NCBI GenBank assembly: GCA_964590105.1
Contig: CAZPYM010000001.1
Location: forward strand, 76,768 to 140,767
Source: an uncultured Gammaproteobacteria bacterium
Lineage (GTDB): Bacteria; Patescibacteriota; Patescibacteriia; UBA11705; JABHMO01
DNA length: 64,000 nucleotides
Direction of reading: 5' to 3'
In this document: positions 1 to 64,000 of the stretch, in pieces
Layout of the letters: the number at the start of each line of letters is the position of its first letter
Position numbering within the stretch: the first letter of the stretch is position 1
Made by a program: the position numbers and the translations under genes
Notes under the pieces: model-generated
The model's database searches: none
Told to the model about the DNA's origin: nothing
The model's input: only the letters and a program-made list of their open reading frames with translations

Positions 1-681
1 GACAGTTTAGGGCAGGAATTAAAAGGTTTGAAAATTGGCGTGCCGAAAGAATATTTTGTCAAAGGAATGGACAAGCAGGTTGAAACGGTTGTTAAAAAAG
101 CAATAAAAAATTTAAGCAAGCTGGGTGTTGAGATTGTTGAAATTAATTTACCAATGACAAAATATGCGCTGGCAACTTATTATATTTTAATGCCGGCTGA
201 AGTCAGTTCAAACCTGGCGCGTTATGATGGCGTGAGATACGGTTTTCGCGCCGAAGCCGGTAATTTGTTGGAAATGTATTTGCAGACACGCAGGCAGGGC
301 TTTGGCGAGGAGGCGCGCCGCAGAGTTATGCTCGGTACTTATGTTTTGTCGTCAGGTTATTATGACGCATATTACAAAAAAGCTCAGCAAGTCAGGCGAC
401 TGATAAAAAATGATTTTGACAAAGCATTTGAACAGGTTGATTGCATTGTCACTCCGACTTCCCCCACTACTGCTTTTAATTTGGGTGAAAAATTTGACGA
501 TCCTCTGACTATGTATTTGGCTGATATTTTTACAGTGTCCGCCAATGTGGCCGGACTGCCGGCGATTTCAATCCCTTGCGGCAAAGCCAATAAAATGCCC
601 GTAGGTTTGCAGTTTATTGGAAAATATTTTGATGAAAAAACACTGTTTGATATTTCATCTCGGGCTGAAAGTATTTTTTAG
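1..681 (+). CDS. gatA: Glu-tRNA(Gln) amidotransferase subunit A, C-terminal portion; the reading frame is open back to base 1, so the 5' end lies outside the window
   Basis: Amidase-family C-terminus (…VTPTSPTTAFNLGEKFDDPLTMYLADIFTVSANVAGLPAISIPCG…); no stop codon upstream in frame. Confidence 0.75.
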   Translation, partial: DSLGQELKGLKIGVPKEYFVKGMDKQVETVVKKAIKNLSKLGVEIVEINLPMTKYALATYYILMPAEVSSNLARYDGVRYGFRAEAGNLLEMYLQTRRQGFGEEARRRVMLGTYVLSSGYYDAYYKKAQQVRRLIKNDFDKAFEQVDCIVTPTSPTTAFNLGEKFDDPLTMYLADIFTVSANVAGLPAISIPCGKANKMPVGLQFIGKYFDEKTLFDISSRAESIF

Positions 682-684
682 CCT

Positions 685-1137
685 ATGAATAATATGGAGA
701 TTGTTTTTGAACCAGCAATTATAGACTATGTGATTGGTGTCGTGGCGGTTGCAATCGCGGTTGTGGTAATTGTGGCGGTTTACTTTTTTCGGAAAAATAA
801 AAGATTGGAGGGCGTGGATAGAAAATTTGTTCAGGAACAGTGGAGAAAAATTGAAGAACTTTTTTCTTATGGCAAAGACATGAATTTTAAGCTGGCGGTG
901 ATTGAGGCTGACAAGCTACTGGATGAAGTTTTGAAATTAATGCATTTTCCCGGCAATACAATGGCTGCGCGATTAAAATTAGCTTCATATAAATTTCCAA
1001 AATTAAAAAGCGTTTGGTGGGCGCACAAAGTCCGCAATCATGTGGTGCATGATGTGCGTTATAATTTACGGCACGGAGAAACGAAAATGGTTTTGAAGCT
1101 GTTCCGCGCGGCGCTCAAAGAATTAAATGCATTATAA
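685..1137 (+). CDS. hypothetical membrane-anchored protein (single N-terminal TM helix)
   Basis: 150-aa ORF with a hydrophobic N-terminus (VIGVVAVAIAVVVIVAVYFF); no recognisable motif. Confidence 0.45.
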   Translation: MNNMEIVFEPAIIDYVIGVVAVAIAVVVIVAVYFFRKNKRLEGVDRKFVQEQWRKIEELFSYGKDMNFKLAVIEADKLLDEVLKLMHFPGNTMAARLKLASYKFPKLKSVWWAHKVRNHVVHDVRYNLRHGETKMVLKLFRAALKELNAL

Positions 1138-2308
1138 TATGAAAAAATTTTTTTTGTTTTTTGCTTTTATTTTGCTAATACTTTTACCTGTGCATTTTTC
1201 CGGCGCGGCTAGTGTTGATTTGGGACTGAAACCTTTGGAAATAAGACTTTCAAAGGACACGGTAAATCTGATTATTGGCGAGCCGGTGAGAATCTACACA
1301 TACGTCGTAAATTTGGGCGAGCAGGATGCTTCAGGTTATGTTGTTTTCATGCGGGGACAGGAATTGATCGGTCAGGCGCCGGTTTCCCTGACTTCCGGCG
1401 GAGTAAAAGACGAAGTGTATGTTGATTTTACTGTGCCAGCAAGTGATTTTAATATTTTAGTTAAATTGGTTTCCATTGTGCCTGATGATGAGGATGATAG
1501 CAATAATGCGATTTTAAGCCCGATGTATCATGTTCAGGAAGACGCAGACAGTGACGGGCTTGGAAATGATATTGACACAGACGATGATAATGACGGTTTA
1601 ACTGATTTGGAGGAACAAGCGCTAGGCACGGACAAAGACTTGCAAGATACAGACGCCGATGGCGTGATTGATCCGGAAGACGAGTTTCCCCTGGATCCAT
1701 TAAAAACAAAAAAAGAAGTGATAGTGCCGGTTCCTGTACCCGAGCCGGAAGTGAAAAAGATTGAGCCGGTCCAGGTGCCGAAAGCAGTTGCTCAGCCGAA
1801 GCAGGAAGAAAAAAAGATTTTTGATGTCCTTAAGGATGACGAAAAAGAAAAAAAAGTAGAAATAGTGGAAGAATTTTATAAATCGCCGGAAGTGGAATTG
1901 TTAAAGGAAATTAAAATTAGCGCACAGCAGATTAATTGGAATACTTATGATTTTTCTTTTACTACAAATATTGCTGATTTGAATAATGAAAAATTAGAAT
2001 ATCTATGGGGTTTTAGCGATGGTAGTGAAAGCGTAAAAAATGGCAGTCACAAGTTTCGTGGCACAGGAGAATATTTTGTCACCCTAAAGGTCAAGGGGCC
2101 GTGGGAAAATGATTTGTATGATAGCATAACAGTCAAAATAAATTTTTGGTCGGTTTACAATTATTGGTTGTGGCTGATTGTGTTAATTGTTGCTTGTTTG
2201 ATTTTCTTGTACAGCTATGAATTTAGGCACAAAACTTCAGTTGAGTCGGAACCTGAACAAAGGCAATTGAGAAAACCAAAGATAAGAAAAATAAAAGAGG
2301 AGGAATAA
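1127..2308 (+). CDS. secreted, membrane-anchored acidic protein with thrombospondin-type-3-like Asp-rich Ca-binding repeats, a beta (PKD-like) domain and a C-terminal TM anchor
   Basis: Signal peptide, DxDxDG-type repeats (DADSDGLGNDIDTDDDNDGLTD…DTDADGVIDPEDE) and a C-terminal hydrophobic tail (NFWSVYNYWLWLIVLIVACLIFLY). Confidence 0.5.
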   Translation: MHYNMKKFFLFFAFILLILLPVHFSGAASVDLGLKPLEIRLSKDTVNLIIGEPVRIYTYVVNLGEQDASGYVVFMRGQELIGQAPVSLTSGGVKDEVYVDFTVPASDFNILVKLVSIVPDDEDDSNNAILSPMYHVQEDADSDGLGNDIDTDDDNDGLTDLEEQALGTDKDLQDTDADGVIDPEDEFPLDPLKTKKEVIVPVPVPEPEVKKIEPVQVPKAVAQPKQEEKKIFDVLKDDEKEKKVEIVEEFYKSPEVELLKEIKISAQQINWNTYDFSFTTNIADLNNEKLEYLWGFSDGSESVKNGSHKFRGTGEYFVTLKVKGPWENDLYDSITVKINFWSVYNYWLWLIVLIVACLIFLYSYEFRHKTSVESEPEQRQLRKPKIRKIKEEE

Positions 2309-2312
2309 AAAA

Positions 2313-2918
2313 ATGGCAAGAAAAATAAAAATCGCAGTTGTGGCCGTTTTGATATTGTTTTTTTTGGGCGGCGCATTTATTCAGGCTCGAGCAGCTGAAT
2401 CATTAATGGCCCAGCCTTTGCGGGAAGTCTATGTCAAATATCAACGCGTCGGCTGGCAAATGTATGAATTTGTTGTACAGACGAACTTGGCGCAGCCTTT
2501 TGATTTGCAATATGAATGGCGCATTGATAATAAAGAAACTTTTAATGCTGAGACCCTGCGATATTTTTTTGAGCGCGGTGAGCACGTGGTGAAAGTTAAG
2601 GTTGAAGATAAATACGGTAATGTGGTGTATGATACCGTCAGAATCAATATAAATTTCTGGTCATTAAAAAATAATTGGTTTTGGTGGCTCTTGTATTTGG
2701 TCGTTGTTTTAATAATAATTTATTATTGGATTGTTAAAATTATCTACCTTTTGAACAGAAGGAAAATCAGCAAAGAGGTTAGGTTTTTTATGGATGTTTT
2801 GGACGAACATGGTTGGGTGGAAAAGTTGGTGGCGGAGCACTTAATGAAAGTAAAAAGTAAAAAATTGAAAATTAAAAGTAATAAACAAACAGCTGGGCAA
2901 CGTAAAATTTCTCGCTAA
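2313..2918 (+). CDS. paralogous membrane-anchored protein sharing the C-terminal beta domain and TM anchor with the upstream gene
   Basis: Signal/TM N-terminus; C-terminal ...VRININFWSLKNNWFWWLLYLVVV aligns with ...ITVKINFWSVYNYWLWLIVLIV of the 1127..2308 product. Confidence 0.45.
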   Translation: MARKIKIAVVAVLILFFLGGAFIQARAAESLMAQPLREVYVKYQRVGWQMYEFVVQTNLAQPFDLQYEWRIDNKETFNAETLRYFFERGEHVVKVKVEDKYGNVVYDTVRININFWSLKNNWFWWLLYLVVVLIIIYYWIVKIIYLLNRRKISKEVRFFMDVLDEHGWVEKLVAEHLMKVKSKKLKIKSNKQTAGQRKISR

Positions 2919-2967
2919 ACAGCGTTCGCGCAGTTTCGCGTTTTGTTCTGCGTGGTTTCGCGTAAAT

Positions 2968-3318
2968 ATGTACATGATCCTTCGTTGGCTTATCAACGCG
3001 GTCGGTCTACTCGCGATCGGCTATTTTATTCCGGGCATTGAAGTTGAAAGTCTGTATTACGCCTTAATTTTGGTTGTAATAATCGGACTGGTAAACTTTG
3101 TTCCCGGAATGATTTTGAAAATCATCACTTTTCCGATCAACATTTTGACGCTTGGACTTTCCAATCTTGTAATCAATGCGATTATCTTTTGGTTTGTGGC
3201 GAGTTTTATCCAGGGCTTTGACATCACTATTTGGTGGGGCGGTTTTATCGGGGCGATTTTGTATACGATCGTAACAACTTTCAGCGCCTGGCTTTACAAG
3301 GAAAGTTATTTGCATTAA
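2968..3318 (+). CDS. small 4-TM membrane protein (holin-4/YvlD-like superfamily is a guess)
   Basis: 116 aa, four hydrophobic segments; preceded by three TTCGCG direct repeats at 2925..2962. Confidence 0.4.
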   Translation: MYMILRWLINAVGLLAIGYFIPGIEVESLYYALILVVIIGLVNFVPGMILKIITFPINILTLGLSNLVINAIIFWFVASFIQGFDITIWWGGFIGAILYTIVTTFSAWLYKESYLH

Positions 3319-3323
3319 TCAAT

Positions 3324-3857
3324 ATGAAAATATTACTCCACGCCTGCTGCGCTCCGTGCGGCGGTCAAGTTATTAATGAATTAAAAAAAGAGGGACACAG
3401 TGTGTCTGTTTATTTTTATAACCCTAATATTTTCCCGGAAGATGAATATAATTTGCGGCTAAATGAAGTTCGGCGATATGTGGATAAGTCGGGTGTCGAG
3501 TTGATTGAAGGCAAATACGCGCATGATGAATGGCTCGAGGTTGTAAAAGGCTTGGAAACCGAACTGGAAAGGGGAGAGCGTTGTAGAAAATGTTTTATGC
3601 ATCGACTGGGCGAGGTCGCGCAAAAAGCGAGCGAAGAAGGGTTTGAAGCTTTTGCCACGACCCTGACAATCAGCCCGCACAAGCCGGCGGAAATGATCAA
3701 TCAAATAGGAAAAGAGTTTGCGGAGTTTTATAATTTGAAATTTATTGATAATATTTGGCGAAAAAACGAAGGGTTTAAAAAATCCTGCGAACTTAGCGAG
3801 CAGGAACATTTCCACCGGCAAAATTATTGCGGTTGTGAATTTAGCAGGCGAGAATAG
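3324..3857 (+). CDS. queH: epoxyqueuosine reductase QueH (DUF208 family)
   Basis: N-terminal LLHACCAPCGG Cys cluster and C-terminal CGCE motif typical of QueH; start taken at MKILLH. Confidence 0.7.
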   Translation: MKILLHACCAPCGGQVINELKKEGHSVSVYFYNPNIFPEDEYNLRLNEVRRYVDKSGVELIEGKYAHDEWLEVVKGLETELERGERCRKCFMHRLGEVAQKASEEGFEAFATTLTISPHKPAEMINQIGKEFAEFYNLKFIDNIWRKNEGFKKSCELSEQEHFHRQNYCGCEFSRRE

Positions 3858-3884
3858 AAAGTAGAATTATAATCGGGAAAAAAT

Positions 3885-3919
3885 AAAACGGCTCAATGAG
3901 TGAGCCGTTTGTGGTTTTT
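3885..3919. terminator. bidirectional intrinsic terminator between queH (+) and the 3918..4289 (-) gene
   Basis: Perfect 10-bp stem aaacggctca/tgagccgttt with 5-nt loop, flanked by an A-run upstream and a T-run downstream, so it works on both strands. Confidence 0.6.
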
Positions 3920-4289
3920 ACAGGGCGCGTGGTTTGCGTACCTGATGTGGTTCTTTTCCTTCTTCGAAGACCACGACGCCGCCCTTGGCGAAAGGTGCGC
4001 AGCGGGTGATGTGGCAGACATCCCTTTTGCCTACGCGGCGGAGTTTTGCTTCGTAGATGAGCAGGCAGAATCCGGTAGTTTCGTTTTTGTGACAGACGGT
4101 TTGGTCGAAGTAGAACTTGCCTACTCCCAGCCCTTTGCCCAGGTCAACTTCGAGTTCGACCAAGTCGCCGAACGGTTTCTGCGACTTTACTAATCCGAAC
4201 ACGTTGTGAACATCGCTCTGGTTTCTTTGCATTGGCGTCTCCCTGCGTTTTTGTGTTTGGTCCCAGAGAACAAATTGAATAAGTTTCAT
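3918..4289 (-). CDS. hypothetical protein, visibly GC-richer than its neighbours (function unknown; QueF/T-fold resemblance considered but not supported)
   Basis: 123-aa ORF from MKLIQFV with protein-like composition; the 97-aa antisense ORF looks like nonsense. Local GC clearly above flanking genes. Confidence 0.4.
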   Translation of the reverse strand: MKLIQFVLWDQTQKRRETPMQRNQSDVHNVFGLVKSQKPFGDLVELEVDLGKGLGVGKFYFDQTVCHKNETTGFCLLIYEAKLRRVGKRDVCHITRCAPFAKGGVVVFEEGKEPHQVRKPRAL

Positions 4290-4361
4290 AATACGACATG
4301 ACGGATCGTTTGTCAAGGGCGGATGTTTTTATTTTTGTTGATGTGATAAAATTAAGGCATT

Positions 4362-4929
4362 ATGGAGGAGAAATTGTTCCAGGATAAATATCGCATTAAA
4401 TCAACTCGTTTGGCCAATTGGGTTTATTCGTTGGATGGATTTTATTATGCAACGATTTGCGTTAATGATCGGCGAGAATGTTTTGGGCGCGTTCAGAATG
4501 GGAAAATGATTTTATCGTCAATTGGACAAATTGCGTATGAGTGTTGGTAGAAAATTCCAATATTTTTTCCGTTTGTAACATTGGATGAATATGTTGTAAT
4601 GCCAAATCATGTGCATGGTTTGTTGCGGATTTTGCAATCGCAAGATGATTGTGATCGTGATTACGATTGTGGTAGAGACGCGATTAATCGTGGCTCTACG
4701 GCGGGCGGAACGGCGGTCTTTTGGTGAAATAATGCGGTGGTTCAAAGGTAAATGCACATTTCTTATTCATAGAAGCCATATTAATTTCAAATGGCAACCG
4801 CGTTTTTACGACCATGTTGTGCGCGATCAAAACGATTTGGAGCGCATCCGTCATTATATCCAAACCAATCCGGAACGTTGGTGTCGAGATCGAAATAATT
4901 CCGCCAATGAATTTAAATTTCATGATTGA
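4362..4929 (+). pseudogene. IS200/IS605-family (RayT / REP-associated tyrosine transposase-like) HUH transposase, disrupted
   Basis: N-terminal part (…FYYATICVNDRRECFG…) ends at an in-frame TAG at 4548..4550. The HuH motif VVMPNHVHGLLRI follows in the same frame. The C-terminal part (…RFYDHVVRDQNDLERIRHYIQTNPERW) is in the +1 frame (ORF 4609..4929). Confidence 0.6.
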
Positions 4930-6892
4930 TTATAAAAAATTATTAAATTCCGAGCAATATCGCGTTGTCACGGAAGCCGACGGGCCGTGTTTGGTTTTGG
5001 CGGGCGCCGGATCGGGCAAGACGCGCACCCTGGTTTTTCGAGTCGCTTATTTGGTTAATCAGGGGATTGATCCGGAAAATATATTATTGGTCACATTCAC
5101 CAACAAAGCGGCAAAAGAAATGCTCGGCCGCTGCGAAAAATTGTTGGGCTTTGCGCCTGAACATTTGTGGGGCGGAACATTTCACCGTATTGGAAATTTA
5201 ATTTTACGGAAATACGCGAACAAGCTTGGCTACAATCGAAATTTTAATATTCTGGACCAGGATGATTCAATTTCCCTTGTAAAGCATTCCATGGAGGCGC
5301 TAGGTTTAAATGTCAAGGGCCAGAATTTTCCCAAAGCCAGCGTTGTTCAGGGCATGATCAGCTTTTCTCGCAATACAAATCAGGAAGTCAGAGAAACCGT
5401 GGAAATAAATTACGGCTACCCTGATTTTGTGGCGGAAAAAGTTGAGCAAATATTATTTACTTATGAAGACAAGAAAAAAGCGTCGAATGTTATGGACTTT
5501 GATGATTTATTGGTTAATTGGCTGCGGCTATTGGAGCAATTTCCTGAGATCAAAGATAGGCTGGCCCGGCAATTCAAATACATTTTAGTTGACGAATATC
5601 AGGACACAAATTATATTCAAGCGGAAATAATCAGACAGCTCTCCGCCTATCATGGCAATGTGCTGGTGGTGGGGGATGATTCGCAGAGCATTTATTCATT
5701 TCGCGCGGCGGACGTGAAAAATATATTAAATTTTCCGAAATTATTTCCCAAGGCAAAGGTTTATAAAATTGAAACCAATTACCGCAGTACGCCGCAGATT
5801 CTCGGCTTGGCCAATGATATTATCAGTCATAATGTTGATCAGTTTGAAAAAAAATTGCGCGCCGAACGAGAGGGCAGTATTTTGCCGGCCTTGATTCCGG
5901 CGCGCGACGAGCACAATCAGGCGATGCTTGTTACCAAAAGAATTATGCAATTGTACCGCGATGGAGAAAATTACAATCAGATTGCTGTTTTGTATCGCGC
6001 CACTTATCAGTCAGCGGAAATCCAACTCGAGCTTAGCAAGCAAAATATTCCCTATGTTGTCCGCGGCGGTATGCGTTATTTTGAACAGGCGCATGTGAAA
6101 GATGTGATTTCATATTTAAAAGTTATGGCCAATTTTCAGGATGAAGTTGCCTGGAAGCGAATTTTGCTGATGCATGAGGGCATTGGTATGAAAAAAGCGG
6201 ATTTAATCTGGGCGCGAATTAAAAAGTTTGGCAAGCTTAGCGAGCTAATTGATTCAAAAATAGAATTCACCGGCAAGGCGGGTAGCAGTTGGCAGAGGAT
6301 TGTGGAAACTTTTCATCAAGTGGACGCCTTGGACAAAAATCAAAAAGGCTATATTGCCGAGGCCATTGAATATATTTTAGAGCATGGCTATGAAGAATAT
6401 TTAAAAAATGCTTATGAAAATTATCGCGACCGACTGGATGATTTAGGGCAATTAATAAATTTTGTGGCTCTTTATTATGATTTGGACAAATTATTGGCTG
6501 ACGTGATGCTTAGCGAATCATTTGCCGATGAACATGAACATGATCAAAGCGCGGTTGTTTTGTCCACAATCCATCAGGCAAAGGGTTTGGAATGGCCGGT
6601 TGTTTTTATAATCGGTTTAAGGGACGGCTATTTCCCGCATCACAAGAGTTTGGAAAACCCAAAAGAATTGGAAGAGGAGCGCCGTTTGTTTTATGTTGCC
6701 GCCACTCGCGCTAAAGATGAATTGAACATGCTTTATCCGGTTCGTTCATTTAGCTACAAATTCGGAGAAATTTATTCCAAGCCGTCAATGTTTATCCGCG
6801 AGCTTGACGACTCCAGATATATGGTTCAGGGAAGACAGCCGTTTGGGGATAATATGGATAGTGATGATGATGTTATTTATGTAAATGATTAG
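4922..6892 (+). CDS. UvrD/PcrA-family ATP-dependent DNA helicase
   Basis: Walker A LVLAGAGSGKTRTLV, a VDEYQDT motif (Walker B/DEXQD region), and C-terminal helicase motifs (VVLSTIHQAKGLEWPVVF, LFYVAATRAKDEL); start taken at MIDYKKLL. Confidence 0.8.
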   Translation: MIDYKKLLNSEQYRVVTEADGPCLVLAGAGSGKTRTLVFRVAYLVNQGIDPENILLVTFTNKAAKEMLGRCEKLLGFAPEHLWGGTFHRIGNLILRKYANKLGYNRNFNILDQDDSISLVKHSMEALGLNVKGQNFPKASVVQGMISFSRNTNQEVRETVEINYGYPDFVAEKVEQILFTYEDKKKASNVMDFDDLLVNWLRLLEQFPEIKDRLARQFKYILVDEYQDTNYIQAEIIRQLSAYHGNVLVVGDDSQSIYSFRAADVKNILNFPKLFPKAKVYKIETNYRSTPQILGLANDIISHNVDQFEKKLRAEREGSILPALIPARDEHNQAMLVTKRIMQLYRDGENYNQIAVLYRATYQSAEIQLELSKQNIPYVVRGGMRYFEQAHVKDVISYLKVMANFQDEVAWKRILLMHEGIGMKKADLIWARIKKFGKLSELIDSKIEFTGKAGSSWQRIVETFHQVDALDKNQKGYIAEAIEYILEHGYEEYLKNAYENYRDRLDDLGQLINFVALYYDLDKLLADVMLSESFADEHEHDQSAVVLSTIHQAKGLEWPVVFIIGLRDGYFPHHKSLENPKELEEERRLFYVAATRAKDELNMLYPVRSFSYKFGEIYSKPSMFIRELDDSRYMVQGRQPFGDNMDSDDDVIYVND

Positions 6893-6932
6893 TATAGATT
6901 TTTTAAATTCTTATTATTATGAAAATAATTCA

Positions 6933-6958
6933 AAAACACCAAAAAGGTGTTTTTTTGT
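6933..6958 (+). terminator. intrinsic terminator downstream of the helicase gene
   Basis: aaacacc-aaaaa-ggtgttt hairpin followed by a T-run. Confidence 0.5.
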
Positions 6959-6976
6959 ATAATTTTAGTTGAAACA

Positions 6977-7005
6977 TTGACAAAAATCATTAGATGTGAT
7001 ATAAT
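6977..7005 (+). promoter_or_regulatory. near-perfect sigma70 promoter with an extended -10 element driving the 7061..8899 gene
   Basis: TTGACA (6977..6982), a 17-nt spacer, then TGaTATAAT (6997..7005). A GAGGGA Shine-Dalgarno sits at 7051..7056, 4 nt before the ATG. Confidence 0.6.
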
Positions 7006-7060
7006 ACCTTGTTAAGGGAAGGTCCTTTGACAATGGTCTAACTATTAATGGAGGGATGAA

Positions 7061-8899
7061 ATGTACGCATTGTTCATGGCTTTTGTGGTGTCTTTGCTTG
7101 GCGTTGTGCCACTCATGATCCGGAGGCGTTTTCTGCCTGCCGCAGTTGCCGGCGCCATCATGACGATTCCCTGGTGGATCGCGCTCTACTGCACCTGTCC
7201 GTCGTTGGTCTGGCCGCTGTGGGGCTGGATTGGTGGAGCAGTGGTAATCAACTGGCTCATTTCCGCCATTATCGACGGAGTGGTGAAGGATGAGCCAACC
7301 CTGACACTGCTGTTCCCTGTCATTGGGATGGGGATCCTGGCCATTGTGTCGCTCAGTGGCTGGGGATTGTTTCGCGCCAGCGATTACAGGAACCTTATCG
7401 GTGAAGTTCAGAAGATGGAGTTTACCAAGGATATGCAACCGAGCGACCCGGCCCACATCCGGATCGTGCCGCGGGAGCTGGCTGAATTCATGGCTGACAA
7501 GCAGCTCGGCGAAGCGGAGGGCTCCATCGGCAGTCAGTATCGAGTTGCCAAGGAATTGATGACGATCCAACGAGTGAACGGTGAATTGTGGTGGATCGCG
7601 CCGCTCGACTACAACGGATTCTCTGTCTGGACCTCGGTCGGCACAGTTCCCGGCTATGTCAAGGTGAATGCTGAGGATCCCTACCGGCCGGTGGAGTTGG
7701 TGCTTGACAAGCAGTACAAGTACACGCCGGGAGCATATTTCGGCGACAACCTGGAACGACATTTGTGGACCAATGGTTACATGACCAGAGGGCTCACGGA
7801 GTACTCGTTTGAAGAAGACGAGGCTGGCAAAGGTTGGTGGGTGGTGTCGGTGTTTGAGCCGACCATCAGCTACTGGGGAGAGAAGATCACCGGCGTGGCT
7901 GTGGTTGACCCGGCTTCGGGGGAAATTACTTTTTACGGAAAGGATGAGATCCCTGACTGGCTCGACAGAGCAGTTCCCCGGGAGTTTGCGGTTCAGTACA
8001 TGTCGAACTGGGGAAAGTTCACCCATGGATGGTGGAACACTCTCTGGGGCAAGAAGGAAGTCATGGATGTGACCCCGATGGGGAAAAACGAGGACTTCGT
8101 TGAAGTGATTTACGGCGCTGACGGCGAACCGTACTGGTTCACCGGCATTACGTCGGCCAGCAAGGAAGACGCGGCTCTGGTGAGCGTGATGTACATGCAC
8201 ACGCGCACCGGCAAGGTCATTGATTATCGGATTTCGGGGTTGAACGAAGAAGCAGTCATGCACGTTGTCAACAACGAAATCCATTACAAGGGCTGGACCG
8301 GCAGTACGCCAATGCTCTTCAATTTTTACGGGCGGGCGATCTGGGTGAGCACAGTGCTCGGCCAGAGCAACACGTTCAAGGGCGTCGCCCTGGTAGATGC
8401 GGATAACCAGAAGATCTACTGGGATGAGAACAACCCGCTTGGCGGATTTGCCAAGTTGCGGGTGGAGCTCGGCCAAGAACAGATCGCGGTGCCGCTCTCT
8501 ACGAGTGATGAACGGATTGCTTTCTCGGGGACGGTGGCAAGGATTGCTCTCGAAGGCTCGAATTACTACGTGCTGGTGAATGACTTGCCGCACGCCCTCG
8601 CTGGAACAAAGAGCATTTCGCTCGATCTGATTTTCACCCGGCCCGGCGATTCTGTGAAGGGCGAGTATCTTCAGTCCGGGGAAGATATTTTCTCACTGGC
8701 TTCCTTCGACAATCTGGCTGTAGAGCTCAAGCCTTCTGCCAAGCAGGAAGAACTGCGGGAGCGGACGGCAGGGCATCAGGAGGAAGTGAGGAATACGGAA
8801 GATTCCCGGGACATGAAGAAGCAGGTTGACAACATGAGTCCCGAGGAGCTGCGGCAGCTGCTCGAACTCAAGAAACAGGCGCAGGATAGCAAGGAGTAA
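7061..8899 (+). CDS. GC-rich 612-aa membrane protein of unknown function (three N-terminal TM helices, a large Trp/Tyr/Gly-rich probably beta-rich domain, and a charged coiled-coil tail); likely foreign
   Basis: Long ORF with E. coli-like codon choice (CTG, GGC, CCG, GCC) in a GC-rich block. It has its own consensus promoter, SD and terminator; the antisense 542-aa ORF is a GC artefact. Confidence 0.7.
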   Translation: MYALFMAFVVSLLGVVPLMIRRRFLPAAVAGAIMTIPWWIALYCTCPSLVWPLWGWIGGAVVINWLISAIIDGVVKDEPTLTLLFPVIGMGILAIVSLSGWGLFRASDYRNLIGEVQKMEFTKDMQPSDPAHIRIVPRELAEFMADKQLGEAEGSIGSQYRVAKELMTIQRVNGELWWIAPLDYNGFSVWTSVGTVPGYVKVNAEDPYRPVELVLDKQYKYTPGAYFGDNLERHLWTNGYMTRGLTEYSFEEDEAGKGWWVVSVFEPTISYWGEKITGVAVVDPASGEITFYGKDEIPDWLDRAVPREFAVQYMSNWGKFTHGWWNTLWGKKEVMDVTPMGKNEDFVEVIYGADGEPYWFTGITSASKEDAALVSVMYMHTRTGKVIDYRISGLNEEAVMHVVNNEIHYKGWTGSTPMLFNFYGRAIWVSTVLGQSNTFKGVALVDADNQKIYWDENNPLGGFAKLRVELGQEQIAVPLSTSDERIAFSGTVARIALEGSNYYVLVNDLPHALAGTKSISLDLIFTRPGDSVKGEYLQSGEDIFSLASFDNLAVELKPSAKQEELRERTAGHQEEVRNTEDSRDMKKQVDNMSPEELRQLLELKKQAQDSKE

Positions 8900-8916
8900 T
8901 CCTCGCGCCATACATA

Positions 8917-8958
8917 AGGCAGGGCTTCAGTTCTTAACTGAAGCCCTGTTTTCTTTTT
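8917..8958 (+). terminator. strong intrinsic terminator of the GC-rich cassette
   Basis: 13-bp stem cagggcttcagtt/aactgaagccctg with a ctta loop, followed by ttttcttttt. Confidence 0.7.
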
Positions 8959-9007
8959 GAAATTTTTGTTAAAATGTATACATAAACCTTTTAATTGTCC
9001 CTATCCT

Positions 9008-9625
9008 ATGGAAGGCAAAAAATTCGTCACTATTTCCGGCAATATCGGCATCGGCAAATCAACACTGACAAAGAAGTTGGCGGATTATTATGGTTTTAAA
9101 CAATATCTGGAGCCAGTGGCGGAAAATCCTTATTTGGAAGATTTTTACAAGGACATGAAAAAATGGGCCTTTCATTCGCAAATGTATTTTCTTGGCAAGC
9201 GATTGCAGGATCATTACACTTTGGTTGTGGATAAACATTCGGTGATCCAGGACAGATGCATTTACGAGAACGCGGAAATTTTTGCCAAATATTTGCATCG
9301 GCGCGGATTTATTTCCAAGCGAGACTGGAAAGTGTATCAAACTATTTATAAAACCTTTACCCGCGTTTTGCCGGCGCCGGATCTGGTTATTTATTTAAAA
9401 GCTTCAACAGACAAAATAATGCAGCGAATAGAAAAGCGCGGCCGCGAATTTGAAAAAGGAATTTCCAAGCGCTATATTGAAGACTTGAATAATCTGTATG
9501 ATGACTGGGCGGGTAATTTTAAATTGTCGCAAGTTATTATTATTAATTATGATGATCTGGATCTAAAAAATAATGCCATTGATTTTGAGAACTTTTTGTC
9601 GGTGGTGAATGAGTGTTTGAAATAA
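9008..9625 (+). CDS. deoxynucleoside kinase (dCK/dGK/dAK family)
   Basis: P-loop ISGNIGIGKSTL and dNK-family motifs (for example ERC..); start moved to MEGKKF so it clears the upstream terminator. Confidence 0.7.
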   Translation: MEGKKFVTISGNIGIGKSTLTKKLADYYGFKQYLEPVAENPYLEDFYKDMKKWAFHSQMYFLGKRLQDHYTLVVDKHSVIQDRCIYENAEIFAKYLHRRGFISKRDWKVYQTIYKTFTRVLPAPDLVIYLKASTDKIMQRIEKRGREFEKGISKRYIEDLNNLYDDWAGNFKLSQVIIINYDDLDLKNNAIDFENFLSVVNECLK

Positions 9626-9710
9626 AACACGAATGGGCTGCACGCGAATGACGCGAATTAGAGAGTAAATCGAAGACAACGAAGCAATGAAATAAAGAAA
9701 CAATTAATCA

Positions 9711-9737
9711 ACAAAGAGATTTGTTGGTTTTTTGATT
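9711..9737 (+). terminator. intrinsic terminator after the kinase gene
   Basis: aacaaa-gaga-tttgtt hairpin followed by ggtttttt. Confidence 0.4.
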
Positions 9738-9781
9738 TTAGGATGATTTACCATGGTAAAAAAGTTATCCACAGGGGGCTC

Positions 9782-9809
9782 TTGACGTATTTAATTACAC
9801 GAGTATAAT
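9782..9809 (+). promoter_or_regulatory. sigma70-like promoter for the large noncoding region; a consensus DnaA box lies just upstream (9765..9773)
   Basis: TTGACG (9782..9787), a 16-nt spacer, TATAAT (9804..9809); upstream TTATCCACA. Confidence 0.5.
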
Positions 9810-9816
9810 AGGCATT

Positions 9817-10952
9817 ACAGTCGCAAAAAGCTCATTACAAGTCAGAGGCAGAAAAAGACAAGGGACGTCATGGATTGAAGCGCAAGCAGAGAACCATGAT
9901 CTAGCTATGAAAAGCGCCTTGCACTTACCTGCACCATTGATCAAGTAGCCAAAGCCAGCGAGTAATCAAAGGCCAAAGCAAAAGATCAAGCCAGCTGTTC
10001 AAGCCAAAGCAGAAAGCTTAGTGAAGACAACAAACTCTTGATTTCGTAGAGATACGGAGCCAAAGGCAAGTTGAAAACACAAAGCCAAAAGCAAAAGCAA
10101 GAACACGACTTCAAAACCTATGACCTCACGGTCAGAAGTCCAGAAGTTCAAGGCAGTACTAGCACTGTGGTTGAAGAAAAAGACCGGAGCAATCCGGAAA
10201 CTATCCTCAACACTAATCCAGTCTTTGGAATTGTAGCAATACAAACCCAAAGAAAAGCCAGACCAAAATCCGGCTCAAAGCAAAAAGCAACGTCGCAAGA
10301 CAATGCAGAAAGCTAAGAGCTAGATAAAAGTTTGACCTGGAATCACGCAAGCGCAAGCAAGCAAGATTCCCAGTGATTAGAAGGCAATGGAAGCCGCGAT
10401 CGCAAGATCAAAGCAACCAAAGCCAAACACAGCGCGAAAAGTTCAAGCGCAAACCGGGGACCAGACCAAAGCGGTCTGCTTCGAAAGAAGACTTGTTACT
10501 TCGGTAATAAGTAGCCGGAATGCATCAGTCCCCTTAAAAGGATTGAAAGATGCCAAAGGGCAAACCTGACAAGGAAAAGGAAAGCTTGATGGAGAGAGTA
10601 TCTATCAAAAAGGAAATAAACCTTGGCAACAAGGCAGACATCCTTGGAGAAAGTAACTCAAACTATCTTTAGTTCACTTCGGTGGACAAGCTGCCAAATC
10701 AATTCAGAAGAACTTCTGGAGGAGGATGACACCTGGAGGAGCAATCCAAAAGGAATATTCCTTGATACCATTAGTTCAAAAGAAAAGAAGAGGTCACCCC
10801 CAGTACCTGTCATGGCGAGCAAAACGCGCGTCTACTTGAACCAAGCACTTGGTAAAATCTTTCATGTAAATGAGCCTGAGGCAAGCCAACCAGCAAGCCA
10901 CTAGCGACTCATAGGAGGCAATCGTCACAACGAGAGCCTCCTGTTTTTTTTG
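9817..10952 (+). ncRNA. candidate large (~1.1 kb) structured noncoding RNA of unknown class
   Basis: Promoter-to-terminator unit with stop codons in all frames and only 60-93 aa low-complexity ORFs. Strongly T-poor and A-rich on the + strand, with CAAAGC-like repeats. Contains two C(UUCG)G hairpins (cttgttacTTCGgtaataag; gttcacTTCGgtggac), a GNRA hairpin (ccggaGCAAtccgg) and a cagacc/ggtctg hairpin. Confidence 0.45.
10914..10952 (+). terminator. intrinsic terminator ending the noncoding unit
   Basis: ggaggc…gcctcc stem with an inner tcg/cga stem, followed by gtttttttt. A second GC hairpin (ccctgcc/gggcaggg) lies just downstream. Confidence 0.6.
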
Positions 10953-11114
10953 TACAGATGTACCCCTGCCTGCCGGCGGGCAGGGATTAAGTACAGATTG
11001 AGGGAGTTTGTATGATAATCGGATGTGTCGCTTTCTTTGTTTATATATTTATTATTGTTATAATTTGAATACGATTTTGCCTTCGCATAAACTGAATCGT
11101 TTAATCAAAATCCA

Positions 11115-12122
11115 ATGACTAGCGCAAGAAAAAAAATTATTGTCGGAATAATTTATGGCGGAAAATCGCCTGAGCATGAAGTTTCCATTGTTTCAGCAAA
11201 GGGAGTGATTGAAAATATCAATCGTGAGAAATTTAGTGCAGTTAAAATTTTTATTGATAAGAAAGGACAATTTTGGCTGGATAATAAAAACAGAAAGCGG
11301 TTTGACCCTTTTGTCGACGCGAGCAAGATTGATGTTTTTTTCCCTGTCTTGCATGGATACGGAGGAGAGGACGGCGAAATTCAAGGATTATTGTGTTCTA
11401 TTAATAAACCTTTTGTCGGCGCGGATATTTTGGCTTCCGGGATTTGTTTGGACAAAGGAATTTTTAAGTTGATATTAAAAGCGGAAGGCTTGCCGCAAAC
11501 CCGGTTTGCTGTCTTGGATTTTACAAAGACGGCAAAAGCAAGTATGCGGATTGCAATCATTGAAATAAAGCTAAAATTTCGATTTCCGGTTTTTGTCAAG
11601 CCGTGCAATTTGGGTTCGTCAGTTGGAATTTTTAAAGTGAAGAATAAAAACAGGCTTGCCGGCTTTATTGATCAGGCAAAAAAATTCGATTCACGAATCG
11701 TCATAGAGGAGTCGGTTGAAAAGTGCAGAGAAATTGAAATTTCTGTGTTGGGAAATAATTACAAAAATACGAAAGTATCATTACCGGGTGAAATAGTTTC
11801 CGGCGCGGAATTTTACGATTACGACGACAAATATAATAATTGCAAAGCAAAAACTGTCGCGCCGGCGGAATTGGGAGCAAGGCAGATAAAGCAAATTCAG
11901 CAATTGGCCATGAGGGCATATAATTTGGTTTGTTGCGAAGGCCTGGCCAGAGTGGATTTTTTGATCAATCAGAAGGGGAAAATTTATATTAACGAAATTA
12001 ATACAATTCCCGGATTTACGCCAATTTCCATGTACCCAAAAATGTGGGAAGCATCGGGACTTGATTATAAACGGTTAATAACAACGTTAATCTTGCTGGC
12101 GTTGAAAAAGAACCTTAAATAA
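11115..12122 (+). CDS. ddl: D-alanine--D-alanine ligase
   Basis: IVGIIYGGKSPEHEVSIVSAKGV N-terminus and ATP-grasp C-terminal motifs (…EINTIPGFT…). Confidence 0.85.
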   Translation: MTSARKKIIVGIIYGGKSPEHEVSIVSAKGVIENINREKFSAVKIFIDKKGQFWLDNKNRKRFDPFVDASKIDVFFPVLHGYGGEDGEIQGLLCSINKPFVGADILASGICLDKGIFKLILKAEGLPQTRFAVLDFTKTAKASMRIAIIEIKLKFRFPVFVKPCNLGSSVGIFKVKNKNRLAGFIDQAKKFDSRIVIEESVEKCREIEISVLGNNYKNTKVSLPGEIVSGAEFYDYDDKYNNCKAKTVAPAELGARQIKQIQQLAMRAYNLVCCEGLARVDFLINQKGKIYINEINTIPGFTPISMYPKMWEASGLDYKRLITTLILLALKKNLK

Positions 12123-12255
12123 TTTACGTCGGATTTTGTGTTTCGTTGCTTTATTGTTCTTTTGTTTTCTTCCGCCATAGGCGGACTGGTGTTTTCTTGT
12201 TTTCTTGTTTTTGTGGTATAATAAATTTAGAAATAAAAATTCAAACAAATACAAT

Positions 12256-12642
12256 ATGGTTCGGGAAAATATTGCGGCCAAGTCTATTAAATTTATTTTA
12301 AGGGATTTGGTGCTGGACATTTTATTATGGCCGATCTGGTGGTATGGCGTGGGACTCAAAACCGCTTTTGGTAAGATGGGGGAGACGATTTCTCAGGGGA
12401 ATAGAGAATTGGCTCTCAGCGTTTGGGTAAAAAATTTATTTAAGCCAATGTTTGGCCAGTACGACTGGCAGGGCAGGATAATAAGTTTTTTCATGCGTGT
12501 TTTTCAAATTATTTTTCGTTTTTTGCTTTTTATGTTTTGGATAATATTTTCGGCAGTAGTTTTTTTGATCTGGTTTTTGCTGCCGATTTTTTTAATATCT
12601 CAAATCTTGTTAAATCTGGGATTGTTCGATAAATTAATATGA
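12256..12642 (+). CDS. hypothetical small multi-TM membrane protein
   Basis: The ORF-track start (12205) lies inside the promoter (TGTGGTATAAT at 12212..12222), so the start is moved to MVRENI at 12256. Confidence 0.45.
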   Translation: MVRENIAAKSIKFILRDLVLDILLWPIWWYGVGLKTAFGKMGETISQGNRELALSVWVKNLFKPMFGQYDWQGRIISFFMRVFQIIFRFLLFMFWIIFSAVVFLIWFLLPIFLISQILLNLGLFDKLI

Positions 12643-15392
12643 GCGATAAAAATAATTATTTAGTTTGTACCGAATGCGGCGGAACCGGCCAGGTCGAAGG
12701 AAATGTTTGCAATGTTTGCCGCGGACTCGGCGTGGTGTTGTTTTTGAACGACAAAGTTTTGTATTGGGGCAAGCATTATGACGCGCTGAATATTGCTTAC
12801 GACAAGATAACAACAAAGTTTAAAATCATTTATAATCTGGCGTTGGGACTAATCGGGCTGTCAGGGCTTGCGGTAATGGTTTACTATGGCTATCAGGACA
12901 ATTTTGTTGCATTTTTTTCTTATAAATACTGGTTAACGCCGAGCAGTGAAAAATTATATTTTTGGCTGACGCTTTTGATTGATTTGTATTTATATTATCG
13001 ACTGGAGCAGGAAGTGTCTTTGAAATACAGAGTAATGACTAAGAAATTTCAGTCAGGAATTGGCTCGGTTGCAGGAATGATTGATTGGGAAAGTATCAGT
13101 AAAATGAAAAAAGGAGAAATGGTTGACATCTCCGATACTTTTACCGGGGAAGCGAAAAAAGCAGTGCAAGCGAGCTTTGAGCTGGCCTGCCACTTTGAAC
13201 ACGGGGAGGTTTTGAGGGTTCATTTTTTTGGTATTTTATTTCAATTTGATAAATCAGCTATTATTCTAGCGCGGCTCGGTATAAACTTTGAACAGCTAAA
13301 ACAAAAGATCAGCAGATTTTTGTCCAGAAGCATTGTCAGCCGGCCGGGGATCCCCGGGCTGTCAGCTGAGTTATTAAAGTTGCTTTTGGCGGCTTATGCG
13401 GAAGCATATTCATCCAATAAAGACAAAGTTGATTTGCCGGAAATGGCGCTGTCTTTGGCCAATCCCGAGATCGTTGAAAAAGATAAACTTGATGAAGTTG
13501 AAGAAATATTAGTTGATTTTGATTTAAATTATCAAAAAGTAATAAATGTTGTTGCCTGGATCAGGATTCAAGAACAAATGCGCAGCAACTGGCAGAGATT
13601 TCGCGGGCGGGCTAGATATAAGCCAAAGTCAGGCATGGATAGAGCCATGACAGCGATCGCCACGCCTCTGCTTGACAAGTTTAGCGAAGACCTGACCGTT
13701 CTGGCCAAGTACGGGCAATATTTTCCTTGCATCGGCCGCGCTGACGAATTTGAAAAGATTTTCAGAGTCATTGAAGGCTCAAGACAAGGAGTGCTTTTGA
13801 TAGGAAATCAGGGAGTCGGTCGCACAACGATTTTGCAGGGGCTGGCTGGGCGCATGGCTTCAGAAGATGTGCCGGAATTATTGCAAGACAAAAGATTGGT
13901 CAGCCTGAACGTAGCCAGCTTACTGGCCGGCGTTGACGCGAGCGGCGCAGAGCAGAGATTACTTTATATTATTGATGAAGTGATTCGTTCCGGCAATATT
14001 ATTTTAGCGGTGGAAAATATCCACAATTTGCATGGCATCACAGCCGGCGGTGAGAACAGTCTAGATTTATCCGAGGTCTTTGCCCAGTTGCTGTCCAAAC
14101 ATTTATTTTATTGTCTGGCCACGACCACGCCTGACGGTTATGTAAATACGATTGAAAACAAAACATTGGATGCGGCTTTTCAGATTGTTAAAATTGATGA
14201 ATTGGAATTAAACGACGCAATTCAAGTATTGGAAGCAAAAAGCGGGCCGATTGAATATCAAAATAATATTTATTTTTCATATTCGGCAATAGAAAAAGCA
14301 GTAGTTTTGTCTTCCAGGTACATTCATGACAAATATTTGCCTGAAAAAGCAATCGGTATATTGGAACAGAGCGCCATTAAAGTAAAACAAGAAAGGGGTG
14401 TGGATAAAGTCGTGTTGGGTGAAGACGTGGCTGAAGTTATTTCCAGTATGACCAAGATTCCTCTGACTCAAGTGACGCAAAAAGAAAGCGAAAAACTTTT
14501 GAATATGGAAGACAGAATTCACGAGCGCATGGTTGATCAGGAAGAAGCGGTAAGTCTGGTGGCTGCCAGTCTGCGCCGGGCGCGGGCTGAATTGCGCGAA
14601 GGCAAGAGGCCGATCGCCAGCTTGCTGTTTCTCGGGCCGACCGGTGTTGGAAAAACCGAGCTGGCCAAAACAGTTGCAGAAGTTTATTTTAGCAATGAAA
14701 ATTCCATGATCCGCATCGACATGTCAGAATATCAGGAACAGTCGAGCATCGGCCGTTTAATCGGCCATGGTTCTAGCGCCGGCATTTTGACCGAGCAGGT
14801 GCGCAAAGCGCCATTTAGCTTGGTTCTCTTTGATGAGATAGAAAAAGCGCATCCCGATATTCTAAATTTATTTTTGCAGGTGCTGGACGATGGCCGGCTG
14901 ACTGACGCGCGCGGACGAACAATTGATTTCACCAGTACGATTATTATTATGACTTCCAATGCCGGCGCGCAATATATTCAGGATCAGATTAGAAAAGGCG
15001 AAGCCATTGAAAAAATAAAAGATTATTTGATAAATGAAGAATTAAAACAACATTTTCGGCCGGAATTTCTAAATCGTTTCGACGGCGTGGTTGTTTTCAA
15101 GCCTCTGTCAATGGTCGACGTGATCAAGATTGCTCGACTGATGATAAATAAAATTACTGCGCGATTAAAAGAAAAAGGAATTGAATTCAGCGTTACGGAC
15201 AGCGCAATCGCCGAGTTGGCTGAACTGGGTTTTGATCCAAAATTCGGCGCTCGGCCATTGCGCCGCACTATCCAGGAGCGGGTTGACGACGCACTGGCCA
15301 ATAAGATTTTAAAAGGCGAACTTGGCAGGCGGGATCGTGTAGTTATGGACGTCGGTGGAGAGTTACAAATTGAAAAAGCCGAGAAATTATAG
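12639..15392 (+). CDS. ClpC/ClpB-like AAA+ chaperone with an N-terminal DnaJ-type zinc ribbon plus TM segment(s), a degenerate D1 ATPase and an intact D2
   Basis: N-terminal CTECGGTGQ…CNVCRGLG, then hydrophobic helices, then Clp_N-like repeats. D1 Walker A reads GNQGVGRTT and Walker B ILAVENIHNL (both non-canonical); D2 Walker A GPTGVGKTE, Walker B LVLFDEIEKAH, and a sensor/arginine region. Confidence 0.7.
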   Translation: MSDKNNYLVCTECGGTGQVEGNVCNVCRGLGVVLFLNDKVLYWGKHYDALNIAYDKITTKFKIIYNLALGLIGLSGLAVMVYYGYQDNFVAFFSYKYWLTPSSEKLYFWLTLLIDLYLYYRLEQEVSLKYRVMTKKFQSGIGSVAGMIDWESISKMKKGEMVDISDTFTGEAKKAVQASFELACHFEHGEVLRVHFFGILFQFDKSAIILARLGINFEQLKQKISRFLSRSIVSRPGIPGLSAELLKLLLAAYAEAYSSNKDKVDLPEMALSLANPEIVEKDKLDEVEEILVDFDLNYQKVINVVAWIRIQEQMRSNWQRFRGRARYKPKSGMDRAMTAIATPLLDKFSEDLTVLAKYGQYFPCIGRADEFEKIFRVIEGSRQGVLLIGNQGVGRTTILQGLAGRMASEDVPELLQDKRLVSLNVASLLAGVDASGAEQRLLYIIDEVIRSGNIILAVENIHNLHGITAGGENSLDLSEVFAQLLSKHLFYCLATTTPDGYVNTIENKTLDAAFQIVKIDELELNDAIQVLEAKSGPIEYQNNIYFSYSAIEKAVVLSSRYIHDKYLPEKAIGILEQSAIKVKQERGVDKVVLGEDVAEVISSMTKIPLTQVTQKESEKLLNMEDRIHERMVDQEEAVSLVAASLRRARAELREGKRPIASLLFLGPTGVGKTELAKTVAEVYFSNENSMIRIDMSEYQEQSSIGRLIGHGSSAGILTEQVRKAPFSLVLFDEIEKAHPDILNLFLQVLDDGRLTDARGRTIDFTSTIIIMTSNAGAQYIQDQIRKGEAIEKIKDYLINEELKQHFRPEFLNRFDGVVVFKPLSMVDVIKIARLMINKITARLKEKGIEFSVTDSAIAELAELGFDPKFGARPLRRTIQERVDDALANKILKGELGRRDRVVMDVGGELQIEKAEKL

Positions 15393-15508
15393 AAAATCCT
15401 CTAAAAAATTTTTGTTAATGAAAAAAACAGGCGCCAGTCAAGCGGCCTGTTTTATTGATAAAAATATGAATATCAGCTAGAATAATATCAATTGATATAA
15501 AGGCTTTT

Positions 15509-16627
15509 ATGAACAGCTATGACTACATTTTTGCTTTGATTGCTTCATTTGCGCTTTGCCTAGTGGTGACGCCTTTTGTTATATTATTCGCGAAAAGAGC
15601 AAAAATAATTGATAAGCCGGATTCAGACCGCAAAATTCACCGGAAGCCGACGCCATTGCTTGGCGGGCTGGCGGTGTTTTTGAGTTTTAATTTGATTGTG
15701 CTTTTTTATTCTTTGATAACACGTGATTTGATCGGCGACACGATTATTTTCAAAAATCTTCTTGGCGTTTTTCTCGGCAGTTTTTTTCTGGCGCTCGGCG
15801 GATTTTTGGACGATAAATACAATCTGCGGCCAAAGTGGCAGCTGATCTGGCCGATACTAGCGGCGCTCAGCGTAATTGTCTGCGGTATTGGCATTGATTG
15901 GATAACAAATCCTTTTGGTGACGGAGTCCTGGAGTTAAATAAATATACGATTAAACTTTTTTGGTACCATGGAATAGCTTATAAATTTACTTTGCTGGCT
16001 GATATTTTTACTTTTGTCTGGCTACTTGCCATGATGTACACGACGAAACTTTTGGACGGGCTTGACGGCTTGGTTTCCGGCATTACAATTATTGGTTCAA
16101 TTTTTATATTTTTTACTGCTTTGAACAAAGGTGACATTATTCAGTACGATGTTGCTCTTCTGGCAATAATCCTGATCGGAGTTTTTGTGGGCTTTTTGGT
16201 TTTTAATTTTAATCCGGCCTCGATTTTTCTTGGCGAAGGCGGCAGTACCATGGCCGGATTTTTGCTCGGCTGTATTTCAATAATCAGCGGTAGTAAAGTC
16301 GGCATTACTTTGCTTTTGCTGTCGATTCCTTTTCTTGATTTTGTCTGGACCGTAGTCCGTCGTTTTGTTGAAAAAAGAAATTTATTCAGCGCTGACAGAA
16401 AACATTTGCACCATCGTCTGCTCGATGCCGGATTTACGGTCAAGCGTGCGGTTTTATTTTTGTATTCAATCGCAGTGGCCTTTGGCTTGGTGGCATATTA
16501 TTTCCAGGACAAGGGCATTAGTTTCATGACCGCAATGGCGGCGGTAGTGGTGGTTTTTATGCTGATTTTAGCTTATGTATATACAAAAAAGAGGCGAAAA
16601 GCCAGACTCTTGACGGAAAACAATTAA
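15509..16627 (+). CDS. glycosyltransferase family 4 polyprenyl-phosphate sugar-1-phosphate transferase (MraY/WecA family)
   Basis: Multi-TM protein with DDKYNLRP and LLDGLDGL motifs. Confidence 0.7.
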   Translation: MNSYDYIFALIASFALCLVVTPFVILFAKRAKIIDKPDSDRKIHRKPTPLLGGLAVFLSFNLIVLFYSLITRDLIGDTIIFKNLLGVFLGSFFLALGGFLDDKYNLRPKWQLIWPILAALSVIVCGIGIDWITNPFGDGVLELNKYTIKLFWYHGIAYKFTLLADIFTFVWLLAMMYTTKLLDGLDGLVSGITIIGSIFIFFTALNKGDIIQYDVALLAIILIGVFVGFLVFNFNPASIFLGEGGSTMAGFLLGCISIISGSKVGITLLLLSIPFLDFVWTVVRRFVEKRNLFSADRKHLHHRLLDAGFTVKRAVLFLYSIAVAFGLVAYYFQDKGISFMTAMAAVVVVFMLILAYVYTKKRRKARLLTENN

Positions 16628-16674
16628 TCGTGTATTATGTAAGCATTAAAACAATAAAATAACAGAATATCAAT

Positions 16675-16989
16675 ATGAATTTAGCTGTAATAAAGACCGG
16701 TGGCAAGCAATACAAGGTTGCCGGCGGACAGGAATTAAATATAGAAAAACTGGAAGGCAATGTAGGCGACAAAATTAAGTTCGACCAGGTTTTGTTAATG
16801 ACGGATGAAGAAGGCGAAAAATTTGAAATCGGCCAGCCAATTTTGAAGGAGATAAATATTGAAGCTGAAATTGTTGAGCAAGGAAGAGCGAAAAAGGTTA
16901 GCGTCATCAAATACAAAAGAAAAGTGCGCTATCGCCGTAATGTTGGCCATAGACAGCCATTCACCAAAGTAAAGTTTGGGAAAATATAA
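16675..16989 (+). CDS. rplU: 50S ribosomal protein L21
   Basis: MNLAVIKTGGKQYKV… L21 signature; a terminator follows immediately and no rpmA comes after it. Confidence 0.85.
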   Translation: MNLAVIKTGGKQYKVAGGQELNIEKLEGNVGDKIKFDQVLLMTDEEGEKFEIGQPILKEINIEAEIVEQGRAKKVSVIKYKRKVRYRRNVGHRQPFTKVKFGKI

Positions 16990-17012
16990 AATTTAGAGGT
17001 CAATATATAAAA

Positions 17013-17042
17013 AGCCCCTGCCTTGGCGGGGCGCTTTTTTGT
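17013..17042 (+). terminator. intrinsic terminator after rplU
   Basis: gcccctgcc/ggcggggc stem followed by gcttttttg. Confidence 0.6.
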
Positions 17043-17096
17043 TAAGTAATAAAAATAATAAACGCTTCAACGGTGAGGTTGAAGCGTTTTGTTGCG

Positions 17097-17920
17097 CTAG
17101 AGTTTTTTCGCACCAAGGATTTTTTGCAACAGGAATTTCTTGTGTTCAGTCAGCGTTTCAGCCGTGGCGCGGACAGTGCTGGCGAGAAGCGCTCTCATTT
17201 CTTGTTCATCTTCCGGTAGGGCAATGGGAGTATCGCAGTCAAGTTCTTCGTCTGAAGCAGTTTCCGGATAGAGCTTTCTAATAGAACCTGTTACGTTCGA
17301 AAGCAGGCTTGACAGCGCCATGTTAGTGCGTTTGATGAAAAGCTGGAGCAGCGCGCCCATTAAGGCTGTTTCTGATATTTTCGAATCCGGCTCGCGGACA
17401 ACGCCGATGATGGCGTAGACATTCAAGGCTGGAGTTCCGGCATGGTGGAAAAAGTGGCAGGTCGTTTCGTTTATTTGGCAGACAGGCACAGCTTTGTCGT
17501 CAAGGAAAACAAGAGTGCATTGGCGCCGCAAATTGAGTTCGGGAATAAGCTGATTGATCAGCATTATCATTAGTTCGTGCTGGATGTCCTCAAGCGTTTC
17601 CTGGCCGGTATTCCTGCCAAAAGAAAAGTCATGTACTCCGGTTCCGGAACCAAGGTCAGGGGTCCCACGGTAAGAAAAGCCGCGACCGACAATACCTGGT
17701 TGCCAGATAACAGCGCAGTGGCTTTGACGGAACTTACAGATTACTGACCCCGAGATAAACATTTGTTTGGCGTTTTCCGGTGATTGGAAAATCAGACCTT
17801 CGTGCAAGACCTGGGCGCACAGCTGTCCTTGGAGCAGCTTTTCTTCATTAAAATAAAGCACTAGTACGTGCTGTCCAGAACTTTGGGCTAACTCACATTC
17901 TTCTTCGCTAATCATGCTTC
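17097..17920 (-). CDS. hypothetical protein, GC-richer than its neighbours, unknown function (His/Cys-rich, possibly metal-dependent)
   Basis: About 274-aa ORF from MISEEE…; no family recognised (motifs such as HFFHHAG and GSGTGVHDF); sits between rplU and recR. Confidence 0.45.
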
Positions 17921-18060
17921 CTCCTCCCCATTCGTCCGAGCAGGCTTGCCTGTTCACGAATCAAGGGCACAAGGGTTTGAGCAATAATCCAGACCTTCTG
18001 GATTATCAAAGAGCCAAGACATTTAACTTATTGAATTTTATAAAATTTGTCAAGTGTATC

Positions 18061-18663
18061 TTATTTTATTTCTTGCCTCCCCTTGAGCGCATTGGCCAGC
18101 GTAACTTCATCGGCATATTCAATATCCGCGCCCATAGGCAGGCCGCGCGCCAGAAGGCTAATTTTGACGTTTAGCGGGCGGAGAATATTTTTTAGGTGAA
18201 TAATAGTGCCTTCGCCCAGAATGTCCGGATTTAGGGCTAGAATGATTTCCTGAATTTGTTGATTTTTTATTCTTTCGGTCAATTGAGAAATATTGAGCTT
18301 ATCCGGTGTGATTCCTTCCGGCGGATCGATTTTTCCGCCGAGAACATGATAGAGGCCTTTGTATTCGCCGGTGGCTTCGATTACGTTCAGGTCGTGAAAT
18401 TCTTCTACAACGCAGATGATGGAATGGTCTCTGTTTGGCGCTGAACAGACGGCGCAGTTGTTTTCAGTTTCAGAAAAATTAAAACATTGCGGGCAAGTGA
18501 AATTGTGATTGTGCAGTTCAGACAAATCGTGGGAAAACTTCAAAATAATTTCTTTTGGCTGTTTTAGCAAAGAAAAAACAAAACGCTCGGCGGTTTTTCG
18601 TCCGACGCCGGGCAGGGTTGAAAAAGAGTCAATCAGATTGCTAATTTTTTCCGGGTAGCGCAT
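18061..18663 (-). CDS. recR: recombination protein RecR
   Basis: HhH N-terminus (LPGVGRKTAERF), C4 zinc finger (CPQC…CAVC) and Toprim region. Confidence 0.85.
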   Translation of the reverse strand: MRYPEKISNLIDSFSTLPGVGRKTAERFVFSLLKQPKEIILKFSHDLSELHNHNFTCPQCFNFSETENNCAVCSAPNRDHSIICVVEEFHDLNVIEATGEYKGLYHVLGGKIDPPEGITPDKLNISQLTERIKNQQIQEIILALNPDILGEGTIIHLKNILRPLNVKISLLARGLPMGADIEYADEVTLANALKGRQEIK

Positions 18664-18713
18664 GGGAAAATAGGATAAAGAGGATTGAAGATGATAAAAG
18701 CGGTAATATTAAT

Positions 18714-18980
18714 TTAGAAAAGACCGCCGAGCTCAGACTGCATGCTCATGGCTGATTCTCTTTGCGCTCGGCTGACAGCGGCGTTCACAGCTTGCCGGAT
18801 TGAAAATTCGAGTTTGGTTTTGTTTTCCATTAGATCGTCTTGAATTATTTCAAGATTTAAAATATCGAGTTTGCCGTTGATTGTTATTTTAATCCCATTG
18901 CTTTCTTCAGTAATAATAATGCCCTGCATTTTGCTTTGCAGTTCTTTTGCTTGTTTTAATAATTTTAATTTATCGAACAT
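18714..18980 (-). CDS. ybaB: YbaB/EbfC nucleoid-associated protein
   Basis: 88-aa protein with a conserved YbaB-like N-terminus, placed upstream of recR as in many bacteria. Confidence 0.7.
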   Translation of the reverse strand: MFDKLKLLKQAKELQSKMQGIIITEESNGIKITINGKLDILNLEIIQDDLMENKTKLEFSIRQAVNAAVSRAQRESAMSMQSELGGLF

Positions 18981-19119
18981 AGGGAGTGGGTAGTAAGTAG
19001 AGACGCAAAAATTTGCGGCTGCATTATAAGTTAAAAGTTAAAAAGTAAAAGTTAAAAGTTAGAAATTGGAATCCAAGAAAGTCAGGTAGTGGAAAATAAA
19101 AAAATGAAATTGTGGAAAA

Positions 19120-20496
19120 TTAATTTTCGGCAGTGAATTTTTTATCAAGATTTTTGAAACTGGCGCGCGGTTCATCAAAAAATAGTTTAATGAGCCCGGT
19201 TGGTCCGTTTCTATGCTTGGCAATGTGTATTTCCGCCATATATCTTTCTTGTGAAGTTAATTCTTCAATCCGATAGTTGCGGTCAGCTGCTTTGCGGTAA
19301 ATGAACATAACCACGTCAGCATCTTGTTCAATCGAGCCGCTTTCTCGCAAGTTTGCCAACTTGGGAATAGCTGGTTTATTCATTTCTACGGCGCGCGACA
19401 ACTGCGAGAGGGCGAGTACAGGTAAATCCAATTCTCTGGCAATGCCTTTTAGCGCCCTTGTGATTTCCGCCACTGCCTGTACGCGGCTTTCCGCGCCGGG
19501 CCGGGCTTCCATCAATTGCAAATAATCAATAACAATCATTCCCAGATTGTGTTCTGCTTTTAGACGGCGAGCTTTTGTTCTGATTTCCATTACGTTGAGA
19601 GAGGCAGAATCGTCGATGAATATAGGCGCTTCTGACAATACTCCCATGGCGTGGCCAATGCGCGGGAAGTCATCATCTTCCTCGCGATCAGATAATTTTC
19701 CGGTTCGCATTTTCCACAGGTCGACGTTTGCTTCGGCGCAGAGCAAGCGGTCAACCAGCTGTTCTTTTGACATTTCTAAACTAAAAACGCCTACCGGAAC
19801 TTTGGCTTTGATCGCAACTTGGCGAACAATATCGAGAGCCAGAGATGTTTTTCCAACAGATGGGCGGGCGGCCAAAATTACCAGGTCGGACTTTTGCAGG
19901 CCGGCGAGAAGATTGTCCAGATCAGGAAATCCGGTTGGCACGCCGCGCAGTTTGCCGCTGCTCTTGTGCAATTCGTCAATGCGGTCAAAGGTGTCGCCAA
20001 GAATGCTGCTGATCGGCGTGAAAGATTGCTGGACAAAATTTTGTGAAACAGCAAAAAGTTTTTGCTCGGCTATGTCCAGAATTTTGTCTATGTCGTGATC
20101 TTCTTCATACGTTAATTGGGTGATTTCCGAGGATACGCTTTGCAGTCGCCTCAAAGTGGCCTTTTTTTTGATAATATTGGCATATTGAATCACGTGGCTC
20201 GAAGTGGGCACGGTATGAGACAAGGTTACCAAATAACTGCGGCCGCCGGTTTTTTCCAAATGATTTTTTTCTTCGAGAAGATTAGTTACCGTTAATAAAT
20301 CAATTGGCTCTTGCTTGGAGTACAGCGCGACCATTGTTTCGAAAATAAGTCGGTGAGCGTTTTTGTAAAAATCTTCAGGACGAATAATGTCGGCGATTTT
20401 ATCAAAAGAATCTTTGTCAATCAAAATTGAGCCTAGGAAAGATTGTTCAGCTTCCAGGTTTTGTGGCGGAATTTTGGTTTTGTCTAGTTCTTGCAT
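19120..20496 (-). CDS. dnaB: replicative DNA helicase DnaB
   Basis: DnaB N-domain plus RecA-like domain with Walker A ARPSVGKTS and the IVIDYLQL motif. Confidence 0.85.
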   Translation of the reverse strand: MQELDKTKIPPQNLEAEQSFLGSILIDKDSFDKIADIIRPEDFYKNAHRLIFETMVALYSKQEPIDLLTVTNLLEEKNHLEKTGGRSYLVTLSHTVPTSSHVIQYANIIKKKATLRRLQSVSSEITQLTYEEDHDIDKILDIAEQKLFAVSQNFVQQSFTPISSILGDTFDRIDELHKSSGKLRGVPTGFPDLDNLLAGLQKSDLVILAARPSVGKTSLALDIVRQVAIKAKVPVGVFSLEMSKEQLVDRLLCAEANVDLWKMRTGKLSDREEDDDFPRIGHAMGVLSEAPIFIDDSASLNVMEIRTKARRLKAEHNLGMIVIDYLQLMEARPGAESRVQAVAEITRALKGIARELDLPVLALSQLSRAVEMNKPAIPKLANLRESGSIEQDADVVMFIYRKAADRNYRIEELTSQERYMAEIHIAKHRNGPTGLIKLFFDEPRASFKNLDKKFTAEN

Positions 20497-20685
20497 GAGT
20501 CTAAAATTGGAAATTTGAAATTAGAAATTAGGGCAGGGGCCAAGCAATTTCCAATCCAACTTCAACCCCAGTTTCAAATTTCCAGTTTCGTTATTTCTCC
20601 CCCTCATCTTATTACATCCTTCCTGAATTAACAAGTTGATAATATCTGGATAAATCGGGCATTGAGAAGTCTATTGGCAGTAATA

Positions 20686-20714
20686 TTGACAATATTCGGA
20701 TGTTGGGCTAAAAT
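20686..20714 (+). promoter_or_regulatory. sigma70-like promoter of an orphan small transcript between dnaB and folD
   Basis: TTGACA (20686..20691), a 17-nt spacer, TAAAAT (20709..20714). Confidence 0.45.
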
Positions 20715-20720
20715 CATAGC

Positions 20721-20899
20721 GCGTTGGCCCGATTGTGGCCCAGTTTCTTGAATAGCCCCGCCAAAGGCGTGGCGCAAACCATGTTGACGCGGCAGAGCCG
20801 CAACTTGCGATGATAAGAGAAATATGAGGAGGGACTACGAATGACTGGCGATTGGCCGTAAAGCAAGGCTGAACCCCATTGGGTTCAGCTATTTTTTTT
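20721..20899 (+). ncRNA. candidate ~180-nt small RNA (GC-rich, hairpin-rich) ending in an intrinsic terminator; carries a 6-codon mini-ORF with a strong SD
   Basis: Promoter upstream; hairpins ggcccgattgtggcc, cgcc-aaa-ggcg and gcgg-cagag-ccgc; terminator gctgaaccc-catt-gggttcagc plus a T-run (20866..20899). GAGGAGGGA then ATGACTGGCGATTGGCCGTAA encodes MTGDWP. Confidence 0.35.
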
Positions 20900-21730
20900 C
20901 ATCAGATGAAGTTGAACTAAATTGCGCAGTAGCATGGCAATGGTCATGGGCCCGACTCCGCCGGGCACCGGCGTTATAAATTTAACTTTATTTAGAACGC
21001 TATTGTAATCAACGTCGCCCACAATTTTGTCGCCAAGTTTATTTATGCCGACATCAATTATTGTTGCATCTTTTTTTATCATGTCTGTATTAATAAAAAG
21101 AGGTTTACCAATTGCGACAATTAAAACATCAGCTTTTTTTACGGCTGTCTGCCATTTTTTGTCTTCCAATGTTTTTGCTTTTACTTTATTGTCTTTGCCC
21201 CAGACGCAGGAAAATGGCGCTGCAAAAAGCAGGTGATTGCAAAGGATAACTATTTCCTTGTTTTTGATTTCCTGGCCGGTTGAATTTACCAGTTCAACGA
21301 TCGCGAGCGGTAGAGGCGGCAGGAGCCGGTATTCGCATTTTTGCATTTTTTCATGATTTTTTGGATGAAAGCCGTCAATGTCTTTTCGATAATCAAGCGC
21401 CTTGATTATTCTTTCTGTATTATATTTTGGCGGCAATGGTAATTGGATCAGGATGCCGGTAGTTTCCGGATCATTATTTAAAAATTTTATGCAGTCAATG
21501 ATTTCTTTTTCAGTATAATCGCCTTCAAAAAGATATTGGTGAAAATTAATGTCGCAATCATTACAGGCGTGTTTTTTTAATTTGACGTATAGGTGAGAAG
21601 CTGAATCATTGCCAATTAAAATAGCGGCCAGTCCGGGGTTAATTCCTAATTCGCGAATTTGTTCTTTGGTTTTTTGCAAGAATTTTTTGCTTAACTCTTT
21701 GCCGTTTATAATTTTGTCATCGCGATTCAT
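20885..21730 (-). CDS. folD: bifunctional methylenetetrahydrofolate dehydrogenase/cyclohydrolase
   Basis: FolD N- and C-terminal domains (…GVGPMT…). Confidence 0.85.
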   Translation of the reverse strand: MNRDDKIINGKELSKKFLQKTKEQIRELGINPGLAAILIGNDSASHLYVKLKKHACNDCDINFHQYLFEGDYTEKEIIDCIKFLNNDPETTGILIQLPLPPKYNTERIIKALDYRKDIDGFHPKNHEKMQKCEYRLLPPLPLAIVELVNSTGQEIKNKEIVILCNHLLFAAPFSCVWGKDNKVKAKTLEDKKWQTAVKKADVLIVAIGKPLFINTDMIKKDATIIDVGINKLGDKIVGDVDYNSVLNKVKFITPVPGGVGPMTIAMLLRNLVQLHLMKKNS

Positions 21731-21740
21731 GAAAATTTAT

Positions 21741-22991
21741 TTAATCGTTTAATTCTGGATACAGCGAAAATTTTGAAGTTAAATCAAGAACTTGTTGTTT
21801 GATTTTTTTAAGATTACCGTCCTGGCCTTTACTACTCAAGGTTTCGGAAATTAATTCGCCAACCAGTTCAAAATCTTGTTCCTTGAATCCGCGGGTGGTC
21901 ATGGCCGGCGTGCCGACGCGAATACCCGACGGATCCATCGGGCTTCTTGGATCGTCCGGAATCATGTTTTTGTTGCAGGTAATGCCGACAGAATCAAGCA
22001 GTTCTTGCGCTTCGCGTCCGCTGACATTTTTGTTTGATACGTCAATTAGCAGTAAATGGTTTTCCGTTGTGCCAAAAGCGATTTTAAAATCTTTTTCTTT
22101 TAATTTATTTTCCAGGGCTTTGGCATTTTTCATAATTTGTCCGGCGTATTCCCGGAATTCCGGCTGAAGAGCCTCGCCAAAAGCCACGGCTTTCGCGGCA
22201 ATATTGTGTTCGTGCGGACCGCCTTGCAGGCCGGGAAAAACAGCTTTGTCAATTTGTTTGGCCAGTTTTTCTTTGCACAAGATCATGCCGCCCCGAGGGC
22301 CGCGTAAAGTTTTGTGGGTTGTTGTCGTGACAACATCAAATAATGGCACGGGATTGTTCATTTTTCCAGCGGCAATCAGGCCGGCGATGTGAGCAATATC
22401 AGCCATTGTAAGCGCGTTTACTTTATCGGCGATTTGTTTAATTTTTTCATAATCAATTTCCCGCGAATATGCAGAGTAGCCGACGAGAATTAATTTGGGC
22501 TTATGCTCTTCGGCCATTTGTAAAAGATTGTCATAATCAATCAGGCCGGTGTTTTTGTCGGTTTTGTATCGGATAAAATTAAAAATTTTTGACATGCAGG
22601 TTACCGGATGGCCGTGCGTTAAATGTCCGCCATGAGACAAGTCCATGCCAAGTATTGTGTCGCCCGGCGAGAGTAGAGCAAAATAAGCGGCAATATTGGC
22701 CGGCGCGCCTGACAGCGGTTGGACATTGACATGCTCGGCGCCGAATAATTGTTTGGCTCTTTCAATGGCCAAGAGTTCAACAATATCAACGTTTTCCGTG
22801 CCGCCGTAATATCTGTTGCCGGGATAGCCTTCGGAATATTTATTGGTCAGGACACTGCCAAGCGCTTCCAGGACAGCGACTGAAACAAAATTTTCAGAAG
22901 GAATAAGTTCAATAACATTTTGCTGGCGCAGGAGTTCATTTTTTATTGCTTGCGCGATTTCAGGATCCTGTATTGATAATTTGTTCAGCAT
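21741..22991 (-). CDS. glyA: serine hydroxymethyltransferase
   Basis: SHMT motifs, including the PLP-lysine region ([14 protein letters not shown]). Confidence 0.9.
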
Positions 22992-22996
22992 AAGAA

Positions 22997-24907
22997 TTAT
23001 TTAAATTCTAAAGATATTTCATTGCTATATGTTCCGCAAACACTGCCGAGATTTTGGCAGACGCTGAAATAATATGTTTTGCCTGATTCAAGTCCTGCCC
23101 ATACGTCAGTTGTCTCGCTAGCCGAAGTTAGCAAGTGATGTCCTTGGCCAGGGAAACTGACGCCCGGTGTTTCACTGATAATACTTTTAAATCCCTTAGT
23201 TATTTCCAGGTCGCTTACCTGCCAATTTAAATTGATCTGACCACCAGTTGATGTTCCAGACAAGGTAATGGTACCTGTTGGCGCAGTTTCAGTGACAGTA
23301 ATGTTGGCATTATTGCTATAAACAACACATTGATTGTTTTTCAGAAGACAGACCCGGAAAAAATAGATTGCCGGACTTAGTTTTTTCCAGGTGTCGTTGC
23401 GTTCATTGCTATTTAAAGAATGATATGAATTACCGGGATATGCCGGATCTTTTGTTTGCGAAATAATTGATTTAAATCCTTCGGCCGGATTAATGTCATT
23501 GCTTATTGACCAGCTGAGACTGACATCGTCTTTGTCAGCGGAAGCATTTAAATTGATTTGTCCGGTTGTTTTTTCTCCGGCGCCAATGCTTGCATTGTAA
23601 TTATTACTATATGCCAGGCATTTGCCGTCGGTGGAATATGCGCAGACGCGGAAAAAGTAATCGCCGTCGACAAGGCCAGCCCATTGGTCGCTTGATGCCG
23701 CGCTTTCAATTGTGTGGTACGGATTATTGGGAAAAGTGGGATTTTCCGCATTGGCCTGAACAACTTTGTATTCTTTTAAATTATCAATACTGTCTGTAGT
23801 CCATTCCAGAGCCACAGTGTTTTCTTTTTTCGAACCTTTTAGAATGATTTCAATTTTTTGTTTGTTTGAGGTGACGAAAATTGTTTTTTTGTTAAGGTTT
23901 TTGCCTTTTTTAACAGTGATTTCGATTTCATTTTCTCCGGGCGACAGCAGATAATCAGTTTCAAAGCTTCCTTGATTGTTATCAACTTCTTGGCCGGACA
24001 TAAAAATTTCAGCACCCGGATCGGTTTGTCCTTTGATAGTCACTTTTTCGCTGTCTGTTTGAGTTTTTGTTTCAGCCGGCTCGGTCAGGACGAGCGGAAC
24101 TGCTTTTTCAAAAACACCGAGAAAGTGATTTTCCTCCCGGTCTCGTTCCAAATTCCAGGCGTACCAGCTGTCGTTCAAAAGGTCGGCAATTGAAACTTCT
24201 TCTGTTTGGATCATTTTGCCGAACTCGAGCGTAGGATTGACAGACGCTTTGGTGCCTTGCTCTACGGTTCTCATGTTAATGATATCTTCTTGGTCGTATA
24301 TTTTTAATTTAATTTTTCCCTCAGTCACTGTGACATAGGTTAATTTGCTGCTAACAAGAGTATTAAAAGCAGTGCCAAGCGCGGTAATTTCAGTATTACC
24401 ATTTGTTACTCGGTAAATAGCAGTTGATTCGCTGTTGACGCGGTGAAAAGCTGTGCCGCTTATTTGTTCGATTACTACATCAGACATTCCCATTTGGGTA
24501 ATTCTTAATTCGCTTTTTTCCGATAGCCTGATTTGACTCTTGTCCGGCAGTTCAATCACTGCTCTCGCGGCGTCATTGGTTCTGACAATGTCATTCATCT
24601 GAATTTGATAATTATCACCGATTTCTTGCCACGGCTGATCCTCGGTTTTGATTTCAATTGTTCCAGTTGAATAAATAAGCTTGGCCGCTGTTATGGGGAT
24701 ATTGTCCTGGTCTGAATATTTTTGCCTGTTGTTGGCTTCATCTTCGGTTTTTTGAATTGACCAATAAATAAAGCCAGCTACCAAAATTATGATAACCAGT
24801 AAAATATAAAAGCCCTTTGTTTTTCGAAAAGGTTTTTTGTAATAACTGCGGTGAGCTGAGCTATAGGCGCTTGAAGAATGTGTGTTCATAGGTGATATGT
24901 AGACCAA
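22997..24907 (-). CDS. membrane-anchored protein with a FecR-like domain and three C-terminal fibronectin-III-like repeats
   Basis: N-terminal TM ([19 protein letters not shown]); three repeats each ending …YFFRVC…YSNN. Confidence 0.5.
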
Positions 24908-24983
24908 TTAAAATTTTAACTTATTTTGTGAGTTTTAACAAGTTGGCAACCAAGTTAATCGAGTTAATCAACTAATTAACCAA

Positions 24984-26594
24984 TCAACTAATCAACTTTT
25001 TTGTCATATACGTGCCCTCAAGCTTGTATCCCAGTTTTCTGTAAAATCCGCGCACGCCGATACCGGAGATAACTGCGATTTTTTTAAAACCTTTTTTACG
25101 AGCGATCATTTCAGCTTCATGCGTTAATTTTGTTCCCAACCCGGTATGTTGAATTGAAGTACGGATTACGGATTTGCTTTGAGCTAAGGAAACCAAGCGT
25201 CCATAAGTATGGACTTCGCGGATCATGGCGCAGTCTTGAATTTCTTTAATAATATTTTGTTCTGATTTTTCCGGCAGACGCAGGCGCAGGAAAGCGTACA
25301 ACTTTTTTTTGTTTGGCGAAGCAAATTGTAAAAAGTATTCACTAGCATCTGAGGCTTGATATTTCTTTGTAAATAATTTGGCTTGGCTTAAATTTTTAAT
25401 GTCTTCTCTGGCTTCACGACAACGAATGCATTTACACCATTTACCTTCAGCTTTCAATTTGGTTTGAAGTGTCTGACGGAGATTACTGACCAGATTGCCG
25501 GCTTCAATACTTTCTTTTGGAATGTCGCGAATTAATCGAATGATTCGAACATATTCAGGTGTGGATAACTTTAATTGAAAAAGTAAATCCAAAAGTTGTT
25601 TGTCAGTGTAAGGTTTATATTTGCCCTGTTTCCACCATTTGAAAAGCAAGGAGTTTTTTGTAACTACAGTGGGATAAATTTTTATCAGATCCGGCTGAAA
25701 ATCCTGATTTGTAAAAAGTTTTTTAAAATTTTGCAGATCTTTTGCCGGGGTCGCGCCCGGTAAGTTTGGCATCAGGTGATAGGCGACTTTGAAGCCGGTT
25801 TGTTTGAATAATTTTGTTGCCCGAATTATTTCACCGGTTCCGTGTCCGCGTTTATTTAATTTTAAAATTTTGTCGTCAGCGATTTGTACGCCGAGTTCAA
25901 CTTTTGTAGCGCCGAGTTCCCGCCAGTATTTAATTTCCTCGGCATCAATATAATCCGGCCGCGTTTCGAGCGTCAGTGCCACGATTCTGTGTTTGGCTTT
26001 TTCATTGAGCTTGTGAGCTTGACGGATGTTTTTTGAAGTTTTGGAATTGCAGGCGTCAAAACAGCGTTTCACAAACCATTTTTGATATTGCCGCGGCAAG
26101 TATGACCAGGTGCCGCCCATGATGATCAATTCAATTTTGTCTGTGGCGTGGCCGTTGTTTTCCAGAGCCCTTAGCCGGGATTTTACCTGAATAAAAGGGT
26201 TAAAGCGCGCCGCTATCGCCCGCATTACAGCCGGCTCGTTTGACAGGTAGCTCTTTGGCATGTTTTTTTCATCGGGGCAGTAGGCGCATTTCCCGGGGCA
26301 GGGAAATGGTTTTGTCAGAACAGCGACCGGCGCCACGCCGGATAGAGTGCGGATTTTTCTTTTTTGCAAAAGTTTTTCCAAGTCTTTATTTTGTTTAATC
26401 TTGTTTTGTTTAATGAGCCGGCGATACAAATTCAAAAGCTCGGCATTTGAAATCATGCCGGCTTTGTTTTTATTGGCGGATCGTCGTTTGATTTTATTCA
26501 GGCGATTATAATTCTTGATTTTCATTGCCGCCAATTCAAAAAGTAGTTGTTGCGCTCCTTCAGTAGCGCTTTTAGTAAATCGGTTCGAAGTCAT
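24984..26594 (-). CDS. Elp3-like radical SAM / GNAT acetyltransferase (bacterial elongator protein 3 homologue)
   Basis: CPGKCAYCP (CxxxCxxC) radical-SAM cluster and a C-terminal GNAT fold (…HTGLGTKL…). Confidence 0.7.
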   Translation of the reverse strand: MTSNRFTKSATEGAQQLLFELAAMKIKNYNRLNKIKRRSANKNKAGMISNAELLNLYRRLIKQNKIKQNKDLEKLLQKRKIRTLSGVAPVAVLTKPFPCPGKCAYCPDEKNMPKSYLSNEPAVMRAIAARFNPFIQVKSRLRALENNGHATDKIELIIMGGTWSYLPRQYQKWFVKRCFDACNSKTSKNIRQAHKLNEKAKHRIVALTLETRPDYIDAEEIKYWRELGATKVELGVQIADDKILKLNKRGHGTGEIIRATKLFKQTGFKVAYHLMPNLPGATPAKDLQNFKKLFTNQDFQPDLIKIYPTVVTKNSLLFKWWKQGKYKPYTDKQLLDLLFQLKLSTPEYVRIIRLIRDIPKESIEAGNLVSNLRQTLQTKLKAEGKWCKCIRCREAREDIKNLSQAKLFTKKYQASDASEYFLQFASPNKKKLYAFLRLRLPEKSEQNIIKEIQDCAMIREVHTYGRLVSLAQSKSVIRTSIQHTGLGTKLTHEAEMIARKKGFKKIAVISGIGVRGFYRKLGYKLEGTYMTKKLIS

Positions 26595-27657
26595 TGATTA
26601 TTTGGCTGAAATAATTTTCGTACATCTCTATATCGCTTTCATTGAAAATAATAAGTTCGAGGTGAATAAATCTTTTTGTGTTGATCATGATGTCCAGATA
26701 AATTTCCGCGCCTTTTTTAAATTCTTCATCGTCGCGCGTAAAGTCAGTGTTGTATTTGAATTTCTGATATTTGGCCGGCTTGACCCCGATCTGAATTTCT
26801 TCATCGGTTATTTTTTCTGATGATCCGACTTTGCTGACATTAAAATGACTTAACGTAAAATCCTTGTCTGATTCCAAAACGTAAATTTTCATCCGACCGG
26901 CGTTTGCTGACGGAGTTAAAACTAATTTGTGAACAATGTCCATGCTTTTGAATGAGGAAAGCTTGTCAGTGTCTGGATTGATTGCCTTGGACCAGCTATT
27001 CGGGTATTTCATTTTATATTTGCCGGCTGCTTCGAAAGTCGTTTTTACATAATTGGCCGCGATTTTGTTCAGATTGGCATTGCTGATGCCAATGCCCAGA
27101 TTGTACATTATTTCAAAAGCATTCCCGGGCCGGCCGAGAAAATAGCGCTTGGAATCATTTGGGTTCAGATACCAGGCTTCGCCCTTTTTTTCGACTTGTA
27201 ACAAGATTCTGCCTTTTAATTTATTGACCAGCGCCAAATTGGCCGGCAGTTTGTCGGGGCCGTTTGGATTATACCAGTTGGCGATTTCACTTTTATCAGA
27301 ATAATCATCGCCGTCCGAATCAGCGCTATTTGGATTGGTGCCAATGGCCAGTTCCATATCATCAGGCAGGCCATCCTGATCACTGTCAGTACCGGAATAA
27401 TTGATTAGTCCGATCGGAATTTGAGCAAGGTTCTTATTGGAAATGCCGAGACCAAAAGTTCGCATAATGCCAAAAGCATCAGCCGGGCGGCCGAGATAGT
27501 AGCGCAGGCCGTCAGTCGGATTAACATACCAGGCTTCGCCTTTTTGTTCCACCTGCAAATAAATTTTGCCGGCATGCAAACTGGCGGCGCTTGCTAAAAT
27601 GGGGGCAAATGATATAATGACAATGCTAAAAATCGCGAGCTTTAAATAGCTTTTCAT
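26572..27657 (-). CDS. secreted protein with an internally duplicated domain and thrombospondin-type-3-like Asp repeats
   Basis: Signal peptide; duplicated segment (GKIYLQVEQKGEAWYVNPTDGLRYYLGRP… / GRILLQVEKKGEAWYLNPNDSKRYFLGRP…); DSDQDGLPDD…DSDGDDYSD. Confidence 0.5.
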   Translation of the reverse strand: MKSYLKLAIFSIVIISFAPILASAASLHAGKIYLQVEQKGEAWYVNPTDGLRYYLGRPADAFGIMRTFGLGISNKNLAQIPIGLINYSGTDSDQDGLPDDMELAIGTNPNSADSDGDDYSDKSEIANWYNPNGPDKLPANLALVNKLKGRILLQVEKKGEAWYLNPNDSKRYFLGRPGNAFEIMYNLGIGISNANLNKIAANYVKTTFEAAGKYKMKYPNSWSKAINPDTDKLSSFKSMDIVHKLVLTPSANAGRMKIYVLESDKDFTLSHFNVSKVGSSEKITDEEIQIGVKPAKYQKFKYNTDFTRDDEEFKKGAEIYLDIMINTKRFIHLELIIFNESDIEMYENYFSQIINDFEPIY

Positions 27658-27688
27658 AATAATAAATAGTTATTGTTCTTTCTATATT

Positions 27689-28321
27689 ATGCTGGAAATT
27701 CAGCAGATAGTCAATGAAGAGGAGGATGTTCAGATGAAAGAAAATCCAATTGCCAGGTTTGCGGCGCGGGCCATGATTGAAGCTGAAGAATTGGTCAGGG
27801 GAAACCCTGGGCTTTTCCACACGATTATCCTGGACGACTGGCGCCAGGTCAGATTAATTTTTGATTCGGAGTGTTCAGTCACTTGCCATTATTATGAGGC
27901 GTGTCTTGAAACTTGCTATCATCGGCAATTATTCCCCCTTGACATACAAGAGGCTACCGAGCAGGGTCCGTTGAGAAAAACCTTGTACGACTTGACTTCT
28001 GATAAGGATAAATTTCTTTACGGTCCGGAACGTTTCTTGCCGTGCAAGACAATAAGCCGATATGCTGAATGTTTCATCAGGTGTATTTTGCTTGATGAAG
28101 AAATGAAAGAGCCTGTTAAACTTGAAGAAGAATTGGAACTGGTGAGGAATTTCCTCGTTGTCTATACTGATTCCCCTCTGGGTTGCGACGAGGTGGCTGC
28201 GGCGGCAAAGGAACAGATTGTCCTCGCGATTTTGGCCGGCGCGCCGGAAGAGCAGAGGAAGATGATTGTCATTAGTCTGACCAAGCTGGGTTGGGATTTT
28301 GCAAAGAATGTTTTCGTTTGA
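27689..28321 (+). CDS. hypothetical Cys-containing protein
   Basis: 210-aa ORF, somewhat GC-richer than its flanks; no recognised family. Confidence 0.4.
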   Translation: MLEIQQIVNEEEDVQMKENPIARFAARAMIEAEELVRGNPGLFHTIILDDWRQVRLIFDSECSVTCHYYEACLETCYHRQLFPLDIQEATEQGPLRKTLYDLTSDKDKFLYGPERFLPCKTISRYAECFIRCILLDEEMKEPVKLEEELELVRNFLVVYTDSPLGCDEVAAAAKEQIVLAILAGAPEEQRKMIVISLTKLGWDFAKNVFV

Positions 28322-28362
28322 AAACAAATATGGCCGCTACTCTGTAGCGGCTTATTAAAAAT

Positions 28363-29085
28363 ATGGACTTAAACGAATTAAATAAACAAAGTTATAACAA
28401 GATTGCTGAACTTTTTGCCAGTACTCGAGGTTATATTTGGGGGGATATTAATTTGTTGATTAATTACGTTAAGGCGGGAGATAAAGTTCTTGACGTTGGA
28501 TGCGGGAATGGAAGGCTAGGTAAAAGTTTAAAGGTAAAAGGTAAAAGTATAGGCTATATTGGAATTGATAACAGTGAAAAGTTAATAGAACAGGCGCGAA
28601 GGGCTTATTCTGATATAAAGTTTGAAGTAGCTGATATCTTGGAATTTGGTGCTTCGAACTGGGCGCTTGAAAGCTTTGATGTCGTTTTTATGAATTCGGT
28701 CTTAAATCATTTTCCAAAGGATAAACAAACGCAGGTTTTGAGAAATGTAAAAAAGGTCCTTCGACCGGACGGAAAGCTTTTGATGGTCAATTGGAATCTA
28801 TGGAATATAAATAATTTAAAATCAATTTGGCGGAATATTCCTTTTGTCAAAATTATTTTTGGTGGAGAAAGAGGGGTTGTTACCCGCTGGAAGACAACCG
28901 GAATTGACGTGCCGCTATATTATTATGCTTTTACCAAAGGTGAAATAAAGCGGTTGTTGAAAAAAAACGGATTTAAAATTATTAAAAACTATTACAGCGC
29001 CAAAAATGATCCTGATCAGCCGGGGAGGAAAAGCTGGTGGTTGTTTGGCTTGAATATTGTGACGATTGCACGAGCAAAAGATTAA
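28363..29085 (+). CDS. class I SAM-dependent methyltransferase
   Basis: VLDVGCGNGRL motif I and a Rossmann MTase layout. Confidence 0.7.
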   Translation: MDLNELNKQSYNKIAELFASTRGYIWGDINLLINYVKAGDKVLDVGCGNGRLGKSLKVKGKSIGYIGIDNSEKLIEQARRAYSDIKFEVADILEFGASNWALESFDVVFMNSVLNHFPKDKQTQVLRNVKKVLRPDGKLLMVNWNLWNINNLKSIWRNIPFVKIIFGGERGVVTRWKTTGIDVPLYYYAFTKGEIKRLLKKNGFKIIKNYYSAKNDPDQPGRKSWWLFGLNIVTIARAKD

Positions 29086-29121
29086 TCGAGTGAATTGTAA
29101 TTAAGCTGATTTTTTAGTAGA

Positions 29122-29754
29122 ATGATATATAGTGATAACAAGAAGAATAATATGTTAAAAACAATTTGTCTGTTTGGCGACAGCATTGCCTGGGGTGCGT
29201 GGGATCCGGAACGCGGCGGCTGGGGCGCTAGGCTTCGAAATTATTTTGAAACTAATGATATTGAAATACCTTTTTATAATTGCGGAGTGGCCGGCGACAA
29301 TACTGATTACCTGTTGGAAAGATTCAAAGTTGAGGCCGAGGCGCGCGAGCCGAAAATCATTATTTTTGCCATCGGTCTTAATGATTCCTCGTATATTGAT
29401 TCAAAAGATAATTTGTTTGTGCCGATGAAAAGGTTTGAAAATAATTTGCGCGAATTAATATCGCAGGCAAAAGAAATTACGGACACAATAATTTTTGTCG
29501 GGCTGACAAAAGTTGACGAGGAAAAAACTATGCCGACTTCATGGGATGAAACAAAAAATTACGATGAAGAAAACGTGAAATTGTATGATTTGAAAATTAA
29601 AGAAATTTGCGATAAGGGCGGCTTGTTATTTGTGCCGGTGTTTGACTTGCTGGAGAAGGGCGACCTTGAAGACGGCCTGCATCCGAATTCAGCCGGACAT
29701 CAAAAAATGTTTTTGCGGATAAAAAAGTTTTTGTTTTCCGAGAAGATTATTTAA
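29122..29754 (+). CDS. SGNH/GDSL-family hydrolase
   Basis: GDS block (LFGDSIAWG), GxND block, and a C-terminal DGLHP catalytic His. Confidence 0.7.
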   Translation: MIYSDNKKNNMLKTICLFGDSIAWGAWDPERGGWGARLRNYFETNDIEIPFYNCGVAGDNTDYLLERFKVEAEAREPKIIIFAIGLNDSSYIDSKDNLFVPMKRFENNLRELISQAKEITDTIIFVGLTKVDEEKTMPTSWDETKNYDEENVKLYDLKIKEICDKGGLLFVPVFDLLEKGDLEDGLHPNSAGHQKMFLRIKKFLFSEKII

Positions 29755-29822
29755 TTTAAGTTGTAAGGTTTATCAATGTTATTTACATTTTGAGCTGATT
29801 GTCTTCTGTGGGCCTTCGGCGA

Positions 29823-29848
29823 GTTACTTTTTGGCAGCAAAAAGTAAC
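29823..29848 (+). other. 10-bp perfect hairpin GTTACTTTTT-GGCAGC-AAAAAGTAAC in the murC leader; a near-identical hairpin recurs in the secA leader (34431..34457)
   Basis: Direct inspection; part of a ~180-nt GC-rich structured leader (29790..29975). Confidence 0.4.
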
Positions 29849-29980
29849 CACCCTTCGACTCCTTCCGTCGCTCAGGGTGACACAGAGGCACAAAAGGGCG
29901 AACGAAGTTTATGCTGAGCGGAGCGAAGTGCCCCGGACCCCGTGGAATGAAATGTATTGTTCACTGATTTTTAAAACATT

Positions 29981-31345
29981 ATGAATTTAGAGAATACAAA
30001 AAAAGTTTTTATAAGCGGCATTGGCGGCATCGGCGTTTCAGCCCTGGCGCGGTTTTTTATTAGCAAAAGAATTGAAGTTGTTGGCTCTGATTCAGAAAAG
30101 TCGGAGATAACTGAAGCGTTGGAAAAAAGAGGCATTAGAATTTATTACGATCAAAAAGCGGAAAATGTTACTTTTGCCAATGACTTGTTTGTTTATTCGG
30201 CAGCTGTTCCTCTTGATAATCAGGAAAGAAAAAAGGCCAAAGAACTCGGGCTCCCGCAAAAAAGTTATTTTGAAGTTCTGGGCGAGATCAGCCGGCTTTA
30301 TAACACGGTGGCGGTTTCCGGCACTAATGGCAAATCAACAACCACGGCCATGATTGCCGGCATTTTGCTCAAGGCTAGGAAAGATCCGACCGTGATCCTT
30401 GGCTCTTGTTTTGAAAAGTTGGACAACAATTTTCGCGCCGGCGCGTCAGACCTTTTTGTTGTCGAGGCCTGCGAATATCGGGCGCACATGCTCCTGCTTC
30501 ATCCTCAAACAATCGTTCTGACAAATATTGAGGAGGATCATTTGGATTTTTACAAAGACATCAATCATATTGTGCAGACATTTCAACAGTATGTAAAAGG
30601 GCTTCGTTCGGAAGACAATTTATTGGTAATGAACAGCGATGATGTAAATATCCGGAAAATGGCTTTGCCGAAATGCAAAATTGTGCGATTCGGATTGATC
30701 GGCGGCACTGACGTGTGGGCTGACAATATCCGCAAATTGCCGGGTAAGCAAATTTTTAATGTTATTTATTACGGCCAAAATATCGGTGAATTTGAGCTCA
30801 GCGTGCCGGGTGATTTTAATATTTATAATGCGCTTGGCGCCATTGCCTATTGCCTGACTCTGAATATTTCGATTGGCGAGGTGAAAGAAGCGATTCGCGA
30901 GTTCAGGGGAATCTGGCGGCGATTTCAAATTATCAAAGACAAAGAAATAACTGTGATTTCTGATTACGCTCATCACCCGACCGCTATTAGAGAAACAATT
31001 AAGGGCGCACGGGAATTTCTACCGGGCCGCCGCGTGGTGGCGGTTTTCCAGCCGCATCAGCGCGATAGAACAAAAAAGCTATTGGCTGAATTTGCCAAAA
31101 GTTTTGATTTGGCTGATGCAGTGATTTTGTCGGAAATATATGATGTTGCCGGCCGCGAGCAGGAGATTGCTATTAGTTCAAATGATTTGGCGGGGATTAT
31201 GAAAAAAGAAAAACCAAGTAAGCAGATATTTTTTGTCAAAGATCTGAATGAAACAAAAGAAAAAATTAAAGAGATTGTAAAAGATGAAGATATTGTTTTG
31301 GTAATGGGGGCGGGGGATATTTATAAGATTGTTAAGGAAATTTAA
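29981..31345 (+). CDS. murC: UDP-N-acetylmuramate--L-alanine ligase
   Basis: ISGIGGIGVSALARFF Rossmann N-terminus, Mur ligase Walker A GTNGKSTT, and a C-terminal Mur domain. Confidence 0.8.
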   Translation: MNLENTKKVFISGIGGIGVSALARFFISKRIEVVGSDSEKSEITEALEKRGIRIYYDQKAENVTFANDLFVYSAAVPLDNQERKKAKELGLPQKSYFEVLGEISRLYNTVAVSGTNGKSTTTAMIAGILLKARKDPTVILGSCFEKLDNNFRAGASDLFVVEACEYRAHMLLLHPQTIVLTNIEEDHLDFYKDINHIVQTFQQYVKGLRSEDNLLVMNSDDVNIRKMALPKCKIVRFGLIGGTDVWADNIRKLPGKQIFNVIYYGQNIGEFELSVPGDFNIYNALGAIAYCLTLNISIGEVKEAIREFRGIWRRFQIIKDKEITVISDYAHHPTAIRETIKGAREFLPGRRVVAVFQPHQRDRTKKLLAEFAKSFDLADAVILSEIYDVAGREQEIAISSNDLAGIMKKEKPSKQIFFVKDLNETKEKIKEIVKDEDIVLVMGAGDIYKIVKEI

Positions 31346-31346
31346 T

Positions 31347-31385
31347 GCGAATATGCTTATCTGCGAATGCCGCGAATATGCGAAT
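31347..31385 (+). repeat. array of four GCGAAT(A) heptamer repeats immediately after murC
   Basis: TGCGAATATGC…TGCGAATGCC…CGCGAATATGC…GCGAATAGC. Confidence 0.5.
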
Positions 31386-31478
31386 AGCACAATGGAAGAA
31401 GCCTTCGCGCAAGTGATTAGTTCTTGTAGCAATTTGTGTATTCGCGGCATCCGCATGATCTATAATTCGCATAACTAT

Positions 31479-31866
31479 ATGGATGAAGATAAAATAATAC
31501 ACAAGCAATTATCCTACGATATTAATGGGTTATTATTTCGAGTTCATAATGAGCTTGGTAAATATTGCAATGAGAAGCAGGTCGGCGACTTGCTCGAGCA
31601 GTTTTTAAAAGAGGAAGGGTACAATTATGAAAGAGAAAAAAATTGTTCCGCCGTTATTTGAGAATGAAAAGCCAGGACGCAACCGTGTTGATTTTGTGAT
31701 TGAAAGTAAAGTTGTTATAGAGCTTAAAGTAAAGAGAATTTTATCTCGTGAAGACTATTACCAGCTTCGTCGATATTTAAAAGCATTGAATTTTAAATTA
31801 GGGATATTGGTAAATTTTCGTAGCGATTATTTAGCGCCAAAAAGAGTTTTAAATTCAATAGCTTAG
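31479..31866 (+). pseudogene. GxxExxY-family PD-(D/E)xK protein (PDDEXK_3-like) split by a frameshift in an A7 run
   Basis: N-part …LFRVHNELGKYCNEKQVGDLLEQFLKEEGYNYEREK and C-part KPGRNRVDFVIESKVVIELKVK…YYQLRRYLKALNFKLGILVNF match the family end to end. The reading frame changes at gagaaaaaaattg (31631..31642). Confidence 0.55.
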
Positions 31867-31874
31867 CTTTAACT

Positions 31875-31929
31875 ATTCATCTATTCGTTTATTCGCATAT
31901 TTGCATCATTCGCATAGTCTCTAATTCGC
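31875..31929 (+). repeat. array of ATTCGCA(T) repeats, the inverse of the upstream GCGAAT array
   Basis: ATTCGCATAT, CATTCGCATAG, TAATTCGCATAA plus two degenerate copies; one more copy overlaps the -10 at 31461..31471. Confidence 0.5.
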
Positions 31930-32103
31930 ATAAACCATATGGAGGAGTTAGCTCGAAAAAAAGGAAGATTAAAAAAGCAACAAAAAAAGAAATTGGCTAA
32001 ATCATCAAGTACGCTGGCGGGTCAGGCGTCAAGAATGAAAACAGCCAAAGGATATTTCGGTCGGCGCGAGGCAGGCGTTAAAATTAAGTTTGATTAAGTT
32101 GAA

Positions 32104-33072
32104 ATGGCTTGGTATAATATGGATATGAAAGAGCAATTAATGAAAAAAATAGGTCTGGAAGTTTTGGAAAATGAATTATTGGCAAATTACACTACTTTTA
32201 AAATTGGCGGCCCAGCCAAATTTTTTGTTAGAGTGAACAACAAAGCTGATTTATTTAAGACATTAAAAGCAGTCAAGGAATTTGATCTGCCTTTTTTTAC
32301 TTTGGGTGGCGGCAGTAATGTCCTCGTGGCGGACAAAGGTTTTGATGGTCTAGTTATCAAATTGCATGACGGGCAGGCTGAATTTTCCGGGCAAACTGTT
32401 AAAATTTTTGCCGGCCATAGCTGGGCCGGATTGATTCGGGAATGTGTAAAAAAGGGGCTTGGCGGGCTGGAATTTGGCGCCAATATTCCGGGCACGGTTG
32501 GCGGTGCTGTTTACGGCAATGCGGGAGCCTATGGCAAGGGAGCCGGCGATTATATTCAAAGCGTGGAAGTCATTTGTCTGGATGACAATGAAATCAATCT
32601 TAAAATTTTAACCAAAGATGATTGCGCGTTCAATTACCGCGACAGTATTTTTAAAAAACATAAAGATTGGATTATCAGTGAAATTGTTTTTAAGCTTGAG
32701 CGCGATGAAAAAGCCATTGAAAAATTAAAACAAATTGAAAATGAATGGCAGAGTCGCTGTGACAAACAGCCACTGAATCTTCCGAGCGCCGGTTGTTCAT
32801 TCAAAAATGTCATATATACCGGCGAGCTTGATCGTTTCAAAGAATGGGAAATAAAGGGCAAATTGCCGGCCGCCAAGTTTATTGAAGATGCGGATTTAAA
32901 GGGTATGAAAATTGGCGGTGCCTTGGTTTCCGATAAGCACGCAAATTTTATTGTTAATACCGGCAATGCCAAAGCGGACGATATTGTCCAGCTGATCAGC
33001 GTGATCAAAACCAGAGTGCGCAATGAGTTTGGCGTTCAGCTGGAAGAAGAGATTCAGTATGTGGGGTTTTGA
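32104..33072 (+). CDS. murB: UDP-N-acetylenolpyruvoylglucosamine reductase
   Basis: FAD-binding domain (TTFKIGGPAKFF…GGGSNVL) and a C-terminal MurB domain; the exact start is uncertain (32104, 32119 or 32125). Confidence 0.8.
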   Translation: MAWYNMDMKEQLMKKIGLEVLENELLANYTTFKIGGPAKFFVRVNNKADLFKTLKAVKEFDLPFFTLGGGSNVLVADKGFDGLVIKLHDGQAEFSGQTVKIFAGHSWAGLIRECVKKGLGGLEFGANIPGTVGGAVYGNAGAYGKGAGDYIQSVEVICLDDNEINLKILTKDDCAFNYRDSIFKKHKDWIISEIVFKLERDEKAIEKLKQIENEWQSRCDKQPLNLPSAGCSFKNVIYTGELDRFKEWEIKGKLPAAKFIEDADLKGMKIGGALVSDKHANFIVNTGNAKADDIVQLISVIKTRVRNEFGVQLEEEIQYVGF

Positions 33073-33231
33073 AGTCGTATGTGAGAAGTGATAAGTGAAA
33101 TTGAAAGAAAAGATCGCAACCCCAATTTCTAGTTTCCAATTTCCAATTATATGTACCATCGTTCAATACTGCGAGCTGTTCTTAATTACAAAATTAATAT
33201 TGTAATTAAAGTTTTGATTTTTTCGGATTTT

Positions 33232-33765
33232 ATGATTTTTGCGGCCAGTAATTTACTGTCGCCGATTTTTGCCATTTTTATCATTAGCAGGATCCCTAGC
33301 GCCGGTCTGGAGACGGTTGGTCTTTGCGCGGCAATTTATTTTATTTCAAAGGCCGTCTTTGAATTGCCGGTCGGCCGGTTTATTGACAAAACGCGCTCAG
33401 AAAAAGACGATCTGTATACCGCGCTTTTGGGAACGATTTTAACGGCCGCGGTATATCTGGCTTATATTTTCATTAATTCAACCTGGCAGCTGTATCTCAG
33501 CAACATAATTTTGGGCGCCGGAGCCGCTCTGGCCTATCCCGGTTGGTATTCAATTTTTACCCGGCATGTTGATACAGACAAAAAAGGCGTTGAGTGGAGT
33601 CTGTATGATGTGATGATGGGTCTCGGAATGTCAATTTCCGCCGCGCTTGGAGCTTTTATTGCGGATTATTATGGGTTTAATGTTCTGTTTGTTCTAATCT
33701 TTGTCTTTACCGTGATTGGTGCATTATTACTGCTTTCAATAAAAAATAAAATTTACACCAGATGA
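33232..33765 (+). CDS. 6-TM MFS-like half-transporter (possibly a truncated MFS permease)
   Basis: Six hydrophobic helices and a GRFIDKTR-type MFS loop motif; only half the length of an MFS permease. Confidence 0.45.
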   Translation: MIFAASNLLSPIFAIFIISRIPSAGLETVGLCAAIYFISKAVFELPVGRFIDKTRSEKDDLYTALLGTILTAAVYLAYIFINSTWQLYLSNIILGAGAALAYPGWYSIFTRHVDTDKKGVEWSLYDVMMGLGMSISAALGAFIADYYGFNVLFVLIFVFTVIGALLLLSIKNKIYTR

Positions 33766-33820
33766 TTTTAGCGGGATGGATGTCGGTTAAAATATAAATC
33801 GCATTAATAACAAAATAATT

Positions 33821-34117
33821 ATGCAAATCAACATCAAGGCAACCAACATTGAGCTTACCGCCCCGATCAAGGCGCACGTGAATGAAAAATTCAGTTCTCT
33901 GGACAAGTATTTTAATAATATTCAGCTGATTGACATCGAGATCGGCAAAACCCGCAAGAATCAGCAAAAAGGCGACATCTTTTTTTGCGAGGCCAATGTC
34001 AGCGTGCCGCGAAAATTACTGCGCTTCCGCAAAGAGTTTTCCGATTTAATCAAGGCGATAAATGAGGCAAAAAAGGGAATTCAGAATGAAATAACAAAAT
34101 ACAAGGATAAGCTCTAG
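33821..34117 (+). CDS. hpf: ribosome hibernation promoting factor (short HPF/RaiA type)
   Basis: MQINIKATNIELTAPIKAHVNEKF… canonical HPF N-terminus. Confidence 0.75.
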   Translation: MQINIKATNIELTAPIKAHVNEKFSSLDKYFNNIQLIDIEIGKTRKNQQKGDIFFCEANVSVPRKLLRFRKEFSDLIKAINEAKKGIQNEITKYKDKL

Positions 34118-34152
34118 TTGATAACGATAACAATTTAATTTAATTATAATAA

Positions 34153-34181
34153 ACCGTCGCCATTGCGGCGGTTTGTTTATT
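34153..34181 (+). terminator. intrinsic terminator after hpf
   Basis: ccgtcgc-catt-gcggcgg followed by tttgtttattt. Confidence 0.55.
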
Positions 34182-34576
34182 TCCGGGCGGATATACTGGG
34201 TATTCAAAGTGTTGTTTTATTCATTGTTCATAGAGGCAGTTTTATAATTTTTACGAGTAATACTTATTTAGCCGGTGGGGGTTTGGGGGTAAATTGCTGA
34301 GCCAGTGGCCGTGGCTGTCGTACGAAGCAACATCAACGTGCTGTCTAGTATTGAGCACACTAACGTGACGAGGAGGAGTGAGAACCACGAAAAAGATGCT
34401 CTGACGCGAATCAATTATCCCCCAAACTTTTGTTACTTTTGGTTACAAAAGTAAACACAGGTATTGAAATTGCGCTAATGACAGGAGGGGTGCTGTTTTT
34501 TGTTTGAAAACAACGGACACTTGTTTTTTGGCTTGAAAAATGCTAGAATGCTGGTATTGATTTAGAAAAAAATAAT

Positions 34577-37336
34577 ATGTTTAAAAAGTTTTTTAAAGAT
34601 CCAAACCAAAAAGTGCTGGATAAAATGCAGCCAATGGTGGATAGCATCAACGCGCTTGAAGCTGAAATAGAAAAATTGACTGACGAAGAGCTGAAGCAGA
34701 AAACCGAGGAATTAAAAGCGCAAATAAAATCAGGAAAAACACTTGACGATATAATGGCGCCTGCTTTTGCCGTGGCGCGAGAAGCCAATCGTCGGACAAT
34801 TGGGATCAGGCACTATGATGTTCAGCTTATCGGCGGCATAGTCCTGCACCGCGGTGAAATAGCGGAAATGAAAACCGGCGAGGGAAAAACTCACGTGGCC
34901 GCCCTGGCTTTGTATTTAAACGCGCTGGCCGGCAAAGGCGCGCACTTGATCACGGTAAATGATTATCTGGCTCAGCGCGACGCCGGCTGGAACGGCCCGG
35001 CCAATCACTTGCTCGGGCTTTCGACCGCTTGTCTTATCAATCAGCAGGCGCTTATTTACGATCCTGAATATATTAATGAACAAACAAAAGACAAACGTAT
35101 TCAGCAACTTCGTCCGTGCACGAGAAAAGAAGCATATCTGGCCGACATTACCTACGGCACCAATAGCGAATTTGGTTTTGATTATCTGCGTGACAATATG
35201 GTTCCGCGACTCGATGATCAGGCGCAACGCTCATTGTATTTTGCGATTGTGGATGAAGTTGACTCAGTTTTAATTGACGAGGCAAGGACGCCTTTGATTA
35301 TTTCCGCTCCGGCCGAAGAATCAGCCAAGCTTTATCAAAAATTTTCTCAATTAGTGCCGCGCTTGGTGGAAAACCGTTCAATCGGGCCAAATCCAAAAGC
35401 TGAGCAGACAATAACCGGCGAAGGCGATTATAATGTTGATGAAAAAATGCGCACCGCGACTCTGACAGACAAAGGAATCGCCAAAGTTGAAAAAATGCTG
35501 GGCATTGGCAATATTTATAATGAAGGCGGAATCCAAATGGTGCATCATCTGGAGCAGGCTCTGAATGCGCACGCGCTCTACAAACGTGACCGGGATTATG
35601 TTGTGAAGGACGGTGAAGTGATTATTATTGACGAATTTACCGGCCGGCTGATGCATGGACGGCGATATTCTGAAGGACTGCATCAGGCGATCGAAGCTAG
35701 AGAGGGCGTTGAGGTGCAAAAAGAAAGTCGGACACTGGCGACCATTACTATTCAAAATTATTTTCGCATGTATGAAAAATTGTCTGGCATGACCGGCACG
35801 GCGGCTACGGAAGCGGAAGAGTTTTCTAAAATATACAAATTGGACGTGACTTTGATTCCGACCAACAGCCCGATAATTCGAAAAGATCTTCCTGACAGAA
35901 TTTATTCTTCAGAACAAGGAAAATTCCAAGCGGTTGCCCGTGAGATCAAGCGCCTGCATGAAAAAGGCCAGCCGGTTCTGGTGGGTACGATTTCCATTGA
36001 AAGAAATGAAGTCTTGTCCGCGCTATTGAAAAAAGAGGGCATTCCGCATGAATTGCTCAATGCCAAAAATCATGAAAATGAAGCGCAAATTCTGGCGCAG
36101 GCTGGACGCGAGGGCGCGGTAACCGTGGCGACCAATATGGCCGGACGCGGCGTGGATATCAAGCTTGGTGGCGATGGCGCTTCAGAAGAAGAACATGAAA
36201 AAGTTAAAAATCTCGGCGGGCTCTTTGTGCTCGGCACGGAAAGACACGAAGCCAGGCGCATAGACAATCAGCTCCGTGGCCGCAGTGGCCGACAGGGCGA
36301 TCCTGGAGCTTCTCAATTTTATATTTCACTTGAGGATGATCTGATGCGCATTTTCGGATCCGAAAGAATAAAAAATATAATGCAGCGCCTCGGCGTGCCG
36401 GAAGATCAGCCGATTGAAAATAAATTTATTTCGAGCGGCATTGAAAAAGCGCAACTCCGAGTTGAGGGCAATAATTTTGATGTTAGGAAACATTTGGTTG
36501 AATATGATGACGTGATGAATAAACAGCGCGAAATTATTTACAAAAGAAGAAAAGAAATTTTGCGGTCAGCGGCGAAAAATCCGGAAAGTTCAAAAAAAGT
36601 AATCTGGCAGCTGATTGAAGGCGAAATAGATCAGTTGGTTTCTTTTCATACAGCCGGCGCAGATCAAGCGCAATGGAATTTACAGGAAATTTGCGAAGTG
36701 GCTGGAACTATTTTCCCTTTTACCGGCGATTCCTGCGCTACAATTGAAAGCATAGAAAAAATTGCCGGCGATAGGGCGCAGGATGCGGTGGCCAGAACGA
36801 ATATTATAAATTTTTTACTTAAAATCGCCAAGGAACAATACGAACTGTTGGAGAAAAGTGTAATTGAGAGGACCGGCAACGTGGAAAATATGAGAATGGT
36901 TGAACGCGAAGTAATGATTCGCAGTATTGATAATTTGTGGGTTGATCATCTGGATGCTATTAACGCGCTACGATCTGGAATTGGTTTGCGTGGCTATGGC
37001 CAGCGAGATCCGCTGATTGAATTTCAAAAAGAATCATACCGGATGTTTACGCAGCTGCAAAATTTGATTCAAAAACAAGTTGTTTACACTATCTTTAAAA
37101 TAAGTTTTGCCGGCCAGATGGCCGCGTCGGTCATGCAAGATCAAAACGCGCGCACGAGCGATATCAAGAGCGATTCGCAATTCAAAAACACGGGAGCTGA
37201 TCCGTATGCCCGGGCCCGCAAATCAGATGCGCCGATTATTACGCCAAAAACCCGCGATTCTTCCGGCGATAAAGTCGGCAGAAATGATCCGTGTCCATGC
37301 GGAAGCGGAAAAAAATATAAAAAGTGTTGCGAGTAA
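34577..37336 (+). CDS. secA: preprotein translocase ATPase SecA
   Basis: Full-length SecA with DEAD motor motifs and a C-terminal zinc finger CPCGSGKKYKKCC. Confidence 0.9.
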   Translation: MFKKFFKDPNQKVLDKMQPMVDSINALEAEIEKLTDEELKQKTEELKAQIKSGKTLDDIMAPAFAVAREANRRTIGIRHYDVQLIGGIVLHRGEIAEMKTGEGKTHVAALALYLNALAGKGAHLITVNDYLAQRDAGWNGPANHLLGLSTACLINQQALIYDPEYINEQTKDKRIQQLRPCTRKEAYLADITYGTNSEFGFDYLRDNMVPRLDDQAQRSLYFAIVDEVDSVLIDEARTPLIISAPAEESAKLYQKFSQLVPRLVENRSIGPNPKAEQTITGEGDYNVDEKMRTATLTDKGIAKVEKMLGIGNIYNEGGIQMVHHLEQALNAHALYKRDRDYVVKDGEVIIIDEFTGRLMHGRRYSEGLHQAIEAREGVEVQKESRTLATITIQNYFRMYEKLSGMTGTAATEAEEFSKIYKLDVTLIPTNSPIIRKDLPDRIYSSEQGKFQAVAREIKRLHEKGQPVLVGTISIERNEVLSALLKKEGIPHELLNAKNHENEAQILAQAGREGAVTVATNMAGRGVDIKLGGDGASEEEHEKVKNLGGLFVLGTERHEARRIDNQLRGRSGRQGDPGASQFYISLEDDLMRIFGSERIKNIMQRLGVPEDQPIENKFISSGIEKAQLRVEGNNFDVRKHLVEYDDVMNKQREIIYKRRKEILRSAAKNPESSKKVIWQLIEGEIDQLVSFHTAGADQAQWNLQEICEVAGTIFPFTGDSCATIESIEKIAGDRAQDAVARTNIINFLLKIAKEQYELLEKSVIERTGNVENMRMVEREVMIRSIDNLWVDHLDAINALRSGIGLRGYGQRDPLIEFQKESYRMFTQLQNLIQKQVVYTIFKISFAGQMAASVMQDQNARTSDIKSDSQFKNTGADPYARARKSDAPIITPKTRDSSGDKVGRNDPCPCGSGKKYKKCCE

Positions 37337-37342
37337 TGTTTT

Positions 37343-37741
37343 TTGAAAAATATGCTCAATAAAAAATTACCAAAAATTATAAAGAATATTGGTTTTGATT
37401 TTGATTGGAGTGAGAACAAAGTTTGGGCACTTGATTTTCCGGTCGAAGAAATGTTGCTTTCGGATTTGGCCTGGCATTTTGACATACCATTTTGGGATTT
37501 TTCGGATGATAGTTATAATCTCTCGCCCAATCAAGTTATTTCCGACCCTGAAAAGTACAAAATTGAATATGATCGGACAATGAAAGCTGATTTGTCATAT
37601 CCAATTGATATTATGGAAAATAAAGGGCGTTGGTTGATACTTGATGGCCTGCACCGGCTTGTTAAGTTGAAAATTCTCGATTACAACAAAGTTAGTGTCA
37701 GAAAAATACCAAGGACAGAAATTCCGAAAATTCAAAAATAA
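37343..37741 (+). CDS. ParB/Srx-like nuclease-domain protein
   Basis: WLILDGLHRL matches the ParB_N/sulfiredoxin DG(H/L)HR motif. Confidence 0.5.
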   Translation: MKNMLNKKLPKIIKNIGFDFDWSENKVWALDFPVEEMLLSDLAWHFDIPFWDFSDDSYNLSPNQVISDPEKYKIEYDRTMKADLSYPIDIMENKGRWLILDGLHRLVKLKILDYNKVSVRKIPRTEIPKIQK

Positions 37742-38229
37742 TTTTACTGTATATTTTTAAAAATTTATTTTATCAAATAAAAAAAACGAGCTATCCATTT
37801 ATACTTAGGATAGCTCTTGTGAACCTTGATCAGGAGGGCGCGTCCGAGCGACGCCGGGCAGGCGAGTGACAAACCTTCGTTCGGTTCAAAACAGTCTGTT
37901 TCAACCCGGCCGACCTGATCCCTTCCGCCCGGCTTCTGCATTGACGAAGCCTTTCGGAATCAGATGTATAATAGCATGGCTACTATGTTTTGTCAAGCTT
38001 AGGCGGCGTTGCTACAAACAGAAACCTTTTTGTACACAGAGAGGTTTTTTTGATTGTGATATAGTAAAATTATATGGCGGAATTATTTAAAGGAAATTAT
38101 TGGATCAAATCAACGCATTTGACGACTTTGAATTATGCTTGGTTTATGAATGTGGTTTTGTGGTTGCAAAATTAATTTAAATGAGCTAGAATATCTGCGA
38201 GTGCAATTCTTAAATTATTTATTGATTTT

Positions 38230-40308
38230 ATGGCAAAAAAAATGAAAAAGATCCACAAAGTTAGATTAACGGTCGCGGCCATTCTGGTATTGGCTTGCTT
38301 GTTGATGTTTTTTGACGCGCCGCAGGTATATGATAGGGCAATTGATTATTTAAATGGAAAAATGGGAACAGAATTTTCTCATTTCAAGAGTATTCCTTTC
38401 AGATTAGGATTAGATTTACAGGGAGGAACTCATTTGGTTTATGAAGCTGATACTGAGAAGATAGATTTTGCGGAAAAAAGCGATGCCGTGGAGGGCGTTC
38501 GCGACGTAATTGAGCGCCGAGTAAATGCTTTTGGCGTGGCCGAACCCGTGGTGCAAATAAATAAAGCCAAGGGCAAATGGCGGGTCATCGTGGAATTAGC
38601 TGGAATAAAAGATGTTAAACAGGCAATCGCCATGATCGGCGAAACGCCGCTTTTGGAATTCAAAGAAGAAAACACCGAACCGGCGCGCGAACTGACGCCG
38701 GAAGAACGGCAAGGTATGGAAAGTTTTAATAAAGAAGCGAAAGAAAAAGCAAATATTGCCATGAAGGAGGCATTGTCCGGCAAAGATTTTGCTGAAGTGG
38801 CCAAAGAATATTCAACAAGCTCTGATATTGATGTTCAGACAGAAGGCGACACTTTCACCGTCGGCAGCGCCTATGATCTTGGTTGGATCGACGGCAAAGG
38901 CGGCTATGCGTTTTTGTATGAAAAAGCCGGAGAAACAGAGCCGGGCCAGCTTTATCCAAAGTTAATTGAACAGCCAAACGGCTATTATATATTAAAAGTT
39001 GAGGACAAGCGTGAAACAGGAGAAGAAGTAAGGGCCAGTCATATTTTGATTTGTTACAACGGAGCTGAACGTTGCGACAAAGAAACAACCAAAGAAGAAG
39101 CAGAACAAAAAATTAAAGAAGTAAAAGAAAAGGCGACTGACAAAAACTTCGCTGATTTGGCAAAAGAATATTCCACCGGTCCGACCGGCCCTGACGGTGG
39201 CGACCTTGGCTGGTTCGCGCAGGGACAAATGGTCAAGGAGTTTGATGATACAGTTTTCAATATGGAAAAAGGCGCTATCTCTGATATTGTGGAAACTCAA
39301 TTTGGTTATCATTTAATTTTCAAAACCGATGAAAGGGCTCTGGAGGAATACAAGGTCACCAATGCTTATATTAAAACAAAAACTGAGGCTGATATTTTAC
39401 CGCCGGCTGATCAATGGAAAAATACGGAATTAACCGGTAAGCAATTGAAAGGTTCAAGAGTTGAATTTGATCCAAATACCAATCTGCCTCAGGTTGCCTT
39501 GCAGTTTAATGATGAAGGTAAAAAACTTTTTGCCGAAGTAACCACCCGCAATGTCGGCAAACCAGTGGCGATTTATCTTGACGGCGCGCCAATCAGCGTT
39601 CCTCGAGTAAACGAAGCTATTACCGGCGGAGAGGCGGTGATTACCGGCGATTTTGACGTTCAGGAAGCGAAATTATTGGTGCAAAGATTAAACGCGGGCG
39701 CCCTGCCTGTGCCAATTAAACTTGTCAGTCAGCAAACTGTTGGCGCGAGCCTTGGCAGTGATTCATTGCAAAAAAGTTTATTCGCGGGAATTGTCGGATT
39801 GATTTTGGTAATGCTATTCATGATTATATATTATCGATTGCCAGGTCTCTTGGCGGTAATTGCATTGATTATCTATGGCGTTGCTGTTTTGTTTATATTC
39901 AAAGTAATCCCAGTAACCCTGACCCTAGCCGGTATTGCCGGTTTTATCTTGTCAGTTGGTATGGCAGTGGACGCCAATGTGCTTATTTTCGAAAGATTAA
40001 AGGAAGAACTGCGCATGGGCAAGCCGCTCGGAGCGGCCATTGACGAAGGATTTAAGCGCGCCTGGACTTCTATTCGCGACGGCAATGTTTCCACTCTTAT
40101 TACCTGCTTTATTTTAATGTGGTTCGGCACGAGCATGATCAAAGGTTTCGCCATAACGCTTGGAATCGGCGTTTTGATGAGTATGTTCTCAGCCATTGTT
40201 GTTACTCGCCAATTTTTACATGTTTTTGTTAATCCAGAAAAGCAGAGCAAGCGCTTGTGGCTTTTTGGAGTAAAGAGTAATAAAGGAGATGATGCCAATA
40301 ATAAATAA
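38230..40308 (+). CDS. secD: protein translocase subunit SecD carrying an inserted parvulin-type PPIase region (one intact and one degenerate PpiC domain) in the periplasmic head
   Basis: SecD base (GLDLQGGTHLVYEAD…) and C-terminal TM bundle (…GMAVDANVLIFERLKEE…). In between: VRASHILI…GGDLGWFAQGQMVKEFDDTVFNMEKGAISDIVETQFGYHLIFKTDER (parvulin), preceded by a degenerate copy (…DFAEVAKEYS…DLGWID…GYYILKVEDKRE). Confidence 0.75.
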   Translation: MAKKMKKIHKVRLTVAAILVLACLLMFFDAPQVYDRAIDYLNGKMGTEFSHFKSIPFRLGLDLQGGTHLVYEADTEKIDFAEKSDAVEGVRDVIERRVNAFGVAEPVVQINKAKGKWRVIVELAGIKDVKQAIAMIGETPLLEFKEENTEPARELTPEERQGMESFNKEAKEKANIAMKEALSGKDFAEVAKEYSTSSDIDVQTEGDTFTVGSAYDLGWIDGKGGYAFLYEKAGETEPGQLYPKLIEQPNGYYILKVEDKRETGEEVRASHILICYNGAERCDKETTKEEAEQKIKEVKEKATDKNFADLAKEYSTGPTGPDGGDLGWFAQGQMVKEFDDTVFNMEKGAISDIVETQFGYHLIFKTDERALEEYKVTNAYIKTKTEADILPPADQWKNTELTGKQLKGSRVEFDPNTNLPQVALQFNDEGKKLFAEVTTRNVGKPVAIYLDGAPISVPRVNEAITGGEAVITGDFDVQEAKLLVQRLNAGALPVPIKLVSQQTVGASLGSDSLQKSLFAGIVGLILVMLFMIIYYRLPGLLAVIALIIYGVAVLFIFKVIPVTLTLAGIAGFILSVGMAVDANVLIFERLKEELRMGKPLGAAIDEGFKRAWTSIRDGNVSTLITCFILMWFGTSMIKGFAITLGIGVLMSMFSAIVVTRQFLHVFVNPEKQSKRLWLFGVKSNKGDDANNK

Positions 40309-40311
40309 TAT

Positions 40312-41214
40312 ATGTACAAAATAATTCAACGTAGAAAAATTTGGTTAACAGGTTCCTGTCTGGCTGTCGGGCTTAGCATAATCTTCTTGGCTGTCTGGGG
40401 GCTGAAGCTGGGTATTGATTTTACTGGTGGAAGCTTATTGGAAGTTAAATTTTTGCAGGAGCGGCCTGGTCCGCAGGATGTCCGCGCTATTGTTGATAAT
40501 CTTGAATTGGGAAGTGAAGTGGTTGTCCAGGCAACGGGTGACAAAAATATGATTGTCCGATTTCAGCAAATAGAAGAAGATACTCATCAACGCATATTGG
40601 AAAAATTAAAAGAAAAATATCCGGACAATATACAGGAAGAGCGTTTTGAAGCGATCGGGCCGTCAATTGGCGCAGAATTAAAAACCAAAGCAATATATGC
40701 GATTATCGTGGTGATTATTGCCATTGTTCTCTATATTGCCTGGGCTTTTCGCAAAGTTTCCTGGCCGGTCAAGTCCTGGAAATACGGATTGATTGCCATT
40801 GTTGCGCTGGTGCATGACATTATGATAACGCTCGGCGTTTTTGCTATCCTGGGCAGATTCGCGGGAGTAGAAGTCGGCTTGCCGTTTGTGGCCGCGCTTT
40901 TGACAATCCTTGGTTATTCGGTAAATGACACAATTGTAATCTTTGACCGCATTAGGGAAAATCTCGGCCGGCTGGTTAAAACAAATTTTGAAGAAGTTGT
41001 TAATAGGAGCGTTAATGAAACTCTGACGCGTTCAATCAATACGGCGCTCACGACTCTCCTCGTTCTTGTCGCGGTTTTCTTTTTTGGGGGCGTTTCAATC
41101 AAATATTTTGTTCTGGCTCTGATTATCGGTATATTTTCAGGGACATACAGTTCAATTTTCCTGGCCAGTCCGCTATTGGTGGTGTGGGAGAGGTGGAAGA
41201 AAAAAAGAGAATAG
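40312..41214 (+). CDS. secF: protein translocase subunit SecF
   Basis: SecF TM bundle with a conserved P-loop-like periplasmic domain; directly follows secD. Confidence 0.85.
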   Translation: MYKIIQRRKIWLTGSCLAVGLSIIFLAVWGLKLGIDFTGGSLLEVKFLQERPGPQDVRAIVDNLELGSEVVVQATGDKNMIVRFQQIEEDTHQRILEKLKEKYPDNIQEERFEAIGPSIGAELKTKAIYAIIVVIIAIVLYIAWAFRKVSWPVKSWKYGLIAIVALVHDIMITLGVFAILGRFAGVEVGLPFVAALLTILGYSVNDTIVIFDRIRENLGRLVKTNFEEVVNRSVNETLTRSINTALTTLLVLVAVFFFGGVSIKYFVLALIIGIFSGTYSSIFLASPLLVVWERWKKKRE

Positions 41215-41236
41215 TCAATATTTTAATATAAAAAAT

Positions 41237-41262
41237 GTCCTGTTATCGCGGGACGTTTTTTG
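41237..41262 (+). terminator. intrinsic terminator after secF
   Basis: gtcctg-ttat-cgcgggac followed by gtttttt. Confidence 0.5.
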
Positions 41263-41449
41263 TTGTAAATTCTTAACGTGGGTTTTTAGCTAGAGGTTGA
41301 GTTAGTTGGGTATTTTTAAGTGATTGTTTCGATTTGCGTGTATCAGCAGCACTTTTTGGAATATTGACAAAATTTAGTGATATGCCAAGATATATATAGA
41401 AACGTCTTTTTCATTTTGAAAAAGACCATTGCTGAGGCTGGAGGAGAAG

Positions 41450-41713
41450 ATGAAAACTGTGAAATGTGCGGGATGCAAAGGGACAGGGTATGCTGAAAAA
41501 AGGAGTTACCTCGGCCAATCGTCAGTGGGTATATGCTCCGGTTGTGGTGGTACGGGGAAAGTTCCTGCAGAGTACGACTGCTATGTTTGCCATGGCAAGG
41601 GCGGGTCTTATTATCAGACATACAATAAGGACTCAAAAGGGCGAATCACGAAAGGCAGTACCGTTTGGAAAAAATGCAACAATTGTGGAGGCTCGGGTAA
41701 AAAACACGTCTAG
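41450..41713 (+). CDS. small stand-alone DnaJ-type zinc-finger protein (four CxxCxGxG repeats)
   Basis: CAGCKGTG, CSGCGGTG, CYVCHGKG and CNNCGGSG; strong SD GGAGGAG at 41440..41446; start at MKTVKC. Confidence 0.6.
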   Translation: MKTVKCAGCKGTGYAEKRSYLGQSSVGICSGCGGTGKVPAEYDCYVCHGKGGSYYQTYNKDSKGRITKGSTVWKKCNNCGGSGKKHV

Positions 41714-41823
41714 GCGCAACTTTAGAATCGAATCAGGTTTTGTTTCTATGTTAATGTCGGCAGTGTTTTACATTGCATCTAAGAGAGTGTTTCAACCAGT
41801 AGGCTGAAACAAAGTCTTGAGTC

Positions 41824-41857
41824 GCTGGTATTTTCTCACGAAATGCCAGCTTTTTTT
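41824..41857 (+). terminator. intrinsic terminator in the 3' UTR of the zinc-finger gene
   Basis: gctggtattt/aaatgccagc 10-bp stem (one G·U pair), loop tctcacg, then ttttttt. Confidence 0.6.
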
Positions 41858-42245
41858 ATATCTGGTTATAAACAAAATTTTTAAATCCTTAGAAGTAGAA
41901 CATTCCTGTTTCCCTAAAAATCGGACATTTCTACTTCCCCTTTACACAGCCTGTCAAATTCTTGACATATTTGGTAAAACGAGTTAAGGTAAGACCACAA
42001 ATTGACTGGAAGTAAAGACGTTTGCCTAATTGGGGCAGAAAATTGTATAATAAGTTGGCTAAAATTAGCAACATTGCTCAAAATGCTTGACATTTGTTTA
42101 TTTTAATGATATCATTATCACAAGCTAAACAAGATAGAGGTGATGGAAGGAAACTGGAAATTAGAAACTAGAGACTAGGGTAGCTCAATATTCATTATTA
42201 TATATTTTAACTGATAATTCGCTTGTCGGTTAATCGCTCATAAGT

Positions 42246-43358
42246 ATGGAAAATGTAAACACAAAAATCAATTTTCAGGAGCTGCTTGTCAGCATGCTGT
42301 CAAAACTGTCTGAAAGAGAACAGGAAGTTTTGAAGCAGCGCTATCAGCTGCTCAGTGAATTAAAAAAACGATCAACCCTAAAACAGATTGGCGATATTTA
42401 TAATATCACGCGCGAGCGCGTGCGTCAGATCGAGAAAGAGGCGATTCGCAAAATCGTGGCTTTGGCTGGAACACCGGAATTTTCCGGTGAGCTTGGATCC
42501 ATTGAACAGGAAGTAAATGAATTTCTGGAAAAGCGCGGCGGTATGATTCGTGAAGATCATTTGCTTGACGAATATGTAAAACCAGTTCATCAGCTTGATT
42601 TTTTGCACACCAATGCTTTTGTTTTTGTTCTGGAAAATCTGTTTGATTCAGTGGACAAAGTTGACGGCCATGACAGTTTTCATAGTGTCTGGACGCTGAA
42701 AGCTTTGGACGTTGACCAGGTTGCGCAATTGATTTCAGCGCTGGAAAGTCAATTATCCACAGCTGGCCGAGTTCACAGCCAGGATGAAGTATTAAAATTG
42801 GCTTCAGACAGTTTATCAAGCGAATTGCAAATCTACCTGGATGGCTATATTGCAAAGCATGACGGTCTGACTATTCAACAAGTTTTACAGTCATATCTGC
42901 AGGCAACTTCAAAAATTGATAAAAATATTTTGGATCAGTGGGGTTTGTCCAGCTGGGAAACTATTCAGCCGAAAAAACTTAGCGGTAAAATACTTTTGGT
43001 TTTCGAAAAACATAATGCTCCTCTTCATTTCCGCCAGATTGCTGAAAAAATCAATGATGCTAATTTCGACTATAAAAAAATCTGCGCGGCTACAGTTCAT
43101 AACGAGCTGATTGCCAATGATGAGTTTGTCTTGATCGGACGCGGAATTTACGCCAAAAAAGATTGGGGTTATAGCGCGGGAACTGTGGCTGACATTATCA
43201 CGAAAATTTTGAGTGAGGCCGATGATTCGCTTGATAAAGACGCGATATACGAAAAAGTATTAAAGCAAAGACAAGTGAATAAGTCGACTATCTATTTGAC
43301 TTTGATCAATAAAGATAAATTTGTAAAGTCAGCTGACGGAAAATTTAGCTTAAAATAA
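42246..43358 (+). CDS. DNA-binding protein with an N-terminal sigma-70 region-4-like HTH followed by HARE-HTH-like winged-helix domains
   Basis: TLKQIGDIYNITRERVRQIEKEAIRKI (sigma70 r4 signature) at the N-terminus. Downstream …DQWGLSSWE… and …VLIGRGIYAKKDWGY… resemble HARE-HTH (RpoE-delta N-domain) signatures. Confidence 0.55.
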   Translation: MENVNTKINFQELLVSMLSKLSEREQEVLKQRYQLLSELKKRSTLKQIGDIYNITRERVRQIEKEAIRKIVALAGTPEFSGELGSIEQEVNEFLEKRGGMIREDHLLDEYVKPVHQLDFLHTNAFVFVLENLFDSVDKVDGHDSFHSVWTLKALDVDQVAQLISALESQLSTAGRVHSQDEVLKLASDSLSSELQIYLDGYIAKHDGLTIQQVLQSYLQATSKIDKNILDQWGLSSWETIQPKKLSGKILLVFEKHNAPLHFRQIAEKINDANFDYKKICAATVHNELIANDEFVLIGRGIYAKKDWGYSAGTVADIITKILSEADDSLDKDAIYEKVLKQRQVNKSTIYLTLINKDKFVKSADGKFSLK

Positions 43359-43377
43359 GATTTAAAATAAAAGAAAA

Positions 43378-43404
43378 TCCGGGCTTGCTCCCGGGTTTTC
43401 TTTT
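43378..43404 (+). terminator. intrinsic terminator after the sigma-r4/HARE-HTH gene; followed by a TTTGTGGTATAATAAA promoter element (43418..43433) identical to the one at 12209..12224
   Basis: ccggg-cttgct-cccgg followed by gttttctttt. Confidence 0.5.
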
Positions 43405-43465
43405 GTTTGCTTTATATTTGTGGTATAATAAACTTCGAAGATGATAATTCGTGAAAATTTAATTT

Positions 43466-45082
43466 ATGGATATTTTCGGGTTGCAGCTATCATTTGACTG
43501 GAGCTGGATATACAATCTCGGGACGCAGCCTCTGTATGTAATCATGTGGCATTTTTTTGTTAATGGCGGCTGGATTTTGGTTTTGGTTGTGCTTATTTAT
43601 GGCGGCATGATCAACTATGTTTATTGGATGCAGTGCAAGTTTGCGGCCAAACAAACTTATGTTTTTCTGGCCATAGACATTCCCAAGAATATTTTGCAAA
43701 CACCTCGGGCTGTCGAAAATATTTTCACGGCCATGGCCGGCGCGCAGCAGCCTCTTGATTGGCATGAAAAATATTTATTTGGCGAATTTCAACTTGGCTA
43801 CAGTCTAGAAATCGTCAGCATTGACGGCTTTATTCAATTTATAATTAGAACTCCGAGCCAGTTCCGCAATCTGGTGGAAGCGTCTGTTTATTCGCAATAT
43901 CCTGAAGCGGAAATTACTGAAGTTCATGACTATACTGCGGAAATTAATGTCAGCTTTCCAAGTGATGAATATAATTTATGGGGCGCTGACTTGGTTTTGG
44001 TGAAGCCTGATTATTATCCGATTAAAACCTATAAAGAATTTCAAGAAGAACTGGATAATGAATTCAAAGATCCAATGGCCGCTCTGCTCGAAGTAATGAG
44101 CACAATCGGTCCGGGCGAGCAGATTTGGTTTCAGCTTATGATTGCTCCGGCTGATATAGGTTGGGAAAGTACGGGCGTTAAAGCAGTAAATAAAATAATT
44201 GGTATTGAAGAAAAATACAAGAAAAATGTTCTTGACTATATTAGTGACGTGCCGCTCAAGGCCCTGGAAATTGTTGGCGATTCATTGTTTTCCAGCGAAG
44301 GAAAGGTTGCTGAACAAAAAAAAGATGAAAAGTTCAACATGATGTTTCTCGATCCGATTAAAAAAAGAGAAGTGGAGACTATTTTGCAGAAGGTTGATAA
44401 AAATTGTTTCATGTGCAAGTTGCGCTATGTTTATTTTGGTAAAAGAGAAGTATTTAAAAAAGGACTCGGCGTGTCCGGCGTAATGGGCGCGATCAAACAA
44501 TTTGGCGTCACGGGCTTGAACGCTTTTAAGCCGGGGAAAAACAAGACCCAGGCTAAGCTGTTTTTGAAAAAACCGCGCATGTCGGTCAAGCAGAATTTGA
44601 TGTTGAAAAATTTTAAAAAAAGAAATCCGGATACTTGCAAGGGGAAATACCTGCTCAGCGTGGAAGAATTAGCCACCTTGTTCCACTTCCCATATATTGA
44701 GGTCAAGGCTCCAATGGTCAAGAAGATCGAATCGAAAAAAGGCCATGCTCCGATTGGTCTGCCAGTGGAAGAAAAAGCGGCCGCTGGAGAAGTGGAAGAA
44801 ATTGAAGCGCCAACGCCCCTGGAGTTTGGTGAAAAAGTGCCAGTGGTTGATTTTGATAATGATTATTTTGAAGAGCGTTTTGCTGTTGACAAGTCCGGCC
44901 AGTCAGACAAAATCCGTAAACAGCAATTAGTGAAAAAATTGGAAGAAGCCGGTATTTTGAAAGCAACTAAAACCGATAATAATAATGATGATCAAGATGA
45001 TGCTCCTCCTTTTAACGTTGAAAATAAAATTGATTCCGAGGATGGTGATCAGGCCACACCTTCCAATCTTCCTTTTGCCTAA
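43466..45082 (+). CDS. membrane protein of unknown function (N-terminal TM helices, large soluble domain, acidic tail), encoded immediately upstream of a VirD4-like ATPase
   Basis: Hydrophobic N-terminus (WILVLVVLIYGGMINYVYWM); no recognised catalytic motif. Confidence 0.5.
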   Translation: MDIFGLQLSFDWSWIYNLGTQPLYVIMWHFFVNGGWILVLVVLIYGGMINYVYWMQCKFAAKQTYVFLAIDIPKNILQTPRAVENIFTAMAGAQQPLDWHEKYLFGEFQLGYSLEIVSIDGFIQFIIRTPSQFRNLVEASVYSQYPEAEITEVHDYTAEINVSFPSDEYNLWGADLVLVKPDYYPIKTYKEFQEELDNEFKDPMAALLEVMSTIGPGEQIWFQLMIAPADIGWESTGVKAVNKIIGIEEKYKKNVLDYISDVPLKALEIVGDSLFSSEGKVAEQKKDEKFNMMFLDPIKKREVETILQKVDKNCFMCKLRYVYFGKREVFKKGLGVSGVMGAIKQFGVTGLNAFKPGKNKTQAKLFLKKPRMSVKQNLMLKNFKKRNPDTCKGKYLLSVEELATLFHFPYIEVKAPMVKKIESKKGHAPIGLPVEEKAAAGEVEEIEAPTPLEFGEKVPVVDFDNDYFEERFAVDKSGQSDKIRKQQLVKKLEEAGILKATKTDNNNDDQDDAPPFNVENKIDSEDGDQATPSNLPFA

Positions 45083-45099
45083 GAAACATTAATACGATT

Positions 45100-46857
45100 A
45101 TGACGGAAAAGATAACCCCATTTGCTTTTACAAATTTTCGAAATGCGCGCAAGCGCTTTGGCATCAAAACCGACGATCGACGCCGGCATATGTATATAAT
45201 TGGAAAAACCGGTATGGGTAAATCAGTTTTAATTGAAAACATGGTTTATTCTGATATTGCCAATGGAAATGGCTGTTGTCTGGTGGATCCGCACGGCGAT
45301 TCGGCTGAGCTGATGATCAATTGCATTCCTCCAAATAGAATCAATGATGTGATATATATTAATCCGGCGGATTTGGAATATCCGATTGCTTTTAATGTGC
45401 TGGAAAAAGTGGATAATAAATATCGCCACTTGGTGGCTTCGGGCCTGGTCGGAGTTTTCAAAAAAATCTGGGCGGACAGTTGGGGACCTCGTTTGGAATA
45501 TATTTTGCGCAATACCATATTGGCACTTCTGGACTATCCCGACAGCACGCTCCTTGGTGTCAATCGCATGTTGGTGGACAAGGAATACCGCAAAAAAGTA
45601 ATTGCCAAAGTTCAGGATCCAGTGGTAAAAATGTTTTGGCAGGATGAATTTTCCAAATATAATGAAAAATTTCTAACTGAAGCGATCGCGCCTATTCAAA
45701 ATAAAATTGGCCAATTCTTATCAACTTCTCTAATTAGAAATATTGTCGGTCAGGTGAAGTCAACAATTGATTTGCGCAAGATTATGGATGAAGGCAAGAT
45801 TGTCATTCTGAATCTTTCAAAGGGCCGGATCGGCGAGGATGCTTCCGCCTTACTCGGCGCCATGATTATTACCAAAATTCAGCTAGCCGCTATGAGCCGC
45901 GTGGACATGCCGGAAACGACGAGAAAAGATTTTTATCTTTATGTAGACGAATTCCAAAACTTTGCCACAGAATCATTTGCCAATATTTTATCAGAAGCCA
46001 GAAAATATCATTTGTGCTTAACAATTGGCCATCAATACATCGGCCAGCTCGAGATTGGTGGTAATACGGTTGTTCGTGATGCAATATTCGGCAATGTCGG
46101 CACAATGATTGTTTTTCGGGTTGGCGCAGCTGACGCGGAATTTTTATCCAGGGAATTTGCCCCGCATTTTACAGAAGAAGATTTAGTTAACTTGCCGAAA
46201 TATAATGTATATTTGAAATTAATGATTGATGGCGTTGCTTCAGATCCTTTTAGCGCCACCACCCTGCCGCCAATTTCCCAGAAAACCTCGAGTGAAGAAA
46301 GCGTGATCAAAGTAACCAGAGAAAGATACGCCAAAGAAAGGGATGTGGTGGAAGACAAAATTACTCGTTGGAGCGGTGTGGAAACCGATGCAATGCTGGA
46401 AAAAATGGAAATGGACATTGTGCACAAAAAAGCGCAAAAAATTATTAGCAAAAAATTGGATTTTTTGGCCAGCATGCGAGGTGAAAATCAGCGCGAAGAA
46501 GAGCAAACGCCGGAAGAAAAAGTAATAATAGCAAAAAAAGAAGGAGACGGAAAAGAAGATCTAGCTACAGGGGACAAGGATGAAATTGTTAATATTGTAA
46601 AATGCGACAGTTGTGGAGCCAAAACAAAAATTAATTTTAATCCTGATCCCCGCCGCCCGGTCTATTGCAAGGATTGTCTTAAGGATTTTCGGCGCAAACA
46701 AGCGCTCGAGGAAAATATAAGTCAAAGAAGACAGGATACTCGCGGCGCGGCAGCTCCGGCCGGAGGCGACCGGCCACGAGCCAAGGAAGTTTCTTTGTCT
46801 GATTTGCAAAAAAATAAACCTTCTTCGTTTCGAGCTCCCAAAAGAGAGCGCTCTTAA
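45100..46857 (+). CDS. VirD4/TraG/TrwB-like (type IV coupling protein family) P-loop ATPase lacking the N-terminal TM anchor, with a C-terminal CxxC…CxxC zinc ribbon
   Basis: Walker A IIGKTGMGKS followed by VDPHGD (compare DPKGE in VirD4), Walker B LYVDEFQNF, and a C-terminal CDSCGAKTKINFNPDPRRPVYCKDC. Confidence 0.6.
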   Translation: MTEKITPFAFTNFRNARKRFGIKTDDRRRHMYIIGKTGMGKSVLIENMVYSDIANGNGCCLVDPHGDSAELMINCIPPNRINDVIYINPADLEYPIAFNVLEKVDNKYRHLVASGLVGVFKKIWADSWGPRLEYILRNTILALLDYPDSTLLGVNRMLVDKEYRKKVIAKVQDPVVKMFWQDEFSKYNEKFLTEAIAPIQNKIGQFLSTSLIRNIVGQVKSTIDLRKIMDEGKIVILNLSKGRIGEDASALLGAMIITKIQLAAMSRVDMPETTRKDFYLYVDEFQNFATESFANILSEARKYHLCLTIGHQYIGQLEIGGNTVVRDAIFGNVGTMIVFRVGAADAEFLSREFAPHFTEEDLVNLPKYNVYLKLMIDGVASDPFSATTLPPISQKTSSEESVIKVTRERYAKERDVVEDKITRWSGVETDAMLEKMEMDIVHKKAQKIISKKLDFLASMRGENQREEEQTPEEKVIIAKKEGDGKEDLATGDKDEIVNIVKCDSCGAKTKINFNPDPRRPVYCKDCLKDFRRKQALEENISQRRQDTRGAAAPAGGDRPRAKEVSLSDLQKNKPSSFRAPKRERS

Positions 46858-46860
46858 GCT

Positions 46861-47559
46861 ATGGCAAAAATTAGATTAAATAAATATATTGCAGATTGCG
46901 GAATAGCTTCGCGCCGGAGTGCGGAGCGTTTTATATTACAAGGGTTAGTAAAAGTAAATGGAGATTTGGTAACAGAACTTGGGACAAAGATTGACGTGGA
47001 AAATGACCGCGTCGAAGTCAGCGATCAACTAATCAACCAATCAACCAATCAACCAGTTGTCCTGATGCTGAATAAACCGGCCGGTTATGTTTGTACATCA
47101 AGAAAATTTAAAGGTGAGAAAAATATTTTGGATTTAATTAATCTCGAACAGCGGGTTTATCCTGTCGGTCGTCTGGATAAGGATTCAACAGGCCTCCTGC
47201 TCCTGACCAACGACGGCGATTTGGCTTTGAAATTAACGCACCCTCGTTACGAAAAGGAAAAAGAGTATGAAGTGGAAGTTGATCATGAGATTAGCAGTGA
47301 ATTTATCGATGAAATGCAACAGGGCGTCACGTTGGAGGACGGAACAACCTTGCCGGCAAAGGTAAAACAGCTTTCTTATACTGCGTTTTCAATTGTTTTG
47401 GGACAGGGAAAAAAACGGCAGATCAGGCGGATGTGCCAGGAACTTGGGTACCGGGTAGTGGGATTAAATCGAGTCCGTATCAATAAACTGGAGCTCGGAG
47501 ATTTGGCTGTCGGCGATTATCGGATTTTATCGGAAAAAGAAATTGCTTTATTAAAATAG
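46861..47559 (+). CDS. RsuA/RluB-family 16S/23S rRNA pseudouridine synthase
   Basis: S4 domain N-terminus and the catalytic GRLDKDSTGLLLLTNDG motif. Confidence 0.75.
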   Translation: MAKIRLNKYIADCGIASRRSAERFILQGLVKVNGDLVTELGTKIDVENDRVEVSDQLINQSTNQPVVLMLNKPAGYVCTSRKFKGEKNILDLINLEQRVYPVGRLDKDSTGLLLLTNDGDLALKLTHPRYEKEKEYEVEVDHEISSEFIDEMQQGVTLEDGTTLPAKVKQLSYTAFSIVLGQGKKRQIRRMCQELGYRVVGLNRVRINKLELGDLAVGDYRILSEKEIALLK

Positions 47560-47661
47560 AGAGAGAGACTTTGGAATAAAAACAGCAAGAAGCGCCCCAT
47601 CCCGGCGATTTTTTTATTAAATGTTTTTTTGTGTTATAATGTATTCGGAATTAAAAACAAA

Positions 47662-49440
47662 ATGCAAAAACAAAAACCAAAATCCAAAAATCTTTTGCAA
47701 GGTTTAATGTTCGTGTTGCAAAAATTGTACGGACTTATTAAAGGGTTTCGTAAATATTTTGCTGTTGGTTTGATACTGGGGCTGGTAATAGAAGTTTTGC
47801 GGCTGATCGAGCAGTATTTGTTCAAGGGCGTGGTTGATTTTTTTGCCCAGCTTTCAGAACAGACAAGTTTTGAGAAATTGTTTTATCTGATCGGCGGCAT
47901 GGCGGCAATGTATTTTTCAATGAGCTTTCTGCAGTTCATTACAAACTTGATAATTGTAAGGGCGGAGGTCAGAGTCGGGCATTATTTATCCCTAGTCGTT
48001 TTTCGCAAGCATTTAGATTTATCATTAGCTTATCATGAAAAAGAAAATACCGGTGCTAAGTTAAATAAGATCCAGAACGGTATAGAAAGCGTTAATCGCA
48101 TTCTGGATCGACTGATGTGGGACTGCGCGCCAGCAATTTTGCGCGTGATTGCCAGTTTTGTTTTTTTGGTTTTTATTGACTGGCGCATGGCAATTGTGTT
48201 TTTGATTGTTATTCCGTTATTTGTTTTAACAACTTTAAGGATGAATGCCCGAGTCAATCCCTTGCGTCAGGGAATCAGACTCGGTTTTGAAAAAGTTTAT
48301 GGCGGTTTTGGGCAGGCAATATACAATATTAAGACCGTAAAAGCCTTTGTGCAGGAGAATCGGGAAAAAAACAGAGCAAAATTAGGTGTCCTAGATATTA
48401 TCAAAAAGCAGTTGCGATTTTTTAAAACAATGTTCAGCGTAAATTTGTTGCGAGATATTATTATTGCTGTTGGTAATATTTTGGTTGTCACTGCCAGTGC
48501 TTTTCTGGCTTATCGGGCCGAGATCACGCCCGGCGAGCTGGTGCTTTTTATCAGCGTGGCTGTAAGTACTTATTATTCTTTGTATGGTTTGACTCGAGTA
48601 TTTGATAATATTATGGACGCGAAAGTCGGCGTGGAGAGAATGTTTGAGGTTTTGGACAGCAAAGACGAGATTGCGGAAGAAAAATCAGCGTTGAAAATTG
48701 ATTTGCGCGGAGAAATTGAATTTAAAAATGTTAGTTTTGACTACGGCGACGGCAAGGTTATCAAAAATATCAATCTAAAAATTAATCCGGGTGAAATTGT
48801 CGCTTTTGTCGGGCCGTCAGGCGGTGGAAAATCAACCATAGTAAAGTTATTGTACCGATATTATGATGTTCAGCATGGTTCAATATTAATTGACGGCGAG
48901 CCGATTGAAAAACTTAATGTAAAAAATTATCGTTCTCAACTGGGCATTGTTAATCAAGATATTGATATTTTTAATGATACGATAAAGGCAAATATTGCCT
49001 ATGGCCGCCCGAGAGCAGGCCTGAAGCAAATTAAGTATGCGGCAAAAATTGCCAATGCTGATGAATTTATAAATAAGTTCAAGAAAAAATACGACACAGT
49101 CGTTGGCGAGCGCGGCATAAAGCTTTCCGGCGGGCAAAAGCAGCGAGTGGGGATTGCCAGAGCGGTTTTGGTTGATCCCAAAATTTTGATATTTGATGAA
49201 GCTACCAGTTCACTCGACGCGGGGTCAGAAAAAATGATTCAGCAGGCGATCCGGCGGGTAATCCGCGGCCGGACAACGATTATTATTGCTCATCGCCTGT
49301 CAACAGTAAAAAACGCTGACCGCATCGTTGTTATTGACAAGGGTAGAATCGCGGAGCAGGGCACTCACAAGCAGCTGATTGTTCGCGGAGGAATTTACAA
49401 AAAATTGGTAAAATTGCAAATCAGTGGATATTTGGATTAG
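47662..49440 (+). CDS. ABC exporter, fused permease-ATPase (MsbA/lipid-export-like)
   Basis: Six-TM domain plus NBD with GPSGGGKST, LSGGQKQR and ILIFDEATSSLD. The start is moved downstream of the TATAAT at 47635..47640; an intrinsic terminator lies at 47592..47616. Confidence 0.8.
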   Translation: MQKQKPKSKNLLQGLMFVLQKLYGLIKGFRKYFAVGLILGLVIEVLRLIEQYLFKGVVDFFAQLSEQTSFEKLFYLIGGMAAMYFSMSFLQFITNLIIVRAEVRVGHYLSLVVFRKHLDLSLAYHEKENTGAKLNKIQNGIESVNRILDRLMWDCAPAILRVIASFVFLVFIDWRMAIVFLIVIPLFVLTTLRMNARVNPLRQGIRLGFEKVYGGFGQAIYNIKTVKAFVQENREKNRAKLGVLDIIKKQLRFFKTMFSVNLLRDIIIAVGNILVVTASAFLAYRAEITPGELVLFISVAVSTYYSLYGLTRVFDNIMDAKVGVERMFEVLDSKDEIAEEKSALKIDLRGEIEFKNVSFDYGDGKVIKNINLKINPGEIVAFVGPSGGGKSTIVKLLYRYYDVQHGSILIDGEPIEKLNVKNYRSQLGIVNQDIDIFNDTIKANIAYGRPRAGLKQIKYAAKIANADEFINKFKKKYDTVVGERGIKLSGGQKQRVGIARAVLVDPKILIFDEATSSLDAGSEKMIQQAIRRVIRGRTTIIIAHRLSTVKNADRIVVIDKGRIAEQGTHKQLIVRGGIYKKLVKLQISGYLD

Positions 49441-49483
49441 GCATATTAACTTAATTTTGTTATAATTCAATAGTAATTAATTA

Positions 49484-50698
49484 ATGGAAATTAATAATAT
49501 GAGCCTAGAGTTTATTCAGGCAAATTGGCCCTATTTGGTTTTATTTTTAATTGGATTAATATTACTTTGGAAATTTCGCAAAGATATTATTCCCAAAGGC
49601 GGATTTAAAATCGGCGGCGGCAAGGTTTCATCAAAGCAGGTATTGAGCTTGTACACTACGGACATGACGGCCAAAGCCCGAGACGGCGGCATTGATCCGG
49701 TGATCGGCAGGGAAGAGGAAATTGAACGCGTAGTGCAGATACTCAGCCGGCGCAAGAAAAACAATCCTTTGCTCATTGGCGCGGCCGGAGTGGGCAAGAC
49801 CGCGATTGTTGAGGGGCTGGCTCTCCGAATCGTTACCAGTGATATTCCGAGCTCGCTTCGCAATAAAAAGGTCTTGGCCTTAAATTTGGCTGACATGATC
49901 GGCGGGACAAAATACCGCGGTGAATTTGAAGAGCGGGTAAAACAATTAGTTGATGAAATAATTACCCAGCGCCGGAATATTATTTTATTTATTGACGAAA
50001 TTCATACATTGGTGCAAACTAAAGGAACAGAAGGCGCCATGAATGTCGGAGATATTTTGAAGCCGGCTCTGGCGCGCGGCGAGTTGCAGGCAATCGGCGC
50101 CACTACGCTTGACGAATATGAAGAGTATTTTAAAAAAGACGATGCTTTGGCGCGCCGTTTTCAATTGGTTGAAGTTGACGAGCCGACACCTGAAGAGACG
50201 GTCAGTATTTTAAAAGGCATAAAAAAAGATTATGAAGATCATCATCAGGTTGAGTTTAGCGACGAGGCAATCGACGCCGCCGTGGATCTGTCGAACAAAT
50301 ATATAAAAGGAAGGCTATTGCCGGACAAAGCCATTGATCTCATGGATGAAGCCGGCGCTATGGTCAATCTAAAAGCCTATGACCTGCCAAATCATGCGCT
50401 AAAACTAATGCGCGCGGCCGCCGATGAAGTTCACGCTCAGATCGCCAGCGCGCCCGTAACAATACGGGGTTTGTTGCAGCATTTGGAAGAGTTAAAAGAA
50501 GAAGCAGAGAAAACAGAAGATGAAGAATTAACAAAAAAAATAAAACAGGAGATGATCAAGCTGACTGCGGAAATTCAGGACTTGGAAGCAAAGCACGAAA
50601 CCTCAAAATATGCGGATAAAAAACCGATAGTGAAGGCTTCTGATGTGAAAAAAGTTATTGCCGGATGGCTAAATGTGGCAATAGAAAAAATTCAATAA
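49484..50698 (+). CDS. membrane-anchored ClpB/ClpC-like fragment: N-terminal TM helix, an intact D1 AAA+ module and a coiled-coil, ending where D2 would begin
   Basis: TM (WPYLVLFLIGLILLW); D1 with Walker A GAAGVGKTA and Walker B ILFIDEIH; the C-terminal …KKPIVKASDVKKVIAGWLNV resembles the start of D2, then a stop codon. Confidence 0.6.
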   Translation: MEINNMSLEFIQANWPYLVLFLIGLILLWKFRKDIIPKGGFKIGGGKVSSKQVLSLYTTDMTAKARDGGIDPVIGREEEIERVVQILSRRKKNNPLLIGAAGVGKTAIVEGLALRIVTSDIPSSLRNKKVLALNLADMIGGTKYRGEFEERVKQLVDEIITQRRNIILFIDEIHTLVQTKGTEGAMNVGDILKPALARGELQAIGATTLDEYEEYFKKDDALARRFQLVEVDEPTPEETVSILKGIKKDYEDHHQVEFSDEAIDAAVDLSNKYIKGRLLPDKAIDLMDEAGAMVNLKAYDLPNHALKLMRAAADEVHAQIASAPVTIRGLLQHLEELKEEAEKTEDEELTKKIKQEMIKLTAEIQDLEAKHETSKYADKKPIVKASDVKKVIAGWLNVAIEKIQ

Positions 50699-50709
50699 GA
50701 AGAAAACTT

Positions 50710-51492
50710 ATGCAAACAGTCACAAAAGTGAAAAGCAAAATAAGCGTTAAACAAAAAGTGGCGATCGCGGTCGGCACGCTGGCTCTATTGGCCGGGCTTG
50801 GCGGGCTATTGAATGCAATGGGGCAGGCTCGTGGCTATGGCTTTGGCTGGCCGGCGGTAAGACGACCTATTTCAAAGAGCGCCGTTACTGTCAAGCAGAG
50901 TAATGAAAAACCTACTCAACCGAGCAGAATACAAAAAGGTCTAGTGGCTGAAACTTCTCCTTCGAAAGAAGAAAAAACAGTACAGCCGCAAAATGAACCG
51001 TCAGGTTCCGGACAGACAACAGAGATACCAAAAACAACAGAAGAACAACCGGCGACAACGGTTTCGGTGGAAAATTGTATTAATATAATTGATGATGATA
51101 AAAACGGTTTAACAGATTGTGATGATTTATATTGTTATACCCGCGACTTGGCGCCAATGAATATTTGTTACGGCGAAAATGGTCAAGACAAGGTTCTGAT
51201 TGTCGGAACTAATTATGGATTTATTGATTCGACATCGATTAAGGCTGATTATAAAACAAATGTTCCATATGTTTCTGGTATGGCCGCCTGCGTTTCGGCT
51301 TATAATAAGGCCTGTGTGTATATTGAGCAGTATGTTGCTAACCAGTGGCAGAAGAATACTGGACTCAATTGTTCGGATCAGATTACGCAGTCAAATTTTA
51401 ATCTGAACGAAATTTATCGAGCGGTTTGCCAGGGGCTCGACGCTGAAACCCCTGATTCACCGATTGTGCTTCCAGGAGTAATTAAAAATTAA
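50710..51492 (+). CDS. membrane-anchored Cys-rich protein, paralogue A of a tandem pair
   Basis: N-terminus TKVKSKISVKQKVAIAVGTLALLAGLGGLLNAMGQARGYGFGWP, then a Cys-rich domain. Confidence 0.5.
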   Translation: MQTVTKVKSKISVKQKVAIAVGTLALLAGLGGLLNAMGQARGYGFGWPAVRRPISKSAVTVKQSNEKPTQPSRIQKGLVAETSPSKEEKTVQPQNEPSGSGQTTEIPKTTEEQPATTVSVENCINIIDDDKNGLTDCDDLYCYTRDLAPMNICYGENGQDKVLIVGTNYGFIDSTSIKADYKTNVPYVSGMAACVSAYNKACVYIEQYVANQWQKNTGLNCSDQITQSNFNLNEIYRAVCQGLDAETPDSPIVLPGVIKN

Positions 51493-51503
51493 AATATTTT
51501 CGT

Positions 51504-51770
51504 ATGTTTACACAAGTAAAAACAAAGACGCGCCAAAAAGTTGTTTTGGCAATTGGAGTGGTGGCCTTATTGGCCGGACTTGGAGGATTTATGAGTGCTC
51601 TCGGCCATGCCCGAGGATTTGGATTTGGCTGGCCGATCAAAAGAGTACCATTGCTACTGCAAAAGAAAACAATGCTGCCGGCGTATGATGAAAGCAGGCT
51701 ATGCACGATCCGATCGAGCACCGGCGGAACAATCAAAGTTCCTTGCAGCAGTATCAAAAAAACAGAATAA
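51504..51770 (+). CDS. short paralogue B (possibly a truncated or decaying copy)
   Basis: N-terminus TQVKTKTRQKVVLAIGVVALLAGLGGFMSALGHARGFGFGWP is homologous to paralogue A at protein and DNA level; only 88 aa. Confidence 0.4.
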   Translation: MFTQVKTKTRQKVVLAIGVVALLAGLGGFMSALGHARGFGFGWPIKRVPLLLQKKTMLPAYDESRLCTIRSSTGGTIKVPCSSIKKTE

Positions 51771-51782
51771 TAAAAAGGTGAA

Positions 51783-53240
51783 TTGATTATGAACTACGGT
51801 ATTCGAAAAAAAATATTATACCTTACGATTTTGGGGATGGCTGGTGCCATTCCCTTTGTGTTTAATCCTTTTGGCTTTTTCAGATATGAAGTTGAAAAAA
51901 TTTATTTGTTCCGCTTAATTGTCAGCCTAATGTTTGCCGGCTGGCTGGTTTGGATGGGAAGTTTAAAAAACATCCGGACTTGGCTTTGGCAATGGGCGAG
52001 TGAAGTAAAGTTTTTTGATGTGGAGCTGTGGCAGATTTTTTTGCTGGCGGCGTATGGGCTCGCCACAACTCTTTCCATTTCGCCAGCGGACAGTTTCTGG
52101 GGGTTGCCTGATCGCGAGTTTGGCCTGATAACAGTTGCCGGATTGATACTGTTTTTTTGGCTAGGCCGGGGAATATTCAATCGGGTCAGGCAGGTTGAAT
52201 CTTTATGTTTGGTGATTTTAATATTCAGTTCTCTAATCAGCCTCTATGCCGTATTGCAAAAATTCGGCCTGGAATTTATTTCGGACGCCCGAATTGTTAC
52301 GCTTGGCACTGATAAAACAGTGATCCGACCGCTAGCCACGCTCGGTCATCCCAATTATTTGGGCGCCTATCTGGCCATGGTTTTTCCGTTCATTTTATTT
52401 TATTACGCGCGTGTTAAAAAAAAATGGCTGAAAATTATCATTCCCTTGATAATGATTGTTCATTTGGCGGCGCTTTACTTCACTCTAAACCGCGGCGGCT
52501 GGCTGGCGGGCATGGCTGGAATATTATGTTTTTTAATTTTTTATTCAATAAAAATAAAACAGCCGAAAAGAGTTGCCGTTCTTTCAATTGCCATGCTTGT
52601 AGTGATCGCCATGTTTTTTACCGGATTTTTCGGGTTTGGCGGCGACAAAAGGACCAAGGATTTGACCATTGAAGGCGGTTCTATGTATGTGCGGATTCAG
52701 GAGTATAAATATGCCCTGACAAAAATTATTGAAAAACCTTTGCTTGGCTATGGCCCGGAAACTTATATGTATCTGGCTATGAATCGTGAATACACGGAAA
52801 AAGAATTGCAAATTGATGACCGTTTGAGCGACCGTGTGCATAATATTTTTTTGGATATGGCCATTAATATTGGTTTAATTGGCTTGATAATCTTCATCGG
52901 GATATTTATAAAAATGTTTTCAACGGCCTGGAAAAAAATTCAGTCGGAAGTTCAAGGTTCCGGCCGCCTGGTCTATATTGCGGCGGGAAGTTCTCTCATC
53001 GCTTATCTGGTTGAAGTGCAGTTTCATTTTGACACTATTGTAACTTCGATTTTTGTGGCTGTTAATTTTATTCTAATTTACGCTAATTTTTCTAAAAATA
53101 AACTTAAAGACGCTGATGATTTTCAACCGGCAAAAATTAGCCTGCCGGTTTGGTGTCTGGCGGCAATAGTTTTGATTATCAGCATATACTTAAATATCGG
53201 CGCCATGATTTGGAATGTTATTGGCTATAAATGGCGGTGA
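51783..53240 (+). CDS. O-antigen ligase-like (Wzy_C/RfaL family) polytopic membrane protein
   Basis: More than 10 TM helices; periplasmic loop with HNIFLDMAINIGLIG-type motif. Confidence 0.55.
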   Translation: MIMNYGIRKKILYLTILGMAGAIPFVFNPFGFFRYEVEKIYLFRLIVSLMFAGWLVWMGSLKNIRTWLWQWASEVKFFDVELWQIFLLAAYGLATTLSISPADSFWGLPDREFGLITVAGLILFFWLGRGIFNRVRQVESLCLVILIFSSLISLYAVLQKFGLEFISDARIVTLGTDKTVIRPLATLGHPNYLGAYLAMVFPFILFYYARVKKKWLKIIIPLIMIVHLAALYFTLNRGGWLAGMAGILCFLIFYSIKIKQPKRVAVLSIAMLVVIAMFFTGFFGFGGDKRTKDLTIEGGSMYVRIQEYKYALTKIIEKPLLGYGPETYMYLAMNREYTEKELQIDDRLSDRVHNIFLDMAINIGLIGLIIFIGIFIKMFSTAWKKIQSEVQGSGRLVYIAAGSSLIAYLVEVQFHFDTIVTSIFVAVNFILIYANFSKNKLKDADDFQPAKISLPVWCLAAIVLIISIYLNIGAMIWNVIGYKWR

Positions 53241-53403
53241 AACATTAAATTTGCTATAATATAAAAATGCGGATTTAACGGAGGAGACGCGGATTTAACG
53301 GATGAAAAATTTATTGTGAGTTTAAGCGCAAGGAAATTGAAAAGTATTAATTGGTTTTTAAAATAAGTTAGTACGCTAAGCTCCGCGTTTATCCGCACTA
53401 ATC

Positions 53404-53417
53404 CGCGAATATTCGCG
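53404..53417. promoter_or_regulatory. perfect 14-bp palindrome CGCGAATATTCGCG abutting the start codon of the beta-CASP RNase gene; candidate operator
   Basis: Palindrome read directly; flanked upstream by GCGGATTTAACGGA ×2 (53268..53303) and by ATCCGC ×2 (53390..53406). Confidence 0.4.
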
Positions 53418-53425
53418 CTATGTAT

Positions 53426-54895
53426 ATGAAGTTAAAATTTTGTGGTGCAGATCAAAACGTTACCGGCTCCCGACATCTCCTCGAGATCAATGGCAAGAAG
53501 ATACTTTTGGATTGCGGGATGTTTCAGGGCGGCGATCGAGAAAAGACGCGCCAGTTGAACGAAGAATTTCTTTTTGAGCCGCAGGAAGTTGATTATCTTT
53601 TGCTTTCGCACGCTCACATTGACCATTGTGGCGCTATTCCGCGGCTGGTTAAGCTTGGTTTCAAAGGAAAAATAATTTCAACCTCAGCCACCCGTGAATT
53701 GACCGAGGTGATGCTACTCGATAGTTCGCACATTCAAATGCAGGACGCGAAATATGCTGGCCGGCATTCGCAAAAAACAGCTGAACCGCTTTATACGGAA
53801 AAAGATGTCAGGGCGGCCATGCAGCTTTTTGAAAGTTATGAATATTTTCAAAAATTCAAATTATGCGAAAACGTCTGGGTGACTTTTTACGACGCCGGTC
53901 ATGTGCTCGGCTCGGCTATAATGGCGCTTGATTTCAAGGATGACGGCGAGCAAAGGCGGCTGGTTTTTACCGGCGATCTTGGCCGCAAATACATGCCGAT
54001 CTTAAATGATCCCTATCAGATTGATCATGCGGATATTTTAATTATTGAGAGCACTTACGCCAGCCATTTGCACGATCCCATTGATTCGGTTTATGAGGAA
54101 ATAACTTGGGCGATCAATGATGTGGTCAAACGCGGCGGCAAAATAATTGTGCCCGGGTTTTCTTTTGAAAGAACGCAGGCGTTTGTTTATGTTTTGCACC
54201 AGCTTTATAATCAGAAGAAAATTCCAAAGATTCCCATTTTTGTGGACAGCCCATTGTCAACGGAAATTTCTGAAGTGTTTGATAAACATCGGGACTATTA
54301 TGACAATGAAACTTTTCGCGATTTTCTCAACAAAAAACAAAGTCCGTTTTATTTTAACGAGATAAAATATACCAAGTCGGTGGAAGAATCCAAAGCGCTC
54401 AATTATTATAATAAGCCGTGCATAATTATTTCCGCCTCCGGTATGTGCGATGCCGGTCGTATTGTGCATCATTTGAAAAATCACATGAGCGACCCAAAAA
54501 ATATGATTTTGGTCATTGGTTTCATGGCTCGTGGCACTCGTGGTCGGCAGATTGTCGAGGGCAAGCCCAGGATCAAGATTTTTGGCGAGCAATATGCTCT
54601 GCGCGCTGACGTGGTGGTTCTAAATTCGTTTTCCGCGCACGCGGATAAGCTAGAGCTGCTCGAATACATCAGAAATATCAGCGATTTAAAAAATATTTTC
54701 GTTGTTCATGGCGAGGAAACCGAATGCGCGGTACTGCGCGACAATATCTATAATATTTTGAAATTAAAATGTCGTGTGGATGTGGTGGATATGGGTGAGG
54801 AGTTTGAAGTAACTTCCAAGGGCACTGAGAGTATGCTCGGCAAACGCAGGAAAAAATATTTTGCTGAAATGGAAAGTTTAAAGCTGAAGACATAG
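53426..54895 (+). CDS. beta-CASP family MBL-fold RNA-metabolising hydrolase (RNase J / CPSF-like)
   Basis: HAHIDHCG metallo-beta-lactamase motif, beta-CASP region and a C-terminal RNA-specificity domain; start could be 53420 or 53426. Confidence 0.7.
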   Translation: MKLKFCGADQNVTGSRHLLEINGKKILLDCGMFQGGDREKTRQLNEEFLFEPQEVDYLLLSHAHIDHCGAIPRLVKLGFKGKIISTSATRELTEVMLLDSSHIQMQDAKYAGRHSQKTAEPLYTEKDVRAAMQLFESYEYFQKFKLCENVWVTFYDAGHVLGSAIMALDFKDDGEQRRLVFTGDLGRKYMPILNDPYQIDHADILIIESTYASHLHDPIDSVYEEITWAINDVVKRGGKIIVPGFSFERTQAFVYVLHQLYNQKKIPKIPIFVDSPLSTEISEVFDKHRDYYDNETFRDFLNKKQSPFYFNEIKYTKSVEESKALNYYNKPCIIISASGMCDAGRIVHHLKNHMSDPKNMILVIGFMARGTRGRQIVEGKPRIKIFGEQYALRADVVVLNSFSAHADKLELLEYIRNISDLKNIFVVHGEETECAVLRDNIYNILKLKCRVDVVDMGEEFEVTSKGTESMLGKRRKKYFAEMESLKLKT

Positions 54896-55059
54896 TTGGT
54901 CGGGAAATTTAATTCGAATAAACATTATAAAGGTGGACGGTTAATTAAGTTTGCGCCAAAGGCGCAGCCACCTATGGCGGAAATTCAGCTAATCTAGTTG
55001 ACCTCCTTTATCTTTTCCTTACTTTTACCTTTTACCTTTTAACTTTCAACTAATTCCGT

Positions 55060-55998
55060 ATGGACAACAACATCACTCAAACCTACCGTGACATCAAGTT
55101 AATCAAAATTCAGGGTGCGACCAATATTGCTCTGGCCGTTGGCAAAGCTTTGAAAAAATATGCCAAGGATTTAACAGCAATAAGCAAGCGCGATTTTGTA
55201 CAGAAAATTTCCAGCGCCGGCAAGTATTTGGTTGGCGCGCGAGACACCGAACCCATGGCTGACAATGTTGTTGAGTTTATTGTTTATCAATTGAACAAAA
55301 CAAAAACGACTGAAGTCAGGGAATTAAAAAGTGTTCTGGCTGATTCAATTGATTATTTTTTTGATTTGGTAAATAAAAATGATTTACAGATTATTAAACA
55401 CGGCGAGCGGTTGATCAAATTCGGCGACAAAGTTTTTACTCATTGCCATTCCTCAACGGTTATGAAGGTTTTGCTGGCCGCTAGAAAAAACAAAAAGCGC
55501 TTTGAAGTTTTTCAAACTGAAACCCGGCCGCTTTATCAGGGGCGCAGAACTGCGGCCGAACTTCTGAAAAATAAGATTAAAGATACTATGGTTGTTGATT
55601 CGGCCGCGCCGTATTTAATCAGCAAAATAAGCGGCCCTAGATTTCAAATTGACAAATTAATAATCGGCTGTGACGCTATCAGCCGCGACGGATCATGCGT
55701 CAATAAGGTCGGCAGTTTCGGCCTGGCGCTCGTGGCTTTTTTGAATAAAGTGCCGGTTTATGTTGTGACGCAAGCTTTGAAAATAAATGAAGAAGCTAAA
55801 AATTTAAAGGCGATTAAAATTGAACAGCGTAGCGCCCGCGAAGTCTGGAATGGCGCGCCGAAAGATTTGAAAATTTATAATCCGGCTTTTGATAAAGTGC
55901 CGGTCGAACTAATTACCGGGTATATTTGCGAATTTGGGGTAGTGAAACCGGAAAACCTGATCAAGAAAATCAAAAAAGATTATAGTTGGTTGTGGTAA
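55060..55998 (+). CDS. ribose-1,5-bisphosphate isomerase (eIF-2B alpha/beta/delta family, e2b2)
   Basis: eIF-2B-like fold with …IIGCDAISRDGSCVNKVGSFGLALVA…; sits in the cluster with RuBisCO III and AMP phosphorylase. Confidence 0.65.
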   Translation: MDNNITQTYRDIKLIKIQGATNIALAVGKALKKYAKDLTAISKRDFVQKISSAGKYLVGARDTEPMADNVVEFIVYQLNKTKTTEVRELKSVLADSIDYFFDLVNKNDLQIIKHGERLIKFGDKVFTHCHSSTVMKVLLAARKNKKRFEVFQTETRPLYQGRRTAAELLKNKIKDTMVVDSAAPYLISKISGPRFQIDKLIIGCDAISRDGSCVNKVGSFGLALVAFLNKVPVYVVTQALKINEEAKNLKAIKIEQRSAREVWNGAPKDLKIYNPAFDKVPVELITGYICEFGVVKPENLIKKIKKDYSWLW

Positions 55999-56049
55999 AA
56001 AAAAGATAAACATTTTTTATTTTACTTTATAATCATTAACTAAAATATT

Positions 56050-56898
56050 ATGTCACATGAAATAATGCCAATCTTTGAAGGATATGGTGAAAAAGACAAA
56101 GAAATTTTTGGAGGAGAATTTAAATTATTAAATTTAGGTAAGAAAGAGGGTAGCTTTAAGCCAACAGATCCCAAATTTTATGAAAGGATAGAGGGTGTTA
56201 GAAAAAAATTAGGATTAAAGTACATTTTTGCACCAAGCTTAGCTTTTACAAAACGAACAGCATCAATGACTAACAAAGGTGAGGAAAAGTTTATGTTTGG
56301 ATCAGAAGGCAAGGATGATAAAGTCGCTACTGAAGGTATTATGAGAACAGAAGAAAAAGCTGATGGCGGAATAGTTTTTTTGGATGATTTAGAAAAGAAA
56401 GGTATAAATCCAAATGAAGTTGGAATCGCTGGTTTTAATGCTGATTGTCCATTTATTGTTGGTTATGATGAAAAGAAAAGAGCGATGTTCATGCTTCATG
56501 CTGGCTTAGCGTGTCTGCAAAAGACAGGTGAAAGAAATCATGAAACTATATTCGAAAAGGTAGTGAAGGATCATGATTTAGATCCAAAAAACATTAAAAT
56601 ATTTGTAACCGGAGGAATTCAAAAGTGTTGTTATGGGCGAGATGATCAGGTTTTTCCTGATGTTATGAAAGCCTGGGGCGTGCGTTTCGGTTCAGTTGCT
56701 ACCGAAGGTTCCAGAGAAGGTCAAACTTCAATGAATTTGTTAGCTTTGATTTACAATGATTTACTACGAGTAGGTGTTAATTCCGATAATATTGATGTGA
56801 ATGAAAAGTGTACCTGTTGTGATGGTGAACATTGGAGTAATGTTAAAGGTGATCAAGAAAGAAATTTAGTTTTGGTTAGACCAAACTTTTCTGAATAA
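56050..56898 (+). CDS. YfiH/PgeF (DUF152, LACC1-like) family purine-nucleoside enzyme candidate; AT-richer than its neighbours
   Basis: …FNADCPFIVGYDEKKRAMFMLHAGLACL… aligns with the YfiH …TADCLPVL…AAAHAGWRGL… core; C-terminal …EKCTCCDGE… matches …DRCTYTENE…. Confidence 0.4.
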   Translation: MSHEIMPIFEGYGEKDKEIFGGEFKLLNLGKKEGSFKPTDPKFYERIEGVRKKLGLKYIFAPSLAFTKRTASMTNKGEEKFMFGSEGKDDKVATEGIMRTEEKADGGIVFLDDLEKKGINPNEVGIAGFNADCPFIVGYDEKKRAMFMLHAGLACLQKTGERNHETIFEKVVKDHDLDPKNIKIFVTGGIQKCCYGRDDQVFPDVMKAWGVRFGSVATEGSREGQTSMNLLALIYNDLLRVGVNSDNIDVNEKCTCCDGEHWSNVKGDQERNLVLVRPNFSE

Positions 56899-56937
56899 AA
56901 CAAAAAAAATCCCCAATTGTCAAGTGGGAAAAAGTGA

Positions 56938-57363
56938 GTGGAGATTTATATGAAAATCAAATGTATTATTTTTGATTTTTACAATGTCTTGTACCCTTTT
57001 ACTGCTGAAGCTGAAAAGGTTGTTGAATATTGCCGAAGTAAAGGATTAAAGCTGGCGGCGGTTTCCAGTTTATCCCCAGAAAAAGTTGATGAAATTGCCA
57101 AACATTATAAAATAGATACAGTGCTGGCTTCCTGGAACTTTGGTCTGCACAAAACTCAGCCTGAAATTTATCAGCGATTGCTCGGCCGGCTGGAACTAAA
57201 GGGTTGCGAATGCCTGATGGTTGACGATGAGCAGATCCGGCTTTCGGCGGCGAAAAGCTGCGGAATAAATACGGTTTGGTTGAAATTGGTGGAAGGTGAT
57301 AAACTTGAAACAACGGATTGCGTAATCAGCGAACTAGGGGAACTAAGTGAATTAGCGAATTAG
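56938..57363 (+). CDS. small HAD-superfamily hydrolase-like protein (variant motif I, DFYN instead of DxDG)
   Basis: IIFDFYNVL (motif I-like) and MVDDEQIRLSAAKSCGINTV (motif IV-like). Confidence 0.45.
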   Translation: MEIYMKIKCIIFDFYNVLYPFTAEAEKVVEYCRSKGLKLAAVSSLSPEKVDEIAKHYKIDTVLASWNFGLHKTQPEIYQRLLGRLELKGCECLMVDDEQIRLSAAKSCGINTVWLKLVEGDKLETTDCVISELGELSELAN

Positions 57364-57395
57364 CGAATTGGAGAATTGGCGAATTGGAGAGTGGA
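57325..57395 (+). repeat. tandem 8-9-bp repeats (GAACTAAG/GAATTAGC/GAATTGGC…) spanning the HAD gene's 3' end and the intergenic region
   Basis: gaactaggggaactaagtgaattagcgaattagcgaattggagaattggcgaattggagag. Confidence 0.4.
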
Positions 57396-57659
57396 AATAA
57401 AATATAAATAAGCCGAGGAGCTCCGAGCGGAGCGAGGAGCGACGAGGCGGCCGTCCGCCGGGACATACGCTTTCCCCCTCCCGACGGAGCGCAAGGGAAA
57501 GCGGAAATAATTATTGAATTGAAAAGCGGAGTACAGGGAGGGGGACAAAGGGGGTGGGTTCTTGCGGTAAGCGATTATATGCGGCGGATTCGTGAAAGGG
57601 CGGTTTCAGAAATTTCGATGAACTTAATTAACCTAATTAATCTTAATTAACTTTATTAT

Positions 57660-58943
57660 ATGCCCCACGTCGGATTTATTGACCCCATGTATCAGCCAAA
57701 TTACAAAAAAGAGATTGTGGCCACTTTTCATATGGAGCCGGAAGTGGCTTTTAATGAAGCGGCGGAGGCAGTGGCCGGTGAAAGTTCAATTGGTTCGTGG
57801 ACTGATTTATCCACGCTAAAGCCGGAAGTTGCCCAAAAAATTAAAGCCGTGGTTTTTTATTTAAATCAAAAACAAAAAATTATTAAAATCGCTTATCCTT
57901 TGGATTTGTTTGAACTCGGAAGCATTCCACAATTTCTTTCGAGCGTGGGCGGTAATGTTTTTTCAATGAAAGCCGTGAAAAATCTGCGATTGTTGGATGT
58001 GGAATTCCCGGAAAAATATATTAAAAGTTTTCAAGGGCCGGCGCTTGGCATTGAGGGTATTAGAAAAATATTGAAAAATAAAGACCGGCTTATTCTTGGC
58101 AGTATTATTAAACCCAAAGTCGGATTAACTGCGGCTGAACACGCGGAGGTTGCCTATGAAGTGTGGCGGAATGGAATTGACCTGGTAAAAGACGATGAAA
58201 ATCTGACCGACATGGTTTTTAATCGATTTGAAGAGCGGGTAAAAAGAACTTTGGCCAAAAGAAAAAAAGCAGAAGAGGAAACAGGAAAAATTAAAATATA
58301 TGCAGTGAATATTACCGCACCGGCAGATATCATGCTGGAACGAGCCAAGTTTGTGAAGGCGCAGGGCGGCCGTTGTGTAATGGTGGATATAATTTCAACC
58401 GGCCTCGACAATGTTCAGTATTTACGTAAGCAAAATTTAGGTTTGATAATTCACGGGCACCGAGCGGGCCATAGCACTTTTACCCGCAATCCGCGGCACG
58501 GTATTACCATGCTCGTCATTGCCAAACTTGCCAGATTGGCTGGAGTTGATCAGCTTCATACTGGCACAGTCGTTGGCAAGATGGAAGGTTCAGTGGATGA
58601 TGTCTTGACGACTAATGAGCTGTTGCGGGAAGACTGGCAGCATTATCATGTTCTTCAAGAAAATTGGACGTCATTAAAACCAACCATGCCCATTGCTTCA
58701 GGCGGACTGCATCCGGGCCTTTTGCCAAAACTGGTTGAAATCCTTGGCAGCGATTTAATCGCTAATTTTGGCGGCGGGGTGCATGGACATCGAGATGGCT
58801 CGGCAGCCGGCGCTCGCGCCTGTTTTCAGGCGGCTGAGGCCATTGCAGCGGGCAAATCACTGCGCGATCAGGCCAAATTTCATCCTGAACTGAAAATAGC
58901 GCTGGATCAGTGGGGCGGTGTGAAATATAAATATGAGAGGTGA
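57660..58943 (+). CDS. rbcL: ribulose-1,5-bisphosphate carboxylase large subunit, form III (II/III-like) type
   Basis: RuBisCO large-subunit catalytic motifs (…GGLHPG…, …GGGVHGHRDGSAAGARA…); about 427 aa with no small-subunit gene nearby. Confidence 0.8.
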   Translation: MPHVGFIDPMYQPNYKKEIVATFHMEPEVAFNEAAEAVAGESSIGSWTDLSTLKPEVAQKIKAVVFYLNQKQKIIKIAYPLDLFELGSIPQFLSSVGGNVFSMKAVKNLRLLDVEFPEKYIKSFQGPALGIEGIRKILKNKDRLILGSIIKPKVGLTAAEHAEVAYEVWRNGIDLVKDDENLTDMVFNRFEERVKRTLAKRKKAEEETGKIKIYAVNITAPADIMLERAKFVKAQGGRCVMVDIISTGLDNVQYLRKQNLGLIIHGHRAGHSTFTRNPRHGITMLVIAKLARLAGVDQLHTGTVVGKMEGSVDDVLTTNELLREDWQHYHVLQENWTSLKPTMPIASGGLHPGLLPKLVEILGSDLIANFGGGVHGHRDGSAAGARACFQAAEAIAAGKSLRDQAKFHPELKIALDQWGGVKYKYER

Positions 58944-59133
58944 AGAGGATATAGGATGAACAGGATAAATAGGAGATTAGAAACTGGAAATCAGAAATTG
59001 GGGTTACTGTCTTTTCTTTCTATTTCACATCTCACGTCTCACTTCTCACTTCTCATGTCTTACTACTTTTTCGCGTTTGTAATTTGTTATTTGCTTGTAA
59101 TTTGTTATTTGTAATTTGTAATTTTATTATTTT

Positions 59134-60633
59134 ATGTCGTATTATCTAAAATGTAAAAAACTGGATTTTTCCACCGGCGGGCCATTGGTGGTTCTTTTGA
59201 ATGAAGAAGAAGCGCAAAACTACGGTATTTATCCGGGAGACAGAGTTCAAATCGGCTGGGACAAAAAAAAGAAAGAGATTGCCGACGTGGATGTTTCGGA
59301 TTCGAAAGTCCAACCTGGCGAGATCGGATTATTTGAGGAAATTTGGAAAAAACACAATGTTGAAAGCGGCGACGTGGCTGAAATAACGTTGGAATCGCGG
59401 CCGCTGTCAATGGAAACTCTGCGAAAAAAAATGCTTGGCAAGCCGGCCAATTACAAAGAAATGTATGCGCTGATCAAAGATATTGCTGACGGCAGAATGG
59501 GTAAAATTGAAACAACATATTACGCGGCCAGCGGATTTGTTAAACCTTTTTCTGACCAGGAACTTTATTTTGTGGCCAAGGCCATGGCGGAAACCGGTGA
59601 ACAATTCAATTATAAAAAAATAAAAGTGGCAGACAAACATTCGGTCGGCGGCTTGGCCGGCAATAGGATGACGCCGATTATTGTTTCAATAATTGCTTCA
59701 CTTGGAATTTACATTCCGAAAACATCTTCTCGCGCCATCACTTCGCCTGCAGGAACTGCGGATATGATGGAAGTTCTTTGCCCCGTAAGTTTTACCTTGC
59801 CGGAAATAAAAAAAATTGTGCGCAAAACAAAAGGCTGCCTGGTCTGGGGTGGCGGACTGCGCATGGCGCCGGCTGATGACAAAATTATTAAAGTTTCCCG
59901 GCCGTTGGCAGTGGAATCATATGATAAAATGATTGTCAGTATTATTGCCAAGAAAGTGGCGACCGGTGTTGACTATTTAGTTGTGGATGTTCCTGTAGGC
60001 GCGACCTGTAAAGTGCCGGACATGAAACATGCCAGGCAAATTGAGAAAAAGTTTCATGCTCTGTGCAAAAGATTTAATATTAAAGTAAAAGTGGTAATAA
60101 CTCCAGCCAAAGAACCGATCGGTCGGGGAATAGGACCGGCGCTCGAAGCTAGGGATGTTCTGCGCGTTCTTCAGCAACATAAATTCAAGCCGCTTGATCT
60201 GGAAAATAAATCTTGCAAGCTGGCCGGCAAGCTTCTCGAATTAAAAGGGTTTTGTCGCGCTGGCAAGGGAATTTTAATCGCCAAGCAGCAAATAAAAAAC
60301 GGCGAGGCTTGGAAAAAAATGAATCAGATTATTATTGCTCAGGGAGGCAAAGTAGATATTAATTCCGAAGAAGTAATGCAGGAAGTGGAACGCTATGAGA
60401 TTCATGCCAAAAGAAAAGGGAAAATAGCTTTTGTTGATAATAAAGAAATAAATGAGGTGTGCATGAACCTGGGCGCGCCGATTGATAAATACGCCGGTAT
60501 TCATACGCACGTGAGATATGGCCAAAAAGTGAAAAAAGGTCAGAAGCTTTTCACCATGTACGCCAGCAGTCATGATCGCCTAAAACTGGGCGTGGCCGCC
60601 GCCGGTAACAATATAATTTTCCACATCAATTAG
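59134..60633 (+). CDS. AMP phosphorylase (thymidine-phosphorylase family with N-terminal extension)
   Basis: Pyrimidine-nucleoside phosphorylase core (…HSVGGLAGNRMTPIIVSIIASLG…TSSRAITSPAGTADMMEV…) plus an N-terminal extension, next to RuBisCO III and e2b2. Confidence 0.75.
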   Translation: MSYYLKCKKLDFSTGGPLVVLLNEEEAQNYGIYPGDRVQIGWDKKKKEIADVDVSDSKVQPGEIGLFEEIWKKHNVESGDVAEITLESRPLSMETLRKKMLGKPANYKEMYALIKDIADGRMGKIETTYYAASGFVKPFSDQELYFVAKAMAETGEQFNYKKIKVADKHSVGGLAGNRMTPIIVSIIASLGIYIPKTSSRAITSPAGTADMMEVLCPVSFTLPEIKKIVRKTKGCLVWGGGLRMAPADDKIIKVSRPLAVESYDKMIVSIIAKKVATGVDYLVVDVPVGATCKVPDMKHARQIEKKFHALCKRFNIKVKVVITPAKEPIGRGIGPALEARDVLRVLQQHKFKPLDLENKSCKLAGKLLELKGFCRAGKGILIAKQQIKNGEAWKKMNQIIIAQGGKVDINSEEVMQEVERYEIHAKRKGKIAFVDNKEINEVCMNLGAPIDKYAGIHTHVRYGQKVKKGQKLFTMYASSHDRLKLGVAAAGNNIIFHIN

Positions 60634-60698
60634 TTTGACAGCTGGGTAAAAAATATGATAACCTTATTTAAGTAACATAATTAATTAAAGTATAATTT

Positions 60699-61433
60699 AT
60701 GGTAGAAGAATTACATCCTGTGAGCAGGAAATCAGGAGAAAAAACCAATTTTTTTCTGGGATTTTTTTCAGGCATGGCCTTGCTGGCCGTGGTCGCTTTT
60801 TTTGTTTTGTTAATCATGGTTTTTGTTGGCAAACAGCCTGTTGATTTGGCTGTTAACGCAGAAGATAACACTGCGTTGGCCGCGGAAGAGCAGCAAGCGC
60901 CGGAAGCAGCGCCAGTTCCGCCGGTTACTGATGCGGATTACTTTATCGGCGGTAAAAATGCCAAAGTTGTATTGATTGAATACACTGATTTTGAGTGTCC
61001 CTATTGCCTGCGCCATCATGACACAGCCAAGCAGATCAGAGAAACGTATGGGGACAAAATAAAGTTTGTCGGTAGAAATTTTCCTTTGTCTTTTCACCCC
61101 GAGTCTCAGAAAGCTGCAGAAGCGGTGGAATGCGCCGGCGAGCAGGGTAAATACTGGCAAATGTATGACGCGGCTTTTGCGGCTAATGAAGCTGGTGAAA
61201 TGGGCGTGGAAAAATGGAAGTCCGAAGCTGTAAAACTCGGATTAAATGCCAGTAAATTTAATGATTGTTTGGATTCGGGAAAAACCGTTTCTAAAATTGA
61301 TGAGCAAATGGCCAGCGCCAGCGCAGCTGGAGTTGACGGAACGCCAGCGACTTTTGTCAATGGGCAATTGGTCAGCGGTGCTTTGCCGTTTGAAAGTTTC
61401 AAGCAGATTATTGACGGATTACTTGGAGAATAA
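60699..61433 (+). CDS. DsbA-like thioredoxin-fold thiol-disulfide oxidoreductase with an N-terminal TM anchor
   Basis: CPYC active site; TM LALLAVVAFFVLLIMVFV. Confidence 0.7.
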   Translation: MVEELHPVSRKSGEKTNFFLGFFSGMALLAVVAFFVLLIMVFVGKQPVDLAVNAEDNTALAAEEQQAPEAAPVPPVTDADYFIGGKNAKVVLIEYTDFECPYCLRHHDTAKQIRETYGDKIKFVGRNFPLSFHPESQKAAEAVECAGEQGKYWQMYDAAFAANEAGEMGVEKWKSEAVKLGLNASKFNDCLDSGKTVSKIDEQMASASAAGVDGTPATFVNGQLVSGALPFESFKQIIDGLLGE

Positions 61434-61502
61434 ATGTAAATTTAGAATATAAGAAAATCCCGCACTTTTGAAAGGCGGGATTTTTTTTGGGTAATAGGAG
61501 AT

Positions 61503-62087
61503 TTAAGAAATCTCTTTGATCTGGTGGGCCAGACTGAAAACAGCGAACAATAGACTGGCGGTCAGAACGTAATTGATGAACAGTTCTGCGATAATGATGG
61601 TTTCATTATCGATTTGCAGATTGACGATGGCCAGTTTGAGCAGGATTAGCAGACAGAACGCGCTTTTTTCAAAGTTGGCCTTGAGCTTTCCGGATAATTT
61701 GGCCATGATATTGTAAGCAACCTGTTTTTTTACTCCATAGTTCCATTTGTAAATGCGCAGTACGGTTAGTGAAATGCCGAGAGTAATGACCGGCAGGCTG
61801 ACAAAAATGGAAATTTCTTTCCAGAAATAGATTAGGAATGTCCAGGTAAAAAACTTGTCTACCAGCGGGTCAAAGAATGCGCCGATTTGCGAGGAGCATT
61901 TCAGCCGTCGCGCCACCCAGCCGTCAAAAAGGTCCGACAGCCAGGCAAGTACGTACACAGCGAGCGCCCAGTACAAAAGCCATTTTTCAAGGAGACAAAG
62001 AACGATTGGTACCATCAGTAGCCCGAAAAGTGTGATGGAATTTGGCAGAAGTCCGCGCCTAAAGTCGCGTTTGAAACTGTATATCAT
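61503..62087 (-). CDS. CDP-alcohol phosphatidyltransferase (PgsA-like)
   Basis: …SDLFDGWVARR…D…D motif block and multiple TM helices. Confidence 0.75.
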   Translation of the reverse strand: MIYSFKRDFRRGLLPNSITLFGLLMVPIVLCLLEKWLLYWALAVYVLAWLSDLFDGWVARRLKCSSQIGAFFDPLVDKFFTWTFLIYFWKEISIFVSLPVITLGISLTVLRIYKWNYGVKKQVAYNIMAKLSGKLKANFEKSAFCLLILLKLAIVNLQIDNETIIIAELFINYVLTASLLFAVFSLAHQIKEIS

Positions 62088-62300
62088 GCGAAGCCCTCCT
62101 TTTTTGCAACCATAATAAAGTATAGTTTACCGCGATTATGAACGATGTCAAGGTTGAATTTTTTAATCAGATTTGCTAGAATTGAATTAGGATTTTCAAA
62201 ATAGAGATTTAGTTAAAACCCTGATATTATGAAGTCTCTGATGAATTTTAAATTCTAGATTTCCTTTGGTTTTTGGGCTTTTAACTTTGAGTTTATTCCT

Positions 62301-62388
62301 GGAGGGTTCGCCTAGTGGTCTATGGCGCACGCTTGGAAAGCGTGTTGAGCGCAAGCTCTCGAGGGTTCAAATCCCTCACCCTCCGCCA
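62301..62388 (+). tRNA. tRNA-Ser (anticodon GGA), type II with long variable arm, CCA encoded
   Basis: Cloverleaf folded by hand: acceptor GGAGGGT/ACCCTCC, 3-bp D stem, anticodon stem CACGC/GCGTG with loop TTGGAAA, long variable arm, T arm GAGGG-TTCAAAT-CCCTC, then GCCA. Confidence 0.85.
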
Positions 62389-62393
62389 CTCGA

Positions 62394-62537
62394 CTCGCTA
62401 CGCTAGCTCGTGGTCTTCGACCAAGTATCGGAAAAAGAGTCGAGTGCCTCGAACGAACCCTTCACTTTCGTTCAGGGTAAACTCCGTGAGGCGAGAGGCA
62501 AGTTACTCGCTACGCTCGCTCGTGGTCTTTGGCCAAG
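62394..62537 (+). repeat. two 32-nt direct repeats (29/32 identical) 80 nt apart, immediately downstream of tRNA-Ser
   Basis: ctcgctacgctagctcgtggtcttcgaccaag (62394..62425) versus ctcgctacgctcgctcgtggtctttggccaag (62506..62537); a 10-bp stem cactcgactc/gagtcgagtg also pairs 62388..62397 with 62438..62447. Confidence 0.5.
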
Positions 62538-62640
62538 GAAAGGGACGAAAGTCTTGATATATGCAGGTGAGCCTGGAGTCTCATGTGCAATATTAATTGC
62601 GGCAGGCTTTGTAAATGACATTATTAATTTATCCATCAGT

Positions 62641-63051
62641 ATGAAAATTTATTTTGCGGGTTCCATTAGAGGCGGGAGAGACGATGCGGATTTATATTTT
62701 AAAATAATTGAGCATTTGAAGCGTTACGGTGAGGTTTTAACAGAACATGTCGGGGACAAGAACCTCAAGCTTCAAGGTGAAGATGGTCTCACAAATGAAT
62801 ATATTCATAATCGCGATCTTGAATGGGTTTTGGAGGCTGCTGTTTTAGTTGCTGAAGTTTCGACTGCGTCGCTTGGTGTTGGCTATGAAATTGGGAGAGC
62901 TATTGAGAATGGGAAAAGAGTCCTATGTCTGCATCGTTGTCAAGACGGAAAAAGACTTTCTGCCATGATTGCCGGTTCTCCTGATGTAACTAACGCAGAA
63001 TATAGAAACATAGACGAGGCTATAGAAATAATTGATGATTTTTTAAAATAA
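62641..63051 (+). CDS. nucleoside 2-deoxyribosyltransferase-family protein (DNPH1/Rcl-like 2'-deoxynucleoside 5'-phosphate N-hydrolase candidate)
   Basis: MKIYFAGSIRGGRDD… matches the DNPH1 YFCGSIRGGR signature; a catalytic Glu-containing …GVGYEIG… segment follows. Confidence 0.6.
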   Translation: MKIYFAGSIRGGRDDADLYFKIIEHLKRYGEVLTEHVGDKNLKLQGEDGLTNEYIHNRDLEWVLEAAVLVAEVSTASLGVGYEIGRAIENGKRVLCLHRCQDGKRLSAMIAGSPDVTNAEYRNIDEAIEIIDDFLK

Positions 63052-63080
63052 AGTTTGTTTTTGCGCTTTTCAAATATCAT

Positions 63081-63404
63081 ATGCAAATAAAAAAAATTTT
63101 CGAGAAATCAAATCGAAAAATTCGCGTAATGAGCGCGATTGAGTACATTTTATTTCAGGAACACGGAATTGAATTTAGCCAAGTCCCGGTGACGCTTAAA
63201 AAACGACTTGAACAGCTGGTTGGTGATTTGCTGCTCAATAAAGCTGGCGCTTCAACAAAACGCGAGCAATCATCAGTAAGTGGAACTGCGGAGCTGGTCA
63301 AACAAGGATTGTTGGAGTTTGGAATCAAGGGGGAGCTCTCCGAATTGACGGGAATAATTGACGAAATTATTCAGCATGAAAAGGAGCGTTCGCGCGAAGA
63401 TTGA
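63081..63404 (+). CDS. hypothetical protein
   Basis: 107-aa ORF, no recognised motif. Confidence 0.35.
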   Translation: MQIKKIFEKSNRKIRVMSAIEYILFQEHGIEFSQVPVTLKKRLEQLVGDLLLNKAGASTKREQSSVSGTAELVKQGLLEFGIKGELSELTGIIDEIIQHEKERSRED

Positions 63405-63423
63405 CAATTCTCGCTGGTTTTTT

Positions 63424-63499
63424 TGTCCTCGTAGTTCAACGGATAGAATGTGAGCTTCCGGAGCTCAAGATGGAGGTTCGATTCCTCCCGGGGGCACCA
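63424..63499 (+). tRNA. tRNA-Arg (anticodon CCG), CCA encoded
   Basis: Acceptor GTCCTCG/CGGGGGC, D arm GTTC-AACGGATA-GAAT, anticodon stem TGAGC/GCTCA with loop TTCCGGA, T arm GGAGG-TTCGATT-CCTCC, discriminator A plus CCA. Confidence 0.85.
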
Positions 63500-63635
63500 G
63501 CCTTCGCTCTGTACTTTGTCAGGGCTACGGCTGGCAGGCCATGTATTTTGGAATGAGTGCGGGGCTCGGGTACATGGTAAACCATTGTTTAGTGCTCTGA
63601 AACTCGGGGCTTGGGGCCATATATATTTAATTGTT

Positions 63636-64000
63636 ATGAAGAAAAATATTATTATAATCGTTTTGGTTGTAATTGCAATATGTTCATTTGTTTTGTGGGA
63701 AAAAGATTCAGAACATAATGCAACTTCACTCTCACTGCCCAGCACTTGCCTTGATCAGCCGGAGGGCGCGCCAGTAATAACTTCTTTATCAAACTATTCT
63801 GGTTCTGTGGGGATGGAATTGGAAATAAACGGTTGTAACTTCGCCGGCTTCGAAGGCGACAAGAATATTTGGCTTGAGAATGGGCTCGGAATAAAGGGAA
63901 TTCTTTTTGGAGAATCAGATTCAACAAACAAATTAATAAAGATTACTTTGCAGTCACCGCTTTGTCAGCAGGATACTTCATACAGCGGTCTGCCGTGTGA
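63636..64000 (+). CDS. N-terminal part of a secreted protein (signal peptide); the ORF runs off the end of the window
   Basis: ATG at 63636 and an open frame to 64000: MKKNIIIIVLVVIAICSFVLW… followed by a Cys/Gly-rich domain. Confidence 0.4.
   Translation, partial: MKKNIIIIVLVVIAICSFVLWEKDSEHNATSLSLPSTCLDQPEGAPVITSLSNYSGSVGMELEINGCNFAGFEGDKNIWLENGLGIKGILFGESDSTNKLIKITLQSPLCQQDTSYSGLPC

Follow-up and report, generated by a model that had tools for sequence, protein, structure and literature searches.

Introduction

The AMP (pentose-bisphosphate) salvage pathway of archaea and CPR bacteria employs an AMP phosphorylase (deoA), a ribose-1,5-bisphosphate (R15P) isomerase (e2b2) and a form III RuBisCO (rbcL), and the pathway and its gene clusters are reportedly also described in Sato 2007, Aono 2015 and Wrighton 2016. 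In CPR, the co-location of these genes as e2b2-rbcL-deoA is the usual order and already published (Jaffe et al. 2019). Genes for HAD proteins occur alongside RuBisCO or e2b2 in known systems as well, for example in haloarchaea, where the RuBP phosphatase shares an operon with the R15P isomerase (PMC9700705). Bacterial PgeF serves as an editing amidase on MurC products; the purine nucleoside phosphorylase (PNP) activity of bacterial homologues is weak, non-physiological and independent of the conserved residues, 500-fold more enzyme was needed and a deoD mutant was not rescued (Garde et al. 2025, PMC12280929). For FAMIN and YfiH, Cader et al. 2020 reported activities as adenosine phosphorylase, PNP and deaminase.

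Here we report on a gene block at 55060..60633 of a 64,000-nt stretch of patescibacterial DNA, which is called the window below.

The salvage pathway genes and the spacers around rbcL

The ORF check of the window recovered all five ORFs of the block, all on the + strand, exactly where a preliminary description had placed them, and Pfam and NCBIfam searches agreed with its family assignments. The e2b2 product (55060..55998) matches PF01008 (IF-2B, E 1.6e-64) and has ribose-1,5-bisphosphate isomerase as top NCBIfam match, with 200 bits for TIGR00511 (under the cutoff of 314) and 194 bits for TIGR00524 (over the cutoff of 186). Its nearest solved structures are the R15P isomerases of T. kodakarensis and P. 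horikoshii (3a11, 5yfj; E 1e-34), of which it keeps the aligned Cys of THCHS and the Asp of G-x-D. RbcL (57660..58943) reaches 525 bits against the type III RuBisCO model TIGR03326 (cutoff 497), and the closest solved structure is the form III enzyme of P. horikoshii (2cwx, E 2e-126), followed by 1geh from T. kodakarensis. The carboxylase motifs KPKVG, KDDE, HGHRAGH, HTGTVVGK, SGGLH and GGGVHGH are all present, with Ser in place of T65. The enzyme belongs to form III and not to the RuBisCO-like proteins of form IV, against which the preliminary description had asked for a check. The deoA product (59134..60633) is a full-length AMP (NMP) phosphorylase that carries an N-terminal domain of the AMPpase type and scores 531 bits for NF003338 (cutoff 434) and 516 bits for TIGR03327, slightly under its cutoff of 535. 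The long starts at 57660 and 59134 are backed by alignments to archaeal structures, which begin at residue 4 of RbcL and at residue 8 of the phosphorylase (T. kodakarensis 4ga5, E 2e-102).

Family scores, structures and catalytic motifs all fit the previously proposed salvage shunt, and judged by its sequence the block represents the known CPR/archaeal gene set in ordinary form. In this pathway, the AMP phosphorylase would produce ribose-1,5-bisphosphate from nucleoside monophosphates, the e2b2 product would isomerise it to RuBP, and the form III RuBisCO would carboxylate RuBP to two 3-phosphoglycerate. The deoxynucleoside kinase (9008..9625; PF01712, E 2e-56) and the DNPH1/Rcl-like gene (62641..63051; Nuc_deoxyrib_tr PF05014, E 1.9e-13) mentioned earlier for the same window were likewise confirmed.

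Non-coding spacers lie on both sides of rbcL. The 5' spacer (57364..57659) is rich in purines and GC and contains short tandem repeats: an 8-nt GAATTRGMG repeat occurs in six copies that overlap the 3' end of the HAD gene, and CTTAATTAA repeats lie 5' of rbcL. Its fold z-score is -1.7, and the Rfam search of this spacer gave no match. It is missing from relatives, in which the gap measures 5-30 nt. The 3' spacer (58944..59133) contains the microsatellite-like tandem repeats TCTCAC and TTTGTAATTTGT.

The two inserted proteins

The first inserted gene (56050..56898) encodes a divergent YfiH/PgeF-fold protein. The PF02578 profile (Cu-oxidase_4/DUF152, E 5.6e-15) is matched by residues 122-263 only, and the PgeF model TIGR00726 gives 40 bits, well under its cutoff of 141. 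Over its full length, the AF2 model (pLDDT 85) has PgeF, YfiH and YlmD as top Foldseek matches (E 1e-14, 12-17% identity). The suggested placement in the YfiH/PgeF/LACC1 family is hence well founded, and the motifs ADCPFIV and HAGLACL quoted for it are both present. It was also correctly described as AT-richer: its GC is 0.345 and its GC3 of 0.226 is the lowest among the 41 window ORFs of at least 200 aa (mean 0.435, sd 0.066), 3.2 sd below the mean. The protein belongs to an 'F-type' branch with Phe at the position of E. coli H71. According to a residue map to E. coli YfiH, D89, D106, C107, H124 and R235 of E. coli PgeF are invariant in 14/14 core members, and 30 columns, catalytic residues included, are invariant across 17 YfiH-like sequences.

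The second inserted gene encodes a capless mini-HAD of 137 aa (56950..57363). Most likely it starts at the ATG at 56950, in agreement with orthologue N-termini; the alternative GTG at 56938 had been used in the preliminary description, whose call of a small HAD-like gene is borne out by PF00702 (E 1.7e-12) and PF13419, both matched in the C-terminal half of the profiles only. The variant motif I was also rightly noticed, as it reads FDFYNV with Tyr at the Asp+2 position. Among four orthologues motif I is D-[FL]-[YF]-[NG]-V-L-Y-P, and motifs II (S/T), III (K) and IV (DD) are kept; these and the motif I Asp are conserved down to 33% identity. The AF2 model (pLDDT 86) consists of the Rossmannoid core alone and aligns with L-2-haloacid dehalogenases, cis-epoxysuccinate hydrolases and CbbY in their core region (TM 0.75 for the query, ~0.45 for the targets). 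A word-indexed search recovered a single homologue. Because the general acid/base Asp and the cap domain are both missing, the protein is not a good candidate for a phosphatase specific to a sugar phosphate or nucleotide, and a role as small-molecule phosphatase on its own is unlikely.

Gene order in relatives

As had been noticed before, the usual order is interrupted here by two genes between e2b2 and rbcL. The arrangement e2b2-YfiH-like-HAD-rbcL is shared by the window and L030, the order in L007 and L024 is e2b2-YfiH-like-rbcL-deoA, and L009 has e2b2-YfiH-like-LRR660-rbcL-deoA, with an unrelated 660-aa LRR-like gene in the slot between the YfiH-like gene and rbcL. In L026/L027 (two samples), the order is e2b2-YfiH-like-HAD-deoA without rbcL, and in Falkowbacteria CG10_39_11 it is bCASP-YfiH-like-HAD-DsbA without pathway genes at the locus. 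The HAD gene, missing in three rbcL-bearing genomes, accompanies the YfiH-like gene rather than rbcL, and its start overlaps the YfiH-like stop in L026 and L030. Altogether, the YfiH-like gene is found between e2b2 and rbcL in ~6 genomes with short intergenic gaps. Its orthologues at this site are 48-74% identical, hence the insertion is old, and in relatives they lie 2-10 nt from their neighbours, which makes co-expression with the pathway likely. The L024 copy shows a frameshift in an A10 homopolymer, probably an assembly error; the downstream frame retains every motif.

The block is anchored upstream by a beta-CASP metallo-beta-lactamase RNase gene (53420..54895, + strand; Pfam Beta-Casp E 7.7e-39, Lactamase_B_6, RMMBL; NCBIfam Cas14-type/aCPSF1-like matches all under cutoff), which in every syntenic relative lies directly 5' of e2b2 or of the YfiH-like gene, and downstream by a gene for a DsbA-like thioredoxin-fold protein (60699..61433, + strand; PF13462 E 8e-29), located 3' of the block in all of them. 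From the beta-CASP RNase to DsbA, the whole block is syntenic in one Falkowbacteria-like lineage. Since all pathway-adjacent cases belong to this block, they are counted as one evolutionary event, and the pathway adjacency of the inserts is no more strongly conserved than that of the unrelated flanks.

Outside the block, the order is murC-YfiH-like-murB in L013, L016 and L017, with an overlap of 11 nt with the murC stop in L013/L016, and in the more distant F-type relatives L031 and L033 the gene is convergent with murD, which is over its equivalog cutoff. The association with mur genes thus comprises two syntenic arrangements only, one of them convergent rather than co-directional. In an NJ tree without support values, the mur-context clade falls inside the pathway-context group. 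Because murC and murB are present, the window genome can be expected to make peptidoglycan.

Possible functions of the inserted genes

With modest confidence, we favour the explanation that a known pathway occurs here in a lineage-specific gene order, and that the insert is an independent module with a PgeF-like peptidoglycan-precursor hydrolase; a peptidoglycan-related module serving cell-wall upkeep is most likely. In one Falkowbacteria-like Patescibacteria lineage, this module, which sits between e2b2 and rbcL, would work independently of the salvage pathway; it comprises the divergent YfiH/PgeF-fold protein, often followed by the translationally coupled capless HAD-like protein, and the two may act together. 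The YfiH-like protein would most likely be a Cys-His-Asp hydrolase for a muramyl or peptidoglycan-precursor-type substrate (a PgeF-like editing/amidase role), with a substrate-binding groove presumably altered by the Phe for H71 and the loss of the UDP contacts. Rather than a joint metabolic task, its position in the cluster would reflect synteny by descent and, probably, co-transcription in a compact genome. What we observe are gene identities, folds, residue patterns and gene orders; from these we infer all enzymatic activities and that the two modules are independent.

In the preliminary description, both inserts were regarded as accessory nucleoside or nucleotide steps: a FAMIN/LACC1-type purine nucleoside phosphorylase/deaminase, and a HAD nucleotidase or sugar-phosphate enzyme, which would let the AMP pathway accept more substrates, e.g. 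by conversion of nucleosides into ribose-1-phosphate and bases. Membership in the YfiH/LACC1 superfamily, the nucleoside activities reported by Cader et al. 2020, the position conserved in ~6 genomes and the kinase and DNPH1-like enzyme in the window are consistent with it, and the loss of H71 is compatible with a nucleoside role, as PNP activity is possible without the H-C-H residues. However, we consider it doubtful: this activity is weak and non-physiological in bacterial homologues (Garde et al. 2025, PMC12280929), the cluster has no evident enzyme from ribose-1-phosphate to ribose-1,5-bisphosphate, the pair is kept without rbcL or without e2b2, rbcL and deoA at the locus, the slot is shared by the LRR-like gene, beyond the syntenic block the gene adjoins murC/murB or murD and never nucleoside genes, and the HAD protein lacks the Asp+2 general acid and the cap. 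That adjacency to the pathway is confined to one lineage, and no better conserved there than that of the flanking genes, argues against this claim as well.

It is quite unlikely that the HAD protein is a RuBisCO-associated metabolite phosphatase such as CbbY (xylulose-1,5-bisphosphate), CbbZ (2-phosphoglycolate) or the haloarchaeal RuBP 5-phosphatase, in which last case the RuBisCO-less relatives would possess a non-carboxylating branch. Known precedents such as the haloarchaeal operon (PMC9700705), CbbY at rank 16 of the structural matches, the RuBisCO-less L026/L027 and a weak match to the RuBP 5-phosphatase model NF053830 (E 3e-6) point in this direction, but at 27 bits this last match is far under the cutoff of 330, the phosphatase acid/base Asp is missing in all four orthologues (D-x-[YF]), there is no cap domain for small-substrate selection, the gene is tied to the YfiH-like gene rather than to rbcL, also in the Falkowbacteria genome without pathway genes at the locus, and no Ru1P aldolase was seen. 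Still less probable are decaying or non-functional passengers, with the low-GC3 YfiH-like copy as recently acquired DNA. The outlying GC3, the lost cap and Asp+2, the L024 frameshift and the tiny HAD family would agree with decay, but the 30 invariant columns indicate purifying selection, the site and identity of the YfiH-like gene in relatives speak against recent arrival, the HAD motifs are conserved, and the frameshift is probably artificial.

Comparison with known systems

Compared to the CPR/archaeal AMP pathway clusters, the window encodes all three enzymes as well, and RuBisCO lies between e2b2 and deoA; the catalytic motifs are intact, and the AMPpase has its N-terminal domain. Its RuBisCO is nearest to archaeal III-b structures and is assigned to the level of form III only. 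In contrast to these clusters, two unrelated genes part e2b2 from rbcL, rbcL is flanked by repeat-rich spacers, one close relative has no rbcL at all, and at the syntenic site of another none of the three pathway genes is present.

The mini-HAD has the Rossmannoid core, nucleophile Asp and motifs II-IV in common with HAD-IA hydrolases (CbbY, CbbZ, the haloarchaeal RuBP 5-phosphatase) and L-2-haloacid dehalogenases. It differs from all of them in the absent cap, and from the phosphatases in the absent Asp+2. Its D-x-Y resembles the dehalogenase/epoxysuccinate-hydrolase branch, whereas motif IV is DD and not the S-x-N-x-x-D of dehalogenases, and all specific NCBIfam models score far under their cutoffs.

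With FAMIN/LACC1, the YfiH-like protein shares the Pfam superfamily (PF02578) and the fold, but neither the H-C-H triad nor the N-terminal FAMIN domain. To our knowledge, no residue signature of the nucleoside activity of FAMIN/LACC1 exists to test against. With the PgeF/YfiH/YlmD amidases (TIGR00726; PDB 7w1g, 7fbg, 1t8h) it shares the fold over the full length, the residues D89, D106, C107, H124 and R235, and relatives located between murC and murB or adjoining murD. Unlike in E. coli PgeF, H71, which is essential for editing there, is Phe and Q69 is Leu; the UDP-MurNAc contacts W127, R128, Y227 and R228 are Leu, Gly/Ala, Asn and Val; HAGL[GA]C stands in place of HAGWRG and SNV[KN] in place of SYRR, and an insertion of ~20 residues, located before the Asp, is modelled with low confidence. 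Because of the Phe, the replaced UDP contacts and the TIGR00726 score far under cutoff, a UDP-MurNAc-peptide substrate is not assured, and the protein may be seen as a divergent relative of PgeF.

Genes of the cluster and the predicted salvage enzymes

The five genes named in the preliminary description were all found on the forward strand at the coordinates it had given. e2b2 (55060-55998) belongs to the IF-2B family (PF01008, E 1.6e-64) and has ribose-1,5-bisphosphate (R15P) isomerase as its top NCBIfam match. It is followed by a YfiH-like gene (Y, 56050-56898), for which the proposed Cu-oxidase_4/DUF152 match was recovered (PF02578, E 5.6e-15), and by a gene for a small HAD-like protein (HAD, 56938-57363; PF00702, PF13419). 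rbcL (57660-58943) encodes a type III RuBisCO (TIGR03326, 525 bits, cutoff 497) and deoA (59134-60633) an AMP/thymidine phosphorylase, which reaches 531 bits with NF003338 (cutoff 434) and 516 bits with TIGR03327 (cutoff 535). The deoxynucleoside kinase and the DNPH1-like gene described elsewhere in the window are also present. Several samples yielded contigs with the identical cluster, including one contig of 237 kb.

The RuBisCO contains all of the motifs KPKVG, KDDE, HGHRAGH, HTGTVVGK, SGGLH and GGGVHGH, and it keeps the carbamylated Lys as well as the other carboxylase residues. The sole change in the carboxylase motifs is T65S, which is conservative and common to the relatives. Its nearest solved structures are the form III enzymes of Pyrococcus horikoshii and Thermococcus kodakarensis. 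With a TIGR03326 score above the cutoff and the carboxylase motifs retained, it is a form III enzyme, in line with the preliminary description, and not a form IV RuBisCO-like protein. The phosphorylase aligns with the T. kodakarensis AMP phosphorylase 4ga5 (E 2e-102) from residue 8 onwards and hence includes the N-terminal domain specific to AMP phosphorylases. For e2b2, the nearest solved relatives are archaeal R15P isomerases, and the catalytic residues, the Cys of THCHS and the Asp of GCDAIS, are aligned; its score with TIGR00511 is 200 bits (cutoff 314), and it passes only the broader eIF-2B_rel model.

Judged from sequence, the assignment of these predicted enzymes to the salvage of NMP to 3-PGA is secure and was already known. 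Because this pathway is well described for CPR bacteria, the locus brings no new principle. In CPR genomes, e2b2, RuBisCO and deoA are often found together on a single fragment, RuBisCO being the middle gene, and the three genes are sometimes consecutive or even fused (Jaffe et al., 2019). A link between YfiH and RuBisCO was found neither in Jaffe et al. (2019) and Wrighton et al. (2016) nor in the other literature searched.

The YfiH-like gene is indeed AT-richer than its surroundings, its GC3 of 0.226 being the lowest among the 41 long open reading frames of the window (mean 0.435, sd 0.066). We did not accept this value as proof of a recent horizontal acquisition, since the gene is syntenic in relatives at 48-74% identity; in most of them, too, its GC3 is mildly below that of its neighbours.

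The 296-nt spacer before rbcL gave no match to a riboswitch or leader RNA in Rfam at gathering or E-value thresholds and no match to phage sequences, and its fold z-score is only -1.7. Equivalent upstream gaps in relatives measure only 5-30 nt. A conserved RNA element was rejected, because an Rfam match is lacking, the fold is weak and the spacer is absent from relatives. A scan for promoters and terminators gave matches at consensus level only, and none of the gaps between the genes showed a clear terminator. Microsatellite-like tandem repeats lie on both sides of rbcL (57346-57390, 57614-57658 and 59030-59137); they comprise six copies of the 8-nt repeat GAATTRGMG, which overlap the 3' end of HAD, as well as CTTAATTAA, TCTCAC and TTTGTAATTTGT.

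Gene order in relatives

When the genes of the cluster were mapped onto 30 related loci, several arrangements within the same flanks emerged. The order e2b2-Y-HAD-rbcL of the window is also found in locus L030, and L007 and L024 have e2b2-Y-rbcL-deoA. In L009, the order is e2b2-Y-rbcL-deoA with a gene for a 660-aa protein (8845-10827), which has weak leucine-rich-repeat (LRR) matches, inserted between Y and rbcL; the slot therefore accepts unrelated genes. L026 and L027, which come from two samples, show the order bCASP-e2b2-Y-HAD-deoA-DsbA (bCASP, beta-CASP RNase), from which rbcL is cleanly absent. Finally, Candidatus Falkowbacteria CG10_big_fil_rev_8_21_14_0_10_39_11 has bCASP-Y-HAD-DsbA and lacks the pathway genes, all three of them. 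On the upstream side, these loci share a pseudouridine synthase, an ABC transporter and the beta-CASP RNase; on the downstream side, they share DsbA and a CDP-alcohol phosphatidyltransferase. Hence, the adjacency of Y to the pathway genes represents one inherited arrangement, and clearly unrelated genes have stayed next to each other at least as strongly. In a compact and strongly syntenic CPR genome, gene adjacency is weak evidence of a shared function.

Wherever HAD occurs, Y and HAD behave as a unit, and in L026 and L030 the start of HAD overlaps the stop of Y. The inserted module is old and evolves under purifying selection; its co-transcription with the neighbouring genes is probable. In L024, Y is frameshifted inside an A10 homopolymer (4690-4705). 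We rejected this frameshift as a sign that the gene is dispensable; as the downstream frame keeps every conserved motif, it is probably an assembly error and not a pseudogene.

In the rbcL-less loci (L026 4700-7495, and L027), the YfiH-like protein is 71% identical to that of the window; in L026, deoA begins only 28 nt past the end of HAD, and the order was found in two independent samples. AMP phosphorylase and R15P isomerase are thus kept at this locus without RuBisCO. The apparent clean loss of RuBisCO in close relatives that keep e2b2 and deoA bears on how this pathway is gained, lost or rerouted in the CPR.

Two further neighbours deserve mention. L007, which is without HAD, encodes 4 nt past deoA a 365-aa PI3/PI4-kinase-like protein of the SCO1664 family (11931-13028; TIGR03843, 94 bits, below the cutoff), possibly a small-molecule kinase next to the pathway. 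In every relative that has the pathway, the beta-CASP RNase gene (53420-54895 in the window) immediately precedes e2b2, at a distance of 1-20 nt in L026 and L009. The top NCBIfam matches of this RNase, a Cas14-type MBL/beta-CASP model and aCPSF1, are both below the cutoff. An RNase yielding 5'-NMPs would feed AMP phosphorylase, yet the gene is also kept in the pathway-less relative.

The YfiH-like protein and its mur contexts

An AF2 model of the YfiH-like protein (pLDDT 85), built from a 17-sequence alignment, matched 7fbg, 6dzd, 1t8h and 7w1g in Foldseek at E 1e-11 to 1e-14 and TM 0.6-0.7. All strong structural matches were PgeF, YfiH and YlmD, over the full length and at 12-17% identity. 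The score with the PgeF equivalog model TIGR00726 is 40 bits (cutoff 141), and relatives, including the murC-adjacent protein P0007, reach 34-45 bits. According to an exhaustive profile search, the core clade is small, with some five or six clusters at 50% identity that score above 240 bits, below which a gap is followed by a continuum of relatives of 235-270 aa.

Residues were mapped to E. coli YfiH in a MAFFT alignment bridged by 137 intermediates, which replaced an hhalign comparison of the subfamily profile with the single E. coli sequence that had aligned the C-terminus only, at 2% probability. The Cys107-His124-Asp89 triad, Asp106 and Arg235 are invariant in the core members (14/14), and all 14 likewise carry Phe at the position of His71 in E. 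coli PgeF. Among the 137 nearest relatives, this position is Phe in 83 and His in 40 cases, which places the protein in a sizeable non-canonical branch, here called F-type. Its members (within P0028-P0170) have Phe-Thr for His71-Gly72 and HAG[FL]RC for HAGWRG of E. coli PgeF; the protein of the window, too, has Thr at the Gly72 position. In E. coli PgeF, His71, Asp89, Asp106, Cys107 and His124 are all required for peptidoglycan editing (Garde, 2025; PMC12280929). W127, R128, Y227 and R228, which hold the UDP-MurNAc moiety in that enzyme, correspond to L, G/A, N and V in the subfamily of the window's protein. With His71 and the UDP contacts lost, the exact substrate may not be the one on which E. 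coli PgeF acts.

Outside the syntenic block, the association with mur genes covers two arrangements only: the order murC-Y-murB in three loci (L013, L016 and L017), with Y overlapping the murC stop by 11 nt in L013 and L016, and a convergent orientation with murD in two more distant relatives (L031 and L033), which are the two F-type members next to murD. Elsewhere, Y was found with a TP_methylase gene, or with a LigB-like gene and an ORF upstream that has no annotation. In the window, Y does not lie beside murC and murB, which stand 25 kb off with another gene between them. This gene, a PD-(D/E)XK_3 gene (PF13366, 31329-31866) between murC (29981-31345) and murB (32104-33072), fills the slot that is held by Y in L013, L016 and L017, and it appears disrupted, being broken up into ORFs of 110 aa and 79 aa. 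An RluD-like pseudouridine synthase gene (46861-47556) lies a few genes upstream of Y in the window and in relatives, and E. coli yfiH is directly downstream of rluD (L025 3304-5012). This proximity may be coincidental or may go back to an ancestral synteny.

The HAD-like protein

Orthologue N-termini place the start of HAD at the ATG at 56950, giving a product of 137 aa, and the Pfam profile match begins past the cap insertion point. In the model (pLDDT 86), the protein consists of the Rossmannoid core alone and is without the C1 cap domain that gives specificity for small substrates. This core can be superposed on that of haloacid dehalogenases, cis-epoxysuccinate hydrolases, CbbY and other IA members, and spans less than half of these structural matches. 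The variant motif I noted in the preliminary description reads D-[FL]-[YF]-[NG]-V-L-Y-P in four orthologues; the nucleophile Asp is present, and the Asp+2 position, the general acid/base of phosphatases, is aromatic in all four. Motifs II (AVSS), III (HKT) and IV (VDDE) are kept across orthologues. HAD scored far below the cutoffs of all specific NCBIfam models, that of the haloarchaeal RuBP 5-phosphatase among them. The family is very small: a homologue search gave one other protein, and the four orthologues came from the mapped loci. Considering motifs and model together, a role as a stand-alone specific phosphatase is unlikely, because both the cap and the acid/base residue are missing.

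Possible functions of the inserted genes

Y and HAD had been proposed to provide accessory steps for the salvage pathway. This was not borne out, as the module survives where RuBisCO and even the entire pathway are lost from the locus. We favour the view that the YfiH-like protein is a predicted Cys hydrolase related to peptidoglycan precursors. A nucleoside-salvage role of the purine nucleoside phosphorylase (PNP) type is possible at a lower probability: within this superfamily, PNP activity is independent of the conserved residues, and since mutants in these residues keep it, a residue signature for FAMIN/LACC1-type nucleoside activity does not exist. Such a role is disfavoured because the module outlives the pathway and shares its slot with an LRR protein, and because the informative contexts elsewhere involve only the two enzymes flanking the PgeF substrate. 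Bacterial homologues have a weak nucleoside phosphorylase activity, which is independent of the conserved residues and unable to replace DeoD in vivo (Garde, 2025; PMC12280929).

We regard it as rather improbable that Y and the capless D-x-Y HAD form an unrecognised two-protein enzyme of pentose-bisphosphate metabolism in this CPR lineage or, separately, that the F-type substrate is a new one. In one version of the former, the enzyme may generate or correct an intermediate that is a phosphorylated pentose; relatives such as L026, with e2b2-Y-HAD-deoA and no RuBisCO, would thereby have an outlet for RuBP that does not involve carboxylation. As to the latter, the substrate of the F-type branch may be unlike that of any characterised PgeF or FAMIN activity. 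The locus also exposes a fairly large uncharacterised YfiH/PgeF branch that is without the His reported as essential for editing, yet stands beside murC or murD. With this branch, the chemistry of PgeF can be tested directly.

Comparison with known systems

With the HAD phosphatases CbbY, CbbZ and RuBP 5-phosphatase, HAD has in common motifs II (S/T), III (K) and IV (DD), whereas the DxD of motif I and the C1 cap are missing. It shares with L-2-haloacid dehalogenase (TIGR01428) the D-x-Y motif I alone; it is without a cap, its motif IV is DD instead of S-x-N-x-x-D, and it scores 35 bits against a cutoff of 125. Compared with PgeF, the YfiH-like protein is without His71 and the UDP-MurNAc contacts and falls below the TIGR00726 cutoff, but it shares the fold, the Cys-His-Asp triad, Asp106 and Arg235.
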